Positions 1 to 64,000 of a DNA stretch of 64,000 bases are shown piece by piece. Numbering within the stretch: position 1 is the first letter of the stretch; every line of letters begins with the position of its first letter. The notes under the pieces are model-generated. The model was not told the origin of the DNA, did not search any database, and was given only the letters and a program-made list of their open reading frames with translations. A program made the translations under genes and the position numbers. Source of the DNA: a virus (lineage: Duplodnaviria; Caudoviricetes); IMG/VR virus record IMGVR_UViG_3300014205_000177, positions 64,001 to 128,000 of that record; one strand, given 5' to 3'.

Positions 1-546
1 AAAATTAGATAATACCATATTATCTCTTTTATACATTAACTCTTTTCTGTCAAATAGTAAATTAGTTTTAAACCCATCAAATATAATATCTGATGGAAAA
101 TAAGCATAATTGACATCTACTTTAAAACTCCAAAACTTCTTGACCATTTGATATATTAAAAAATCAACCATTGGAGAAGATTTTTTTGTACATAAAAATT
201 TTCCATACATTTCCTCGGGTAAAGATATATAATTTTTAAAACAACAGTCTTCAAAAATAGTTGAATCTATTATTAAATCATTATCATTACACTTGTTATT
301 TACTATTTCTAATATTTTACCTCTGTCATTTAAAACCGGTGAATAGATGTAAAATATTCTTTTAATACACCCAAACTCTGGACGTACAAATTCTTTATAT
401 TTATTAAATGGGAGTTTATATATAACCCCATTAAAAAATACAAAAATTTTTAATTGACATTTGGGGCAAACTATAACATTATCTCCTATTTTAAGACAAT
501 GACTACTATTCACCCCACAGTCACATTTTATAACATTTTTATTCAT
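1..546 (-). CDS. Hypothetical protein with N-terminal Zn-ribbon (CDC...CPKC); 3' end runs off the window
   Basis: Not in the ORF track. My own translation from ATG at 546 (MNKNVIKCDCGVNSSHCLKIGDNVIVCPKC...) stays open to position 1; the start overlaps the stop of ORF 539..745 (ATGAATAA). Confidence 0.8.
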   Translation of the reverse strand, partial: MNKNVIKCDCGVNSSHCLKIGDNVIVCPKCQLKIFVFFNGVIYKLPFNKYKEFVRPEFGCIKRIFYIYSPVLNDRGKILEIVNNKCNDNDLIIDSTIFEDCCFKNYISLPEEMYGKFLCTKKSSPMVDFLIYQMVKKFWSFKVDVNYAYFPSDIIFDGFKTNLLFDRKELMYKRDNMVLSNF

Positions 547-745
547 TTACCTTTTTGCTTGCTATTTTAGTAAATATTAATGCTTTTTGTTCATCACTAA
601 GAGTTATTTTAGATAGCCAGTTATTCAAACTTCCTTTTGAAACATTTACACCTTCCCTTGCAAGTTCATCAATAATTTCTGAATAACTCTTACCAGCACG
701 ACGCAATTCAATTGCTAATTTTCTAGCCTCTCTTTTCATCTTCAC
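539..745 (-). CDS. Small helix-turn-helix DNA-binding protein
   Basis: AIELRRAGKSYSEII...VSKGSLNNWL HTH pattern; overlaps both neighbours. Confidence 0.7.
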   Translation of the reverse strand: MKMKREARKLAIELRRAGKSYSEIIDELAREGVNVSKGSLNNWLSKITLSDEQKALIFTKIASKKVNE

Positions 746-1061
746 CTTCCTTTGTCATTGATTTATACATTTCTTCGCCTTCCTTTCTAAACTCTTCTTG
801 AGTTAGAACTTTTTTATCTATTAATATTTTAATTAAAACATTTAAAGATAAATCTACATCCATAATCCTAGAATGAGCTTTGTTAGCAAAATCAACAAGT
901 GATTTAATTGATTCTTTGTCTTTTGAAGCAAGTGTTAGTGAAGTAATTATAGAATCCATCTTTATACATTCGTTTTCTGCAATCTGCAAAGAATTTTCTA
1001 AAGACTTATTCACTTCTTCTAGTTCTGCAATCCTAGATTGCATTTTTTCTATTTCACTCAT
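723..1061 (-). CDS. Hypothetical coiled-coil protein
   Basis: Heptad-rich N-terminus; AAGGAG SD upstream. Confidence 0.75.
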   Translation of the reverse strand: MSEIEKMQSRIAELEEVNKSLENSLQIAENECIKMDSIITSLTLASKDKESIKSLVDFANKAHSRIMDVDLSLNVLIKILIDKKVLTQEEFRKEGEEMYKSMTKEGEDEKRG

Positions 1062-1097
1062 TTTTATCTCCTTTTTTTGTAACTGATATATTACCAG

Positions 1098-1535
1098 TTA
1101 TTTTCTAATTTTAACCTTTTGATTGACGTTTTTTGTTATACTTTCTATAGTACTATTCCTTTTTGAGCGTTCTAATGCACCAAGAGGGTCTGGAATACTA
1201 GAAGCTATACGAACTACCGGTCTACCAGTCTTCTCATCTATAGATGCACCAGGAATGCTTTTAAGTAAACTATTATTTTGAATTGTTCTATTCCCATGGT
1301 CTATAAAGTTAAGCATAACCGGTTTACCATCAACATTGATTAGTTTTTGATGTGGTTTAACTTGAATCCCTGGATTGTTAGTCTTTATGACGGAACTAGT
1401 TGCATTAAAAACCCTCCTTAATTTTGATGAACATTTTTCACATTTAGCATTTTTCCTTCCATCTTCGTCTTTCATGGAAAAAACTAATACTACATCTTCA
1501 TTACACTTTTCACAATGAAAATCATAACTTGGCAT
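1098..1535 (-). CDS. FmdB-family zinc-ribbon protein
   Basis: MPSYDFHCEKC...KCEKCSSKLRRVF signature; AGGAGG SD. Confidence 0.85.
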   Translation of the reverse strand: MPSYDFHCEKCNEDVVLVFSMKDEDGRKNAKCEKCSSKLRRVFNATSSVIKTNNPGIQVKPHQKLINVDGKPVMLNFIDHGNRTIQNNSLLKSIPGASIDEKTGRPVVRIASSIPDPLGALERSKRNSTIESITKNVNQKVKIRK

Positions 1536-1546
1536 AAATCCTCCTT

Positions 1547-3886
1547 TTATATTGAACTTAACATTTTCATGTCTTTAATTAAAAACGTTCCATCTTTATA
1601 TCTACCAGTAAATAAATATATTTTATTATTATTAAGATTATTTTTTAAAGCATCATATACATCTGGAAAAAGAATAGCATCCATATTTTGTCTTTTATCA
1701 TAAATATCTAAGAAAGCCATAGTTCTTCCATCGTTTTTACTATTTAATTTACTAATAGAATGTAGCTTAATTTCACTAACCATAGCCACTATCTTTAAAT
1801 CACTATCTGATGGGAAAAATCCGTCAATCATATCAAGTATATCTGTATTGGTTTCTTCTTCTATTATTTTTTTGAATGGCTCTGTAGGGTCTGCTGTAAC
1901 ATAATAATTACAAAGGACAAACTCTTCTCCAAGCATTTCTTCAAGAGTTCTTTTTTCTCCACTATATTCAAAATCTCTTTCTTCTTGTGCAATTTCTGAA
2001 ATACTGTATTCAACTCTTAATTTAACCCCAGAGGCTTTTCTTTTTTGTTGGTCTTTATATTTTACTATTTTCTCTTTTACAAATTCATATTTTGCTAATA
2101 AAATATCTCTGTGCTCTCCCATGAAATCAAAAACCCCAACATTAATCATATTCCTCATAACATCAGCACTTAATACCCCCATATCTGAGTTATACAAAAA
2201 TTCAGTAAAACTTTTTAAATATTCTCTATTTTTTATTAATTCTTTTACTGTTGGAGGAGTAACATTTTTTATAAAAGATAGTCCAAATTCTACAGTTTCA
2301 TCATCTCTTATTTCAAAATAAGCACCACTTGTTAAAGCACTAGGAGGAATTAGTTTTACACCAAGTGTTTTAATTTCATTAATATATGTACCTATTTTTT
2401 CTTTTTCATCTTCTCCATTTATTAATTCACACATAAATTCAGTTGGGAAATGAGCCTTAAACCACGCTGCTTGAAAAGCAATTTTACCATAAGCTACGCT
2501 ATGAGATTTATTGAAAGAATATTTCTGGGCTGTTTCAATTTGTGAAAATATTTCTTCTGTAACACTGTCAGGTCTGCCAAGAGACTTTGACTTTTCATAA
2601 AATAGAGTTTTTGCTTCTGCCATTTTTTCAGGAATTTTCTTGCCAATAGCTTTCCTAAGATTATCAGCTTCTGTCATATTAAATCCAGCATAGTCTTTAG
2701 CAATTTGCATTGCAGTTTCCTGATACAATACAGTATTAAGAGTTTCTTTCATTGAATGCTCTAAAGATGGATGTAAATATTCTATCGGAGATTCACCCTT
2801 TTTGCGCTTAATATAAAGTTCAGTTACACCTGCATGAAGAGTACCAGGTCTAATAAGTGCAGTAAGAGCAAATACATCTTCAAAACAATTGACTTTCATA
2901 CTCTTACACATATTTTGAACATATTTACGTTCTAACTGAAACACTCCTGTAGTTTCTCCTCTTGCAAAAAGTGCTAATGTTCTTTTATCATCCATTTTTA
3001 TATCTACTTCTGCATTTATTTTAATTCCACGTCTTTCATATATCCTATCCATAACCCTTTTCATAATATCAAGAGTATTTAGTCCAAGAACATCTACTTT
3101 TAAAAATCCACCATCTTCCATGTCATACATATCCCATTGAGTAATAGATGAGAATTTATCGGTTTTTGGAGATTTAAATAATGGCATATAATCTGTAATT
3201 GGTTTAGGCGTAATTACAATACCAGAAGCATGTACTCCTGTTGATTTTGATTTACCTGCTAAATCTCTAGCTATATTAAATATCTCAGGATATTTTTTAG
3301 CTTCTTCTTGTAATTCAGGAGAATCTGCAATAGCATCTTCAAAATCTATATCAGCAGATGCTGGAAATTTTTTAGCTATTCTATCTGCAACTTTAGCATG
3401 GTCTGGAATCTGTAAAGCCATAGCTATATTTCTAATTATTGCACGAGACCACATTTTACCAAATGTTATAATGTTAGCAACTCTATCGTTCCCATATTTT
3501 TCTTGTAAGTGAGTAATAACTTCGTCTCTTCTATCTTTACTAATGTCCATATCAACATCAGGCATACTTATACGGCTAGGATTAAGAAAACGTTCAAAAT
3601 ACAAACCATATTTAATAGGGTCAATAGTTGTAATTCCTACAGCATAAGCAATTAGCGAACCGCAAGCACTTCCACGACCTGGGCCTACTGGAATATTATT
3701 ATCTCTACAAAAATCAAGAATGTCTGCAATAATAAGAAAATAATCAACAAATCCCATTTTACTGACTACTTCTAACTCAAATTTTGCTCTATCGAAATAT
3801 TCTTTAGTTTCTGGAATATTTTTTTCTTTCCATCCTTTTTTCATTTTCCAACGAAGAAAGTCTAAATTATTGAATTGTCTGGACAT
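1547..3886 (-). CDS. dnaE: DNA polymerase III alpha, catalytic part (palm/thumb/fingers/HhH/OB) lacking the PHP domain
   Basis: GFVDYFLI, VGPGRGSACGS, FERFLNPSRISMPDVDMD, TGVHASG, KVDVLGL, GVFQLE, YSFNKSHS, C-terminal OB (GRTMAFL); begins just after where the PHP domain normally ends. Confidence 0.95.
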   Translation of the reverse strand: MSRQFNNLDFLRWKMKKGWKEKNIPETKEYFDRAKFELEVVSKMGFVDYFLIIADILDFCRDNNIPVGPGRGSACGSLIAYAVGITTIDPIKYGLYFERFLNPSRISMPDVDMDISKDRRDEVITHLQEKYGNDRVANIITFGKMWSRAIIRNIAMALQIPDHAKVADRIAKKFPASADIDFEDAIADSPELQEEAKKYPEIFNIARDLAGKSKSTGVHASGIVITPKPITDYMPLFKSPKTDKFSSITQWDMYDMEDGGFLKVDVLGLNTLDIMKRVMDRIYERRGIKINAEVDIKMDDKRTLALFARGETTGVFQLERKYVQNMCKSMKVNCFEDVFALTALIRPGTLHAGVTELYIKRKKGESPIEYLHPSLEHSMKETLNTVLYQETAMQIAKDYAGFNMTEADNLRKAIGKKIPEKMAEAKTLFYEKSKSLGRPDSVTEEIFSQIETAQKYSFNKSHSVAYGKIAFQAAWFKAHFPTEFMCELINGEDEKEKIGTYINEIKTLGVKLIPPSALTSGAYFEIRDDETVEFGLSFIKNVTPPTVKELIKNREYLKSFTEFLYNSDMGVLSADVMRNMINVGVFDFMGEHRDILLAKYEFVKEKIVKYKDQQKRKASGVKLRVEYSISEIAQEERDFEYSGEKRTLEEMLGEEFVLCNYYVTADPTEPFKKIIEEETNTDILDMIDGFFPSDSDLKIVAMVSEIKLHSISKLNSKNDGRTMAFLDIYDKRQNMDAILFPDVYDALKNNLNNNKIYLFTGRYKDGTFLIKDMKMLSSI

Positions 3887-6267
3887 TTTTTGTCGCCTTC
3901 CATTATTGGTTTTAATTTCATTCTTGAATAATCTACAAGCGGAGTAGAAAGAGGATTTTTAATATCTACATATTTCTTTTTTATGCCACTATTAGGTTTC
4001 CAATAACTTTTAGAAATACTATCCATAATAGCACTAGCTTCTTCAAATGGCATATCTATACATTTAGATACAATACCCATTTTTGCTAAAAAGAAAAGTT
4101 GCTTAGGAGTACACAATCCTTTTTCACGCCTCTTTATAATAGCATCAACTATCCTGTTTGCAAATCCTTTGTTCATTTTTTTATCCATAAAAATTCCAAC
4201 TTTTGTTAGAAACTCTATTTGCTTTTCACTAATAGGTTGAAATTCCCAATGAAATATAGGTTCATAATTTAATAATGAATCATTTTTAGACAAAAATGCA
4301 AATGTTTTAAAATTCTTTAAATTCTTTTTAAATAAATCAACTTGCGCAATTTTTCTAGCCTCTTCCATTTTAGCTTGAAAAAGAATACAATCAATAATAT
4401 AATGTAAGTCAACTAAATTATAACTATTATTACAATTAGAAATGAGAAAATCACGCATTGCATTAGCTACAGCTTCGTTTTCTGCAATTAGTTTAGATGG
4501 ATGAAATATCTCTTTATTTGATTTCCATATTAAATCAAATAATAATAAGTTTTCTTTACCATTCATCAACCTTGTTCCTCTTCCCATTGCTTGTTTATAA
4601 AAATTAAAAGATTGAGTTGGTCTTAAATTTACAATACAATCAACTGATGGCTCATCCCAGCCCTCATTAAGAAGCAAACTACAAGTTAAAACTTTAATTT
4701 TATTATTAGAAAATGCTTCTAGTTTTTCTTTTCTATCCTTATCTTTACCTGAAATATGAGTAACGTTAAAACCACAAGTAGACATTGCTTTTGCAACTTC
4801 TATAGCTCCATCAATTCTAGGTGTAAATACCACTATTTTTCTATTTGGAGTGTGTTTCATTAAATATTTTGATACAGCTGAAAAATAAGGAGAAATAGCA
4901 TCTTCAAGTTCCCCAACTGAAAAATCTCCAGAAGAGTTTTTAACTTTTGAAATATCTACAGATATATTTGCAGTACGTGCTATTATATTAGACAACCAAC
5001 CATCTTTAATGGCATCTGGAAGTTCATATTCAAATGCTTTTATTTCAAATACTTCGCTTAATTTTTTCTGGTCAGCACGGTCTGGAGTTGCTGTAACACC
5101 TAATAATTTAGATTCAGAAAAATGATTAACTATACGCATATATGTATCTGAAACAATATGATGTGCCTCATCAACTATTATTAAATCAAAAAAATCTTTA
5201 GGATACCTATTAAGCCTTTTTTCTATACATAAAGAATCTTTACTTGCAAAAATTAATTGATGATTTAAATCACCAATAGAACTTTCTTTCTCTAAACTAA
5301 AATCAATACCAGAATCAATTTTTAAAAACTTTTCTATTGCTTGATTTATTAATTCTTCTCTATGAGCAATTATTAATACTTTTCCACCATCTTTTATAAT
5401 ATCAGAAGCTATGGAGTTAAATACTATAGTCTTACCACAATTATGAGTAATTATATTACCTTCCATTAAATATCTTCTATCACCACTTACATGAAATCCA
5501 TAACACGTTCCTACTGCTTCTTTTTCTATAGATTTTATAATTCTAAGAAAAGGTTTTTCTCTAAAACCCTTTATTATTAACCCTGCATCGCAAATGACAC
5601 CATGATTTAAAAATACCGAATCGCACAGTCTGCCTAAATCTTTTCTTATATTAACATTCTTTTTTGGAAAAAAACAAGAAGGATTTCCTTTGTTATTTTT
5701 TAAATGAACCATAAAACCTTTGATAAATTCAATTCTATCTTCGAAAGACATTCTAAAATACTCTTCTTTAATATCCATATCTTTTCTTGCTTTTATACCT
5801 AACATATAAGGTTCAAGGAGTTTATTTTTATAAGGATTCCCAACTCTCAAAATAGGAGCCATTATCATTTTTATATGGTTATTTAAAAGATACTTTGAAT
5901 AAAAACTCATATGCCTAATTGGTACATCTTTTATTACGTCTTTATTGTTACTAGTATCAATAATTGAAAATAAATGATTTCCACCAAGAAGAAATTCGTT
6001 TCTATCTCTTGTAGATTTAACTCTATATATATCATCTTCACTTACAATTACTTCTAATACTGTCCTTGGTGTAGAATCTGCCCCCATTAATTGGTCTCCA
6101 GCCTTGATGTCTTCTACTTTAACTAAATGACCAGTATATTTTAAAACTCTTTGTCCTTTTGCATGACATCCCGTTGGTAAAACTAATAAAACTTTTTTAA
6201 ACCCACTTAACCAAGCTTCTTTTATTGATGATATTGCTTCTTTTTGATAAGGTCTCAAATTTATCAT
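3862..6267 (-). CDS. SF2 DEAD/DEAH-box helicase precursor containing an intein
   Basis: LRPYQ Q-motif, LPTG|intein|CGKT Walker A, IVDEAHH, GVTATPDR, LNEGWDEP, QAMGRGTR. Confidence 0.92.
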   Translation of the reverse strand: MINLRPYQKEAISSIKEAWLSGFKKVLLVLPTGCHAKGQRVLKYTGHLVKVEDIKAGDQLMGADSTPRTVLEVIVSEDDIYRVKSTRDRNEFLLGGNHLFSIIDTSNNKDVIKDVPIRHMSFYSKYLLNNHIKMIMAPILRVGNPYKNKLLEPYMLGIKARKDMDIKEEYFRMSFEDRIEFIKGFMVHLKNNKGNPSCFFPKKNVNIRKDLGRLCDSVFLNHGVICDAGLIIKGFREKPFLRIIKSIEKEAVGTCYGFHVSGDRRYLMEGNIITHNCGKTIVFNSIASDIIKDGGKVLIIAHREELINQAIEKFLKIDSGIDFSLEKESSIGDLNHQLIFASKDSLCIEKRLNRYPKDFFDLIIVDEAHHIVSDTYMRIVNHFSESKLLGVTATPDRADQKKLSEVFEIKAFEYELPDAIKDGWLSNIIARTANISVDISKVKNSSGDFSVGELEDAISPYFSAVSKYLMKHTPNRKIVVFTPRIDGAIEVAKAMSTCGFNVTHISGKDKDRKEKLEAFSNNKIKVLTCSLLLNEGWDEPSVDCIVNLRPTQSFNFYKQAMGRGTRLMNGKENLLLFDLIWKSNKEIFHPSKLIAENEAVANAMRDFLISNCNNSYNLVDLHYIIDCILFQAKMEEARKIAQVDLFKKNLKNFKTFAFLSKNDSLLNYEPIFHWEFQPISEKQIEFLTKVGIFMDKKMNKGFANRIVDAIIKRREKGLCTPKQLFFLAKMGIVSKCIDMPFEEASAIMDSISKSYWKPNSGIKKKYVDIKNPLSTPLVDYSRMKLKPIMEGDKKCPDNSII
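5440..6168 (-). mobile_element. Intein (243 aa) in the helicase Walker A motif, with a probably degenerate endonuclease region
   Basis: Starts CHAKGQRV..KVEDIKAGDQLMG, ends YGFHV..RYLMEGNIITHN followed by Cys; removal restores PTG-CGKT. Confidence 0.92.
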
Positions 6268-6827
6268 TTAAAAATCCTTGTTTCTAAAATATTTTTCCCT
6301 ACATTATACTTTAATAATTTTTCCAAAAGAAATAAAGAACTTCTAGCATCACCAAGAGCATCGTGATTACCATATTCTATATTAAAATATTCACACAATG
6401 TTGAAAGTTTCATATCATCAACATCTACTTTTGCTAAAGATGCCATAGTACAGGTATCTATGAATCTAACTGTTCCGAGTGATTTTCCACAAAAATTAAT
6501 TCTCTTATTGATAATAGGGAGGTCACTTTTTCTTATATTATGACCAACAATAATAGCCCCTGAAAAAAAAGATAATATCTTTTCGTGTCTTTCTTCAAAA
6601 CTTTCTTCTCCTAATCTTCTATCATCTGATATTTTATGAGTTTTTAATGCGTAATATGTACTCTTTCCGCCTCCAAACATCCTAGAATATTCATTTATTT
6701 TACCAGATAAAAATTCTACTATTCCAAGTTGTATTATCCTATTATTATCTCCAGATTCACCTGTTGTCTCTATATCAACAGCTATTAATCTCTCAGTGGG
6801 AAATTTTTCAATTATTTGTTTAAACAT
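6264..6827 (-). CDS. DEDDh 3'-5' exonuclease (DnaQ/epsilon-like)
   Basis: ExoI VDIETTG, ExoII GHNIRKSDL, ExoIII HDALGDA. Confidence 0.9.
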   Translation of the reverse strand: MFKQIIEKFPTERLIAVDIETTGESGDNNRIIQLGIVEFLSGKINEYSRMFGGGKSTYYALKTHKISDDRRLGEESFEERHEKILSFFSGAIIVGHNIRKSDLPIINKRINFCGKSLGTVRFIDTCTMASLAKVDVDDMKLSTLCEYFNIEYGNHDALGDARSSLFLLEKLLKYNVGKNILETRIFK

Positions 6828-7315
6828 TTATTAACCTTTCCGCAAGGTTTAAACTCTCCACAAATTCCATTTCTAAATTCACACATTGGACACATTAAAC
6901 ATGCCAACTCTGGGTCAACTTCTGAAATTTTAGACTTTAATTCATCAAAAAACTCACGAGTATAAATCTCGGCTTTAGAACACATTCTTTTATGAGACCA
7001 GTCAATAATATGTTGAGCATTGCACATTATAAAAAAATTACGAGGAGCTAGACGACCATGAACTACAGCAGAACCTATATCAGGTCTACCGCTTTGAACT
7101 AGGAATAATGCTCCATTTTTATCATGAGTTCTCATTTGCATTACTACGCAGTATGGAATATCAGTACAATAGATAGCAAACATTTGGGTTCTGATTGGAG
7201 AATGACCGCTTTTATACCACTTACTCAATGAAGCTTTGGATTTAACTCCGAAAGAATGTTCCATACAACGTTCTAATAATCCTCTGTCTGTTATCTTTTC
7301 TATATTAATTTCCAT
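6812..7315 (-). CDS. Short, divergent ThyX/Thy1-like flavin-dependent thymidylate synthase homologue
   Basis: GHSPIR, Q.RTH...QSGR, KRMCSKA..TR, C-terminal CPMCEFR.G.CGEFKPCG typical of ThyX-like proteins. Confidence 0.65.
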   Translation of the reverse strand: MEINIEKITDRGLLERCMEHSFGVKSKASLSKWYKSGHSPIRTQMFAIYCTDIPYCVVMQMRTHDKNGALFLVQSGRPDIGSAVVHGRLAPRNFFIMCNAQHIIDWSHKRMCSKAEIYTREFFDELKSKISEVDPELACLMCPMCEFRNGICGEFKPCGKVNKCLNK

Positions 7316-7500
7316 TATTTGTTATCCTTAGTTATTTTTTCATATTCTAATTTATTGATATATACATTTATCCTAGATAAATCCTTTAGGCAAACTCCAC
7401 CAGAGCTGTCTTCTCCAAGGTGTTTGCACATGACACCCTCTAAATGCCCCCATTGTTCTCCTCTTTTAAAACATTTTTCCTTGCATCCACACTTCTTCAT
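7315..7500 (-). CDS. Small Cys-rich hypothetical protein
   Basis: 61 aa with 5 Cys; fills the gap and abuts both neighbours; AAAGGA SD. Confidence 0.65.
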   Translation of the reverse strand: MKKCGCKEKCFKRGEQWGHLEGVMCKHLGEDSSGGVCLKDLSRINVYINKLEYEKITKDNK

Positions 7501-7504
7501 TTTA

Positions 7505-9316
7505 TTATCCTTTTAGCTTAAATCCTTCGTTTACATCTTTTATAAAATCATTATAATCTTTTTCTTTTGAGATATCAAAAGCTGGAAACTTATAACCCTC
7601 AAAATTAAGTTTAAATTCTATTCTGTTAGCTATCTCAACTGTCATATCTGCCATTTCTGGAGTTATATAATTCCTAATCATTTGTTCTCTTGTTTTCATA
7701 AATAAACCAGCTGTTTCAAAACCTTCCATTTTACCACCAGTAGCTATTTTTAAAAGAATATTCTGTAACTTATGGTCTCCGTCATTCAAATAATGGCAGT
7801 CATTTGTTACTACACTTTTAACATTATATTTATTAGCTAAAGATATAAATTCAGGAACAATTTTATCATAATCTGGAAAATCAATACACATTACTTCATT
7901 ATAAAACCTGTCTCCAAAATTATCAACAAAAAACTTTATGTTTTCCTCTGCCTTTTTAGGGTCATAGCCTTCTTGGGAAAAATGAAAAGATACTGGACTT
8001 TTATAACATCCAGATAATATTATTAGACCTTCACCATATTTTTGTAAATTTTTTCTATCTGTTCTTGGTTTATAATAAAAACCCTCTCTATTTGCATTAG
8101 TTACAATTTGGCATACGTTTTTCCACCCCGTATCGTTCATTACAAGAATTATTATATGATAATTACTTCTTTGCTCTTTATCTGTAGCATCATCTACATA
8201 ATAAGCTTCTATTCCATGTATTGGCTTAATCCCATTTTTAATACATTCCTTTTGAAACTTATATAAACCAAACATATTGCCATGGTCTGTCAGTGCAAGG
8301 GCTTTAAAACCCATTTCTTTTGCTTTTTTTGCTAATTTATCAACATCAGCTACTCCATCTAACAAACTGTGTGAAGAGTGAACGTGAAGATGAACAAAAC
8401 TATCACTCGGAATAATTATTTTTTCCTCTGTTTTCTTTTCCTGCTTTTTAACCTCAATAACAGCATCTTTCCTAACTTCTTCTTTTTTCGGATATATTTC
8501 TTTAATATTTTTAAGTTTAAAAATAAAACTTCTAGGAAGGTATACATTGGAAGGAACAAATTCTCCACTAAACAAGTTCCCAATTTCCTGAGTAGAATAT
8601 CCAGCAAGTTTACATCCTATTTCACAGACGAGAAATCTATTTTCTGGATGAGAAACAGCATATTTTAAGAAATCTATAATTTCAGACTTGATTTCTTCTA
8701 GGGTTGATGAACGCTCTACAGCCCAATCCTTTTTTGTTACAATAGCATAAGACCTACCCTGTATTCCTCTTGGATTATTCCATTTAGCACCAAAAAACTG
8801 TCTTGCAAATAACGCCGCACCTTTGCCGTGTTTACCGCCAGCATTAGAACCAAAAACAAAAATATCATTATTCTGAGCCAATGAAGCAACTAAAAAATTT
8901 CTAGTTCTATTTTGTATTCCAGGAGAAATACTTTCTCTATTACCTGCAACATTAAGAACTTTTATATTGTTATTAATAAGCCATTCTAAAAACTGATTTT
9001 TTGATTTTACTAGTATATACGGTTTATTATATTTTTCACATACATTAATTGTATATCTAGTTCCAACAGATTTTTCATTAGTTGCAAATATTGCAGTACC
9101 ATCTGATTCTATAACATTTTTTAATGTTCTTTCTTTATAATCACCATCTATCTCTACCAAATTAAATCTATCTCTTAATTCTATACATTGACCATTCTCT
9201 GTTTTAAATTCACTAGGTGCAAAACCACCAACATCTAATCCAAGCAATTCTCCTGCTTCAAGACCTCCTCTGTCACCACCAGATTGACCACCAGAAATAA
9301 TTTTATCAATAATCAT
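7505..9316 (-). CDS. dnaE: Three-domain fusion: SLOG/MoCo-carrier-like (aa 1-~147) + A1S_2505-type macro-like (aa ~151-264) + DnaE PHP domain (aa ~306-603)
   Basis: KIISGGQSGGDRGGLEA...LNVAGNRES; IFVFGSN.GGKHGKGAA...SYAIVTK...IGCKLAGY; FVHLHVHSSHSLLDG, ALTDHGNMFG, KPIHGIEAY, FYYKPR, TNDCHY. Confidence 0.88.
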   Translation of the reverse strand: MIIDKIISGGQSGGDRGGLEAGELLGLDVGGFAPSEFKTENGQCIELRDRFNLVEIDGDYKERTLKNVIESDGTAIFATNEKSVGTRYTINVCEKYNKPYILVKSKNQFLEWLINNNIKVLNVAGNRESISPGIQNRTRNFLVASLAQNNDIFVFGSNAGGKHGKGAALFARQFFGAKWNNPRGIQGRSYAIVTKKDWAVERSSTLEEIKSEIIDFLKYAVSHPENRFLVCEIGCKLAGYSTQEIGNLFSGEFVPSNVYLPRSFIFKLKNIKEIYPKKEEVRKDAVIEVKKQEKKTEEKIIIPSDSFVHLHVHSSHSLLDGVADVDKLAKKAKEMGFKALALTDHGNMFGLYKFQKECIKNGIKPIHGIEAYYVDDATDKEQRSNYHIIILVMNDTGWKNVCQIVTNANREGFYYKPRTDRKNLQKYGEGLIILSGCYKSPVSFHFSQEGYDPKKAEENIKFFVDNFGDRFYNEVMCIDFPDYDKIVPEFISLANKYNVKSVVTNDCHYLNDGDHKLQNILLKIATGGKMEGFETAGLFMKTREQMIRNYITPEMADMTVEIANRIEFKLNFEGYKFPAFDISKEKDYNDFIKDVNEGFKLKG

Positions 9317-9341
9317 TTAATACCCCATTATTATTTATAGT

Positions 9342-9369
9342 AAAATAGCATGTTTTGAACAAAAGTCAA
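9342..9369 (-). promoter_or_regulatory. Sigma70-like promoter for the SLOG-macro-PHP operon
   Basis: Minus strand TTGACT, 16-nt spacer ending TGC (extended -10), TATTTT; intergenic, upstream of a GGGGT SD. Confidence 0.55.
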
Positions 9370-9370
9370 G

Positions 9371-9754
9371 TTAAGAAGAAATATTTTTATAAGAACATAC
9401 ATGACATCTTAGGTTTAAAACTTTTTCTGTTTGTAAATGTAACATAGTATTTTTTACTGCATCTATTAAATTTGCAGAATCAAGACATTTTTTACATTGC
9501 AAAATACTTTCTTTCCTAATTTCTTTTAATTCTGAAATTGGTATTTTAAACATTTCATCTTCTGGAACATAAGATATACCTGAATTTATAGCATTTTTTA
9601 ATAAATTTTCAGCGTTAACTAAATCTTTTTCATAATCTATAAATAATGTTTCTGAACCTTTATTTTTAGAAGTATTAGCAGATAGAAAAAAGCTACTTCT
9701 AAGAGCCAAAAGTTCTTGACTTATTGCATAAAGAACTTCATATTGAGGAGACAT
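9371..9754 (-). CDS. Hypothetical helical protein with CxxC motifs
   Basis: ORF coupled to the upstream gene; CKKC and CHVC. Confidence 0.7.
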   Translation of the reverse strand: MSPQYEVLYAISQELLALRSSFFLSANTSKNKGSETLFIDYEKDLVNAENLLKNAINSGISYVPEDEMFKIPISELKEIRKESILQCKKCLDSANLIDAVKNTMLHLQTEKVLNLRCHVCSYKNISS

Positions 9755-10316
9755 TTAAAGTATTCCTTTCAAACGGTAAGCGTGTTTCACCTTCAGAAAG
9801 ATTGTATATTTTAAAATCTTTTTCTTCAGAAAGTTTTTTAACCAAGTTTAATTCTCTAATTAACCATTCATCTCCCATTCTTAGTGGGTCTGCTGTACCT
9901 TCCCCATAAAAATGATTAGTATCTTTATTATACATTAAATCACACCCTATAATATAAATGTTAAACATTACACCATGGATATAACATAAATTGATTATAT
10001 GATAAATAGAATTTAATAACATAGTACCTGAACCATCTTCGCATTTATACCAATACGGTTTATTTAAAAAAGAAGTAGTAATTCCTCCCCTAAGACATCT
10101 TAAACTTTGTCTAAAATCATCATGACTTGGAAGAACCTTCCCTGTACAAAAAAAATCGTTAGGAATAAGCCAATAATCTGTTCTTTCTTTAGTTAATGAC
10201 CAAGAATTATTCATTGCACAAACATATATGTTTTTATCAATATTTTTACTATTATTATTCCACCAATCTTTAATGTATGGAGCAGAACCAACTATTAAAA
10301 AATTTTTCATAAACAC
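9738..10316 (-). CDS. Maf/CstII/GT29-like (sialyltransferase-type fold) putative glycosyltransferase
   Basis: LIVGSAP, CAMNNSW..DYW...D, SGTM, IYIIGCD...HFYG pattern. Confidence 0.6.
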   Translation of the reverse strand: MFMKNFLIVGSAPYIKDWWNNNSKNIDKNIYVCAMNNSWSLTKERTDYWLIPNDFFCTGKVLPSHDDFRQSLRCLRGGITTSFLNKPYWYKCEDGSGTMLLNSIYHIINLCYIHGVMFNIYIIGCDLMYNKDTNHFYGEGTADPLRMGDEWLIRELNLVKKLSEEKDFKIYNLSEGETRLPFERNTLNVSSI

Positions 10317-10331
10317 CCCCTTATAATTATA

Positions 10332-10910
10332 TTAAACTGCTTTAGATTCCATTATCACAGTAAAATGTTCTTCTTTTATTTTTTCCCATGATTTTTGTTC
10401 TTCTTCTTTTGAAAGAAATCTAAAATATTTATCAACTGGAACTAATACAGGACCGGCTCCATAGTCAAGATATGACCTTGAACTAAGATATAGAAATTTA
10501 GTCATTTTAGATAAGCTCTTTAAATATTCTTCTAAAACGTCTACTGGTATATGTTGAAAAACTAATGAAGCAACTACTATATCAAACTTTCTTTGTTTTA
10601 AATCATCCCATTGATTAACAGTAAAAAGTTCTAAATTTTTTGTTTCAGAATATCTTTTATCTTTTTTTAATAATTCTATCATATTGGGAAAATCATAACC
10701 TACTACATTGTTTGCTATATTTGTAAGCGCAAAAGTATTTCTACCCATCCCACAACCAAAATCAAGAACATTTTTATGTTCAACAGTAGAAACTAACTTT
10801 AACATTTCGGTTGAAGCAATTAAATCTTCCCGTGTCTTAGCTACACTAATAATTAAGTGTGGAGCAGTTTCTTCGTTAGCTTTTCCCCAATCGTTTTTAT
10901 AAATTCTCAT
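10332..10910 (-). CDS. Class I SAM-dependent methyltransferase
   Basis: VLDFGCGMGR, VVGYD, FDIVVASLVFQHI. Confidence 0.9.
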   Translation of the reverse strand: MRIYKNDWGKANEETAPHLIISVAKTREDLIASTEMLKLVSTVEHKNVLDFGCGMGRNTFALTNIANNVVGYDFPNMIELLKKDKRYSETKNLELFTVNQWDDLKQRKFDIVVASLVFQHIPVDVLEEYLKSLSKMTKFLYLSSRSYLDYGAGPVLVPVDKYFRFLSKEEEQKSWEKIKEEHFTVIMESKAV

Positions 10911-11526
10911 TTTTATTTCCTTTTATTGCTACAAAAAATATTGCATTTCCTCTTGAAAACATTACCATTTCAGTATGCGTAAGTTTATATCCTATGCCAT
11001 TAAATAGTTCTTCTAAGTCTTTAACTTCAAACTCCCTATAGTGCCACTTGTCAACATGCTGTGCTGACTTTTCAGGAACAGTGCCAATGATAAGACGAGG
11101 GTTTAATAATTTAATATTCTGCATTACAACTTCAGGATTAGGAAAGTGCTCAAGTATTTCACAGGCAACTACAACAGTTTTAGTATTATATATGTTTGGC
11201 TCAAAGCAGTCTTCTTTTCCTATGTCTACAATAAAAAATCCTATATCTGATACACGATTATCTTGTGCAAACTCTATTGTTTCTATGGAATCATCTATTC
11301 CAACTACAGCACAACCGCAAAGTTCATATAGTAATTCACTTCCAAATCCAGAACCGCATCCAATATCATAAACTCTATCATCTTTATTTATATACTTAGC
11401 CGCCATCCTATAACGTGTAGATGGTAATCCTAAGAATTCATCCTTTTTTATAATTCTTTCACCCGAAGTGAATGACTTACTTCTATTTCTATTTTCTTCG
11501 TTCATTTTCCTCCTAACATATCTCAT
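10897..11526 (-). CDS. Class I SAM-dependent methyltransferase
   Basis: RY..A, VYDIGCGSGFG, VVGIDDS, ACEILEH, GTVP, WHYREF. Confidence 0.9.
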   Translation of the reverse strand: MRYVRRKMNEENRNRSKSFTSGERIIKKDEFLGLPSTRYRMAAKYINKDDRVYDIGCGSGFGSELLYELCGCAVVGIDDSIETIEFAQDNRVSDIGFFIVDIGKEDCFEPNIYNTKTVVVACEILEHFPNPEVVMQNIKLLNPRLIIGTVPEKSAQHVDKWHYREFEVKDLEELFNGIGYKLTHTEMVMFSRGNAIFFVAIKGNKNENL

Positions 11527-12628
11527 TTATTATTTTTGTCATTTTTTCACATGCTATTTTCCAAGTCCATTTATTAATCATGTCTCTTCTTGCATTAATT
11601 CCTTTCATGTTCTTATCTGACCTATTATTATAAACAAATCTCATAGTTTCAATTAAATGGTCTTTATCTATCTCTGCCCAATTTTGACCAGCATAATGAG
11701 GAAATTTAGCACATTGTTCATCTGAAACTGGAACTATTTTACAATCCACTAAGTACCCATTATCTTTATTTATAAATTCAGTATGTGAACTCCAGTTTGT
11801 TGCTATACATGGTACTCCACACCCCATGCTTTCACTAAAACATAGCCCCCATCCTTCTCCTCTTGTAGGAGAAACATAACAGTCTATACTGTTATAAAAT
11901 CCAGCCATATCATCGGCATTAATCATTTGCGGCATCAACATTATTTCTGAATCTTTATTTCCAACAAAATTACGTATTTCTTTTATTTTTTCTTTAACTG
12001 TTTCTGTAAATTTATTTGAATATTCATAATGAGCATATATTTTTAACAATAAAGAAACATCTTTTCTACCTTTAAAAGCCCTAAGATAACATTCAATTAA
12101 AGCATTTGGATTTTTTCTTGGAGTCCAATCAAAATTAGAACCAAAAACAAATTTATTTGGTATTTTTTTTATTAATGGTTTTTTTTCAGGGCTAAACCTA
12201 TCAGTGTCAACTCCGTGAGGAATTACAAAAATAGGGTTTCTTATTCCTGAATTATAAAACGTATTTTTATTAAATTCACTATATGTAAAAACATAATCCA
12301 TAGCCCTTATTGGCATTACCCATGATTTTGGGATGCCATCTGTTTCAAAAGTTGTCATACAAGAATGGAAGCTCTTACCTTTATTAATTATTTGATAATT
12401 TTCTGGTGTTACATTAAAAATTACAATATCAAAATCTTCACTATCCTTATTCATTAATGGATTCAATTTATTAAAAAATTCTTTACCTAAACCAACAGTA
12501 CCACCCTTATAAAATTTTAAAGATTTTAATTGTAGATTAACACCATTCATATTATATACATAATTTCTTGATGCTTCACCATATCCGCTTGGGTCGTGAA
12601 AAGACCCTACCCATAATACGTTTTTCAT
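11513..12628 (-). CDS. GT-B glycosyltransferase (family 4-like)
   Basis: SGYGEASR, IPHGVD, RKN, YVSPTRGEGWGL..SESMGCGVPCIAT. Confidence 0.92.
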   Translation of the reverse strand: MKNVLWVGSFHDPSGYGEASRNYVYNMNGVNLQLKSLKFYKGGTVGLGKEFFNKLNPLMNKDSEDFDIVIFNVTPENYQIINKGKSFHSCMTTFETDGIPKSWVMPIRAMDYVFTYSEFNKNTFYNSGIRNPIFVIPHGVDTDRFSPEKKPLIKKIPNKFVFGSNFDWTPRKNPNALIECYLRAFKGRKDVSLLLKIYAHYEYSNKFTETVKEKIKEIRNFVGNKDSEIMLMPQMINADDMAGFYNSIDCYVSPTRGEGWGLCFSESMGCGVPCIATNWSSHTEFINKDNGYLVDCKIVPVSDEQCAKFPHYAGQNWAEIDKDHLIETMRFVYNNRSDKNMKGINARRDMINKWTWKIACEKMTKIINEIC

Positions 12629-13989
12629 GCTTTCACCAATTCAATCTTTTCTTCATTTTTGTTTTTATTAATCATACGAGATATTAAAACATCCCACTGT
12701 GGGATAATTTTATCCCAAGAATATTTTTCTATTTGCATTCTACCGGCAATACTTAACATTTTTCTTGCTTTATCACCTGTTATTTCTGGCTTTTTAGATT
12801 CTGGATAAGCTTGTTTTAAATAACTACCCCATTTTTCATAAAATACACTATTATCATTATAATATAATTTATCTAATCTCATAGCATAATCATAAACATC
12901 AACAATGGCTCTTTCTATATTAGAATTTGTTTCTGTAAAATAATCTGAAACACTAATTAATTCTGAACATGGAGCACAAAAGTCAATATGACCTGAATAA
13001 TTAGTGACAACGGTAGGAGTTCCACAAGCCATAGCTTCTGCAATAGGGAGACCAAATCCTTCTCCAGTTGTTGGGAGTGTAAATATATCGAACAGGTTAT
13101 AGAGTTCGCACAATGTTTCTGAAGTTACACCTGCACCTACGTTCATTTTTGGTGGAATTATTACATTACCGAATAACTTGTAAGTATTTATTAGTTCTGG
13201 TATATTCCAACCAAAGTCTTCTCCTCCAGGAGTATGAAGGTAAAGGCGAGCTTCTTTTTTACCATCACGAACTTCAATTTTTTCGCTACCACAAAATTCA
13301 CATTTTTTTTCAGAAAATGACATTTCTCCACATTCACAACAAATACAATAAGGTCTACAAAACAAAGAAAAAGCTTGCATTAATTTAGGGATATTTTTTC
13401 TTGGTTGATTTCTACATACAGTCCCGATTACAAACAAATCTTTAGACTTGTATTTTATACGTAGTGATTCTTTATTACAAATAGGTTTAAATATATCTAT
13501 ATCAACACCATGTGGTATTGCAACTATTTTATTAAGATTTATCCCTAATTTTATAATTTCATTAAACCCAAAATTACCATATGCAACAACCATATCAATG
13601 TTTTCAAGTAAATTTTTCCATCTTATTGAAAATGGAACACCATCAACAGGGACATACGATATTAATTTATAACTATTTCTATAAGGGCTCTTTATCATTG
13701 ACTCTATCATCCATATATCTCCAACTGTCAATACTATTTCTGGCTTATAAACAGATACAACTTCATTAAACGTTATACCAGAATACATATCATCTTTAGT
13801 TGCTTTTGTAGATATAATTTCATAAGGAACCATTTCTTGGTTTTTTTGTCCATGCCAATTAAACCACCCTATTGTCTTTATTTCATACTTTTCCATATTA
13901 AAAAGACCAATAGCCATTTCTTTAACAACTCTTCCGAATCCTGTATGAATCAAACTTGAATCACCTACAATTAATATTTTTGGTTTCAT
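12625..13989 (-). CDS. GT-B glycosyltransferase (family 4-like) with a Zn-ribbon insertion
   Basis: TGFGRV, IPHGVD, RNQPRKN, LPTTGEGFGLPIAEAMACG; insert CCECG...CEFCGS. Confidence 0.92.
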   Translation of the reverse strand: MKPKILIVGDSSLIHTGFGRVVKEMAIGLFNMEKYEIKTIGWFNWHGQKNQEMVPYEIISTKATKDDMYSGITFNEVVSVYKPEIVLTVGDIWMIESMIKSPYRNSYKLISYVPVDGVPFSIRWKNLLENIDMVVAYGNFGFNEIIKLGINLNKIVAIPHGVDIDIFKPICNKESLRIKYKSKDLFVIGTVCRNQPRKNIPKLMQAFSLFCRPYCICCECGEMSFSEKKCEFCGSEKIEVRDGKKEARLYLHTPGGEDFGWNIPELINTYKLFGNVIIPPKMNVGAGVTSETLCELYNLFDIFTLPTTGEGFGLPIAEAMACGTPTVVTNYSGHIDFCAPCSELISVSDYFTETNSNIERAIVDVYDYAMRLDKLYYNDNSVFYEKWGSYLKQAYPESKKPEITGDKARKMLSIAGRMQIEKYSWDKIIPQWDVLISRMINKNKNEEKIELVKA

Positions 13990-15152
13990 TATTTCCCCTT
14001 TTTTATTATTGGATATGGATTACCATCTTCCTCTATGGTTATTTCTTCAAAGTCTTTCATTGCAACTTTATTTTTAGATATTATTTTTTCAATATCTCCA
14101 ACTCTTATCATTGACAAGGCTTCTTCAATAAGATTGTGTTTTAAGATAAGTTCTTTACCTGCATTTTTAGAGATAAGCCTAGTATTTTTTCTTGATGTTA
14201 ATTTTGCCACTTTACCATCTTCTGTTTTAATTTCTCTATCGCTATGACTATTAATCAAATCAACTACCCATGAACTTAAATTTTTCTTTTCTTTATCAAT
14301 ACATGTTGCTATAGTAGACATAGAATCATAAATTCTTATTATTTCAGATGGAGATAAATCTTTTACCTCGTCAATTGTTTTCACCTTTGTATTAATTACT
14401 CCAACAGCAGAACCAATCATGGCTACAATAGTTATAAAATTAGCATATTCATAACATGTAGAACGGCACTCACAATTCCAACAAAATGAATTTAATACTG
14501 GTTTTGGATTATTATTTTTTAATATCGAATGAAATAAATGGTCAAAATATTCTAAATACTCAGGGATATCAGCCCTATAAACATATATATTTTTTTGCCT
14601 ATTTAAACGTAAATATTTATAATTAAATATCACCGTATCAAAATTATCATACTTTGGGTTAGTAAAAAAATATGCTGAATATAACTTTGTTTGATGGGAG
14701 TTTTCAAGTTCTTCTGAAGTGGGCATAAAAGCACCTGTTTTATAATCTACTATTCTTAAAGTATGATTATCTATAAAATCTACTCTATCAATGAACCCCC
14801 TTGCTGAAGCTCCTGATTCAAGATATAATTTAAACCCTATTTCTGTCCCTATAACATCTAAAGAATCTCTAGGTTCTAGAGAAACTTGATTAAAAAACAT
14901 TTCTTTAGCATCTTTAAAATATTGTTGGTTAGCACATTCGTTTTCTTTAGAAGCCTTTAAAAAACACTCTTCTGGTGTTTCTTTATTACCAACCTTATAA
15001 TATAACTCTAATGAATTATGTGTTAATAATCCAGAATCTATTTGAGGGGTTGAACCACCTCTATCTGAACTCAATTCATATCTATTATAATATCTATAAG
15101 AACATTGTTCATACAAAGTTCCACCTGAAGCACTTAAAAATTCACATTTCAT
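13989..15152 (-). CDS. PD-(D/E)XK nuclease (RecB/AddB/Cas4-like, probable Fe-S cluster)
   Basis: SASG..YEQC, GFIDRVD, IVDYKTG, Q...Y, C-terminal CWNC..RSTC. Confidence 0.88.
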   Translation of the reverse strand: MKCEFLSASGGTLYEQCSYRYYNRYELSSDRGGSTPQIDSGLLTHNSLELYYKVGNKETPEECFLKASKENECANQQYFKDAKEMFFNQVSLEPRDSLDVIGTEIGFKLYLESGASARGFIDRVDFIDNHTLRIVDYKTGAFMPTSEELENSHQTKLYSAYFFTNPKYDNFDTVIFNYKYLRLNRQKNIYVYRADIPEYLEYFDHLFHSILKNNNPKPVLNSFCWNCECRSTCYEYANFITIVAMIGSAVGVINTKVKTIDEVKDLSPSEIIRIYDSMSTIATCIDKEKKNLSSWVVDLINSHSDREIKTEDGKVAKLTSRKNTRLISKNAGKELILKHNLIEEALSMIRVGDIEKIISKNKVAMKDFEEITIEEDGNPYPIIKKGK

Positions 15153-15805
15153 TACATTCTCCTTAATCCACTAATAGTTATATTAATTAATTCAAAAAGT
15201 AATTTATTATCAATTTTTTTTATATTAGTTTTTGTTATTTTGTTTTTTTTGCGTAATTTAGGTGAAATAAGAGAATATTTTTGATTTTCATTTAAAGAAG
15301 ATATATCAACTCCCATTATTGATTTAATAGATTTAGCCAACATATAAGAGTCTGCTATATTATCATCAATAAATCTTTTTCCTGTTAATTCCTGAACCTT
15401 TAGTAAATAACTAGTATCTTTTTTTACAGAACCATCTCCAAAAATCATTAATTTCCATGTTGACGGAGGTATTATATACATATATATGTTTCTATCAGAC
15501 CATATACTATTTTTATTACAATAAAACAACATGTCTATTACACCTCCCAATTCACCCAATTCAAATATAGAATTTGTATCTAAAAGACTACCATAGGAAT
15601 AACCTTCTCTTACAACTATAATCTCTTCCCCTTGAGACGTATGTTCTTCAACCACATTAGCAAGAAATTTACATATATAATCGAGTCTTTCTATTCCTCT
15701 AAGCTCTGCGGTTTTGATTACGTTAGAATAGAAAATCTCTTCTTCTTTCAAAACAGAAACTCCTGTGCTAGTAAGAGATTGGTCAATTCCTATGATAGTT
15801 TCCAT
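15152..15805 (-). CDS. RuvC-like Holliday junction resolvase
   Basis: IIGIDQSLTSTG, VVREGY, ELGELGG, PPSTWK, DDNIADS. Confidence 0.85.
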   Translation of the reverse strand: METIIGIDQSLTSTGVSVLKEEEIFYSNVIKTAELRGIERLDYICKFLANVVEEHTSQGEEIIVVREGYSYGSLLDTNSIFELGELGGVIDMLFYCNKNSIWSDRNIYMYIIPPSTWKLMIFGDGSVKKDTSYLLKVQELTGKRFIDDNIADSYMLAKSIKSIMGVDISSLNENQKYSLISPKLRKKNKITKTNIKKIDNKLLFELINITISGLRRM

Positions 15806-15843
15806 ATTATACTCCTTTTATATTGTTTTAAAACAACTCTTCC

Positions 15844-16506
15844 TTAAAAAGGAATATCATCACCGAATTCTTCTTCAGCATTAAAATCTCTATTATCAAT
15901 TTCACCTTTAGTCATTCTTGTATCTTGACGAGGACCTCTTTCGTAATCTACACTGGGGATTTGTTGTTCTCTTGAATCATTTCTGCTTTGATATTGTCTG
16001 TTTTGATAACCAGGTCTACGTCCAGAATCATCTCTTACAGTTTCAGTTCTTTGTCTTTCAATAGGTATATCTCCATTTCTTTCATTAAAATTTCCTCTAT
16101 CATCTCTACGCTTATTATCACTTCCTCCTCCAGATTGACGTGCATTTTCAATAGAAGTTGCTACTAACTCTACTTCACTGAATCCTGTTTTTTCGTTTCT
16201 TCTTGTTACAAGATAACCTTTAATTTTAACCAACATATGAGCTCTCATAAAATCAGCAGTTGAATCAGCCAATTCATTCCACCCACTTACTCTGAAAAAC
16301 GTAGCATTTTCTCCGTTTTTTACTAATACTGAGAATGTTATCTTTCTATTCCCAGTGTTAAATTCTTTGTATTCAAAACCTTCATTGTTATTTTTGTTTT
16401 TAGTTACAACACCTTGAATCCAAAAACGATTTATAAAATCATTTTTACCGTTTTGCTCACTTCCATTACCTCTTTGCTCTTGTTGAGTTCTTTGTTCTCT
16501 TTGCAT
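15844..16506 (-). CDS. ssb: Single-stranded DNA-binding protein
   Basis: OB-fold (IN..WIQG, FFRVSGW..LA, VKIKGYL), long disordered linker, C-terminal DDIPF. Confidence 0.9.
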   Translation of the reverse strand: MQREQRTQQEQRGNGSEQNGKNDFINRFWIQGVVTKNKNNNEGFEYKEFNTGNRKITFSVLVKNGENATFFRVSGWNELADSTADFMRAHMLVKIKGYLVTRRNEKTGFSEVELVATSIENARQSGGGSDNKRRDDRGNFNERNGDIPIERQRTETVRDDSGRRPGYQNRQYQSRNDSREQQIPSVDYERGPRQDTRMTKGEIDNRDFNAEEEFGDDIPF

Positions 16507-16543
16507 TTTTAGTCTCCGTTGTTATTATTTTATTAACTTCTAT

Positions 16544-16571
16544 ACAATAGCATTTTTTTTGTATTTTTCAA
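16544..16571 (-). promoter_or_regulatory. Sigma70-like promoter upstream of ssb
   Basis: Minus strand TTGAAA, 16-nt spacer ending TGC, TATTGT; same layout as the promoter at 9342-9369. Confidence 0.5.
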
Positions 16572-17704
16572 ATCTGAATATTATTATTTTTGAACATTTT
16601 TCTAACTTCAAAAATTGGCATTTCTCCTATGTCTTTTACGCCTCCAAATTTAATTTGCTTTACAGTAATTATATCTTTAAGTAATAGGTTTAATTTGTCC
16701 CTCCCTATAATACCATTTACATCTTCATCGAGAGCATTGACTATAGAATGGCACATTGATAGTAATTTATAAATATGAAATTCAAGAATGTCCTTTCCGC
16801 AAATAGCTACAACGTTTCTAATTCCTGATTCCCAACATCTCCAAAAATCTGCAAACCCCTCTACTACAATAGCTTCTCTTTTTTCTATTATATAAGGTTT
16901 TGAAAAATACAATCCATATAAAATATCCTTTTTATTACTACCTTTAACTATTTTATATTTAGGAACAGATTCATGTTCTTTAAGAACCCTGCCTGAAATA
17001 CCAACAAGCTTAAAGTTTTCATCTCTTAGTGGTATGGTAACTCTTTCTGGTCTAAATAAGCTTTTTTTCCAAGGACTATCATATGCAGGGCAAAAACCAA
17101 CCTCAAATAATTCTAATGTTTCATTAAGAAAACCCCTTTTTAAAAAATAATCATTTCTCCTATCAATACATCTCTGAACAAATTCTTCATTAATATATTC
17201 ACCTGGAGTAAATTCTATATTGTTATGCATTTTATTAATAGATAATACTTCATTATGAAAATTTATTAAGTCTTTCCTTGTCTCTATAATTTCAGGAGCC
17301 ACTATTTCCTTTTCTAAATCTTCTAAATTAACACCATACATTTCAGATAAAAAATTACAAGACTCTTCAAAACTACAAGATTTTATTTTCATTATAAAAT
17401 CTATAATATCACCATTATCTTGACAGTCTGTTCTACACATCCAATGGAATATAGGAGTTTCATCTTTAGACTTATAAAGAATAGAAAAAGCATCTCTTCT
17501 TTTACCGTGATGTATTGGACAACATGAACGTATTTGTTTTCCATCATTATGGAAAATTTTTATATCTAAAGAGTTACAAAAATCTTCTATATTCATACTT
17601 TCTGTAATTATCTTTTTAAATGCATATATGTCATACTTGGGATTACTTTTAACTACATTTACATTACATCCAATATTAGAGTGGTGTTGCAAATTTTTTG
17701 TCAT
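16568..17704 (-). CDS. dnaG: DnaG-type primase (Zn-finger + TOPRIM)
   Basis: CPIH...WMCRTDC..GDII, RVTIPL, GISGR, PKY, LYGL, VVEGFAD, ALDED..G. Confidence 0.9.
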   Translation of the reverse strand: MTKNLQHHSNIGCNVNVVKSNPKYDIYAFKKIITESMNIEDFCNSLDIKIFHNDGKQIRSCCPIHHGKRRDAFSILYKSKDETPIFHWMCRTDCQDNGDIIDFIMKIKSCSFEESCNFLSEMYGVNLEDLEKEIVAPEIIETRKDLINFHNEVLSINKMHNNIEFTPGEYINEEFVQRCIDRRNDYFLKRGFLNETLELFEVGFCPAYDSPWKKSLFRPERVTIPLRDENFKLVGISGRVLKEHESVPKYKIVKGSNKKDILYGLYFSKPYIIEKREAIVVEGFADFWRCWESGIRNVVAICGKDILEFHIYKLLSMCHSIVNALDEDVNGIIGRDKLNLLLKDIITVKQIKFGGVKDIGEMPIFEVRKMFKNNNIQI

Positions 17705-19253
17705 TTTCTTCCTTTTTTTTCTTTATAGCCTCATCCTTTTCTTCTTCAGTTCTTCTTTTATTATGAGATGTTAAATCTATTTTATCTTTTTCTTCGTATG
17801 TTAAAGTGTCTCCATGAAAATTTAACCCTATCCCATCAATACATATTGGGCCGCCACGTTGGTCAACAACATGAATCATTTGATTATAGAATTGTTCAGT
17901 CTTTGAATATTTGTCAAGCATAACCGTCATTTCTTGACTATTAAGTCTTCTTAACCAAATAAGACATGTACAAAATCTTAAAAGACGGTCAGAGTCAGCC
18001 AAAAAATTTTGAGCATTAAAAGCTGCATTTGTACCTACATCTTTATCATTACCTAATCTATTTGCTTGTGCTCCAGCAATAATAGGTACATCTAATTCTC
18101 TTCTTGCGTCGTTTAATTTTGTAGCTATAAAACCAAGTTCTTGATATTCTTTTACCTTTTGTAATGAGTCAGAATCTGCTACTTTCAACCAATCATAAAC
18201 AATAAGACATGGTTTAGTTTTCTTTTTACCATTTGGCATTATTTCATACCCAACATACTTTTCTACAAACTCTCTGATAAGAGCTATAATACCATCTATA
18301 TCCATAGCCTTCGCCGCACAATAATAAAACTCTTGTTCTGATAAGGTTTTACCAAATTCATTTATTGATTTTGTTTTTTCTTCATCGTCCATAAAAGACC
18401 CATCCATAATATCCCATTCTTTAATTGCTGACATTCTTGATAAAGCTCTAGAAGCTTGTTCTTTTTGAGACATTTCAGTGTCAATATAGAATACTGGTAT
18501 ATTTTGTTTGGCAGTTTCTATTCCAAAGTTTAATAACAAACTTGATTTACCTGTTTTTGGTCTTGCAAATAATATTATAAACTGAGTTCTTCTTATTCCA
18601 TTGATTACTTTCATTAATCTCGGCATTACAGGGATATAAATACCAACCCTACCTTTATTAGCTTTATTAAAAATTGAATCTTGAATTAATTCTTCTATAC
18701 AATCTCCAAGTTTTACTATATTCCCCGTACTTCTTTCTTTTTTTATAGATGAAAAAATATCATCAACATCTTGAATTATTTTATCTCCATTATCTTTAAA
18801 GCTAGATTGAAAAGCCCTATCTTGAATTATAAAACTCATTCTAAATGATTTAATACGGATAGAGACCTCTTTTAATATTTCGATATATTTATCAAAAGAT
18901 TCTTTATTAGTGTCTGGTGCTCTTAAAATACTATCAACATATTCAATTTTACCAATATATATATTAAAATCATTTTTCAAATCTTCTCTAGTTTCCATCC
19001 ACTTATATATTAGACATGGATTAAAATCATAATCCTGATGCATTATGTCATATCTTTCTTTCATTTGTAATATAGTTCTATAAATAACATTAAAATTTAA
19101 TGAATAAACATCATCAACTGAAACTTTAGAATATGCTATTCTTACTAATTCTGGACTTTTTAAAATACATGAGATAAAAGCTCTCTCAATCCCTACATTA
19201 TATAAATTTTTTTCTCCGTCAACTCTTATTTTTAGAAGTTGTTCATAATCCAT
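17676..19253 (-). CDS. dnaB: DnaB-like replicative helicase
   Basis: FARPKTGKS Walker A, YIDTEM, VYDWL, AQANR; I place the start at ATG 19253, directly after the upstream stop, not at 19301. Confidence 0.85.
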   Translation of the reverse strand: MDYEQLLKIRVDGEKNLYNVGIERAFISCILKSPELVRIAYSKVSVDDVYSLNFNVIYRTILQMKERYDIMHQDYDFNPCLIYKWMETREDLKNDFNIYIGKIEYVDSILRAPDTNKESFDKYIEILKEVSIRIKSFRMSFIIQDRAFQSSFKDNGDKIIQDVDDIFSSIKKERSTGNIVKLGDCIEELIQDSIFNKANKGRVGIYIPVMPRLMKVINGIRRTQFIILFARPKTGKSSLLLNFGIETAKQNIPVFYIDTEMSQKEQASRALSRMSAIKEWDIMDGSFMDDEEKTKSINEFGKTLSEQEFYYCAAKAMDIDGIIALIREFVEKYVGYEIMPNGKKKTKPCLIVYDWLKVADSDSLQKVKEYQELGFIATKLNDARRELDVPIIAGAQANRLGNDKDVGTNAAFNAQNFLADSDRLLRFCTCLIWLRRLNSQEMTVMLDKYSKTEQFYNQMIHVVDQRGGPICIDGIGLNFHGDTLTYEEKDKIDLTSHNKRRTEEEKDEAIKKKKEENDKKFATPL

Positions 19254-19254
19254 A

Positions 19255-19857
19255 TTATGCTCCATTCCTAGATTTATCCATTTCAAATTTACGTGTATCA
19301 ATTATTCTTTTCAAACAATTATCCATCTGAACAAATGATTCAGCTAAACCATTACATTGTTCTGAATATAAATTATGAACATCTTGTATATTTTCTGCCG
19401 TTCTTAAATCCTCAAATTTATCCATTGCCATAGCTTCACGCTCTTTTATCGTTTTACCTATACAATGTTTTGCCGCAAGCATTAATGCCCTATTCAAACT
19501 TCTTTCTGACATTTTCTTGGCACAATTCCATTTATTTTCCCTAGCTCTTACCCATAATACGTGAGCAACTAAAACTGATTCATACTCTAATAATTTTTGT
19601 AATGTACACTCAAATAGAACTTCAGGTTCCCATTTCATGGCGTGTATAAGTTCTTCAAGTGTATTTTCTGGTTTATATTTTTTTTCTTCAAGAGCTATTA
19701 ATCCTAAATTTTTTCTAGCCTTAGTTAATGATGCGTTTGCTTTTTTTCTTAGTTCATCATTCTTTATAGCATTACATATTTGACTCTTTACTTCTTCTTC
19801 TGTAACTGACAAAGTTTCTTCTTCTTTCTCTTCTTTGTTTTTTAATTCTTCACTCAT
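19255..19857 (-). CDS. Hypothetical helical protein (possible recombination mediator)
   Basis: Long helical/coiled-coil content; lies between recA and dnaB; function is inference. Confidence 0.6.
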   Translation of the reverse strand: MSEELKNKEEKEEETLSVTEEEVKSQICNAIKNDELRKKANASLTKARKNLGLIALEEKKYKPENTLEELIHAMKWEPEVLFECTLQKLLEYESVLVAHVLWVRARENKWNCAKKMSERSLNRALMLAAKHCIGKTIKEREAMAMDKFEDLRTAENIQDVHNLYSEQCNGLAESFVQMDNCLKRIIDTRKFEMDKSRNGA

Positions 19858-20255
19858 GATTTTAATGCCTTTTTAATTTTATTTTTTAACATTTTTTCAG
19901 AAACATCTTCATCATAATCAACCTCAATTAAAGAAATACCATTTGATTCACACCATTCTTTTTTTATTTTATCGTTTTTTTTAGATTTATTAAAACCTTC
20001 AACCCCATTATGAAAAAATCCTACCGGTTTAAAATGTTGAATACCATTACACTCTATTGCAAGATTCAACTCTTTTATAAATATGTCTAAATAAAGAGTT
20101 AACTGTTTTCCATAGTCATTAGTAATTTTTATAGAATACTCCTGAACAACCCTAAACGTTGGATACATTTGACGTATTGTTTCAAACACTTTTTTGTGCA
20201 GGTTCGACGCATTGCTCTTGGGGTTCAGTGACGACATCTTCCTCGACGTTTCCAT
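19854..20255 (-). CDS. DUF559/Vsr-like endonuclease
   Basis: QEY, LYLDIFI..LNLAIECNGIQHF, ND..K..WC..NGI.LI; start may be the Met at 20237. Confidence 0.8.
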   Translation of the reverse strand: METSRKMSSLNPKSNASNLHKKVFETIRQMYPTFRVVQEYSIKITNDYGKQLTLYLDIFIKELNLAIECNGIQHFKPVGFFHNGVEGFNKSKKNDKIKKEWCESNGISLIEVDYDEDVSEKMLKNKIKKALKS

Positions 20256-21315
20256 GAATTTCCTCGTATATTTTTTTAATTAATTCTTTATTAATAGTAT
20301 CAAAAAGAGTTTTATTGCTCTTTAAAAGAGAAACAGAACCAGCTCTGCCTTGAGCTAATTTTTCACCACAATAAGCATACCAAGAACCTTTTTTCTCTAC
20401 AATTCCCATATCAACACCAGCATCTAATACTGCTCCATACATATCCATTCCGCTACCATACATGATGTCAAACTCAGCCTTTCTAAAAGGCGGTGCTATT
20501 TTATTCTTTATTATTTTAACAACACATCTATTCCCTATAATATCTCCCGATGAATCTTTTAACTTTGCAATTATTCTTATATCCATACGTACAGATGTAT
20601 AGAACTTCAATGCATTACCACCTGTAGTTACCTCTGGACTTCCATAAACAATCCCAATTTTATCTCTTATCTGATTAGTAAATATTATCATTGTATTTGT
20701 TTTATTTGCTATTCCTACTATCTTGCGGAAAAATTGAGACATTAGACGAGCCTGTAAACCCATGTGAGAACTCCCCATTTCACCTTCTATTTCTGCTTTT
20801 GGTACTAAAGCTGCAACAGAATCTACAACTATTACATCAAGACCACCACTACGAATAAGTTTTTCAGCCATATCAAGAGCTTCTTCGGCATTAGCAGGTT
20901 GTGAAAATATTAATTTATTAATATCAACACCTAAATTTTGAGCATATGTTCCATCCCAAGAATGCTCCATATCAATAAAAGCACAATAACCACCTTTTGC
21001 TTGAGCACTGGCAATAATACTATTACAAAGAGTTGTTTTACCACTTGATTCGGGGCCGAATATTTCTATAACCCTTCCACCTGGAAGTCCATAAAAATAT
21101 TCATCTTCAACCTTCGTTATTATCCCTATAGCCTTGTCAATAGTTATACATCCTGTAGAAATAGTCTTACCATGCCAATGAAGACCATCTACGTCACCAA
21201 GTACACAAATAGATTCATTGTTTTCTTTCTGCAAACTTAATATTGTAGCCTGTAGTGCTTCTGGGAAAAACGATAATGCTGTTGCTCTTTTTTGAGTCTT
21301 TTTTTCCTTAACCAT
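20182..21315 (-). CDS. recA: Recombinase RecA
   Basis: GRVIEIFGPESSGKTT, FIDMEH, VVDSVAALVPKAEIEGEMG, GLQARLMSQ, GGNALKFY, KNKIAPPF. Confidence 0.98.
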   Translation of the reverse strand: MVKEKKTQKRATALSFFPEALQATILSLQKENNESICVLGDVDGLHWHGKTISTGCITIDKAIGIITKVEDEYFYGLPGGRVIEIFGPESSGKTTLCNSIIASAQAKGGYCAFIDMEHSWDGTYAQNLGVDINKLIFSQPANAEEALDMAEKLIRSGGLDVIVVDSVAALVPKAEIEGEMGSSHMGLQARLMSQFFRKIVGIANKTNTMIIFTNQIRDKIGIVYGSPEVTTGGNALKFYTSVRMDIRIIAKLKDSSGDIIGNRCVVKIIKNKIAPPFRKAEFDIMYGSGMDMYGAVLDAGVDMGIVEKKGSWYAYCGEKLAQGRAGSVSLLKSNKTLFDTINKELIKKIYEEIHGNVEEDVVTEPQEQCVEPAQKSV

Positions 21316-21318
21316 TTA

Positions 21319-22734
21319 TTAATCTCCATTATTTATATTGTTTCTTAATGTTGCTAAAATAGCATCTTTTTTTTCTTTTTCAAGTTCTCCTACTTCTTCT
21401 TTTGTTTCTTTTTGCATTTCTCTAATTCTAAAATCAATATCTTGAGATAGTTCTAGTTCATGTTTATATTTCATATAAGATTCTATTCTTGACACAATCC
21501 ATTCTATTCCAAATATACCTATGTGAATATTTAAATCCTTTATTTTATATTTATATTTTATATTTTCATAATCAAGAATCAACGTTTTTATCATTTCTGA
21601 TAATTTTTTATTGCCGTATCTTTCTATATTCTTCTTCATTATAGAACAATCTTTGATAAAATTAGGAAATTTAATATCTTCTATTATATTTTCCTCTTTA
21701 TTTTTCAACATTGTTAATTTAGCCATCCCACAATAAAAATAAGAAACAAAATCTCTAGAAGTCCATTCTCTTATTGGTTTTTTCATTGATGTAGAAATTT
21801 TCATATACTTGCAAAAACTTTCATAATTTGTACGAGCCATTTCTTTTAAACTTTCTTCCTTTAACTCTGTTACCGTTTCTACTTCTTCTACTTCTTCTAC
21901 TTCTTCTTCTATAATATCTTGTTGCTTTCCATAAGGTATTAGTTTTGATGATATTTTTATTTTACCAAGATTATTAATCTCATATATACCATTATATAGA
22001 TGTGAAAATTGAATAATTTTTAAATTATCAATTAAAGCAGTTATATCACATGGTAATATAAGACTACTTATATATTTTGGTGTTTTATCTTCTAATAATT
22101 TTGATTTAGAAAAATCTATTATAAATTCACCATTAGATTCTATAACATATTTATTTAGATTATTTACATCTATTTTATAAATTGAATATATTATTTCCTT
22201 AATAAATTTTTTTGATTGTATTTTATTCATACTATATAAAGGAATATCCCCAATTGTAGAAGCTTTTAATTCTTTTATGTCTGAAGTTTTTACAATACTT
22301 TCAAATAAATCAACATCTACAAGATTTGCCTCATACGTTTTACCGGTTACAGGTGTTATTATATCAAAATATTTTTCATGTAATATTTCAAATAACATTA
22401 GATTAAGAATATTTACAGAATAAATACTGGTTTTTTTACCAGACCTTAAAAGCCTTATAACAAAACCTTTCTTATATAGATTATCTAATCCTACTTTTAT
22501 TTGCTCATCGCTTAAAAACCCTATTTTGGAATTATTTAAAGATGATAATTGTGCTTTAGTCCATTTTGAACCTCTTATTTCTAACATGTTAATATTACTA
22601 TTTATCATTTCAGTTAATAAAAAAGTTGCTTCAAATCCTATACTATTAGCTATTAAAACTGGGAAAAATATAAAGTCCATACTTGAATTCCTTAATTTAG
22701 ATGCTCTATTATTACGTAAATTACAATAGCTCAT
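21319..22734 (-). CDS. Putative phage replication initiator-like protein (N-terminal winged helix)
   Basis: IA..IG.EA.FLL...W....LS..QI...L..L...G.V....YSVN pattern seen in phage replication-organiser N-termini; first gene of the replication operon. Confidence 0.5.
   Translation of the reverse strand: MSYCNLRNNRASKLRNSSMDFIFFPVLIANSIGFEATFLLTEMINSNINMLEIRGSKWTKAQLSSLNNSKIGFLSDEQIKVGLDNLYKKGFVIRLLRSGKKTSIYSVNILNLMLFEILHEKYFDIITPVTGKTYEANLVDVDLFESIVKTSDIKELKASTIGDIPLYSMNKIQSKKFIKEIIYSIYKIDVNNLNKYVIESNGEFIIDFSKSKLLEDKTPKYISSLILPCDITALIDNLKIIQFSHLYNGIYEINNLGKIKISSKLIPYGKQQDIIEEEVEEVEEVETVTELKEESLKEMARTNYESFCKYMKISTSMKKPIREWTSRDFVSYFYCGMAKLTMLKNKEENIIEDIKFPNFIKDCSIMKKNIERYGNKKLSEMIKTLILDYENIKYKYKIKDLNIHIGIFGIEWIVSRIESYMKYKHELELSQDIDFRIREMQKETKEEVGELEKEKKDAILATLRNNINNGD
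21877..21910. repeat. 9-nt in-frame tandem repeat
   Basis: (TTCTACTTC)3, encoding EEEVEEVEEVE. Confidence 0.75.
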
Positions 22735-22831
22735 AATCTTGTTTTTTCAAGCATGATTATAAACAAATGTGTTTTATAAGTGTTTCAATTTGTATAATAA
22801 GTTAATATACAACTAAAAAAGGAAATTTCAA
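22735..22831. promoter_or_regulatory. Divergent promoter region
   Basis: AT-rich gap between divergent genes; TATAAT on minus (22756-22761) and plus (22793-22798); -35 boxes not clear. Confidence 0.55.
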
Positions 22832-24073
22832 ATGGTAGAAAAAAAATTCGAAGAATGCCGTAGTCTATTAATTGATTTAGTATCTTCTGGTTATGGGAGA
22901 TATACAGTTGCTAGAGAATTTGGGATTCACCCAAGCAAGGCAAGAAGGTGGATTGACAAAATTAGGAATGAAAAACAACCAACAACCAACACAGAAGATG
23001 CTGAAGTAATCATAAAATTGAGTAAAACTACTCAAAACCTAATGGATAAAAATAGAATAGAAAGAAAAAAGACTAGAGAAAATTACAGAATAACAAACTC
23101 CCTAGAAGAACTTACAGAAAAAATGATAGAACTGTTAAATGAGAAAAGTTTTTCAATAAACACTGTAACCCATAAAGAAAAACCAGATGATGTTGTAGCT
23201 ATAATACAATTATCAGACCTTCATTTAAATGAATTAATTGATAATGTAGGAGGTAATAGCTTCTCCTTTGAAATAGCATCTTCTCGATTAAAAATGTTCG
23301 CACAAAAAATAAAACAATATTTGATTCCAGTCGGAGTGACGCATGTTCTTATAGCCATGACTGGAGATATTATAAATTCAGACAGAAGACTAGATGAGGT
23401 TCTTAATCAAGCTACAAATAGAACAAAAGCTATGTTTTTAGCAATTGATATTTTAGTTCAATTTATAAAAGATTTAAACGAAAATTTCAATATTTCAATA
23501 TCTTCTGTTTCTGGTAATGAATCAAGAGTTGGGTTAGAATATGGTTCTTCAGATGCTGTTATGAGTGATAACTATGATTATGCGATTCATAATATGTTGA
23601 AATATTTATTTGTTAATTCTCCTGGAATTTCTTTTGTTACTGGAAATTGCGTAGAATGTTTAGTAAATATGAATGGTCAAAATGTTCTTCTTATTCATGG
23701 TAATGGATGTATTCAATCTGGGGCAACAGAAAAAAGCGTTGCCCAAATAAAAGGTAGATATGCAAGTAGAGGTGTCATTGTTAATTATGTTATTTTTGGA
23801 CATACTCACAGTGCTCAAATTGGAGACCAATACTCAAGGAGTTCTTCATTATGTGGTTCTAATGCCTATAGTGAAAAAAGTCTCAACTTGGCAGGAAGAG
23901 CATCTCAAAATATTTATCTATTTTATAGCAATGGACTGAGAGACGGAATAAAAATAGACCTTCAAGTAAATACCGAAGACGGATACCCTTTCGATAAAGA
24001 ATTAATTAGCTATAATAGTAAGAGTGACAAGAAAACTCATCTTCAAGAGTCAGTATTTTCTGTTGTTATTTAA
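22832..24073 (+). CDS. HTH + calcineurin-like metallophosphoesterase
   Basis: N-terminal HTH (GRYTVAREFGIHPSKARRW); LSDLH, TGDII, SGNE, LIHG, FGHTH. Confidence 0.88.
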   Translation: MVEKKFEECRSLLIDLVSSGYGRYTVAREFGIHPSKARRWIDKIRNEKQPTTNTEDAEVIIKLSKTTQNLMDKNRIERKKTRENYRITNSLEELTEKMIELLNEKSFSINTVTHKEKPDDVVAIIQLSDLHLNELIDNVGGNSFSFEIASSRLKMFAQKIKQYLIPVGVTHVLIAMTGDIINSDRRLDEVLNQATNRTKAMFLAIDILVQFIKDLNENFNISISSVSGNESRVGLEYGSSDAVMSDNYDYAIHNMLKYLFVNSPGISFVTGNCVECLVNMNGQNVLLIHGNGCIQSGATEKSVAQIKGRYASRGVIVNYVIFGHTHSAQIGDQYSRSSSLCGSNAYSEKSLNLAGRASQNIYLFYSNGLRDGIKIDLQVNTEDGYPFDKELISYNSKSDKKTHLQESVFSVVI

Positions 24074-24086
24074 TCTATTTTAAGAT

Positions 24087-24136
24087 ACCCCCGAAGCCTC
24101 TTTTAAATGCTCAAATGTCGGGGGTTTTTCTTTTTA
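24087..24136 (+). terminator. Possible terminator between convergent genes
   Basis: ACCCCCGA (24087-94) / TCGGGGGT (24118-25) inverted repeat followed by a T-tract; the 23-nt loop is long. Confidence 0.4.
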
Positions 24137-24776
24137 ATAAAGAAATAAATTTTCCCCTATTCATCGTTTTGTCATAAGACCTTGCTAATGCAACTATTCC
24201 AGAAACCATAGCACACGACATACTATGACCAGTTAGTTCACCATATCTATTATTTGGTAATGTAGATACTATTTTTTCTTCTGTATATATATCAGCTTTA
24301 CTTTTATCATTAAAAGATGTAACAGATAAAACTTCTTTATAATTTGCAGGGTAATATGTTTTTCCATCATTTGAAACAGCACCTACTACTATTATATTAT
24401 TTTCAAATGCTCTTTTTATAGAATCTCTTACACAAGTAAAATCTTGACTTAAAGAAATACTTAAATTTATTACATCAACACCATCATCTACTGCATTATT
24501 AATAGCATTAGATATTCCTTTGGCAGTTCCTACACTCTTTACAAAAATTACTTGGTAAATATTTAATTTGCACAAAGGAGCTACTTTTAGAATAATTCCA
24601 GCAATATGAGTACAATGTTCTTTCCCATATTCTCTTGCTCTCATACATGTAGAATATTTATTTATACTTTTACTTATATCTTTATGAGAAATATCACAAT
24701 GAGTATCTATTATAGCTACAATAGTATTTTTACCCTGAGTATATATCCAATCAAAGGGTATCTCAACTATTTTCAT
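24111..24776 (-). CDS. S8 subtilisin-like serine protease (minimal)
   Basis: VAIIDT (Asp), HCTHIAGII (His), VINLS, GAVSN (oxyanion Asn), YPA, GHSMSCAMVSG (Ser). Confidence 0.88.
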   Translation of the reverse strand: MKIVEIPFDWIYTQGKNTIVAIIDTHCDISHKDISKSINKYSTCMRAREYGKEHCTHIAGIILKVAPLCKLNIYQVIFVKSVGTAKGISNAINNAVDDGVDVINLSISLSQDFTCVRDSIKRAFENNIIVVGAVSNDGKTYYPANYKEVLSVTSFNDKSKADIYTEEKIVSTLPNNRYGELTGHSMSCAMVSGIVALARSYDKTMNRGKFISLLKRKTPDI

Positions 24777-26172
24777 TTAAAGGTTCTCCTTGGTCTATTC
24801 CTGAAAAATTTTCGTTAACTATAAAATTATTTGCAGTTATCCATACTTCTTTTTTACCTCCAAAATTATCTTGAATAGTAACTAATGCTTTAGCTCTTAC
24901 AATTCCACCTAAACATTGTTCTACCCACATACCATCTAGCTTAGATGAAATATTAGAAGGAATACTCCAAACAACTTTTTGCCCCTTTAATTCATCAGGT
25001 ATTCTCCATTTATCATTAACAGGATTGGTATCTTTTTTTAATATAGACACTGAATATGTTCCAGGTTCTGAATAGATATGTTCTATTTCTCCACTTGTAG
25101 TAATATTTTCAGAAGAACCATCGCCCCAATTAACAATAGTCAATTCTACATCAACAAGTATTATTGATTTAACTTCATTAGAGTCTTCAGTAATTAATGT
25201 TTCATAAGTTAAAGAATCAACCTCATCAATTGTTGGATATTTTAATACTCTGTCTGGATTATTTTCTTCAAAATTATGAAAGTAAGAACCTACCGGATAA
25301 ACATTACCATCATCATCACTAAAAGGAGATTGAATTTTACCATCTATTTTATAAGGAATTGAAACTTGAACTTCCAATCCATCTCCAAATATATTTTCAT
25401 CTATATCCCTGTCTTGCCATCCATATAATCTTTCCCAATTTAAATGATTAACAACCTGATATTCTATAGTTGGATATATATAATAAGAATCTTGGTATCC
25501 AAAATCTCTTCCTTTTATTTCATCAATAGGTCCATCAATTAAGCCATTATCCCCTCCACACCAAAAATTTCTAGGAATAATAAAATCAGTATCTCCATTT
25601 TTAGTAAAATCATCAATATTCCATTTATTATTACCACCCTTTAAATAATGGTCTCTTTCTGTTTTAAGTTCATTAGAATAATATTCAATAGAAATTGTTC
25701 TAGCCATATTATTAAAAAAGAAAAAATTACCCTTGCATTCACGAAAAGGTCCAAACGTATGAGCATTGCTACTTGCATCATATTTTATACCAGTTTTACC
25801 AATATCTCCATTTATATATTTATTCTTTCTACTATCCCACGGTTGGATATAAACTCTTCTCCAATATTCCTCAATATAAAAATACCATTTTGGCGTTCCT
25901 AATATAACAACGTTATCTGTTTTATTTGGGTCTTTAGACCTTATAGACCATTCGTCTTCAATAGAAAAATTATAACTTTGAGAACCACTAAAAGCCCTAG
26001 AAGCACCATCTAATTCTGGTTCATGACCAAGCATAAAAAAATGACAATGACCTCTATGTGGTCTTTGATTAGATGGTATCCACCCCCCTTGATTATAAAA
26101 ATTCCAATCTCTAAACCCCCACTGGTCATGATATATTACATATAATGGATAAAATTCTAAATTATCTGACAT
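24763..26172 (-). CDS. Putative virion protein with a PKD domain
   Basis: VNWGDGS...EHIYSEPGTYSVSI PKD signature; Trp/Tyr-rich. Confidence 0.7.
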   Translation of the reverse strand: MSDNLEFYPLYVIYHDQWGFRDWNFYNQGGWIPSNQRPHRGHCHFFMLGHEPELDGASRAFSGSQSYNFSIEDEWSIRSKDPNKTDNVVILGTPKWYFYIEEYWRRVYIQPWDSRKNKYINGDIGKTGIKYDASSNAHTFGPFRECKGNFFFFNNMARTISIEYYSNELKTERDHYLKGGNNKWNIDDFTKNGDTDFIIPRNFWCGGDNGLIDGPIDEIKGRDFGYQDSYYIYPTIEYQVVNHLNWERLYGWQDRDIDENIFGDGLEVQVSIPYKIDGKIQSPFSDDDGNVYPVGSYFHNFEENNPDRVLKYPTIDEVDSLTYETLITEDSNEVKSIILVDVELTIVNWGDGSSENITTSGEIEHIYSEPGTYSVSILKKDTNPVNDKWRIPDELKGQKVVWSIPSNISSKLDGMWVEQCLGGIVRAKALVTIQDNFGGKKEVWITANNFIVNENFSGIDQGEPLNENS

Positions 26173-26173
26173 T

Positions 26174-26554
26174 TTAAGCTCCTGTAGATGGTGGTTTTGG
26201 TTTTGGTGTTTTAACTCTTGTTTTTATAAACCCAGCGTATCTAGGAGCTATATACAAATCAACACTTCTCAATAACCCAATAATACTAACTTCTGAAATA
26301 AAATCAGGCTTATTAGATGGTCTTCCAGTATGAACAGATACTCCTTCAAATCTAGGTTCTACAATTTTTTCAAAATTCCAAGTAGGATATATTTGTTGTC
26401 CAGCTCCCTTTCCACTAAATATACCAGTCTTATCTATTACTGGAGGATTAACCATACCCTTATATAATTTTGAAAGGTTTCCATAATTATGCATTTGATA
26501 ATCTTCGGCAGTTATTATAATTTTAGGAGAAACTCCAGTAGCAGTCAAACTCAT
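26174..26554 (-). CDS. Hypothetical virion-associated protein
   Basis: Coupled ORF in the structural operon; GGAGG SD. Confidence 0.7.
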   Translation of the reverse strand: MSLTATGVSPKIIITAEDYQMHNYGNLSKLYKGMVNPPVIDKTGIFSGKGAGQQIYPTWNFEKIVEPRFEGVSVHTGRPSNKPDFISEVSIIGLLRSVDLYIAPRYAGFIKTRVKTPKPKPPSTGA

Positions 26555-29500
26555 AATAACCTCCAGTAATCAATTTCTTTTACAATTGGGTCATATTTAA
26601 GTAAAATAGGATTCATTTCAGAATTTGTTGCTTCTTTATTACTTGAAGAAAGCCACTCTGACTGAATTAAATATTCTCTTTCACTTAAATCATTAATCAA
26701 TAAAATTCTAATATCATCTATACTAAAATCTGTTTTATTTCTAAACCATTCATATACTCTTCCATCATTCAAATTTATATTTATTTCGTGCAAAGGAGAA
26801 CCATAAACACTACTAGATATATTTTCCAAATCTCCGGTAACAACATAATCAAGTCCACTACTTATTATATTATTCCAATTAATATCATTCCATACAGATG
26901 TTTTTATTTTCCATATATTATCTACTTTTTTATTATAATAAATTCTAATTACTTCTTTACCGTTTATTATATCATTTAATATATATGGATTCTCTGCATT
27001 TTCTATATCTGAATATGAATCATTTAAACAAATTATTTTTGAAGTACTTGAAATTTCTGTACAAAAAACAATTTCATTATTATTCTTCAAAAATACACAA
27101 GGAGTATTAAGGTCATTTTCTCTATGTTCATATAAACTATCATTTGTAAAATTTACACCATCAACGGACACAGCTCTTCTTATAGAACTTGTACCATTAT
27201 ATAATGCACAATAATATATTATAAATTCATTGTTATTATAAATTACAGAAGGATTATAAGAACCATTATTTACACCTAATATTTTTTCTGGATTAGACCA
27301 CTCCCAAGCATTAGATGAAATAGAATGATAAATAGCGTTGCCCTCTTCATTTTTATAACCAGTGTACCAAAGATGCCATATATCACCTATTTTTGCAACA
27401 GATGGGCTGTAAACCGCATAGAATCCCATTCCGTATAAACTATTGTCTCCATGAGGTATTGATACATCATATTCTCCAAATGTTAAACTATCTTTCCCTC
27501 TAGCATGTACTATAGAATTTTCTTTATAAAAATTGCTTTTAGTATACCACATATAGTAATTATTTTCCTCAATAATAACAGCTGGTCTGATTCTCTCTTC
27601 TCCGTATGGGACCCATGACATATTATTACCAGAAGAATTTTCTATACCATCTGGTACATCTGTAGGAAAAGAAACAGAATCCTCTTCCCATTCTCCAATA
27701 TTCTCACTTGCACATTCAATAGAAAATACAGAAACGTTCTGAATTCCTATATCTCCAAACACTTTAAAACTTATTTTTAGATTATTACTATCTTTTGTTA
27801 TAGAGTCAATTATAGCATTAGGTTTTTCTAATGGGGCAGATTTTACTATATTATAAGAAGCAACTCTCCATTTATAGCTGTAAGAAAAGCTTTCTATTCC
27901 ATCAGGAATAATATCTGTAACTGAGTATGTATTATCTATTTTATGATTAATCCACTCTCCAGGTAAATCCTCTTTTTGAATAATAAATTGTGAAAATACT
28001 CTTCTTGAAGAACTGCCTATTGAACTATCAACCCCCTGAGCTACATTCATATTAGAAATTTCTCCACTTGCATCTACAGAATCCCATCTATTATTATTCA
28101 CTTGAATATCACTAAAAGAACCATCACTTGTAGTAAAACTACTAGAATATTCATTAGAACCTTGAATTTTATTACCAAATGAATCATACATAAAATCCCT
28201 TAATGGCTTGCCGTTTTGAGAATCAAATGTATTAAAAAAGTCAATTTGAACTCTATTATATACTTCATATCTCTCTTTATAAATAATAGAAAATTCACCA
28301 TTTATAAAACTATCACTATCAGAAGCATTAGAGATTACCATAAACATAAATCTTCCATCTTCTACATTATTATTATTATATCCATTACAATAAAATCCTT
28401 GGTCTATAAGCCCTCTTCTAACAGCTTTTTCTGTCTCTTTTATTTTTTCTATATGATATGGAAGTTCTACGTCTCTTTTATTATTTAAATCATCTGACAT
28501 AGATAATAATAAATCACCCTTAGTCATACCATTACCCAAAACGGTATTCATCCATATTTGATAACCACTAGGGCTTATCAATATATTATCTTCATAGCAA
28601 GAATAAAGACCAGAAGGAAGAGGTAATGGGCTACTTTTTAAATAATCTATTTCTTGTTCTATTTCTTGTATTTCACCAATATTTACTATTGGATTTTCTA
28701 GTTTTTCAATATTACCTTCTTCATCAATTATAATGGTTTGAACACTTCCATTTAATTCTGTAATCCTTAAATCTGAAATACTTCTTTCTGGGTTATTTTC
28801 TTTAGACCATGATAACACTGGATAAGTTAATCCATCTACAAATTTTGAAGGAATAACTTCCATTTTAACCCTATAATCATTACCAGCTATAAGGTCATAA
28901 CTTGAAGTATCCCAAATTATACTATGTAGATTCTCATCATTTTCTCTATTAGAGGAAAGTTCTTTTTTTATTCCATAAATAGCATCTTCATAAATTTCAT
29001 GAAATACATTACCATCTACACTATACCACATTTTTAATAATTCATAATAATCGTTATTAGAGCTATCAATTCTGTAATTTATTTTTAACTGTTTTGTCCA
29101 CTTATCATATTCTGTAGATATTATATTAGCCGGATTTGGAATACCTTTACTTATATAAAATTTAACACTATAAATCCATTGAGAAGAAGTTTTAGATACA
29201 ATATCAAATTGTCTTATTCTTAACCTATAGTCATATCCACTATCTAATATTTCTTGTTTTGTACTATCCCAAAAAGTATGCCATGAATTTGGTTGAACTA
29301 AATATCCATCAATACTTATATTATATTCCGACATTTCACTCATTACATCAACATATTCCGTATGAGAACCATCTTCAAAAAATTTACATATCTGTAAATG
29401 TATTCTTGTAGTTCTACTCATAGTTGATTGCCAGTGAATAGTATTATAAGAATCCCAACCATTTTGTAAATAAATAATTTTTAATGGTTCGAGAATTTCT

Positions 29501-31557
29501 TTTTTACCAATATTTGTTTTTATTACCCACATTCCTCTTTCCCACCTATTAGTAGGCTGGTCTCTATCTGAGAAAAAATCATTTTCCCATGAACCATATC
29601 CAGGAACATAATTAGATTTTTCTGGAGCTGTATCTTCTATAACAGGAGAAATATGATATTTATCTAAAATATATTCTGGAAAAGGTTTCATTTTTATAGG
29701 GAAGGTTATTTCTGAATCACCTATTATTTTTTTACCAAATGATATACTTCCGCCAAAGAATGGATATATTCCTTTTATATTATATTTATCGTTTACAATA
29801 GTTTCTGCATCTTTTTGAAGAAATGAATCAGAGCCTCTATATTCAATAGATTTGCAATATGGTCCATAGAAAAATTTCTTTCTGCTTTCAAAACTACTAA
29901 TATCTAATCTAAAAAAATTATTTGAATCTACATCGTTTGGAGCAAAAAAATCTTCTAATATTTTATAATCTGAAATTATATATTTATAAGATTTGTGACC
30001 TATTAAATCCTTAAAAATATCAGAAAATCTTGTTCCTTTACAAAGAGAACATGGAGTTCTATGAAAATTATTTCCATCGTTATATAATTCATTTATATTC
30101 CACCCTTTACCGCCACATAAAAGACATAAGTTTTTATCAGAAATTATATGTTTAATAAATCTTACAAAACCATATCTTCTATTATTATCCATATTAATTT
30201 CTCTATTTGTCAACTTTGGGTATCTTCCATTTTCTAATACATAGTGAGTTGTAATCACTAAGTTATCATCCATAGTATCTAAATCAGTTCCTGAAATATC
30301 AGTTTTATTACTTCCAAATTTGACTCCTTGAGGATAAAATATATTTTTAAGACCATAAGAATCCCAATAACTATAAGAAGAAAATCCATTTTCTAAGTTT
30401 CCGTTATAAAATGAAGAGAATGTAGAAAAATCACCTTTTAGTGCAAAACATTTTTCGTTCATTAAATTCTTTTCGTCTCTTAAATTTAATTTTAATGGTA
30501 TTTGAGGAATGCTTATTGAATTTTCTATTTTTTTACCTATATTTAAAAAAGAAGGAAAACTTATATCTATAGCACCTATTCCACCGCTATCTTCTCCCGA
30601 AGTGCTATTATCCATATGAAAATAACCAAAATCTTTAGAATCTGTAAATCCACTATTATCTATAACTTCAAGTGTTATTAAATACTCTCCCTCTACTAGT
30701 TTTTCATCTCTTGAACTTCTCCATGTTATTGAATGTTCTCCCATATTCATAATAACTATTGGGTTTAATAAACTCATTCTACTTTTAGAAAAAGCATTAC
30801 CACCTATATAATAACAATTAATTTGAAATTCTTCATCATCAATATCAGTAATTGTAAAATTAATAATTACATCTTTATACTGATTATTCGTAACATATAC
30901 ACTGTTAATAATTAATACAGGTGGACTGTTGGCACTATTTATAAATCCATTTACTTTCGAATATATACTATAATCCATTCCATCAAAAGATTTTACTCTC
31001 CAATAATATGTCATTTCGTTTTGTATATTTATTATTTTTGATGTTTTTTGAGAGCTTGAATTTCCATTAACATCTTCGTCTACTATTATATCTTCTTGAT
31101 TAAAAAGTGGATTAGTAGATACTTGAATATGATATGACAACGATTGACCGTCTGGGTCATATGAATTATCCCATTGAAGAGTCACACTATCTCTATTGTA
31201 CATTATTTCAACTACATCATCATAAACAAAATAAAAATATCCTGAAGTATATTCAAAGTTTCCATAAGTATTGCTAGATATTGCTATTTCACACCTGCAT
31301 AATCCTAAAAATCTATCTGTCATAGGATTACCTTTTGGGTATTCGAAAAAATTATCTGAAGAACTTACTTCTCCCAAAATAAACAAACCATCACCATTAT
31401 CAATATTTTCAATTTTTATATTATATCTTTTTTGGGTAATATTTTCAGGAAGAGTCCATGTAAAAACAGGAGTACTGGTAGCTATTATATTTGGACAATA
31501 TTTACCACTAGATATGTCATTACCAACCTTTACCTTTAAATCAATAACAGTTGCCAC
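26551..31557 (-). CDS. Large virion protein: Fn3/Ig-like modules, CxxCxG Zn motifs, glycoside-hydrolase-like beta-propeller
   Basis: YYWRVKSFDG (Fn3); repeated H(S/T)xxW(D/R)S modules; RPAVI..YYMWYT / YSPSV..WHLWYTG / YNPSVI..FIIYY blades; GTG start with AAGGGG SD. Confidence 0.75.
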   Translation of the reverse strand: MATVIDLKVKVGNDISSGKYCPNIIATSTPVFTWTLPENITQKRYNIKIENIDNGDGLFILGEVSSSDNFFEYPKGNPMTDRFLGLCRCEIAISSNTYGNFEYTSGYFYFVYDDVVEIMYNRDSVTLQWDNSYDPDGQSLSYHIQVSTNPLFNQEDIIVDEDVNGNSSSQKTSKIINIQNEMTYYWRVKSFDGMDYSIYSKVNGFINSANSPPVLIINSVYVTNNQYKDVIINFTITDIDDEEFQINCYYIGGNAFSKSRMSLLNPIVIMNMGEHSITWRSSRDEKLVEGEYLITLEVIDNSGFTDSKDFGYFHMDNSTSGEDSGGIGAIDISFPSFLNIGKKIENSISIPQIPLKLNLRDEKNLMNEKCFALKGDFSTFSSFYNGNLENGFSSYSYWDSYGLKNIFYPQGVKFGSNKTDISGTDLDTMDDNLVITTHYVLENGRYPKLTNREINMDNNRRYGFVRFIKHIISDKNLCLLCGGKGWNINELYNDGNNFHRTPCSLCKGTRFSDIFKDLIGHKSYKYIISDYKILEDFFAPNDVDSNNFFRLDISSFESRKKFFYGPYCKSIEYRGSDSFLQKDAETIVNDKYNIKGIYPFFGGSISFGKKIIGDSEITFPIKMKPFPEYILDKYHISPVIEDTAPEKSNYVPGYGSWENDFFSDRDQPTNRWERGMWVIKTNIGKKEILEPLKIIYLQNGWDSYNTIHWQSTMSRTTRIHLQICKFFEDGSHTEYVDVMSEMSEYNISIDGYLVQPNSWHTFWDSTKQEILDSGYDYRLRIRQFDIVSKTSSQWIYSVKFYISKGIPNPANIISTEYDKWTKQLKINYRIDSSNNDYYELLKMWYSVDGNVFHEIYEDAIYGIKKELSSNRENDENLHSIIWDTSSYDLIAGNDYRVKMEVIPSKFVDGLTYPVLSWSKENNPERSISDLRITELNGSVQTIIIDEEGNIEKLENPIVNIGEIQEIEQEIDYLKSSPLPLPSGLYSCYEDNILISPSGYQIWMNTVLGNGMTKGDLLLSMSDDLNNKRDVELPYHIEKIKETEKAVRRGLIDQGFYCNGYNNNNVEDGRFMFMVISNASDSDSFINGEFSIIYKERYEVYNRVQIDFFNTFDSQNGKPLRDFMYDSFGNKIQGSNEYSSSFTTSDGSFSDIQVNNNRWDSVDASGEISNMNVAQGVDSSIGSSSRRVFSQFIIQKEDLPGEWINHKIDNTYSVTDIIPDGIESFSYSYKWRVASYNIVKSAPLEKPNAIIDSITKDSNNLKISFKVFGDIGIQNVSVFSIECASENIGEWEEDSVSFPTDVPDGIENSSGNNMSWVPYGEERIRPAVIIEENNYYMWYTKSNFYKENSIVHARGKDSLTFGEYDVSIPHGDNSLYGMGFYAVYSPSVAKIGDIWHLWYTGYKNEEGNAIYHSISSNAWEWSNPEKILGVNNGSYNPSVIYNNNEFIIYYCALYNGTSSIRRAVSVDGVNFTNDSLYEHRENDLNTPCVFLKNNNEIVFCTEISSTSKIICLNDSYSDIENAENPYILNDIINGKEVIRIYYNKKVDNIWKIKTSVWNDINWNNIISSGLDYVVTGDLENISSSVYGSPLHEININLNDGRVYEWFRNKTDFSIDDIRILLINDLSEREYLIQSEWLSSSNKEATNSEMNPILLKYDPIVKEIDYWRLL

Positions 31558-31617
31558 AGTTATTTCCCCTTACTCTAAAATATAGTTTACAATATCTATC
31601 TCCCCACGATGTACAGC

Positions 31618-34401
31618 TTATTGGTCAATACTATAAAATTTCCCACTTATTTCACTAGAAAAAGTTTTTGAGCCAACACTTGTTGCTGATGGATAATCAT
31701 TCCCAGAAGTTCCACATAAAACATAACACACTCTACCATAGAATCTACTTCTTGGAGACACATCAAAACCAAATGGCTGATTTTTCCAATTAGATAATAT
31801 TGTCCTGGCTTCAGTCCTTGTTGGTTTCAGAGAAAATGTATAATTACTCCTTACTTCCATAGCAACTTTATTATAGGTTTCATCTGGAGTACCTTCTTGA
31901 ATATCCCATGGACGATTTACATCAAGAACTTGGTCTATAGTTCCATCACTATTAGTATCATATCCCCTCATTGTAAATGTTATTTGACCCCCTTCAAGAA
32001 TAGCATTACCTTCATTAACTATCTTTACATCATTCCATGTATAATCTGGATATACTGTAGTATTATCAGCTACTATTGTAGAGTCTCTAAAAGATAGACT
32101 TCCATATCCATCATTAGATAATCTTTTATAAGTATGATAATTATAATCAGAAGTAACTCTACAATCTATTGGTACAAAATAAAATTCATCAAATCCATAT
32201 CCAACACCACTATAAAATTCTAAAACACCTCTATCTTTATCTATTGAAAAATTAGAAACAAGTTTACCTGATTCGAAACTTGAAAAATCCCAAGTAGATA
32301 CTTTATCTATCATTTCACCAGATGGTGTTATAAAAATATTAGGGTCATAATAATCTACTAAATCATCATTACCAAGTATAAACATTCTTGTTCTTTCTTC
32401 TTCTGTAATATCTTCTTGTTTTTTATAATAAGTATAATCTGCACTTATTACACCACTGGGCATTATAGAAAAAGATACTGAACCATCATCATAACCAATA
32501 TCAACTTCTGTATCATAATAATCATAAATCATTCTTATGTCATTTTCATAAGATATACCATCTGGATATGTATGAAGCCATAATTCACCATTTTTTTCAT
32601 CTATATCATAGTTTTTAAAAGTAATATCTTGTTTCTCGCTTGATTTTAATTTAAACCCAGAACCTGTTCCAGCTGCATCTGAATAAAATATTAAACATAA
32701 TTTTTCTTTACCAGATATTGTAGGAGTACTAAAAGCACCATAGGTGTCTGCACTAACTAAATATCCAGAAGAAAGTTCCATTACTTGATTACCACTTCCG
32801 GTATATGCATAAATTTCTACCAATTTTGTAGAATCAAGTATTTCATATGTTTTTTCCCCGTTATTTAATATTATTTCCCTAGTAGCTCCTTCGGCACTAG
32901 CATCATATAATACTAAACAATCACCATAGTAAGGAGAAAGATTATTATATGGAGGTCCATAACTATTAGCATTTAAATAAAAGAATTCAAAATTCAATTT
33001 TATTTCTGCTGCTGATGGATTGCTAAGAATCCAATATTTTAAACCAGATGAATAAGAACTTTCTAAATTACTATAATTTTTACTTCCATCATTTGTCCAA
33101 TCCACTGTTTTAGGTCTTCCTTCTTCATCATATACAACATTACCACTACTTAGTTGTACAGCATCATAATCTGCATTACTAACTCCGTTCATTGTTTTAG
33201 CAGTTGCTTCATCAAATTCTCCATATACATTAAGAGGATAAGAATGAGTAGTTGGATAAAAAATATCATCCCATAATCTGGTATATGTGTTTTCTAATGT
33301 TTGTGTTTTTACTACAATTTCTGGTTGACCAAGAGTATTTATTTTCATAACTTGATGGTCATACTCTGAACTTGGTTCTCTCAATAATCTATTTGAACAA
33401 TTAAATATTTTAGTATTCAATCTAATTGTTTTAACTACATTTGTTATATTTCCAGCAGAGTCCCTAAATGAAATAGTAATATCCCTGTCTTGGTCAAAAT
33501 TATAATCAGTTCCTACTAAATAAAAATTTAAACTATTAAAATTAATAATATTTGAAGTTCTATATGGAATCCATACGTCAACATATTCTGAAGACTCAAC
33601 GTCTCCTGATATTTTTATATCTATATCTAACAAATCGTCAGCATAAAATTCTAAAGATATTTCTCTATTTGGAGTCATACTATTGTCACTATTTATCATA
33701 ATGCCCGTATAAATATCACTATAGGTTGTTCCTATTATATTTACATTACAATCCGAAGGATTTACAGTATGTAAAAATGTTTGATAAGAATTAATAGTGC
33801 TTAAATTATAATAATTATCTCTAGTTTGTAATTTTATTGTTCTAGTGCCTTCTGAACCAATAGCTAAAACAAATGAAATTAATTCTTGACCAGAAGTAAA
33901 TTGAGTCCATGAAGAAGGAGCAGTTACACCTTCCCAAATTTTGTAATATGTAGCATCTACTGTATTTTCTACTGGAATACTTAAAGAATATACATTTGAA
34001 TATTGACTAACAGACAATGTTGAAACAGGCAATGTGGTTTTAATATTAAAATAATCAGTATTAACATAATCGGAATAAACACCATTCCCATCATCGAGAT
34101 TGAATCTTATTTGTACAGAAGTGTTAGTAATTGGCAAATCTGCCAAAACATTCCAATAAAAAGTATTTGAACGACCATTTCCACTTGAATATGATAAAAA
34201 TACTGTTTCACTTTGACTGTGAATAGTACCGTTTATCCATACCCCTGGATTTGATTGTAAACTATATTGAAAAGAATTTGGTACAATAGTACAACTTCTT
34301 CCAGAACTGTGATATAAATAAAAATTCACATTAGCAACTGGAGCACTGTTTAAATAAGACATAACCCCTGATAAACTATTTACTGATATTGTGTCTGACA
34401 T
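31618..34401 (-). CDS. Virion protein with Ig-like modules and a CUB-like domain
   Basis: RDSAGN Ig motif; YWIL...IKLNFEFFYL...GDCLVLYD...LIFYSD..GTGSGF. Confidence 0.7.
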   Translation of the reverse strand: MSDTISVNSLSGVMSYLNSAPVANVNFYLYHSSGRSCTIVPNSFQYSLQSNPGVWINGTIHSQSETVFLSYSSGNGRSNTFYWNVLADLPITNTSVQIRFNLDDGNGVYSDYVNTDYFNIKTTLPVSTLSVSQYSNVYSLSIPVENTVDATYYKIWEGVTAPSSWTQFTSGQELISFVLAIGSEGTRTIKLQTRDNYYNLSTINSYQTFLHTVNPSDCNVNIIGTTYSDIYTGIMINSDNSMTPNREISLEFYADDLLDIDIKISGDVESSEYVDVWIPYRTSNIINFNSLNFYLVGTDYNFDQDRDITISFRDSAGNITNVVKTIRLNTKIFNCSNRLLREPSSEYDHQVMKINTLGQPEIVVKTQTLENTYTRLWDDIFYPTTHSYPLNVYGEFDEATAKTMNGVSNADYDAVQLSSGNVVYDEEGRPKTVDWTNDGSKNYSNLESSYSSGLKYWILSNPSAAEIKLNFEFFYLNANSYGPPYNNLSPYYGDCLVLYDASAEGATREIILNNGEKTYEILDSTKLVEIYAYTGSGNQVMELSSGYLVSADTYGAFSTPTISGKEKLCLIFYSDAAGTGSGFKLKSSEKQDITFKNYDIDEKNGELWLHTYPDGISYENDIRMIYDYYDTEVDIGYDDGSVSFSIMPSGVISADYTYYKKQEDITEEERTRMFILGNDDLVDYYDPNIFITPSGEMIDKVSTWDFSSFESGKLVSNFSIDKDRGVLEFYSGVGYGFDEFYFVPIDCRVTSDYNYHTYKRLSNDGYGSLSFRDSTIVADNTTVYPDYTWNDVKIVNEGNAILEGGQITFTMRGYDTNSDGTIDQVLDVNRPWDIQEGTPDETYNKVAMEVRSNYTFSLKPTRTEARTILSNWKNQPFGFDVSPRSRFYGRVCYVLCGTSGNDYPSATSVGSKTFSSEISGKFYSIDQ

Positions 34402-34403
34402 AA

Positions 34404-35519
34404 CTAAGCCTCTGTTTTAATTGTTAATGTATCATAAGGGTTAACCGTTACCGTTTGAGGGCAAAGTTCTCCATCATTATAAATATTTATTGGAATATAA
34501 ATAGTATCTTTATTAACCCATCTTGAATTTATACTTCCTGGATGTCTTGGGTCATTAATACATTTATATTTAAACACTCCATCAGATGAAATTAAAGATA
34601 ATTGCTGATTAGTTACATTTTCTACACAACTTATATGAGAATAAGAAGCTCTTACTGGGTTCTCAACTGAATCTATTTCTTCAGAAAAATAAATGCTTCC
34701 TTTTCTAAAATCTATTTGATAACCACTTTCTACAAATTGTGGTATTGACCCCTGTATTATAAGATTACCAGAACCATCTTCCGTATCATCTCCTGAATAA
34801 TCTTTTTCTCCAACAAAAACATCTGGAGCCATATATAAATGACCACTACTTCCTCCTTCAATATTTTGAGGAACCCAATTTTCGTGTTCACTGATAAATA
34901 AATTTGATTCAGATTTTAAATATGAATAATAAGATTTAATTACCCCTCTATCAGGATTATCTTCATTAAATATAATAACTCCAGATGGAGCTATAAAATT
35001 ATAATCTTCTTTATCTACAATAACATCATCTTCAGTTATATAATGTTTAAATGATGGGTTAATTCCATCATACCAATCTTTATTGGTAAATACAAAATTG
35101 GTATTTTCACCTGTTTTATAATATTCAATAAATGCTCCAGAAGGAGGAATGCCAGCAAATAGAATACCACTAGGAGTTGCTTGATATGTACTTGAAGATA
35201 TTATTTCTGAAAGAGAATTATAAACTATAGGTGAATAACATCCATCTGACAAAATATTAGAAGGACTTCCTTCTGGTCTTTGAAATTGTTGATTATCATC
35301 ATATAAAAGTGAAGATATTTTACCTACAGAAAAATCTATGTTTATTCCAGTATCTTCTTCTACCACAGCAACTCCAGTTAATAAATAAGAGTCTTCTGGG
35401 AGTAAAGGTTTATCTATAACAGGAAGTAATTCATCGTTAATAGACTCTCTAATATCGTTATCTCCAGATTCAGAATATCCTCTTGGTAACTGATAAATTT
35501 TAATTTTTGGTGCTCCCAT
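34404..35519 (-). CDS. Putative baseplate/tail structural protein
   Basis: Acidic and beta-rich; YQIDFRKGSIYF and DYNFIAPSGVIIF motifs shared with neighbours. Confidence 0.6.
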   Translation of the reverse strand: MGAPKIKIYQLPRGYSESGDNDIRESINDELLPVIDKPLLPEDSYLLTGVAVVEEDTGINIDFSVGKISSLLYDDNQQFQRPEGSPSNILSDGCYSPIVYNSLSEIISSSTYQATPSGILFAGIPPSGAFIEYYKTGENTNFVFTNKDWYDGINPSFKHYITEDDVIVDKEDYNFIAPSGVIIFNEDNPDRGVIKSYYSYLKSESNLFISEHENWVPQNIEGGSSGHLYMAPDVFVGEKDYSGDDTEDGSGNLIIQGSIPQFVESGYQIDFRKGSIYFSEEIDSVENPVRASYSHISCVENVTNQQLSLISSDGVFKYKCINDPRHPGSINSRWVNKDTIYIPINIYNDGELCPQTVTVNPYDTLTIKTEA

Positions 35520-35534
35520 TCCTGCTCCTTTTTT

Positions 35535-38500
35535 TTATATCTCTTCAGTTGAATCTCTTTCTCTCAAATATACAATAACTTGAGGTTTAGTAAAACAAAT
35601 ACCTCTTCTTCCTTTTTTTGAACTTGAACCATCTAATAAATCTTTAACACCTATCATAAAACCAGTTTTGTCAATACCACCAGTTCTTTCATATGTCTTT
35701 TTTGTCTCCATACCAAGTGGAGTTCTGTAAGTAGTAACTTCTTCAGTAATAGCTTTAGCATAAACATACAAATCACCACTAATTATAGTATTAGGTAATC
35801 CCGATAAAACCACAGAGGTTTCAACTTTTCCTCCAATAATATGTTTAGAATTTACAAAACCATTAGTTTTTTCAGAACCTGTACCTCCATTTAAAATCTC
35901 GTCAAAATTTCTTTCTTTATTACCATGTAATTCATTTCCAACAAATTGTAAATCTTGAAAATCTGCATCGCATCTATTAGGATTTGTAACTATCCATTTC
36001 ATATCTTTTCTGCAAGCTTTACCACTGTTGTTTACATTATGTTGAAAAACAATAGAATTTCCAATTGATGGTAGTATTGTTATATTATCAGTTGAACCAC
36101 CAGAGTCTTGTATTTGCTTCATTATATCAGAACTATATCCATCTGGTTTATTTTCATTACCATATATAAATCTTATACTATCCTTTTCTAATAAATAAGA
36201 AGGTCCATTCCCAATAGAAGTAGCTTTAACTTCAACATCAGAACCATTATTAAGTACATATTTTATTTCAAGAAAAGTTGGAATAGAACTTTGTTTTATA
36301 TTATTAATTTTTATTTCTTTACCAGTTTGGTCTATACAATAAGTAGGCATCATTAATGAATGAGTGCTGTTATTAAAGAAAAAATTACCACCATATATTT
36401 CATACTCTGTTCCATTCATTCTAACTTTCCAATATAGATTATCATTAGTATCATTATCTTGCATTAAGAATTTAATATTTCCAGAACTACCAGCTCCTAA
36501 AGAAATTATTTTACTAGGATTTTCAGGAATACTTATTGGGAAAGAAGATAAGTCTGAAGTTTGCATAGCTATAGGTATTTGAACTATTAGAGAATTACAG
36601 TCTTTTGTTATTGTTAATATATCTGGAGTAGTTTCATAACCATAAACTTCTAACTTTTTACAAGTAGAAACATATGCTGTTCTATATATTCTAAACTTAC
36701 TACGAGTATCAGATGTTTGAAATAGTTCATATAATGTAATAGAAGATTCATCATTAGATTTTATTTTATATCTAACTTTACCTGTTTCTAATGAAAAATC
36801 ATTTGACAATTCAAAATAGCTTTCACCTAATTCATCACTTCTTAAAGAAGAACAATCAATTTTTATTTTAAATTTATTACTATCAATCATATTTTCTAAA
36901 AATGTATTTCCCAATACAGGAGTTAACATTATTATGTTTTTAGGAACACTAGGATTACACTGATATTTTATTTTATTGGCTCTAGGAACTATAAAATTAT
37001 AATTATCTGCAATATTTTTATTTGCATTTATTACTCCACCATCTATCCATTTTCCATTTAATTCTGGTATAGAAGAATACTCACTATATAACAACTCTCC
37101 ATTTAAATATTTTGGAACTAACCATTTTGAAGAAATAGAATCCCAATAAATGTTTATAAGTGTTTTCCAAAAAGATGATTCTTCATTTTTATACATTATT
37201 GAAAAATCACAATAATTATTTTCTTTTTGTTCAACATTAATACTAGTTATAAAACAATTTTTATCAGGTAATTCACCATATGTTATTGTTAATATTCCAT
37301 CACCACCAGTATAAAAAGCTCCTGTTTTTTCTGGACTTTTTGTTAAATCAGTACCACATTCAGCACAGTGTATTGAATCTAGAGAAGGTCTAATAACCTT
37401 AAAACCACCGTAAGCTGATGGTGATTCACACCATCCTATAGCCTCTGATACTGTTAATCCCCTATTTGCTATTCTACAATTTCCTGCATTAGGACATATT
37501 GCATTTGCAACGTTCCATTTTCCCTTTTCATAGCGATAAGGTCTTCTTTCTTTCTCAGTGGGAAAACCACTTAATTTGAATGATATATAAGATGAATCAT
37601 TTGTATTTGAATAATATAACCAATATTTTTCACTATTTAAAGAAGGTTCCCATACTTCTGAACTACTCCAACTACCAGATGTTGAAGGAGTATAACCACT
37701 TTTTTGAGAAATACTATTAACGCTTTCCTTTGCCATACATAGTACTAAAGGATTAAAATTATTAAAATTAGAGTTTGAAACTCCATTAACAACTGAGTCT
37801 GGAGATATATAACATCCAGAATAATCATCTAAAATACCATTTTTATTTTTCGGATATTCCTCTCCAGAAATTATAGTAGGAAATTCTCCGTTTTCATTTT
37901 TTTGTGGATACATATTCCAGTTGTTTAACCAAAAACCTTTAACTGCATTTCCATATCTATCATTATTTAATTGATTTGGAGCATATTCACTAGTTGAATC
38001 TTCATATGCTTTAATTTTTTCACTAATAATATAATTGCCAATTTGAGAAAAAGATAAACCTGTACTAAGTTTATAAGCACGACTATTTCTTTTGTTGTAT
38101 ATTAATTTAAAATAATCTGTCATGTCAAAATTTAAAGGTTTACCAAATTTAGAAGAACTATTACCCAATGGTTCTGAACTACCAGTTGAACCATTACCAC
38201 CAGTAGTAATACTTGAAGAAATACTGGCAGATGTTTTAATCTCATAATTTTGAACTATTACTTGTCCTGACTCAGACCATGAAGTATCATAATATTTAGG
38301 TTCAAACATTGGTCCATTTTTATCATAAATAAGTGTGTCATTCATACCTGTATAATCAAAATAATCTGGAATGTATTGTGTTTTATTATTATAATAACCG
38401 TTTGCAAATGATGGTGGTACTATAGTAAAATCAACTTCTAAACCATGTGAAGATTTATCTCCAATCACTACTTTGCCGTTTATAGTATATCTATTAATCG

Positions 38501-41500
38501 TATCTCTAAACTCTTCATATGTTTTATCTTTCCAAGCTTCAGCTTCTGTTTTATTTTGAATTATGTCACTCCCAAATCCATTCCATTCTAATAAATCTTG
38601 AGAAAAATTAAAACCATAACTATCATCAGTAAATTGAGATATTGGAGGATTTTCATAAAAAGAATATTTTTTATTATAAATATAAGATACATAAGATTCA
38701 GAAGAAAAGTTATACTTTTCAGTATTTTCAGTTCCTACTGTATAATCAATTTTTTCATTAATATCATTATCATTAAAATGATGTTCACCTGTCATTTGGT
38801 TTTCACCTTCATGTCCTACTAGTAACGGATGATAATGATAGTTATATACCCTTCCAGACCACACTGTTCCCACACGAGGTGCAGTAGGTAATGAAACAGG
38901 GGTTACGGAAGCTATAACTCTAACAACTTCCTTATCTAAAGGTATCCAACCATGAGGAAATACATAAGAATTACTATAAACATCTCCAACATAACCATCT
39001 GTTCCACCTGCTCTATTTTCTGAAAAACTATTATCAAAATGAAGACTGTTAGTCCCTTCTGCTCTTGATATTCCACCTATATATCCATAACGATACCACC
39101 AAACTTTACTAGGTGGATACCAATATATAATAACCTTACCAGGAGATATACTACCATCCCAAAACTGGACATAATTTCCTTCTCCATCTGTTTCTGTAGA
39201 TGCTAATACTATTGGGTTTAAACCTTTTCTTTTCCCTGGAAATTTTTTAGGAATAAGATTATCAAATCTATATTTATTACCAACTTGTTTAGTATTAAAA
39301 AAATCACTACCTTCTGGTGGCTCTGACAAAGAATATCCAAGCATTGGCTGTATAAAATTTCTAAGAGTTTTTAAGTGATTTGCACTAAAAAAATCAAGAC
39401 CATCTATTTTATCATTATATGGAGATATTTGACCATCATTATATTTACCAGATGTTAATCTATTATCATTTTCTTGATGTAAACTTATTGGCTCAGTAAC
39501 ATATTTATCATTTCTTGCATATTGTAATATAGTTGATTCATCTAATTTACCATCTTTTAAAATACCTTGTTTTGTATTCATTCCTTTTTGTTTATGTGGT
39601 AAACAAACAGAACCTTCAGTATTATAATTGGCAGAACTTTCCCTTTTTAGCAGATAACCACCACCATCTGTTTTTTGTGGTCCAAGCTTAGTAAATATTT
39701 CAGATATAAAACTTCTACTAATTTCTGTATGGTTTTTCCAATAATATCCATCTAATCTAACTTCTTGACCAGGGAAACCCCATATATTAACAACTCCAGA
39801 AGATTCAACTTGTGGAAAATTACTCCATTGATAAGGTCCATCAAGAACATTATCACAACGAGGACATTTGCCTTCAAAATAAACATACTCTAAATCTGTA
39901 ATAATTTGAGGAACTACAGGTTCTCCCCAATAATTTAATTTATCATTAGTTAACCCATTATATATATGAAATTGGTCTGTAGATATATTGCATTTGGGAC
40001 ATAAATAATAAGTTCTTTCTTTTGGTAATACTCCGTCTGGTGGAGTTTTAGGAGGAGCTGATTTCCCGTCAGAGTTAGTCATATTTATCATTTCTTCAGA
40101 ATTTAAAATATCCCTAGTATCACTTGAATAAATCCAAGCATTAGTAACTGTAGCTCCGGAAGAATTATTTGCGTTAATCATTGAAGTTCCCATCGTTCCG
40201 TCAATAGGTGTAGCTTCATTATTTATGGTAGGAACACCGTATGCTCTTGCCTGTGTTGTAGAAGGAACTACACCTCCTAGAGTTCTTCCATCTACTATAA
40301 ATTCTCCAGTTTTATCTATTCTATATCCCCTGAATACTTTAGTATTATCAGAATAATCATCTTTACTATCTGTTCCACTATTACCTTCTCTTCCAAATAT
40401 ACCTGTTCCACCAGTTAACATTGGACACATTACTTCTGAACCCATTTTTGAATAATCTTTATATTCTGGCATTCTTCCACCCATAAATGGTCTTACATTA
40501 TTTATATATGTTTCAAATTTTGAAGGTGAAACATAATCATCATACAATTTAACTAACCATGGAACATTGTCTGGATAATTTTCTGCTGGCTTTGAATTAC
40601 TACTTAAAGACATTAGTAATAAATTATTATTATAATCATATTGTTTTAGATGAACAAATAAAATACTTTTTGTATGATTTTCTGTATCACTACTAGATAT
40701 TGTATAATAAAAATATAATTTATCATTAACAGTTGGAAATGTATTTATAAAATCTAAACTATCTAGTTCTTCACACATTCCAACAGCCGCATATACTCCA
40801 CTTCCTATTTCATGTTCTCTTATACCAGAAAACCCACCTATTCCATAATATCTAAATATTGGAATTATGAGACTCATTGCATGTCTATATTTTTTATCAT
40901 ATTCTAAAGCTCTTCTTGGAACTTCTGTATGAGGACATCCCTGATTATAATATCTGCAATAATCTTGACCGTCTACTCCAGCATATATACCATTTTCCCA
41001 TTGATTTAACATTTTTACAGTACCATATGCCCTATTACATTTTTCAGAGTTATAACATGGCATAACGCTACAATTAAATCTATGTCTACTCAAAAGATTT
41101 GTTCCAGAATATATATCAGTATCAACTCCACCATAACCAGTGCCTTTTGTATCAAAAGCCATTTTCCCAGTACCCTCTAAAATAGTTTCATAATCAGATT
41201 TACTTGGAAATTTATCTCTTATTATTTCTCTACCCTCTGCAAGCATTTTTGTGAATTCATATTCAACTTTATATCTTACAGTTCCCTCTCCCATTTGTAC
41301 AGGATTAGTAGGTAGGCTGTCCATCGCATTTTTTTGTGATAATAAAAGACCTCCCATAATTGCAGGAGTAGCAAATGGAGTATTTGACATAGCCATAGCT
41401 GCATCTCCATTAACAAAATAACCACTCATTCTATCAACACCAGAAAAAGCTTTTGCGTATTGTTCTTGTGTTGCAGCTGTAGTCTCAAATGTTATTATTT

Positions 41501-42884
41501 CTCTTTTCCCAGTTGGGGTATAATATGGACAAATTCCACCTGCTTCTTTATAAAATTCTTTTGGGCTTTTTGTTTCTATTCCATTACCGTCATAAGAAAC
41601 ATTATACATTTGACATAAGTTAACATTAAAAACACCTTCAGGTTTTTCATCGACAAAACATTTACATGCAATATTTGTTGTTATCCCAAAATCTCTTTTG
41701 AAAAAACTACATCCTTTATGAACTATTTCACCATCATTAATGTCTGAATTCCTTATACATCTAATAGTATTTGGTAAACCTCCACCAACTGATGAAACTT
41801 TACCTATTTGATTTGGTCTTGGTTGCTGTATTTTATCACTAATTTCAGCAGGTTCAACATAAACTCCACTTGGTAGTATATTTAAATAATTCCAAGATTC
41901 AACTCTTTCTATATAAGACCTTGTATCTCCGCCAACCGTTGTTGCTTCATAAGATATAATACCATCATCAACTGCATACATTGGAGACCCAAATGTTGCA
42001 GTAACTCTTGGTGTTACAACATTAGTATATAAATTAGAAGAATCTAACCATTCACTAGGTGCTGACATATTTATAAAATTAGACGGAACATTCCCATGTT
42101 GACCTCTATCTACACTTTTTACAGCTACATCTTTTCTATAATATCTAACTCCTGCATTTGTTTTTGGATATGTCAAAATCTTTCTAAAACCATAAATTCC
42201 TTTTTTTATAAAAGTATTTTTATATAAAACATGTGCGTCTGGGGCTGTCCATTTTTCATATTTTACACCATTTACTGTTACTCCAATTTCTAAATCTTCT
42301 TGTTTATAAATTCTACCTGGGTTTGCTTCTTTTTTGTCAATTATGCTTTGAATAGTTTTACTATCATATTTTGTTTGATATAAATATAGTGGTTCATATA
42401 ATTCTTCTGACTCTGTATCCCTAATTTGCCCATTAACTACTGCTCTTCTTAATCTACCTGACTTTCTATTATATTCAAATAAAGGGTCGTTGTTTTCTGG
42501 ATTTACAATCCCATTAATAACTGTAAGTGTTTTTGGACTATAAAGAGGAGGTTCAATTACAGTAGTACCAGAATAAATTCCTTTAAAAATATATTCAGTG
42601 AATTTCCACGGAGAACGAACCTCTGGGAATTGTTGACAGTATGCGTTTTTATCAGAAATGACACCAAATCTTACATCTGGTTGAAATTTATGAGTCCAAT
42701 TTGTCCATCCCTTATATCCTTCATCTGCATCTATTTCTACATACTTAGCACCATATAGCTCAACTTCACTTGAATAATGATAACTATCTTGCATCCCTCT
42801 CATTAAATCTCTTGGGTATGTATCAAAACTAAGTTTTGTGTTATCTGGATACTTAAAATTTTTATCAAAACTCGTGTCTAACAT
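35535..42884 (-). CDS. Very large (2449 aa) Cys-containing putative virion protein
   Basis: Uninterrupted ORF in the tail module; CPKC, CPRC, CAEC motifs; no family recognised. Confidence 0.7.
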   Translation of the reverse strand: MLDTSFDKNFKYPDNTKLSFDTYPRDLMRGMQDSYHYSSEVELYGAKYVEIDADEGYKGWTNWTHKFQPDVRFGVISDKNAYCQQFPEVRSPWKFTEYIFKGIYSGTTVIEPPLYSPKTLTVINGIVNPENNDPLFEYNRKSGRLRRAVVNGQIRDTESEELYEPLYLYQTKYDSKTIQSIIDKKEANPGRIYKQEDLEIGVTVNGVKYEKWTAPDAHVLYKNTFIKKGIYGFRKILTYPKTNAGVRYYRKDVAVKSVDRGQHGNVPSNFINMSAPSEWLDSSNLYTNVVTPRVTATFGSPMYAVDDGIISYEATTVGGDTRSYIERVESWNYLNILPSGVYVEPAEISDKIQQPRPNQIGKVSSVGGGLPNTIRCIRNSDINDGEIVHKGCSFFKRDFGITTNIACKCFVDEKPEGVFNVNLCQMYNVSYDGNGIETKSPKEFYKEAGGICPYYTPTGKREIITFETTAATQEQYAKAFSGVDRMSGYFVNGDAAMAMSNTPFATPAIMGGLLLSQKNAMDSLPTNPVQMGEGTVRYKVEYEFTKMLAEGREIIRDKFPSKSDYETILEGTGKMAFDTKGTGYGGVDTDIYSGTNLLSRHRFNCSVMPCYNSEKCNRAYGTVKMLNQWENGIYAGVDGQDYCRYYNQGCPHTEVPRRALEYDKKYRHAMSLIIPIFRYYGIGGFSGIREHEIGSGVYAAVGMCEELDSLDFINTFPTVNDKLYFYYTISSSDTENHTKSILFVHLKQYDYNNNLLLMSLSSNSKPAENYPDNVPWLVKLYDDYVSPSKFETYINNVRPFMGGRMPEYKDYSKMGSEVMCPMLTGGTGIFGREGNSGTDSKDDYSDNTKVFRGYRIDKTGEFIVDGRTLGGVVPSTTQARAYGVPTINNEATPIDGTMGTSMINANNSSGATVTNAWIYSSDTRDILNSEEMINMTNSDGKSAPPKTPPDGVLPKERTYYLCPKCNISTDQFHIYNGLTNDKLNYWGEPVVPQIITDLEYVYFEGKCPRCDNVLDGPYQWSNFPQVESSGVVNIWGFPGQEVRLDGYYWKNHTEISRSFISEIFTKLGPQKTDGGGYLLKRESSANYNTEGSVCLPHKQKGMNTKQGILKDGKLDESTILQYARNDKYVTEPISLHQENDNRLTSGKYNDGQISPYNDKIDGLDFFSANHLKTLRNFIQPMLGYSLSEPPEGSDFFNTKQVGNKYRFDNLIPKKFPGKRKGLNPIVLASTETDGEGNYVQFWDGSISPGKVIIYWYPPSKVWWYRYGYIGGISRAEGTNSLHFDNSFSENRAGGTDGYVGDVYSNSYVFPHGWIPLDKEVVRVIASVTPVSLPTAPRVGTVWSGRVYNYHYHPLLVGHEGENQMTGEHHFNDNDINEKIDYTVGTENTEKYNFSSESYVSYIYNKKYSFYENPPISQFTDDSYGFNFSQDLLEWNGFGSDIIQNKTEAEAWKDKTYEEFRDTINRYTINGKVVIGDKSSHGLEVDFTIVPPSFANGYYNNKTQYIPDYFDYTGMNDTLIYDKNGPMFEPKYYDTSWSESGQVIVQNYEIKTSASISSSITTGGNGSTGSSEPLGNSSSKFGKPLNFDMTDYFKLIYNKRNSRAYKLSTGLSFSQIGNYIISEKIKAYEDSTSEYAPNQLNNDRYGNAVKGFWLNNWNMYPQKNENGEFPTIISGEEYPKNKNGILDDYSGCYISPDSVVNGVSNSNFNNFNPLVLCMAKESVNSISQKSGYTPSTSGSWSSSEVWEPSLNSEKYWLYYSNTNDSSYISFKLSGFPTEKERRPYRYEKGKWNVANAICPNAGNCRIANRGLTVSEAIGWCESPSAYGGFKVIRPSLDSIHCAECGTDLTKSPEKTGAFYTGGDGILTITYGELPDKNCFITSINVEQKENNYCDFSIMYKNEESSFWKTLINIYWDSISSKWLVPKYLNGELLYSEYSSIPELNGKWIDGGVINANKNIADNYNFIVPRANKIKYQCNPSVPKNIIMLTPVLGNTFLENMIDSNKFKIKIDCSSLRSDELGESYFELSNDFSLETGKVRYKIKSNDESSITLYELFQTSDTRSKFRIYRTAYVSTCKKLEVYGYETTPDILTITKDCNSLIVQIPIAMQTSDLSSFPISIPENPSKIISLGAGSSGNIKFLMQDNDTNDNLYWKVRMNGTEYEIYGGNFFFNNSTHSLMMPTYCIDQTGKEIKINNIKQSSIPTFLEIKYVLNNGSDVEVKATSIGNGPSYLLEKDSIRFIYGNENKPDGYSSDIMKQIQDSGGSTDNITILPSIGNSIVFQHNVNNSGKACRKDMKWIVTNPNRCDADFQDLQFVGNELHGNKERNFDEILNGGTGSEKTNGFVNSKHIIGGKVETSVVLSGLPNTIISGDLYVYAKAITEEVTTYRTPLGMETKKTYERTGGIDKTGFMIGVKDLLDGSSSKKGRRGICFTKPQVIVYLRERDSTEEI

Positions 42885-43780
42885 TTATTTATTATCCCCT
42901 TAAATAAATCAACCAATTCTTCTTCCTTGAAATGTATCTTCCGATGACATTCTTGACATAATGTTATTCCGTTATCTACTTCAAAAATTTTTGTATCATC
43001 CATATATATAGGAATAATATAATGAACATTCATTTTATCTGTTTTTTTGTTACAATCTGGCATTTTACAAGAAAAATTATCTCTGGTCAATACTTCCTTT
43101 TTCCATTTTCTATATTCTTTAGAACTTCTTAATAATTCTATTCTTGGAGTTATACCACCTTTCCATCTTGGGTGTTTTTCTCCTCTTACAATATTTTCTT
43201 TAATTTCTATACCAGATTTCAATAAATGCTTTATTACTGTATGTGTATCTATTCCTAGTTTTCTTCCTGTCTCAGATGCATTTTTTTCTATAGAATAAGT
43301 TTCAACTATATCTTTGACAGGAACCTTTGGTTGATTTGTTTCCAATCTTACCCCATAATGACTTAACCATTTATAGATAACAGAATAAGAATATCCAGTT
43401 ATTAATTTTATTTCAGAAGAACTTTTACCATCTTGATACAATTTTAGTATAAGTTCTTTATCTGCCCCATTTTGACATTCAACCTTATCCCTTATTTTTA
43501 TTCCATTATCCCTTAGTATTCTTAAAATAACAGGTTCGCTTATATTGTAAACATTTCCAATAAATTTAGCTGACTTACCTGACAAGTAAAGACCGGATAC
43601 TTCATCAGCATTTAGTTTTATATTTATTCTATCTCTTTCTACATTATTCTTTTTTAGAATTCTCCATATAGTAGTTTCACTTATAGATAATTCTTTTACT
43701 ATATTTTTTATAATAGTTCCAGTTTTATATAAATCTATTATCTTTTTTTCTTTTTCATTTTTATCATATTTGTCATTCAT
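42878..43780 (-). CDS. HNH endonuclease with four tandem N-terminal HTH repeats (homing-endonuclease-like)
   Basis: GEKHPRWKGG, EY..W...V..RDNFSC..C, VHYI.P, NGITLCQECH; four I..LY..G...I...S..I...L...G repeats. Confidence 0.88.
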   Translation of the reverse strand: MNDKYDKNEKEKKIIDLYKTGTIIKNIVKELSISETTIWRILKKNNVERDRINIKLNADEVSGLYLSGKSAKFIGNVYNISEPVILRILRDNGIKIRDKVECQNGADKELILKLYQDGKSSSEIKLITGYSYSVIYKWLSHYGVRLETNQPKVPVKDIVETYSIEKNASETGRKLGIDTHTVIKHLLKSGIEIKENIVRGEKHPRWKGGITPRIELLRSSKEYRKWKKEVLTRDNFSCKMPDCNKKTDKMNVHYIIPIYMDDTKIFEVDNGITLCQECHRKIHFKEEELVDLFKGIINKC

Positions 43781-43798
43781 AATAAAATCTCCTTTATT

Positions 43799-43804
43799 AT
43801 TATA
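43799..43804 (-). promoter_or_regulatory. -10 box upstream of the HNH gene
   Basis: TATAAT followed by AAAGGAG SD in a 72-nt AT-rich gap. Confidence 0.4.
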
Positions 43805-43852
43805 TAAAACAAATATAATTTTTTACACACCTATTAATTTTATTTCATAAAA

Positions 43853-44263
43853 TTAATCTTCCCAATCTGCCATAGGTATGCCAATTGAGGGGAAAAAGAT
43901 TGCATAGGCGAATCCTCCATGCTGTGCATCTAAATGTGAGTGGACACCCCTTGCCCCCCCTAAAATTCCACCATCATAATCAGAAGTATGAGTATGTCTA
44001 TTATATCCAGCAGTAGGATATGCAGGAACTGCTACAGCTTTTTTACCTTCTCTTAAAAACATATTAACTAGTTGAGCAGCTCTAACATCATTAAAAGCTA
44101 TTTCTGGAGAATCTCCTCCATGAAAATGCATTAAATCAAGAGACATACTTATGTTTTCTGATGCAAATTCGTCGGATATTCCATCGGCTACTCTTATTCC
44201 AACAGATACTGGAGATGATAGTAATTGAGAATGTTTTCTTATTAAATAATCCATATTAATCAT
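43853..44263 (-). CDS. Small His-rich tail protein (possible spike/tip)
   Basis: RHTH and VHSH motifs; directly downstream of the hub-like gene. Confidence 0.55.
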   Translation of the reverse strand: MINMDYLIRKHSQLLSSPVSVGIRVADGISDEFASENISMSLDLMHFHGGDSPEIAFNDVRAAQLVNMFLREGKKAVAVPAYPTAGYNRHTHTSDYDGGILGGARGVHSHLDAQHGGFAYAIFFPSIGIPMADWED

Positions 44264-47200
44264 TCCTTATTATATTTGCAGGGTCAATTACTTTACCACT
44301 ATAACTATTTGTTTTATCGGAAATAGAACCACCTTGAATATTATCACTTCTTTTGTATAATTCATTTATTTTAGTAGCAATTAATCTTTCATAATCTTTA
44401 TCTTCTTCCTTTTTATCTCCTATTCTAAAAGATTCTGTACCAACCTCTAGTTCTATTGTATATGAATTTGAAAAATTATATTCTATTTTTACGATACATG
44501 CCTTTGTGTTATCTGGAAAAGACACATAACCAAAGCCATTTTCATAATCAAATATTGTTCCTCTTATGCTTATAGTACCATTAATCTGAATATCATTTCT
44601 TCTTTCTAGTTCCATAACTGCTCTATCCATAAGTTTTATTCTATCATCTTTATGAATCCATCTTGGAGTTTTACCATATGTATCAGAACGCAATACTTTA
44701 TTAACAGTGGTAGTAGTATTACCAGCCGCAGCATCTATTGCATCTTTTTCGTTTTTTCTTATCCCTTCAATAATATGTACAGTACCTTCTGAAAAATAAT
44801 AATTTGCTGCTTTTAATTTAGTAAATAGCCCTTTAATACCCCAATGGTCATCACTATAACTATTAGGTACTACTAAATCATATCCAGAAGATGTTGGAAC
44901 TACCCACTTTTTCATATCCCATGGATGTATTTGCCATCTAGCTGAGTCAAAAGACATTCCTTTTATTATAGGTCTTCCTGAAAATTCACCTGCTTCAGCA
45001 TATGAAGATGTTACATCAAGAACATATCTATTATCTTCTATTTTTGAAAAAGCATAATATCTACCATATTCTTCTGGACCATCTAATTCTACTTTTCTTG
45101 TTATTTCATCTTTTGTAGAACTTAATGAAGAATAAAATTTATCTCTATAAAAATAACAATTAATCCAAGCCTTGGATGGTCTCCAAAATGATGTTGACTT
45201 TAATTCTATTCCCCCTATTGTACCCTGTTCTCTATATAGAGTAGAATTACTGTCATTCTTATCTTTCTCCATATAATATTCTTTATAATCATTAGTTGGA
45301 GTTATTTTTATGTTTTTAATTGGTTTCCTACAAGCTACGAATACTCTGTCTTTAAATATTACATTGCCCCTCTTTGTATCAATACTACAAGCGTTATTAA
45401 TAGTTATTTGAGTATGGAATAGCGTATCAATTTTTAAATTATTAGCTCCTGTAAAAATATCCTTTTTATTACCAGTAAGACTTTTTGTATTATAAAGAGG
45501 ATGATATGGCATTTGACTATACGTTTCTGTTGTTCTTTTTATAGCAGGATAGTTTGTATTTGTTTCTATTTGAATTTTTGGTCCATAACTATATGCTGTA
45601 TCATTAGCCACTTCACTCCATGTTCTATCAGATTCTGAAGATACTGTAACTTCTTTTAATTTAACTTCATTTGGTCCTACATCAACTAAGGAATTTAATA
45701 TATTAGTTATTTTAAACCATGGTTCCATTCCTACACCCCTGCATACGGGACATGTATTTATCCATGGTGAAGGATGTTTTCTGGGTATCATTGTTCCATC
45801 TGGTATTATTCTATCTCCAGAAGAAGCATAAAAATCATAATTAAAAGGAGTTAATGTTCCAGATATTTCTAACAACTCTCCTTTATCAGATATTGTCTTA
45901 CCAAATACATCCTCGGTTTTAACTATATTTGGTTCTACAGCACCAGAACCTCCACAAAATCTGCATGAAGCATGATATGGTATCCAAGCTTCATATGTAA
46001 ATCCACTAACCCTATCAAAATCATTTTGACTTACAGCACTAGTAAAAGACCTAGATGTTGTAAACATTTTATCATTTACTGTAAAACCTTGATTTTCATA
46101 TGTTTTACCATCAATTTTATCTTCATTAGCTATTGTATAATCTTCTAAAGTAGAAACATGACCATATTTATCAAATGTTACTGCCTTTGTTTTTTTTATT
46201 TCATATTTATATGGTTCATACCCTGTTTGTGGGTTCCAGGCTGGATAAAGTGGACATCCTACAATTTGATATATATCTTCTGAAACGTTTGTCATAATAT
46301 CTTTATCAATAGTATAAAGACCTTTAAAATAAGGATAACCATCCCAGTTTCTGTCTGGTAAATAATATTTTGAATTATCATTTCTTGTAAAATTATATAA
46401 AGTATAACCATTCTTTATATAAAAATGACCACTATACCATTCTATTGGTGATGAATACATTCTAAAAATATTAGCAAGATTGCTTGTCTTTTTTACTGTA
46501 TTATCAGAAATAACATTTATAACACCATCTTCTGCATAATCAATCATTCCATTTGAAGCATACGATAATATTCTTTCATTTCCACTATATAATGCGTTTA
46601 TTGATATTCTTGTAAATACTATTTTGTCTCTATAGTGGTCATAAATCATTCTATAAGAACCAGCAGAAGATATAGTTTTATATATAGCTTCAAGGATTGT
46701 ATCATTGTCAAATCTTAATGAGTTTGGTATAAAATCTTTCAATTCATTTAATCCATTAAAATCAAAATCTTCAAAATCAAAATATGTAACATGTTGAGTA
46801 TTTGTAATTAATCCACTTTCTGAGTTTTTAGATGTTTCTAATATATCTTCTATTATTTTTTCTACAGTCCATTTTTCGCTAAGATATGGTTTAAGATTAG
46901 CTTGTACGTTTTTTTCTGAATAATTTGGGAATGTTGAAGCTAAATATACTTCATTATAATTTTTCTTTATTATATGTTCAGATAATCTTCCTTTCATATC
47001 ATTACAATTATATACTAACTGTATTCCTTCTTTACCTTTGTGGATTGACATATCTATAATATATCCTTTAAATAAAATATGATAATCACTATCTTCTATT
47101 ACAACATCACCATCTTTTACACTAGTTATAAATATTGCAATTTCATCTCCAATAGCAGGTATTAAATCTTTATATGTATCATTTATATCTTTTATACTTT

Positions 47201-47432
47201 CATAATTATTATAATATTCTGTTATTTCTGGACTATTTAATCCTATAGTACATTCACCAGGAGATGCATCTGAGGTATGAATAACTCTACTGATAGACAT
47301 AGGTAATAATTTACCATTTGAAGGAGCTAAACTAGTTGGCGACATTTGTTGAAAACTATTAGGACTAAAATGAACTATTTTTATATCAAAATATTTTAAA
47401 ATAGATTTTACGTTTGAAGAGTCTTTTATCAT
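44256..47432 (-). CDS. Baseplate hub/tail-tip-like protein with a DnaJ-type CxxCxGxG insertion
   Basis: LFKGYI..., CND..GRL, TVEKIIEDIL, TILEAI, C-terminal GTISIRG..IVKIEYNF..YTIELEVG; position after the TMP. Confidence 0.65.
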   Translation of the reverse strand: MIKDSSNVKSILKYFDIKIVHFSPNSFQQMSPTSLAPSNGKLLPMSISRVIHTSDASPGECTIGLNSPEITEYYNNYESIKDINDTYKDLIPAIGDEIAIFITSVKDGDVVIEDSDYHILFKGYIIDMSIHKGKEGIQLVYNCNDMKGRLSEHIIKKNYNEVYLASTFPNYSEKNVQANLKPYLSEKWTVEKIIEDILETSKNSESGLITNTQHVTYFDFEDFDFNGLNELKDFIPNSLRFDNDTILEAIYKTISSAGSYRMIYDHYRDKIVFTRISINALYSGNERILSYASNGMIDYAEDGVINVISDNTVKKTSNLANIFRMYSSPIEWYSGHFYIKNGYTLYNFTRNDNSKYYLPDRNWDGYPYFKGLYTIDKDIMTNVSEDIYQIVGCPLYPAWNPQTGYEPYKYEIKKTKAVTFDKYGHVSTLEDYTIANEDKIDGKTYENQGFTVNDKMFTTSRSFTSAVSQNDFDRVSGFTYEAWIPYHASCRFCGGSGAVEPNIVKTEDVFGKTISDKGELLEISGTLTPFNYDFYASSGDRIIPDGTMIPRKHPSPWINTCPVCRGVGMEPWFKITNILNSLVDVGPNEVKLKEVTVSSESDRTWSEVANDTAYSYGPKIQIETNTNYPAIKRTTETYSQMPYHPLYNTKSLTGNKKDIFTGANNLKIDTLFHTQITINNACSIDTKRGNVIFKDRVFVACRKPIKNIKITPTNDYKEYYMEKDKNDSNSTLYREQGTIGGIELKSTSFWRPSKAWINCYFYRDKFYSSLSSTKDEITRKVELDGPEEYGRYYAFSKIEDNRYVLDVTSSYAEAGEFSGRPIIKGMSFDSARWQIHPWDMKKWVVPTSSGYDLVVPNSYSDDHWGIKGLFTKLKAANYYFSEGTVHIIEGIRKNEKDAIDAAAGNTTTTVNKVLRSDTYGKTPRWIHKDDRIKLMDRAVMELERRNDIQINGTISIRGTIFDYENGFGYVSFPDNTKACIVKIEYNFSNSYTIELEVGTESFRIGDKKEEDKDYERLIATKINELYKRSDNIQGGSISDKTNSYSGKVIDPANIIRND

Positions 47433-48280
47433 TCTTTTCCCTCAATATTTACCGAAATTCCTGTTCCCGATTTAACTGCTGAAAAGTCTGAACTATCAAC
47501 AAATAAATCACTTATAACCCTGACAAAATTTCCATTTGAAATAATTTTATCAATACTTACCATTCCACTCATTAATGAATTTGCTAATCCTAATGCTGAA
47601 TCATGAAAAATACATCCACTTGGAATAATTCCTGACAAATCTCCAGACACTTTATATTTTCTAGGTTCCCAACCTGCAAAATAAATCTCTCCGCTATTTG
47701 CATTAAAATATTTTTCTGTAGATATTCTTGGTCTTCTTGCTACAATATCAATTACAGCGTCATTTATTATATACCCACTAACTGATATTTTACACGCAGG
47801 TTTCTGTATTTCTTTTAAAACAGCAGTATATGAGATTTGTGTAGGCCACTGAGTGTCTGATATATTTAAACTAAAAGGTCTCATATATATATTATAATTA
47901 TCTTTATCTCTAAATATATCTGGAAGTTTTATACATCTTAAATCGCTTACAGTTCCATATTCTAATATTGAAGATGGTGCTAATTGTTTTGACGCATTTA
48001 TAAATAAATCTCTTAATGTATCATACTTGTTTTTCATTGCATTAAATCTTGATTCATCTTGAGCACTATTTGGTGTAACTATTGAATTTAATTCTGCATT
48101 TACAGTAAAAGTTCCATTTATAGTTACCGTAGTTGGACTGTCATATGAATATTGACTTTCTTCGTATTCAAATGAAATATCTTGTTTTATAATAATAAAA
48201 CCCCAAAGAGCATCATAAGCTTCCATTACTGGGAAACTTGTAGGATTATAATTTTCTGGTATTTTACTAAAATCAATCAT
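47429..48280 (-). CDS. Tail protein (distal-tail/tube-fold candidate)
   Basis: Second gene after the TMP; beta-rich, TVTINGT motif. Confidence 0.55.
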   Translation of the reverse strand: MIDFSKIPENYNPTSFPVMEAYDALWGFIIIKQDISFEYEESQYSYDSPTTVTINGTFTVNAELNSIVTPNSAQDESRFNAMKNKYDTLRDLFINASKQLAPSSILEYGTVSDLRCIKLPDIFRDKDNYNIYMRPFSLNISDTQWPTQISYTAVLKEIQKPACKISVSGYIINDAVIDIVARRPRISTEKYFNANSGEIYFAGWEPRKYKVSGDLSGIIPSGCIFHDSALGLANSLMSGMVSIDKIISNGNFVRVISDLFVDSSDFSAVKSGTGISVNIEGKE

Positions 48281-48282
48281 TT

Positions 48283-49020
48283 TTATACCTCTATATTTTG
48301 CGGTGGAGCAATAAAATTAATACTTACAGTTACACTTCTCTTTTCTACTCTCCAACTTAAATTTGAATCAGTAATCATTATTTTTTGTACATTTAAATTA
48401 GATTCTGACTCAGGAATAAAAGACTTTAACTCTCCAATTCTTGGTAATCCGTTTACCCCCTGTTGTTCTACAACATTAAAAAGAGCATCTGGGATAAAAT
48501 CATCTTCTAAAATTATAACCCCATTAAATGAAACCTTAATAAAATCATGACCAAGTTTCTGTCTAAAATATCCATCATATAGATGAATAGTTTTTTCTGA
48601 AAGAGATATTGTTGATGGTTTTAATGATATTTTTGGTTCATATACTAAAAAAGAAGATGTTCCATCAGTTAATGTTGCTATATTTTTATTTGTACCGTCT
48701 TCAGTTTCGTCTGTAAATGACATTGTTACAATCCCCCATGGAACCCAAATTCCACCCTCAAATGATATATTTGATATTCTCATATTTGAATATGTTTTAT
48801 TTGGAAGAACAAGCGTTCCTCTAAACCCCTTAGAAGAAGGATTACCTATTATACCGAAAAAATCAGTTTCACTTTTTTGTACATTACCTGTAACAGATAT
48901 TTCAATATTAGACCTAGTACCACTTCCACCATTCCATACAAGAGAATGATTTAATGAATAATTTATTCTTGTTAAACCTATAGTTCCAAGATTATTTGTA
49001 AAAGACATATTTGATAACAT
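48283..49020 (-). CDS. Tail protein (distal-tail/tube-fold candidate)
   Basis: First gene after the TMP; EISVTG..., GTLVLP, ISNISF. Confidence 0.55.
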   Translation of the reverse strand: MLSNMSFTNNLGTIGLTRINYSLNHSLVWNGGSGTRSNIEISVTGNVQKSETDFFGIIGNPSSKGFRGTLVLPNKTYSNMRISNISFEGGIWVPWGIVTMSFTDETEDGTNKNIATLTDGTSSFLVYEPKISLKPSTISLSEKTIHLYDGYFRQKLGHDFIKVSFNGVIILEDDFIPDALFNVVEQQGVNGLPRIGELKSFIPESESNLNVQKIMITDSNLSWRVEKRSVTVSINFIAPPQNIEV

Positions 49021-49031
49021 TTTCCTATTCC

Positions 49032-52000
49032 TTATTTATTCATATTATATTTGGCACTATCTACCTTTACTCCTGCCATTGCATTTCCAGCTCCTTGTTC
49101 TATTATCTTAGAAATTTGGGGCATTAACATTTCAACTATTAATTTAGCCAATGGACTTCCAAATGATTCAGTAAATGCATCTTGCAATCCAGATGCATCA
49201 ACACTTACAGAACCTGAAACTTCACTTTTTGTATTAGTTGAACTATTCTGTTCTTTGAACTTGTCAGCAGACTCTTTCATTGATTCTTCTTCTGTATCAA
49301 ACTTATTTCTATTATAATCGTAAGAGTACATTTTTGTATTACCGTACATTTTCTCATGACTCCCATCTGAAAAACCTGGGTCAATATCCCTATATTCTTC
49401 TTTTCCATTTATAATAGCATCTATTAATTCATCTCTTGATTGTTCCTTAGAGGTATATTTTGTTATTGCTTTTTCTTTTATTTTCTTATCATAAGCTTTT
49501 TCATCCCATCTTTTTTCTACAACTGATAGCTCATCTTGACCAAACATATTTTTTTCATAAACTAATTCTTCTCCAAGATATATTCCAGATGGTCTTTTTT
49601 TAGAATGTTTATTTTCTTTTTTATCTTTTACTTTATCTTTTACTAATTCTTTATTAGACATTATTCTTAAATAATCTGTATTTTTATACTTATTGTCACT
49701 ATTAATAGATGGTGTTAATTTATCATTATTGTTTTTTTCATCAACTTTATATTTTATTTTTTGTAATTCAGTCAATTTTGTTTTATTGTCTATACCAGAT
49801 TTAAAAGATTCAGGAGTTAATTCTTTAACTTTATCTTCATCATCTTTCATCTTTCTGTGTTTTTCCATTAATTTAGAATATTCTTCACTAGTTACCTTTC
49901 TAGATAACTCAGATGGATTATTATATGACTCTTCTGATGGCTCAGTTCCATCATCAATTATTGAATTAAAATAATCTCTATATGATTTTTTGCTGGTACT
50001 TGCATCTTTTTCAAGTCCTGCTTTTTTATCATTAAACTTTTTATCTAATTGATTGTTGTATTCAGAATTAACATTTTTATCTGAAAGAAGTGTTTCAATT
50101 TGTTTATTATCATTTTCTATTCCGGTTCTTTTTGCCAAATCAATAGCTTTTTTAATTGCAAAATTTGCTTTATTAGGTGCTATTTCATCTTTTTTCTCAT
50201 CACTCCATAAATGAGATATTGCAGCTATTGGAGAAATTACTCGAAGTGCTAGTGAAGCCTTATTGTTTTTAGATTCATATTCTCTTTTTAAAGATTCACG
50301 TTTTGCTTCAAGTATTCTTTCACGAAAAATTCTAAATATATTACTTCTTTCCTCAAGTGTTTTCCCTTTTCCTTTATACATTGATGATTCTTGCAATATT
50401 GAAGCTTGGGTATCTTGAGGCAATTCTTCTGTTGCTCCCATGGATTTAGCTAAATCCATTACCTTGGCAATAGAATTTTTATCTATTTCTCTTTCTCTTC
50501 TCTTGTTTTCTCCATCATAATGAATTAAAGAATCTCTTTTAGATGGGTCATTTGTAGTATTTTTATGGGTTTTAACCATATTATAGATATTGTTTTGTTC
50601 TTCTTTCTTTTCTATTTGATTGGCTTTTGAACCAAGTCTTTTTGAAACATAACCACCAGTTAAATATTTATCTGCTTGAGATATTGCCGTCGCAGACCTA
50701 TCTAAAATTTCTGATACAATTCCACCACCCTTTAGCATACCTGATTTATTAATATATCTTGATATTCCATTATTTCTGGAATTATATTCCCAATCTGTAA
50801 GTCCTACTGATTTTTTATAATTCTCATTTTCTTTTTGTGAAAAACCATCAATGTCATGTTTTTTACTACGAAAATATCCTTCAGAACCAAGCATATCTTG
50901 GGTTGCATTGATTCCACCACTCATAATAGCCATTGAAGGGTCTAATCCAAGAAACGCCAAATGAGAAGCCATCCCAACTGCATCTCCAATATCTTCTCTT
51001 CCTGTGATTCTTTCAGCTGCATATGATGTTAATGGAGCAGTCATAGATAAACCCATTCCAATAAGAGAACCCTTTGGATTCATAGCTCCTATTTTATTTA
51101 TCCCTCTTGCAAGCTTCATTGGTGATTTCATCCATGATGGACTTTTCTCAATAGCCTTAGAAATATATGGAGTAGCTAATTTAGTAATACCTGTTTTGTC
51201 CCCTGCATATGAAGCAAGTTTTCCGCCCCATCCTCTAATTTTACTATTAAATGCTAAAAGTGGTAATGATTCAACTGCTGTATCACCCAAAGCCATTGGT
51301 ATATCTTTGTAATTATTAGTTTTAGCAAAATTGTTATATGCACTGCTTCCTGCGTACATTATAGAAGCTGCTGCTGTAGCAATTGAAGATTTAGGAGATT
51401 TAGAAAGAGCCTCATACAAGAAAGAACCAGAAACGGCAGATTTGCCAATTCCGCTAATTATAGATTTACTATCTCCTTTTTTGAAATCCTCAGCAGCATC
51501 CTTTCCATAATAATAAGCTGCCATTCCTGAAATGAACGAACTACCTGTTTTTTGGAAATTATCTCCAAACGATGGCTTAACTGCTGGTTCAAATGGAATT
51601 CCTTTGTTAGACATTCTTTCTCTTGCTATTCTACGAGAACGTTCTCCTGAAGTTTCAACCCTTACAGGTTCTTCAATTTTTTCTTTAGGTTTACGTCTAT
51701 TTCTTATTTTTCTTGATTCTTCATCAAGTTTTCTTTTACGTGACACTGGTGTTGGTGGCTCTTGTCTTATTTCAATTTCATCTGCATAATCTTTTAATGT
51801 TTTACTAACTTTAGGAAGTTTTTCACCTATTAATTCACCACCTTCTTTAAAAGTAAAGTTTTCCCCAATAATTTTTGCTAGTGGACCATATCCATTTTTA
51901 CCACCCATAATATCTGAAATAGTTTTTATTCTTGCATGTGGACTATTACCAGAAGATTCTAAGGCGTAATCAATTGATTTATATATGTTTTTATGTAATT

Positions 52001-55000
52001 TACCTGAACCTGATTTAGAAACAGGAGTGAAGTATGAATCAAGATTTATTCTACCCTTACTATATTTATTATCTAAAGCATGTGCTGCTGCTGAAGTAGA
52101 TAATTCATCAACTACCGTATCTCCTATATATCTAAATTTTTTATTATTTCTATTTGATAAATAATCCATTATACTATGATTTACTTCATGATTAGCATAT
52201 CTAACAGATTCTTTTGAAGATAGTCCTCTTCTTATATTTATTTCTTTTGTCAATGAATTAAAAGTACCATTAGCATCTTCTTGCATATTTTTTTGTAATT
52301 TAATTTCTGGAATATGTCCAAAAACTGATTCTGCAACACTAGATGTTCTTTCCCCTATTTTCCCTTTATACATATCGTTTGGAGTAAAGAATTTTTTGAT
52401 TGATTTACCAATATTAGCAAATGTTTGTTTAGGCATTACAGCTAAAGGAATACCTAATGTAGCTAATCCTAATGCATTACTTCTTGAAGAATTTGAATTA
52501 TTTTCTACACGTTCAGATGTAGGAGCTACTCTACTTATAACATTATAATTTATTTCTCTTGATTCAGCAGGAGTTATTACATCAGCACTTGTATTTCCTT
52601 TTTTTGATTCTTTCCATATTTTTTGTGCTTTTATAACCCCACTAAGATATGGGTTATTTAATGAATTAGCAGAACTAATAGCATTTTTTGCTCCACTGTC
52701 TAAATTTTTACCAGTTTCTGATTCTTTACCAACTTTAGAAACTAATCTTTCTGCGATATTAGCTAAATGTAATAATATATTAGAAAGTTTTGATTGTGAT
52801 TCTACAAGCTTTGAACTCTCTTCTTGACGAACCATTTTATCCATTAAAGAACCAATTAATGAATGGTCTTTTGCATATTCTTTCATTCCTGTATCAGAAA
52901 AAATTTCTTGTAAACTTATACCTGATTCTTTTTGTGACTCTATGAAACTTGCTATTGCTTGTTCTTGAGGAGAAGCTAATAACCAGTTTTTCATATATCC
53001 TGGGTCTCCACTCTTTCCAATTTCTTTTTCAGTATCTCCAAATTCTTTCATCAAAGAGAAAAATTCTTGGCTCATTCCACCCTTACCATAAAATGAATTT
53101 TCTTCAAGAGCATTAGTTATTCTTTTTGACAATTCAAACGCATCAGAAAGTCCACCTTTAGATAATTCTACTTGTGAACTTAATGTTCTTTCTGAACCCA
53201 TCATTTTATTTACAAAAAATTCAGTAGCAAGTTTTCTTTGAGTTTGCTCTCTTTGAGCTCTCATGTCTCCAACTTTATTATTTATCTCTTTTGTATTATT
53301 TAAAATTGGAGATAGCGCATCTGAAAAACTCTTACTGTTTATTTCTGCTTGCCTTAACATTATTTTTTCTAAAGGTGTTATATCTTCACCCTTAGCTTTT
53401 ATTCCTGCTATTTTATCATCTTCTATTTTCTTTGCTGCTTCTAGATTCTTTATTTGAGCTAAATTTATTAATAAATTATTTTCCTCCGAACCTGTATATC
53501 CACCAAGCAAATTACCCTTGGACGCTTCTCTTATAGCTTTTGATTTTGAATTTCTTATAATAAGACTTGTATTTTCATCTACTGGATTAATTTTAGCAGT
53601 GTTTTCTTCTAACATATTTAATAAATCAATATATGCTTTTTGTCTAGACTTAGATTCATTAATAGATTTTTCTTGACTAACTATTATGTCAGATAGACTT
53701 TTTCTTTCAGTTTCACTAGTTAATTTATTGTCACGCTTAAATTTATTGTTATCAACTTCAACCTGGTCTGATTCTATAGCTTTAGAAAAGTCACTTATTG
53801 CTTTTTCTTTTATTTTCTTTACAGAAGAGAAAATATTTTTAGTTATTTCTGCACTTTTTGTAATTACTTCAGAATCAACCATTGCAGCATCAGATTCTGT
53901 ATAATCACCAGTTTTTAATAATATCTCTCTTTTTCTTTTTTCTTTATAAAATCCTAAAGATTCTCTTGTGCTAGTTTGTACACCAGCTGTTTTTGAAACA
54001 AGGTCTATAATTTTCTTTTCATTTTCTTTTTCTGAGTCTGAAATACCGCTAGATTTTGAATATCTTTCCTTACCTATATTTGTAAATTTAGTTAATTCTT
54101 TTCTTAGTTTTTCTGGGTCATCTCCATATTTAGAGATAAGATGCTCTACGCTTACTCCAGTACCCTTAAATAAATCATTAAGTTCTTTCTTCATTAATTC
54201 GGCAGAAGTAAGATTTTCTGGTGATTCTTCACCAAGACTTGATAATTCAGCAGCTGACATTTTCTTTCTTGATTCTTGATTAACAAGAGTATTCACCATC
54301 TTTATTGCTTTAATATCAAATCCACTTTTGAATTTTGACATATAAATAGAATTTTCCATTAACCCTGCAATACCAGAATTTTCATTATTAGATATTTCAG
54401 CTAATCTTGAATTTATTTCTGCAAAATAATCTCTATTTGATTCTTCATTTGAAAGCTTCTTATAATCTTTAATATCAAAAGTAGATGTATCACCCATCAA
54501 TTTACTATAATTTGAACCAAAATCATTAAAAGATGCAAATCTACTGTCAAGTTCACTGTCAGAGTCTTTTGGTGTCAAGATTGACATCTTTTGGAAGTCT
54601 AATGGTTTAAATATTTTTCTTTCTAAACGTGTATAGTCATTAATTATTTCTTGGAATGAAGACTTGGCAGTTGTTGCAAATTGCTTTACTGATGTCATTG
54701 GCAAGTCAAACATTTCATCGCTTATTTCAGTTGTTGATAAAATAAATTCTTTTTTATCATCGTAAATACCGCCAAATTGTTTTTTAATTTCTTCTTTGGC
54801 TCTCTTTAGAACTTGAGTTTTGTTTAACCCTCTTTCTGTATCAAACCCTATAGTTTTTTGTTGATTAGTATAAACATCTTGAACAACAATTTTAAATTTC
54901 TTTACGTTGTCTCCAACTTTTTGATACCCATCATTAAGCAATAAAAACATCTTATTTGTGTCTTTAGCCATTTGAAGTGCATCTTTATGTGGATTTAAAC

Positions 55001-58000
55001 TTCTTCCACTCTCAGCAGTATCTTTAATTGCATTAAAACTTGTTTCTACATATTTATCTTTACCAAAAGTTTTAATATATGATTCTCTAGTTTTAACAAA
55101 CCTTTCGTCAACTGTATCATTATTAAATACCCTACTTCCTCTTTCCCTTGCATCTGAGGATATTTGTCTTCCAGTTTCGTTAAACAAATCAATGAATGGC
55201 TCAAAAACTTTTTCAGCCTTTGTCTTTGCTTCTTCCATTCTTCCATAAACTTCATCCAACGCAGCGTCTAAATTATAAATTTTTGATTGATAATATACTT
55301 TATTACTTTCTGATGTTGAACTATCCATTTTACCTACAAGAATTTTTCTTGTATCTGTTAATTCTTTTGCCCTGTCTCTTTCTTCTGCTAGATTTTCTGA
55401 AATAGATGATATTGCGGTTTTACCAAAAATTCCACCATCTGTCATAAATGCCTTTTTATAGGCTAAATTCATCCTTAATTCATCTTTTCTTTTTTCTCTA
55501 ATTTCACCTTCTTGAGACATTTTTGAAACAAATTCTTCACTTAGTGATGGAAATCCATTTTTAAATACTACAGATTCTGGATTAGCTCTCATTAATATAG
55601 ATGTTGCATTTTTAAGATTTGAATTTTCTAAAGTTGTTAGTATTTCTCCTTTTTCTTGTTTGCCAGTAAGCTTTTCATAAGTAGAAATAGAACTAGTTAT
55701 TGATTTTATTTTACTAGATTCTTTTTCTATCATTGCAACTGTTTTTCTATCGCTTCCACTCCAATATTCGGATATATTGTTAATTAAATCTTTAATATCA
55801 GATGCCATAGTTAATCCGGCAATGGTTAAACCTACAGCTCCACCTGCGAATTTACCACCTTTCCCACCAACCATATTGGAAACTTTTTGTCCAGCCATAA
55901 GTGCCATTGGAGCTATTGCAGCTCCAGAGCCTAGAGTATTAAGAGTGTCCCCAGTAAGACTTCTTCCAGAAATTGATTCTTTATCTTCAAATGTTTGTGC
56001 AAAAACTTTTAAACCAACACCTGCTGCCATCATAGCAACCATGTTTTGCTTTACAAATTCAGATATTTTTATAGGTATTTGACCAGGTTCTTTTTGAATT
56101 ATTGCATTTTGAGTTGTTTTGTCTATTTGAGAATTAAACTGTGTCCTAACTTTACCCTCAACAGTTTTTCTTTCTTCTTCACTAAATCTTGATACACCTT
56201 TTTCACCATAATGGGATACCATAATCTTCTTTATTATTTCATTTTCATCTGAAGATTCCATTTTTTGAAGTTTATTATATTGATAATCATACATGGCTGG
56301 ATTATAAAGAGCTCTTGTTTTTCCAGTATAATCTTTTTTCAAATAAGAAGAAACCTCTTTAGCTGTTATTTTAGCTATTCTTGATTCCTCTGTCTTATGA
56401 TTAATCCATCTATCTGCACCAGAATAAGAAATTGTTCTTGCTATTGCTGTGCCAGCTCCAAAAACAGTTCCTCCAACCGCAGCTAACCCAGCTATTCCAC
56501 TTGGCATACTATTCAATATTCCAAATATATTAGTAAGAGTATTAGAGAAATAAGTTAGAATTGATTTACCGCCACTTTCTCCAACTTTAGCATAAAATGA
56601 ATCTACACTAGCTTTCATTACTTCAACTTTTTTAGCATAAGTATCCATTATTAACATATTTTTTTGCATAGCTGAACCAGTAGAATCTTCACTCATTTTT
56701 GCTGCTTGAAGAACTTCATCCCATTGGTCCATTAATACCATCATTGTATTATATCTTCTTGCACCTGCTATTGTAACGGCTGCATTTTCTTTTTGAACTG
56801 TTGATAAAGTAGTCCATTTTGATGCTAAATCTTGCATAATAGTAAATGAATCTCTAAATCCTCCATCTACATTATAAACTGCTACACCAAGATTTTGAAG
56901 AGCAGTTATAGATTCTTCCACTCTTAAATGTGAAAGTATATATTTAAATGAATTCCCTAAAGAATTACCTGTATCTCTTGTTGCAGAACCTACCGCAGAA
57001 ACTATACCGTTAAATTCATGAAAAGACATGCCAGAAACTCTAGCTGATGTACCGGCTTGTTTTACAGCATCAGAAAGGTTTTTAGAAGTAACAGCAGTTC
57101 TAGCTCCTACTTCAGTCCATGAGTCAATAATTGATAATGTCTTAGAATCTTCTATGCCAAATTGTCTTGTAGCTGCTGTAAGTGCCTCAGTAGCTTCTGT
57201 AGCCTTGAATCCAGCCACATTAGAAGCTAATAGTGATGCATTGGTTAAAGTTATTACATCAGATGTGCTTTTACCTTGTTGTGCAAATACAGCCATGGAA
57301 TCGACTACTTCTATTATATTTGTGCCATATATTGATGACATCTTCTTTGCACTGTCTGAAAGTCTTTCTGTAGAAGTCATCATTGGGTCCATAACTTTAT
57401 TTACATTGACAAGAGCTGTCTCATAACTTGCCATTACTTTTGTTGCTTCTGCTATTTTATTAGTCATTCCGTAGAATGCATAAGAAAGACCTCCATATAA
57501 AACTACTCTATTTATTACAGAATTAACTAATTTACCCTGAGATTGTTCTTGTCTATAATTCTTTGACATTGTACTGTCATATTCTTTTGAAATCTTTGAA
57601 GCTTGTGTAGAACTCATCAAAGCAGCCGCTGGGAAAGATTCTATTTTTGGGAGATTTTTAGCTGTTCTTTTCTTATTTTCGTTTTCAATATGACTTAATA
57701 ATACACCCTTAGTTACAGATGCTATATGCTCTGGATTGCTTGTTCCAGGAGCATCTCTCAAGTCTCTTACAGTTGCTTCGTATGCAGATATTTTAACTGT
57801 TTCTGTTTCAAACTCTCCGTTCTTTTTTACCTTTTTGGGATTTACAATTTTTATTTCTTCTGCATCTGATAGTGATAATTTTTCTTCTTCTTTTTTATTT
57901 ATCTTAGAAACAATATTCTTCATTATTGCTTCTCTTCTGCTGTCTTTTTCAACAGACATAGTTAATGCATATGTCAATAATCTTTTTGAATATTCTTCGT

Positions 58001-61000
58001 TTGTCTCAGATTTTGTTTTTTGTAATCTATCTTTAGTAACATCTACTGCTGTAATAGGTTGACTTTCTTTTAATATTGGTTTTAAAACCTCTTTAAATAC
58101 TTGTTGACCTTCTGGAGAACTTGGCATTTTTTCTTGTACTTTATAACCAACATCGGCTACTATGGCAGTTTTACCTTCTTTGATTAATCCTATTTCAGCC
58201 ATTGATTGTGCGTCGTTTTTATATAAAGCTTTAGAACTTACAGTTTGAAAATATTTTTCAAACATCTTAATTCTTTGTCTAATGTCTTCTCTAACTGCTT
58301 TTTGTACTTCAGCAATATTTACACTTATATCTCCGTCTTTATATGAAGGACCACTAGTTTCTCCAACTTTTGGTCTAATAGGTGGCACATTAGTAGGAAT
58401 TTCAGGAGTTTCTGCTTCTACTTTTATCTTTTTACCCCTACCATTATTTTTACCACTTAATGAATCTTTGTTATTTAAATTATTAGATTGTTGTTCTACT
58501 TTTAAGGCTGCTAAACGTGAATTAGATGAAGCGTTTTCTGCGTTTGCCGCTTCTAAATCTGAACTAGATGGAAGACTTGTTTCTTCTATGTTTGGTAAAT
58601 TTAATTTTTGGTTATTTACACCTTTACCGCTATCAATAATAAACTTGACTAGACTAATCATATTGTCAGTCACTTTACTCATATTTGATATGCTTTTAGA
58701 AACTATAGTACTAAGATTTAATACTCCTCTTTCTATTTGAAGAAGAACATTCTCTATTTTATTTAATCCAGAAAATTGACCATTAGTTACAGGAGTAGAT
58801 TCACTAATAGCTTCACCTGCTTTTGTCACAGCTTTTTCTTTCATCTTTTTAGCTAATATAGCAGCATCCATTTGACTACTAGGGATTACTTCTTTATCAG
58901 GAATTACTTCTTTATCAGTAATTACTTTTTCGTTATCTAATTCTTCAATCCTTTTGTCAATCTGTTCTTTTCTTTTTTTAATTTGTTTCTTTATACTTAA
59001 CTTTTCTTCTGATGCTATTTTAACTTCTTCTAATTTTTTCTCATCAGGAATAGGTTTTTCTAAATTTTGACGTTCTCCATTATTATGTCTTAAAACTGTC
59101 ATAAAACTATCTGTGTTTTCTTTACTCGAAGAAACCTTATCAAGACTTTCATTATCAAGACCATAATATGAAAATTTTTCTCTTAATGCAGATATTCTTT
59201 TTTCAACAGAATCTCTATTATTAAATTTGTCTTTTTTACCTTCTACTTCCATTCTTTGTAAATTAAGTTCTTCCATTTCTTGTATGGACTCTTTTTCTTT
59301 TTTAGAAAGTAATGAGGCTTCTGTTTTACCGTTTTTACTAAGAGCGTTTTGATATGTCTTTGTTGATTTCAAATTGTTCATTTTCTTCAATATAGAAGCA
59401 TGTGTTATATCTAAAGGTTTTATATCTTGTGGGATATTCCCTAATTCCAATTTCGATTCTTGGTATTCTTTAAGTCCGTTTTCTATGTCATTATAATCTA
59501 ATATTGACATGTTAGAATTACTTGTAATTTTATTAAATTTTTCTAAACCATTCTCGTTACCGAATACATTGTTTAATAAATTTTTCTTACTATTAAGTAA
59601 ATATTGTATATAATTAACTTGTTCTTGTGGATTCTGATGACCTTTAATATTGTCTTGATTAAATGGAGATTCGTATCCTTCTGTTTTCTTCTTTCTTTGT
59701 TTTATAAAATCTTTTATAGTTTCAAATTTTTCTCCATCAGGTCTGTGTAAATTAGCACCAAAAGCTGCAAAATTATCAGCATTTACCCCAGACATAATAT
59801 TATTTTTACCTGAAACAATATCAATCATTCCTTGTAATAAAGCTTCGGGATTTTCTACATTCCCACCTCCAGCAAGTTGTATTAAGCTTTGAGAACTTTC
59901 TATTATTTTAGAAAATGCTTCTATTTCTTTTTTTGGCATACCTTTAGGAGTATTAGCTAGTATTAAATCCTTTATACTGTCCATATTTCCATGCATTTGT
60001 ACTGCACTGTAATTTCTTCCTAAAAGTCTTGTTGAAACACTCATACCTTCTTTCATAAAAGAAGGAAAAACATTTTCATATAAATTATCTAAAGAACCTT
60101 TTTTAGATTCAAGTTTTGCTATATCTTTAGATACTTTTAATCTTTCACTAGATGCTGGTAAAGTCTTTTTAAATAATTTTTCTTTTTCTTTAATTTGACT
60201 AACTATCTTTTTATATTCTGGGTCATATTTTTTAGCTGTTTGCAATATCCCCTTTAATACACTATCTGTATCATTACTAGATGAAGAGATTATATTTAAT
60301 GATTCATTTAATGTTTTTGATTCTTCTTCTGTAATGTTTCCACCACGAAATTCATAATCTTGTACTAATTGATAAACAGTTTTAAGAGCATTATAAGAAT
60401 ATTTAGTTTTTGCTTCTATATCTTTATCTATTGTGTTGCCCTTTTTATCTAAATTTTTATTATAAGCTTCAAAATCCTTTATAATATTTTCATTAACTTT
60501 GAATTTACCTAAAGAACCAAAATCTTTTTTCTCTAAATCTAAACCACTAAGAACTATTCCTACATCTCCAAGTTTTTCAACTCCACTTCCAATATTTGGG
60601 GATATTTTATTCTTTAAGAAATCTGCTAAAACACTTATATTATCTCCTGATTCTACATATTTAGTATCTTTTATATCAAACTTTTTATTTCCATATTTTA
60701 CTATTCCATCTTTACTCATTATTTCTTCATGAGCTTTTTCAAGTGCATTACCCTTGCCGAACAGTCTACCTGCTAATTCTTGAGCACCTGCATTGTTTTT
60801 TGCTTCTTTATATGCTGATTCTATTTCCATATGAGATGAAAGTTTATCCTGATAATTTTTATCATTTAAAAATTCTTTCGTTCCAAATTCTGGTCTTAAT
60901 TTACTACCAATTCCATCTTCTATAGCTTTAATTACTCCTTCTGGTGAGTAATCTTCGTTACCTTTTAAATATCTTGATATATCTTTTTCTTGTGAAACTT

Positions 61001-63989
61001 TTTCATTTTCATCAGAATATCCAATCTTATCAACAAGAAATTTTACTATAGAGTTTTTAATCTCTCTACCAGATAATGAAAACTGTGCTTTTTTTGTTCC
61101 TATATCATTATCAAAATATTTATTAGAATGATTGCTAATTGATGAAAGATTTTGAGGATTAAAAAGAACCGATTCTGTTGCAGGAATAGGAAATTTTGAA
61201 TCTCTCCCTATTGATTCAAATTGATTCTTTTTAGTAGTAGAAATATCACCAATCATTCCTATTAAATTTTCTACAGCAAGACCAATAGGTGAAGAATCTG
61301 TATATCCTGCAAACATACTTGAAGTAGCACCTGAAGCTAAACCCATTACTTCTGGTGAATATTTATGGTCTGGACTGTCTCCTCCGGCTAATTTTCTAAA
61401 TGCTGTTTCACCAGAAAGGTTTAAATTAGACTTAGCTAATAAATTTTCTATAATAGAAATAAGTTTTAAATATTCTTTATTCTCTGAAATATTACTTTTT
61501 CTAACCAATGAACCTGGTTCTATTCTATCATGATATTGATTTAAAATTTCTTGACCAGAAGCAATAGTTTCTGGAGTTATTACTGATTCTTTATCAAATA
61601 AACCTCCCCAGTTACCGTTTTTGGGACCAGTAATTGTTTCATAATTACCAATATTTGAGTTTTTTCTTACTCTCTTATTAACTGCTGTGCTTAAATTTCT
61701 ACCCATTGCTTCAAGCATTGGACCAGGAACTGATACATCTTTTTCATGCTCTTGTCCATCTTCAGTTTCCCATGTTTTTATTTTATAATTAGAAAATCCT
61801 ACTGAGTTCTGAATAAATTGAGTAATATCATTACTATGTTCTCTAACACTTTCTCTTGATTGTCTAATCAAATTTTGAGCAATATTTTTCTCATGAACAG
61901 CATTCATTCTATCCTTACTTTCCAATCCTTCATTTATTTCACTTTTAGCTATTTCTCTTGTTTTTGCATATCTTGCTATTTCCTGTTCACTCATACCAGG
62001 GAATTTCATTCCTAATGTTTTTAAAGCTTCTTTTCTTTGAGATATTGAATCTTTGTAAAATTCATTATTACCAAGATGTTCTTCTTCCAAATTATAAATA
62101 TCTTTATAAATAGGAGTTTTCTCTTGTTCACTTTTCACATCCTTTAATTTTGCAAATAATTCTTTTCTTTTTTTAATAAATTCATCAAAAGAAGATACTT
62201 CAGATTTTGCGTCGGCGTATGTTGTTATTTCTTTTACAGAATTAAGAACTGAATCATCTCCAAATAATATATTTGCCCCTGATTGCATTGATGGGACTGC
62301 TTCTGGATGTTCTTTATGTAAACCATGTGTTAACTTTCTTATCAAAGGATGTATTTTAGATTCAGATTCTTTTAATTGTTTTTTAAGTTTATCTTGTTGT
62401 CTTTTTGAACTATTTTCTGGTTTAGATAATGAAGATTTAATATTATCATAATCAACTAAATTTTGTTGTATACTAGAGTATTCTGAATTTTCTGTATTAA
62501 CTCCATTTTTGTAATCTTCTATAGAATTAACTAATCCAGTCAATCCTTTAAAGTCAGCTAGTGTCAACCCATAACCACTAAGCATCGCAGATTTTTTACT
62601 ACTCTTAACTGTCATGCTTGAAGTGTGAAATAAATCAGGAAATAAACCTTTATTAACATTATCTGAAAGTACTGCTCCTTTTAATGAAGCTCTTTGTATA
62701 TTAGAATTTTTAATAGCAATTAAATATTCAATTAACTTATCTATATTAGATTCATTAACCATCTCATTTAATACTTTTTTATTAAGTTTATTTTTATTAA
62801 TATCTTGAATTAAACTTCTTAATAAATTAACTTTTTCTTCTTTATTTCCTGATACATCTTTTAATGAACCAGAAGTGTTATCATCTCCTACTAATCCTAC
62901 AATTGAAGTTTTCCATATTTCTGATATTGCATTTTTATTTTTAGAATCTGAACTCAAACCTTTTATCTTTGAAAAATTAGATAACGCACTTAATCCTTCA
63001 GAAATTTGACCTGATTGAACATAACTTAAACCCATATCTTCCATAATTTTATTTATATTCGAACTTGTTCTTTGAGTTCCACCTTTTCTTAATGCTATAG
63101 ACTCTCTTCCTACATTTCTTAACTCATCAGATGATTTGTCTGAAAGAGATTTATTACCTGAAAAACCTCCTCTATAATTATTTGTAATAATAGACATTGG
63201 TCCATTTTCAGTATTTAACATTTCTAATAACATAGCAGTAGATGGTGATGAAGATTTTTTATTAAATTCATTATCTTGATTAAATGCTCTCCATGACTCT
63301 TCTATAATTTTAATTTTTTGAGGTTCTGAAAGAGTTACACCGTTTCTATCTTTTATATTATTATTTTTGAAATAATCCATTACTATCTTGCGATATTCTG
63401 ACTTCATTTTTTCTATATTTTTTTGACTAGTATCTGAGCCTTGTTGACTATTAATTATATCATTAAAATGTTCTTCCATGCTATCTTGAGAAGATGCTTT
63501 TAAATCAAAAAATCCAATCTTTATATTATTATGTTTTTTACCTTCTGAAACTTTTAATTTTTTATTTAAATAATCATCAATATTTTTATCAGTAGCACCA
63601 TAGTCTTTAAAAAGCTTTCTTTGTTCTTTTGTTATTTTTTTAGTTTCTAATACCTTTTCATATTCTTTTCTTAACTCTATTGGCATTCCATCATCAACAG
63701 CAACTTCATTTATAGCATTTTCATTAAATTCTGAATCCGATGCTTTTTCTTTAAAATTACCCATTTTAGCTTGTCTTATATATGCTCTTAAATTTTTAAA
63801 TGCTTCTGGAGCACCTTGTTTGCCTCTAGTAACAACAGGATTTGAACTACTTACATTTAAAGAATGGAGAGCCATCCCTATTTCGTTATTAACATCAGCT
63901 TGAACTGCTAAAGAATGTTCTGATAAAGGCTTTTGTACTTGTTTCATAGAATCTGTTTTTTCATCATACACTCTAGTTGATATTGGCAT
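49032..63989 (-). CDS. Giant tail tape measure protein (at least 4985 aa; may start beyond the window)
   Basis: TP901-type core at about 56590-57510 (YETALVNVNKV, FAQQG, EALTAATRQFG, AVTSKNLSDAV, TGNSLGNSFK), Gly/Ala hydrophobic segments; frame is open from the ATG to the window edge. Confidence 0.9.
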   Translation of the reverse strand: MPISTRVYDEKTDSMKQVQKPLSEHSLAVQADVNNEIGMALHSLNVSSSNPVVTRGKQGAPEAFKNLRAYIRQAKMGNFKEKASDSEFNENAINEVAVDDGMPIELRKEYEKVLETKKITKEQRKLFKDYGATDKNIDDYLNKKLKVSEGKKHNNIKIGFFDLKASSQDSMEEHFNDIINSQQGSDTSQKNIEKMKSEYRKIVMDYFKNNNIKDRNGVTLSEPQKIKIIEESWRAFNQDNEFNKKSSSPSTAMLLEMLNTENGPMSIITNNYRGGFSGNKSLSDKSSDELRNVGRESIALRKGGTQRTSSNINKIMEDMGLSYVQSGQISEGLSALSNFSKIKGLSSDSKNKNAISEIWKTSIVGLVGDDNTSGSLKDVSGNKEEKVNLLRSLIQDINKNKLNKKVLNEMVNESNIDKLIEYLIAIKNSNIQRASLKGAVLSDNVNKGLFPDLFHTSSMTVKSSKKSAMLSGYGLTLADFKGLTGLVNSIEDYKNGVNTENSEYSSIQQNLVDYDNIKSSLSKPENSSKRQQDKLKKQLKESESKIHPLIRKLTHGLHKEHPEAVPSMQSGANILFGDDSVLNSVKEITTYADAKSEVSSFDEFIKKRKELFAKLKDVKSEQEKTPIYKDIYNLEEEHLGNNEFYKDSISQRKEALKTLGMKFPGMSEQEIARYAKTREIAKSEINEGLESKDRMNAVHEKNIAQNLIRQSRESVREHSNDITQFIQNSVGFSNYKIKTWETEDGQEHEKDVSVPGPMLEAMGRNLSTAVNKRVRKNSNIGNYETITGPKNGNWGGLFDKESVITPETIASGQEILNQYHDRIEPGSLVRKSNISENKEYLKLISIIENLLAKSNLNLSGETAFRKLAGGDSPDHKYSPEVMGLASGATSSMFAGYTDSSPIGLAVENLIGMIGDISTTKKNQFESIGRDSKFPIPATESVLFNPQNLSSISNHSNKYFDNDIGTKKAQFSLSGREIKNSIVKFLVDKIGYSDENEKVSQEKDISRYLKGNEDYSPEGVIKAIEDGIGSKLRPEFGTKEFLNDKNYQDKLSSHMEIESAYKEAKNNAGAQELAGRLFGKGNALEKAHEEIMSKDGIVKYGNKKFDIKDTKYVESGDNISVLADFLKNKISPNIGSGVEKLGDVGIVLSGLDLEKKDFGSLGKFKVNENIIKDFEAYNKNLDKKGNTIDKDIEAKTKYSYNALKTVYQLVQDYEFRGGNITEEESKTLNESLNIISSSSNDTDSVLKGILQTAKKYDPEYKKIVSQIKEKEKLFKKTLPASSERLKVSKDIAKLESKKGSLDNLYENVFPSFMKEGMSVSTRLLGRNYSAVQMHGNMDSIKDLILANTPKGMPKKEIEAFSKIIESSQSLIQLAGGGNVENPEALLQGMIDIVSGKNNIMSGVNADNFAAFGANLHRPDGEKFETIKDFIKQRKKKTEGYESPFNQDNIKGHQNPQEQVNYIQYLLNSKKNLLNNVFGNENGLEKFNKITSNSNMSILDYNDIENGLKEYQESKLELGNIPQDIKPLDITHASILKKMNNLKSTKTYQNALSKNGKTEASLLSKKEKESIQEMEELNLQRMEVEGKKDKFNNRDSVEKRISALREKFSYYGLDNESLDKVSSSKENTDSFMTVLRHNNGERQNLEKPIPDEKKLEEVKIASEEKLSIKKQIKKRKEQIDKRIEELDNEKVITDKEVIPDKEVIPSSQMDAAILAKKMKEKAVTKAGEAISESTPVTNGQFSGLNKIENVLLQIERGVLNLSTIVSKSISNMSKVTDNMISLVKFIIDSGKGVNNQKLNLPNIEETSLPSSSDLEAANAENASSNSRLAALKVEQQSNNLNNKDSLSGKNNGRGKKIKVEAETPEIPTNVPPIRPKVGETSGPSYKDGDISVNIAEVQKAVREDIRQRIKMFEKYFQTVSSKALYKNDAQSMAEIGLIKEGKTAIVADVGYKVQEKMPSSPEGQQVFKEVLKPILKESQPITAVDVTKDRLQKTKSETNEEYSKRLLTYALTMSVEKDSRREAIMKNIVSKINKKEEEKLSLSDAEEIKIVNPKKVKKNGEFETETVKISAYEATVRDLRDAPGTSNPEHIASVTKGVLLSHIENENKKRTAKNLPKIESFPAAALMSSTQASKISKEYDSTMSKNYRQEQSQGKLVNSVINRVVLYGGLSYAFYGMTNKIAEATKVMASYETALVNVNKVMDPMMTSTERLSDSAKKMSSIYGTNIIEVVDSMAVFAQQGKSTSDVITLTNASLLASNVAGFKATEATEALTAATRQFGIEDSKTLSIIDSWTEVGARTAVTSKNLSDAVKQAGTSARVSGMSFHEFNGIVSAVGSATRDTGNSLGNSFKYILSHLRVEESITALQNLGVAVYNVDGGFRDSFTIMQDLASKWTTLSTVQKENAAVTIAGARRYNTMMVLMDQWDEVLQAAKMSEDSTGSAMQKNMLIMDTYAKKVEVMKASVDSFYAKVGESGGKSILTYFSNTLTNIFGILNSMPSGIAGLAAVGGTVFGAGTAIARTISYSGADRWINHKTEESRIAKITAKEVSSYLKKDYTGKTRALYNPAMYDYQYNKLQKMESSDENEIIKKIMVSHYGEKGVSRFSEEERKTVEGKVRTQFNSQIDKTTQNAIIQKEPGQIPIKISEFVKQNMVAMMAAGVGLKVFAQTFEDKESISGRSLTGDTLNTLGSGAAIAPMALMAGQKVSNMVGGKGGKFAGGAVGLTIAGLTMASDIKDLINNISEYWSGSDRKTVAMIEKESSKIKSITSSISTYEKLTGKQEKGEILTTLENSNLKNATSILMRANPESVVFKNGFPSLSEEFVSKMSQEGEIREKRKDELRMNLAYKKAFMTDGGIFGKTAISSISENLAEERDRAKELTDTRKILVGKMDSSTSESNKVYYQSKIYNLDAALDEVYGRMEEAKTKAEKVFEPFIDLFNETGRQISSDARERGSRVFNNDTVDERFVKTRESYIKTFGKDKYVETSFNAIKDTAESGRSLNPHKDALQMAKDTNKMFLLLNDGYQKVGDNVKKFKIVVQDVYTNQQKTIGFDTERGLNKTQVLKRAKEEIKKQFGGIYDDKKEFILSTTEISDEMFDLPMTSVKQFATTAKSSFQEIINDYTRLERKIFKPLDFQKMSILTPKDSDSELDSRFASFNDFGSNYSKLMGDTSTFDIKDYKKLSNEESNRDYFAEINSRLAEISNNENSGIAGLMENSIYMSKFKSGFDIKAIKMVNTLVNQESRKKMSAAELSSLGEESPENLTSAELMKKELNDLFKGTGVSVEHLISKYGDDPEKLRKELTKFTNIGKERYSKSSGISDSEKENEKKIIDLVSKTAGVQTSTRESLGFYKEKRKREILLKTGDYTESDAAMVDSEVITKSAEITKNIFSSVKKIKEKAISDFSKAIESDQVEVDNNKFKRDNKLTSETERKSLSDIIVSQEKSINESKSRQKAYIDLLNMLEENTAKINPVDENTSLIIRNSKSKAIREASKGNLLGGYTGSEENNLLINLAQIKNLEAAKKIEDDKIAGIKAKGEDITPLEKIMLRQAEINSKSFSDALSPILNNTKEINNKVGDMRAQREQTQRKLATEFFVNKMMGSERTLSSQVELSKGGLSDAFELSKRITNALEENSFYGKGGMSQEFFSLMKEFGDTEKEIGKSGDPGYMKNWLLASPQEQAIASFIESQKESGISLQEIFSDTGMKEYAKDHSLIGSLMDKMVRQEESSKLVESQSKLSNILLHLANIAERLVSKVGKESETGKNLDSGAKNAISSANSLNNPYLSGVIKAQKIWKESKKGNTSADVITPAESREINYNVISRVAPTSERVENNSNSSRSNALGLATLGIPLAVMPKQTFANIGKSIKKFFTPNDMYKGKIGERTSSVAESVFGHIPEIKLQKNMQEDANGTFNSLTKEINIRRGLSSKESVRYANHEVNHSIMDYLSNRNNKKFRYIGDTVVDELSTSAAAHALDNKYSKGRINLDSYFTPVSKSGSGKLHKNIYKSIDYALESSGNSPHARIKTISDIMGGKNGYGPLAKIIGENFTFKEGGELIGEKLPKVSKTLKDYADEIEIRQEPPTPVSRKRKLDEESRKIRNRRKPKEKIEEPVRVETSGERSRRIARERMSNKGIPFEPAVKPSFGDNFQKTGSSFISGMAAYYYGKDAAEDFKKGDSKSIISGIGKSAVSGSFLYEALSKSPKSSIATAAASIMYAGSSAYNNFAKTNNYKDIPMALGDTAVESLPLLAFNSKIRGWGGKLASYAGDKTGITKLATPYISKAIEKSPSWMKSPMKLARGINKIGAMNPKGSLIGMGLSMTAPLTSYAAERITGREDIGDAVGMASHLAFLGLDPSMAIMSGGINATQDMLGSEGYFRSKKHDIDGFSQKENENYKKSVGLTDWEYNSRNNGISRYINKSGMLKGGGIVSEILDRSATAISQADKYLTGGYVSKRLGSKANQIEKKEEQNNIYNMVKTHKNTTNDPSKRDSLIHYDGENKRREREIDKNSIAKVMDLAKSMGATEELPQDTQASILQESSMYKGKGKTLEERSNIFRIFRERILEAKRESLKREYESKNNKASLALRVISPIAAISHLWSDEKKDEIAPNKANFAIKKAIDLAKRTGIENDNKQIETLLSDKNVNSEYNNQLDKKFNDKKAGLEKDASTSKKSYRDYFNSIIDDGTEPSEESYNNPSELSRKVTSEEYSKLMEKHRKMKDDEDKVKELTPESFKSGIDNKTKLTELQKIKYKVDEKNNNDKLTPSINSDNKYKNTDYLRIMSNKELVKDKVKDKKENKHSKKRPSGIYLGEELVYEKNMFGQDELSVVEKRWDEKAYDKKIKEKAITKYTSKEQSRDELIDAIINGKEEYRDIDPGFSDGSHEKMYGNTKMYSYDYNRNKFDTEEESMKESADKFKEQNSSTNTKSEVSGSVSVDASGLQDAFTESFGSPLAKLIVEMLMPQISKIIEQGAGNAMAGVKVDSAKYNMNK
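58885..58929. repeat. 18-nt in-frame tandem repeat (about 2.5 copies) in the TMP
   Basis: ATTACTTCTTTATCAG(G/T)A twice plus a partial copy; encodes KVITDKEVIPDKEVIP. Confidence 0.85.
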
Positions 63990-64000
63990 TCTACCAATAT

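What the first reader, a model, noticed from the sequence alone, without database searches (positions are those of the whole stretch)
7505..9316. SLOG + macro-like + DnaE-PHP fusion: candidate replisome-tethered ADP-ribose/nucleotide-lesion handling module
Seen: one uninterrupted 603-aa ORF. It has an N-terminal MoCo-carrier/SLOG-type domain (about 8876-9316), a second domain with FGSN.GGKHGKGAA and IGCKLAG motifs (about 8525-8866), a ~40-aa charged linker without a Met, then a complete DnaE PHP domain (7505-8401). Established: SLOG domains bind or process nucleotides and co-occur with macro/NADAR domains in NAD-linked conflict systems; DarT toxins block phage replication by ADP-ribosylating ssDNA, and the DarG macrodomain reverses this. 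Inference: the two Gly-rich motifs of the A1S_2505-type domain resemble the macro-fold N..G..G.G.A and IGCG.G loops, so the polymerase subunit may carry its own de-ADP-ribosylation or nucleotide-sensing tools to the fork. I know of no described DnaE with this architecture.
Basis: partly seen in the sequence, partly recalled or inferred. Interest (0 to 1): 0.9.

Follow-up and report, generated by a model that had tools for sequence, protein, structure and literature searches.

The report
ADP-ribose eraser fused to phage polymerase
A large phage makes its DNA polymerase III in two pieces, and the proofreading (PHP) piece carries a nucleotide-binding SLOG domain and a DarG/TARG1-like macrodomain, so the replicase may remove host-inflicted ADP-ribose marks, an arrangement I found described nowhere.

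Summary
ORF 7505-9316 (-) encodes 603 aa: a cpYpsA SLOG domain (aa 6-144), an A1S_2505 domain (aa 152-264), a 40-aa charged linker, and the N-terminal PHP segment of DnaE (aa 305-603).

The guess that the middle domain is macro-like holds. Its AF2 model has pLDDT 91.6. The best solved matches are TARG1 and the DarG macrodomains (Z 11-12), and all top-50 matches are macrodomains or designs on that scaffold. Family-invariant N158 and conserved K195 align with the N23/K78 active-site pair of PhiKZ AdfM, a proven DNA de-ADP-ribosylase.

The fusion is real. Ten other protein clusters (47-68% identity, independent samples) share it.

One addition: the ORF is not a whole polymerase. DnaE is split cleanly, with no intein, at model position 306/307. 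The rest is a separate gene, 1547-3886. The replicon is a circular phage genome of about 177.7 kb.

Best reading (about 0.45): an ADP-ribose-processing counter-defence cassette tethered to the replicase, most plausibly clearing DarT-type DNA adducts. The main rival is degradation of soluble ADP-ribose signals. Function is untested.

Other first readers of this scan flagged this same stretch. I rate it a new variant of known kinds, interest about 0.65.

The parts
7505..9316 (-). Whole ORF: 603 aa plus stop. SLOG, macro, linker and DnaE N-terminal (PHP) subunit.
8885..9301 (-). cpYpsA-type SLOG domain (aa 6-144). The GGQxGxD and NRES motifs are conserved in all fused relatives.
   Evidence: Pfam PF12694 E 3e-33; PDB 3imk E 6e-15; conservation
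8525..8863 (-). A1S_2505 domain (aa 152-264), a compact DarG/TARG1/AdfM-like macrodomain. Candidate catalytic residues are N158 and K195.
   Evidence: NF049995 E 4e-35; AF2 pLDDT 91.6; Foldseek and VIA hits; hhalign to PhiKZ AdfM; conservation
8405..8524 (-). 40-aa charged linker without Met (aa 265-304). In relatives it varies in length and sequence, and some carry an extra domain of ~130-170 aa here.
7508..8404 (-). DnaE N-terminal segment (aa 305-603; PHP Pfam aa 309-476 = 7889-8392). It has the complete 'active' PHP metal-site signature HHDHEHCDH.
   Evidence: signature as defined in PMC12926913
1547..3886 (-). DnaE C-terminal subunit, 779 aa: catalytic NTPase (palm) domain, fingers, HhH, OB. 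It covers NF004226 positions 306-1047.
6264..6827 (-). DnaQ/epsilon-like DEDD 3'-5' exonuclease, encoded between the two DnaE pieces.
3862..6267 (-). SNF2/ResIII helicase carrying a Hint (intein) insertion, between the two DnaE pieces.
   Evidence: relatives are 551-553 aa with no Hint/intein family on record
6812..7500 (-). Two small ORFs (61 aa at 7315-7500; 167 aa at 6812-7315) directly downstream of the fused gene. No family was found. Small ORFs (56 aa; 67 and 117 aa) occupy the same place in relatives.

Best explanation
The gene encodes the PHP (proofreading-type) subunit of a naturally split phage DNA polymerase III alpha. An ADP-ribose-processing counter-defence cassette has been fused to its N-terminus.

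The cassette has two domains: a cpYpsA SLOG domain, which binds or cleaves nucleotides or ADP-ribose, and a compact macrodomain of the DarG/TARG1/AdfM type with the Asn/Lys pair intact. A ~40-aa flexible charged linker joins it to the PHP domain. There is no internal start, so every replicase molecule carries the cassette.

Proposed mechanism:
1. The PHP segment docks non-covalently on the separately encoded polymerase core (1547-3886), as PHP packs on the polymerase core in unsplit DnaE.
2. The tethered macrodomain hydrolyses ADP-ribose adducts. The most plausible substrate is DarT2-type ADP-ribosyl-thymidine on the single-stranded template, which would stall this polymerase.
3. The SLOG domain binds or further cleaves the released ADP-ribose or a related ADPr-derived signal.

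Shown here: domain identities, the fold, residue conservation, recurrence of the fusion, and the split of DnaE.
Inferred: assembly of the two DnaE pieces, enzymatic activity, the substrate, and any benefit from tethering.
For: Fold:
- The AF2 model of aa 140-275 has pLDDT 91.6.
- Best Foldseek PDB hits are TARG1 (E 7e-4, prob 1.0) and the DarG macrodomains.
- VIA-align gives Z 12.2 for TARG1, 11.3 for M. tuberculosis DarG and 11.2 for T. aquaticus DarG. Each aligns 115-120 residues at 2.4-2.7 A. All top-50 rows are macrodomains or designs on that scaffold.

Active site:
- hhalign of the family profile against PhiKZ gp104/AdfM gives prob 71%, E 3.8e-5. It aligns N158 with N23 and K195 with K78.
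- N23/K78 are the putative active-site residues of AdfM, equivalent to DarG2 N22/K80. AdfM removes DarT2 ADP-ribose from DNA (PMC13309987).
- The HMM alignment to TARG1 puts T194-K195 on TARG1's ITK and IGC.LAG on IGCGLD.
- N158 is invariant (52/52) and K195 is present in 43/52 family members. Both are present in the fused relatives, except that T194/K195 fall in an alignment gap in P0011.

Context of the family:
- In 53 mid-length proteins the A1S_2505 domain is fused to cpYpsA (6), NADAR (4), DUF4326 (4), YpsA (2), YAcAr (1), UDG (1) and DUF1643 (1). This is the ADPr-processing network described for phages in PMC9503650.
- NADAR is the DarG1-type and AdfN-type DNA de-ADP-ribosylase.
- The domain also sits in giant crAss-like proteins, one of them labelled ART-PolyVal-like.

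Fusion under selection:
- All 10 relatives with SLOG plus macro (47-68% identity) have them fused to the PHP piece, joined by variable linkers.
- The PHP signature HHDHEHCDH is invariant.

Polymerase as the relevant target:
- DarT blocks phage replication, and one phage has been shown to escape DarTG2 through DNA-polymerase mutations.
- AdfM must be localised where phage DNA replicates.

Ecology: DarT occurs in 9 of 166 genomes of the family to which the binned host belongs.
Against: - A macro fold with Asn/Lys does not fix the substrate: TARG1-type enzymes also act on protein-Glu-ADPr and on O-acetyl-ADP-ribose (from established knowledge of that family).
- The TARG1 Asp125 position is Ala238 in this family.
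- The domain is ~35 residues shorter than DarG or AdfM. Pfam Macro does not detect it, and T4 Tk.4/AdfM shows no profile similarity.
- Elsewhere the same domain is mostly stand-alone or sits in giant phage proteins that are probably virion-delivered. Its partners (SLOG, DUF4326, NADAR) were interpreted by Iyer et al. 2022 as acting mainly on soluble ADPr derivatives, so tethering to a polymerase is not needed for its general role.
- No DarT was found in the MAG (93% complete) or in its three same-genus genomes. The phage-host link rests only on binning.
- Assembly of the two DnaE pieces was not tested.
Confidence: 0.45

Rival explanations
1. The cassette degrades or sequesters soluble signals. 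The SLOG-macro pair destroys or sponges diffusible ADP-ribose-derived immune signals or toxins, such as Thoeris-type cyclic ADPR isomers or ADPr-1''-phosphate. Fusion to the PHP subunit would then give only early, stoichiometric co-expression and would have no role at the fork.
For: The partner-domain tally of the A1S_2505 family (cpYpsA, YpsA, NADAR, DUF4326) matches the viral network that Iyer et al. 2022 assign mainly to low-molecular-weight ADPr derivatives. According to that paper, YpsA-like clade SLOG domains include cADPR sensors in prokaryotic immune systems. In 39 IMG/VR phage loci, cpYpsA sits in ORFs with no macro or PHP match within the ~8-kb flanks fetched; most are 160-310 aa, a few are longer. 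The macro domain is mostly stand-alone or in giant crAss-like proteins.
Against: The nearest solved and characterised relatives, DarG and AdfM, act on DNA adducts. The fusion to the PHP piece is kept in all 11 clusters despite ~50% divergence and highly variable linkers, which is unexpected for a neutral fusion. NADAR and UDG-type partners are also DNA-adduct or DNA-base enzymes.
Confidence: 0.27
2. The cassette is a sensor that regulates the replicase. The SLOG domain, with or without the macro domain, binds NAD+/ADPr-derived molecules made during host immune activation. It then switches PHP exonuclease or polymerase activity allosterically, for example by pausing replication or altering proofreading. 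This would be another case of the 'SLOG sensor-activated systems' proposed for phage HNH, 3'-5' exonuclease and helicase fusions.
For: Iyer et al. 2022 describe sporadic phage fusions of SLOG to HTH, HNH, 3'-5' exonuclease, SF1 helicase and guanylate kinase, and propose sensing. The PHP domain here carries the full active exonuclease signature, so there is a catalytic activity to regulate.
Against: A long, charged linker that varies in sequence and length, and in seven relatives (P0003-P0009) carries an inserted extra domain, is poorly suited to allosteric coupling. The macrodomain keeps its candidate catalytic residues, which suggests an enzyme more than a sensor.
Confidence: 0.1
3. The cassette serves phage DNA or nucleotide modification. 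Together with the adjacent glycosyltransferase/methyltransferase genes (9738-13989), the SLOG and macro domains process a modified nucleotide or a DNA-linked sugar-phosphate intermediate during or after synthesis.
For: The gene lies directly downstream of two GT4 glycosyltransferases and two SAM methyltransferases in the same strand block. LOG-clade SLOG enzymes cleave nucleotide N-glycosidic bonds.
Against: The two features are independent in relatives. L004 and L005 have the SLOG-macro-PHP fusion and no GT cassette. The P0014 relative has a GT cassette upstream of a PHP-only subunit.
Confidence: 0.05
4. The fusion is an artefact: three genes joined by an assembly or frameshift error, or a one-off decaying fusion.
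For: None found.
Against: The same architecture occurs in 10 other 90%-identity clusters from independent ENA and Logan samples, on contigs up to 170 kb. All functional motifs are conserved.
Confidence: 0.01

Closest known systems
AdfM (PhiKZ gp104 and other chimallivirus macrodomain proteins; T4 Tk.4), phage anti-DarTG2 factors
   Same: A phage-encoded macrodomain of the DarG type. The Asn/Lys active-site pair aligns (N158/K195 with N23/K78). It works where phage DNA is replicated.
   Different: AdfM is a stand-alone ~155-162-aa protein detected by Pfam Macro. The domain here is a compact ~115-aa A1S_2505-family version that Pfam Macro does not see. It is fused to a SLOG domain and to a polymerase subunit. 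T4 Tk.4 shows no profile similarity to it. Its activity is untested.
DarG antitoxin macrodomain (T. aquaticus, M. tuberculosis) and human TARG1/OARD1
   Same: These are the best structural matches (Z 11-12). The ITK and IGCG motifs are shared.
   Different: There is no DarT-binding C-terminal domain and no adjacent DarT (that search is unvalidated because its controls did not ring). The TARG1 Asp125 position is Ala. Identity is only 12-18%.
Viral SLOG-Macro-NADAR-DUF4326 ADPr-processing proteins and 'SLOG sensor' fusions (Iyer, Burroughs, Anantharaman, Aravind 2022, PMC9503650)
   Same: The same domain vocabulary. The A1S_2505 domain shows the same partners, and cpYpsA belongs to the YpsA-like SLOG clade common in large phages.
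   Different: That survey lists SLOG fusions to HTH, HNH, 3'-5' exonuclease, SF1 helicase and guanylate kinase. A search of its main text found no 'polymerase III' or 'replisome', and 'DNA polymerase' only in the reference list.
Cyanobacterial split-intein DnaE and phage 'fractured genes' (PMC2677866)
   Same: A replicative polymerase is encoded in two separated genes. The phage is rich in inteins: the helicase here carries a Hint domain, and an unchecked first-reader note reports a split NrdJ upstream.
   Different: There is no intein at the junction. The two pieces abut at DnaE model positions 307 and 306 with no Hint or intein hit. The split lies at the PHP/palm boundary, and the pieces must associate non-covalently.
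E. coli Pol III alpha-epsilon: the proofreader tethered to the PHP domain (PMC3664792)
   Same: An auxiliary DNA-editing activity is held at the replicase through the PHP domain by a flexible tether.
   Different: In E. coli the tether is a non-covalent epsilon C-terminal peptide and the activity is mismatch excision. Here the tether is covalent and the activity is predicted ADP-ribose removal.

Membership tests
Macrodomain superfamily (DarG/TARG1/AdfM-like clade) | Three-layer alpha/beta/alpha macro fold | tested here: met
   AF2 pLDDT 91.6. All top-50 PDB matches are macrodomains or designs on that scaffold, with Z up to 12.2. BFVD hits are phage macro proteins.
Macrodomain superfamily (DarG/TARG1/AdfM-like clade) | Catalytic Lys (TARG1 K84, DarG2 K80, AdfM K78) and loop-1 Asn (DarG2 N22, AdfM N23) | tested here: met
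   K195 and N158 align to these residues. N158 is present in 52/52 and K195 in 43/52 family members. Both are present in 10 of the 11 fused proteins (query included); in P0011 T194/K195 fall in an alignment gap.
Macrodomain superfamily (DarG/TARG1/AdfM-like clade) | TARG1 second catalytic residue Asp125 | tested here: not met
   The aligned position is Ala238, conserved in 49/52. I did not check whether DarG has this Asp.
Macrodomain superfamily (DarG/TARG1/AdfM-like clade) | Match to Pfam Macro (PF01661) at sequence level | tested here: not met
   No Macro hit even at E <= 1, whereas PhiKZ gp104 hits at 4.9e-7. Sequence relatedness is seen only by profile-profile comparison.
Macrodomain superfamily (DarG/TARG1/AdfM-like clade) | ADP-ribose binding and hydrolysis of ADPr from ssDNA | not testable with these tools
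   Needs biochemistry.
DarTG toxin-antitoxin system | Adjacent DarT toxin and a DarT-binding domain on the antitoxin | tested here: inconclusive
   PF14487 has no match in the phage or the MAG. The control genomes did not ring in that search, but the same model found DarT in 9 of 166 family genomes. No extra DarG C-terminal domain is present in the ORF.
NCBIfam NF049995, A1S_2505 family N-terminal domain | Score above the curated cut-off | tested here: met
   120.4 bits against a cut-off of 45, full model length 1-109.
cpYpsA SLOG family (PF12694) | Score above the gathering threshold; Gly-rich loop after strand 1 and the later NRES-type motif | tested here: met
   115 bits against 26.2. PDB 3imk E 6e-15. 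GGQxGxD and NRES are conserved in all fused relatives.
DNA polymerase III alpha (DnaE) | PHP domain with the metal-site signature HHDHEH[C/H]DH | tested here: met
   H311, H313, D320, H345, E370, H387, C437, D506 and H508 are invariant. The signature is as defined in PMC12926913.
DNA polymerase III alpha (DnaE) | Single polypeptide with palm, thumb, fingers and HhH | tested here: not met
   This ORF covers only model positions 4-307. The rest is gene 1547-3886. Cellular DnaEs in the binned-host family are mostly unsplit, with open frames of ~1150-1200 aa; shorter ones lie in fragmented assemblies.
Split-intein DnaE (cyanobacterial type) | IntN at the end of the N piece and IntC at the start of the C piece | tested here: not met
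   No Hint or intein Pfam hit in either piece. The HMM coordinates abut (307 and 306), leaving no room for intein halves.

The most novel reading that the evidence does not exclude
This would be a 'self-cleaning' replicase. The phage Pol III alpha carries, on a leash attached to its detached PHP subunit, a DNA de-ADP-ribosylase plus a SLOG partner that erases DarT-type template lesions exactly where they would stall synthesis. That would be the first replicative polymerase with a built-in anti-immunity lesion-reversal activity. Being tethered would make it more effective than a free AdfM-type enzyme.
Probability: 0.35. Interest if true: 0.85.

Novelty: new variant of a known kind. Interest (0 to 1): 0.66.

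Why it matters
DarTG and other ADP-ribose-based systems are widespread anti-phage defences. Free-standing phage erasers have only just been found: AdfN in 2025 and AdfM in 2026.

A replicase subunit that carries such an eraser would show a new strategy, in which the counter-defence is built into the machine that the defence targets. The idea is easy to test. The domains are small and soluble-looking, and DarT-modified oligonucleotides and DarTG plasmids already exist.

The work also assigns a fold and a likely chemistry to the large, uncharacterised A1S_2505 family. That family has about 4,000 representatives at 50% identity, appears in 431 deposited phage records, and occurs in giant crAss-like proteins.

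Finally, it documents an intein-less DnaE split at the PHP/palm boundary. This bears on how PHP and the polymerase core cooperate.

Tried and rejected
- IMG/VR scan with the single N-terminal 300 aa: no relatives.
- IMG/VR scan with alignment A4: 39 phage cpYpsA loci, none with a macro or PHP match in the ~8-kb flanks fetched. The fused clade is absent from IMG/VR by this route.
- Genome-contig scan: only one ordinary DnaE, in a Planctomycetota MAG.
- tblastn of the whole protein against 50,697 phage records: no record covers 80% or more of the query. Only the PHP half matches, at 36% identity or less.
- Pfam Macro against the middle domain: no hit.
- Family profile against PDB sequences: TARG1 at E 0.3 only, not significant alone.
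- hhalign against T4 Tk.4/AdfM: no similarity.
- The extra ~130-170-aa domain inserted after the macro domain in P0003-P0009: folded at pLDDT 78.5, but no PDB match at E <= 0.001. The weak top rows were yippee/Mis18-type domains and DUF427.
- ESM Atlas look-up of the unknown 250-aa N-terminal extension of the PHP-only relative P0012: nothing usable.
- DarT and NADAR in the MAG: none found. The genome is 93% complete, and the DarT search had no positive control genome.
- The fused gene in 165 genomes of the binned-host family: only the cellular DnaE PHP region matches.
- Literature searches for cpYpsA, A1S_2505, and split phage DnaE or PHP: nothing describes this architecture.
- Complex prediction was not run. 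The two halves of DnaE would probably pass by likeness to solved DnaE structures, which would hardly change my odds.
Full report
**1. The observation**

The window holds one uninterrupted ORF at 7505..9316 on the minus strand, 603 aa. A GGGG run lies 8 nt upstream of the ATG, and the homologues' N-termini align with it.

- Pfam cpYpsA ('circularly permuted YpsA SLOG'), aa 6-144, E 3e-33. It also matches PDB 3imk, 'putative molybdenum carrier protein', E 6e-15.
- NCBIfam NF049995 'A1S_2505 family phage non-structural protein, N-terminal domain', aa 152-264, 120 bits against a cut-off of 45. It also matches phrog_2072, of unknown function.
- Pfam PHP, aa 309-476, E 6.5e-47, with DnaE models matched over aa 305-600.

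The linker, aa 265-304, has 12 K/R and 8 D/E and no Met.

**2.

DnaE model NF004226 is matched by this ORF only at positions 4-307. Positions 306-1047 are matched by a separate 779-aa gene at 1547..3886, which has the PF07733 catalytic domain, fingers, HhH and OB.

The two matches abut and neither piece has a Hint or intein hit. This is therefore an intein-less split at the PHP/palm boundary. Four genes lie between the pieces:
- two small unknown ORFs (61 and 167 aa);
- a DnaQ-like DEDD exonuclease (6264-6827);
- an SNF2 helicase with a Hint insertion (3862-6267).

The PHP piece carries the full 'active' metal-site signature HHDHEHCDH: H311, H313, D320, H345, E370, H387, C437, D506, H508. These residues are invariant in relatives. 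The signature is as defined in PMC12926913.

**3. The replicon**

The window is bases 64001-128000 of contig C2 of a 4.04-Mb MAG. C2 is 177,804 bp with an exact 123-bp terminal overlap, so it is a circular genome of about 177.7 kb. Its GC content is 30.4% against 33.3% for the bin.

It encodes RecA, DnaB, primase and SSB, and a 4,985-aa protein with a tape-measure domain. It is a large tailed phage. No deposited phage record matches more than the PHP half, and that at 36% identity or less.

**4. The fusion is real and recurrent**

A search of 5.8 billion proteins found ten further 90%-identity clusters (P0002-P0011, 599-749 aa, 47-68% identity). They come from independent ENA and Logan samples, on contigs up to 170 kb. 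All have cpYpsA, then the A1S_2505 domain, then the PHP piece.

All end at the same point, and in the loci examined the rest of DnaE is again a separate downstream gene. The linker varies, and seven relatives carry an extra domain of ~130-170 aa there. That domain folds (pLDDT 78.5) but has no clear PDB match.

More distant relatives have the same split PHP subunit without SLOG or macro (P0012, P0014, P0016). In the P0014 contig no SLOG or macro family is recorded on any neighbouring gene (Pfam has no A1S_2505 model, so absence of the macro domain is not shown).

Within the MAG plus phage, the SLOG and A1S_2505 domains occur only in this gene. In 165 genomes of the binned-host family only the ordinary cellular DnaE matches; where assemblies allow, its open frame is ~1150-1200 aa.

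**5. The middle domain is a macrodomain**

The domain family is large. It has 4,043 representatives at 50% identity with E <= 1e-3. Members are stand-alone proteins of 120-200 aa, multidomain proteins, or parts of giant proteins of 2,000-5,800 aa.

- With a 52-sequence alignment, AlphaFold2 gave pLDDT 91.6 and pTM 0.85.
- Foldseek against the PDB ranks human TARG1/C6orf130 first (E 7e-4, prob 1.0), followed by the M. tuberculosis and T. aquaticus DarG macrodomains.
- VIA-align gives Z 12.2 for TARG1, 11.3 for 5m3i and 11.2 for 5m3e. Each aligns 115-120 residues at 2.4-2.7 A. All 50 top entries are macrodomains or designs built on one.
- BFVD gives family members inside giant crAss-like proteins (cr50_1 'DNA helicase', cr116_1 'ART-PolyVal-like'). 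Annotated phage macro proteins follow, including a tk.4 homologue.
- A few deposited phage genomes already label homologues 'macro domain-containing protein' or 'O-acetyl-ADP-ribose deacetylase 1'.

So the fold assignment is not wholly new, but the family is uncharacterised. Pfam Macro does not detect it.

**6. Active-site residues**

Family-invariant positions are S157, N158, G161, H163, G166, A168, G184, Y190, G234 and N257. K195 is present in 43 of 52 members.

The profile-to-PDB alignment is not significant alone (E 0.3). It places YAIvTK on TARG1's YYLITK and IGCGLAG on IGCGLD. From my own knowledge of TARG1, those are the K84 and D125 positions.

hhalign of the family profile against PhiKZ gp104 gives probability 71% and E 3.8e-5 over 101 columns. 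It aligns N158 with N23 and K195 with K78. PhiKZ gp104 is AdfM. It removes DarT2-made ADP-ribose from DNA, and N23/K78 are its putative active-site residues, equivalent to N22/K80 of T. aquaticus DarG2 (PMC13309987).

The TARG1 Asp125 position is Ala in this family. T4 Tk.4, the other reported AdfM (PMC13716836), shows no profile similarity. The A1S_2505 domain is therefore a distinct, compact branch, nearest to the DarG/TARG1/AdfM group. All these residues, and the SLOG motifs GGQxGxD and NRES, are conserved in the fused relatives; in P0011 T194/K195 fall in an alignment gap.

**7. Context of the family**

Among 53 mid-length A1S_2505 proteins the co-occurring Pfam families are:
- cpYpsA: 6
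- NADAR: 4
- DUF4326: 4
- YpsA: 2
- YAcAr: 1
- UDG: 1
- DUF1643: 1
- DSPc: 1

One of them (P0127) reads DUF4326, then A1S_2505, then cpYpsA.

This is the domain network that Iyer et al. 2022 (PMC9503650) describe for phage Macro domains. They interpret it mainly as countering soluble ADP-ribose derivatives. They also note sporadic SLOG fusions to HTH, HNH, 3'-5' exonuclease, SF1 helicase and guanylate kinase, which they read as sensor-regulated enzymes. A search of their main text found no 'polymerase III' or 'replisome', and 'DNA polymerase' only in the reference list.

NADAR is also the DNA de-ADP-ribosylase of DarG1 and of phage AdfN. Macro-NADAR fusions could therefore equally be dual anti-DarT tools.

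**8. Mechanism and rivals**

Best reading (0.45). This is an ADP-ribose-processing counter-defence cassette held on the replicase by a flexible leash. The macrodomain would remove ADP-ribose adducts, most plausibly DarT-type adducts on the single-stranded template. The SLOG domain would bind or further cleave the released ADP-ribose.

Support for this reading:
- The nearest characterised relatives act on DNA adducts.
- DarT acts by blocking replication, and one phage has been shown to escape DarTG2 through DNA-polymerase mutations.
- AdfM must sit where phage DNA replicates.
- The fusion persists across about 50% sequence divergence despite free variation of the linker.
- No internal start exists, so every PHP subunit carries the cassette.
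- DarT is present in 9 of 166 genomes of the binned-host family, though not in this MAG or its genus.

Rivals:
1. Soluble-signal degradation or sponging, with the fusion incidental (0.27). It is supported by the partner-domain pattern and by the mostly stand-alone or giant-protein occurrence of both domains.
2. SLOG-sensor regulation of the PHP or polymerase activity (0.10).
3. A role in DNA modification with the neighbouring glycosyltransferase/methyltransferase cassette (0.05). This is weakened because the cassette and the fusion occur independently in relatives.
4. Artefact (0.01), refuted by recurrence.

Assembly of the two DnaE pieces, catalysis, substrate and the benefit of tethering are all inferred and were not shown here.

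**9. Novelty and verdict**

Each element is known separately:
- phage macrodomain anti-DarT factors (2026);
- viral SLOG-Macro fusions (2022);
- split and fractured phage genes (PMC2677866, listed).

I did not find their combination, covalently attached to a replicative polymerase subunit that is itself a detached PHP domain, in the literature I could search or in deposited phage genomes. I class it as a new variant of known kinds with a sharply testable hypothesis, interest about 0.66. Other first readers of this scan flagged this same stretch, and separately the split DnaE. I verified both here.

Noticed in passing
window 1547-3886 and 7505-9316: DnaE is split without an intein at model position 306/307, the PHP/palm boundary. 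The split is conserved across the phage clade. It is also flagged separately in this scan.
   Followed up: yes
L004:11623-15084; L005:5992-8661: In relatives the C-terminal DnaE part is split again, into a 139-141-aa piece (start of PF07733) and a 745-aa piece. In L004 a 275-aa ORF of no known family lies between them, possibly a mobile endonuclease. That makes a three-piece polymerase.
   Followed up: no
window 3862-6267: The SNF2/ResIII helicase (801 aa) carries a Hom_end-associated Hint (intein) insertion near its N-terminus. Orthologues in relatives are 551-553 aa with no Hint/intein family on record.
   Followed up: partly
P0013 (985 aa), P0015 (869 aa): Other relatives of the PHP subunit carry intein domains (Intein_splicing with Hint_2, or with PF13392) inside the PHP piece. 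The replication genes of this phage group are hot spots for mobile elements.
   Followed up: no
P0003-P0009, about aa 268-430 (e.g. L004:8055-8543): An extra conserved domain of ~130-170 aa is inserted between the macrodomain and the PHP piece in seven relatives. It folds with pLDDT 78.5 and has no significant PDB match. Function unknown.
   Followed up: partly
G000 contig C2 (window = C2:64001-128000): The contig is 177,804 bp with an exact 123-bp terminal overlap and GC 30.4% against 33.3% for the bin. It is a complete circular phage genome binned with a bacterial MAG, so the host assignment rests on binning alone.
   Followed up: partly
window 49032-63989: A giant ORF of at least 4,985 aa contains a TP901-type tape-measure domain at aa 2172-2504. 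It has no A1S_2505 domain, unlike the giant crAss-like proteins that carry one.
   Followed up: partly
window 9738-13989: A cassette of two GT4 glycosyltransferases and two SAM methyltransferases lies directly upstream in the same strand block. In relatives it occurs independently of the SLOG-macro fusion.
   Followed up: partly
G000:C10:2660-3433: There is a third PF07733 (DnaE catalytic domain) match in the MAG, in an open frame of only 617 aa. This is besides the 1155-aa cellular DnaE on C51. I did not examine it; it could be another split or truncated polymerase.
   Followed up: no
MT774375.1 (crAss-like phage cr50_1) 65825-80149: A 4,774-aa protein annotated 'DNA helicase' contains an A1S_2505 macro-like domain. 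Many proteins of 2,000-5,800 aa in the metagenomic library carry the domain, often near the C-terminus.
   Followed up: partly
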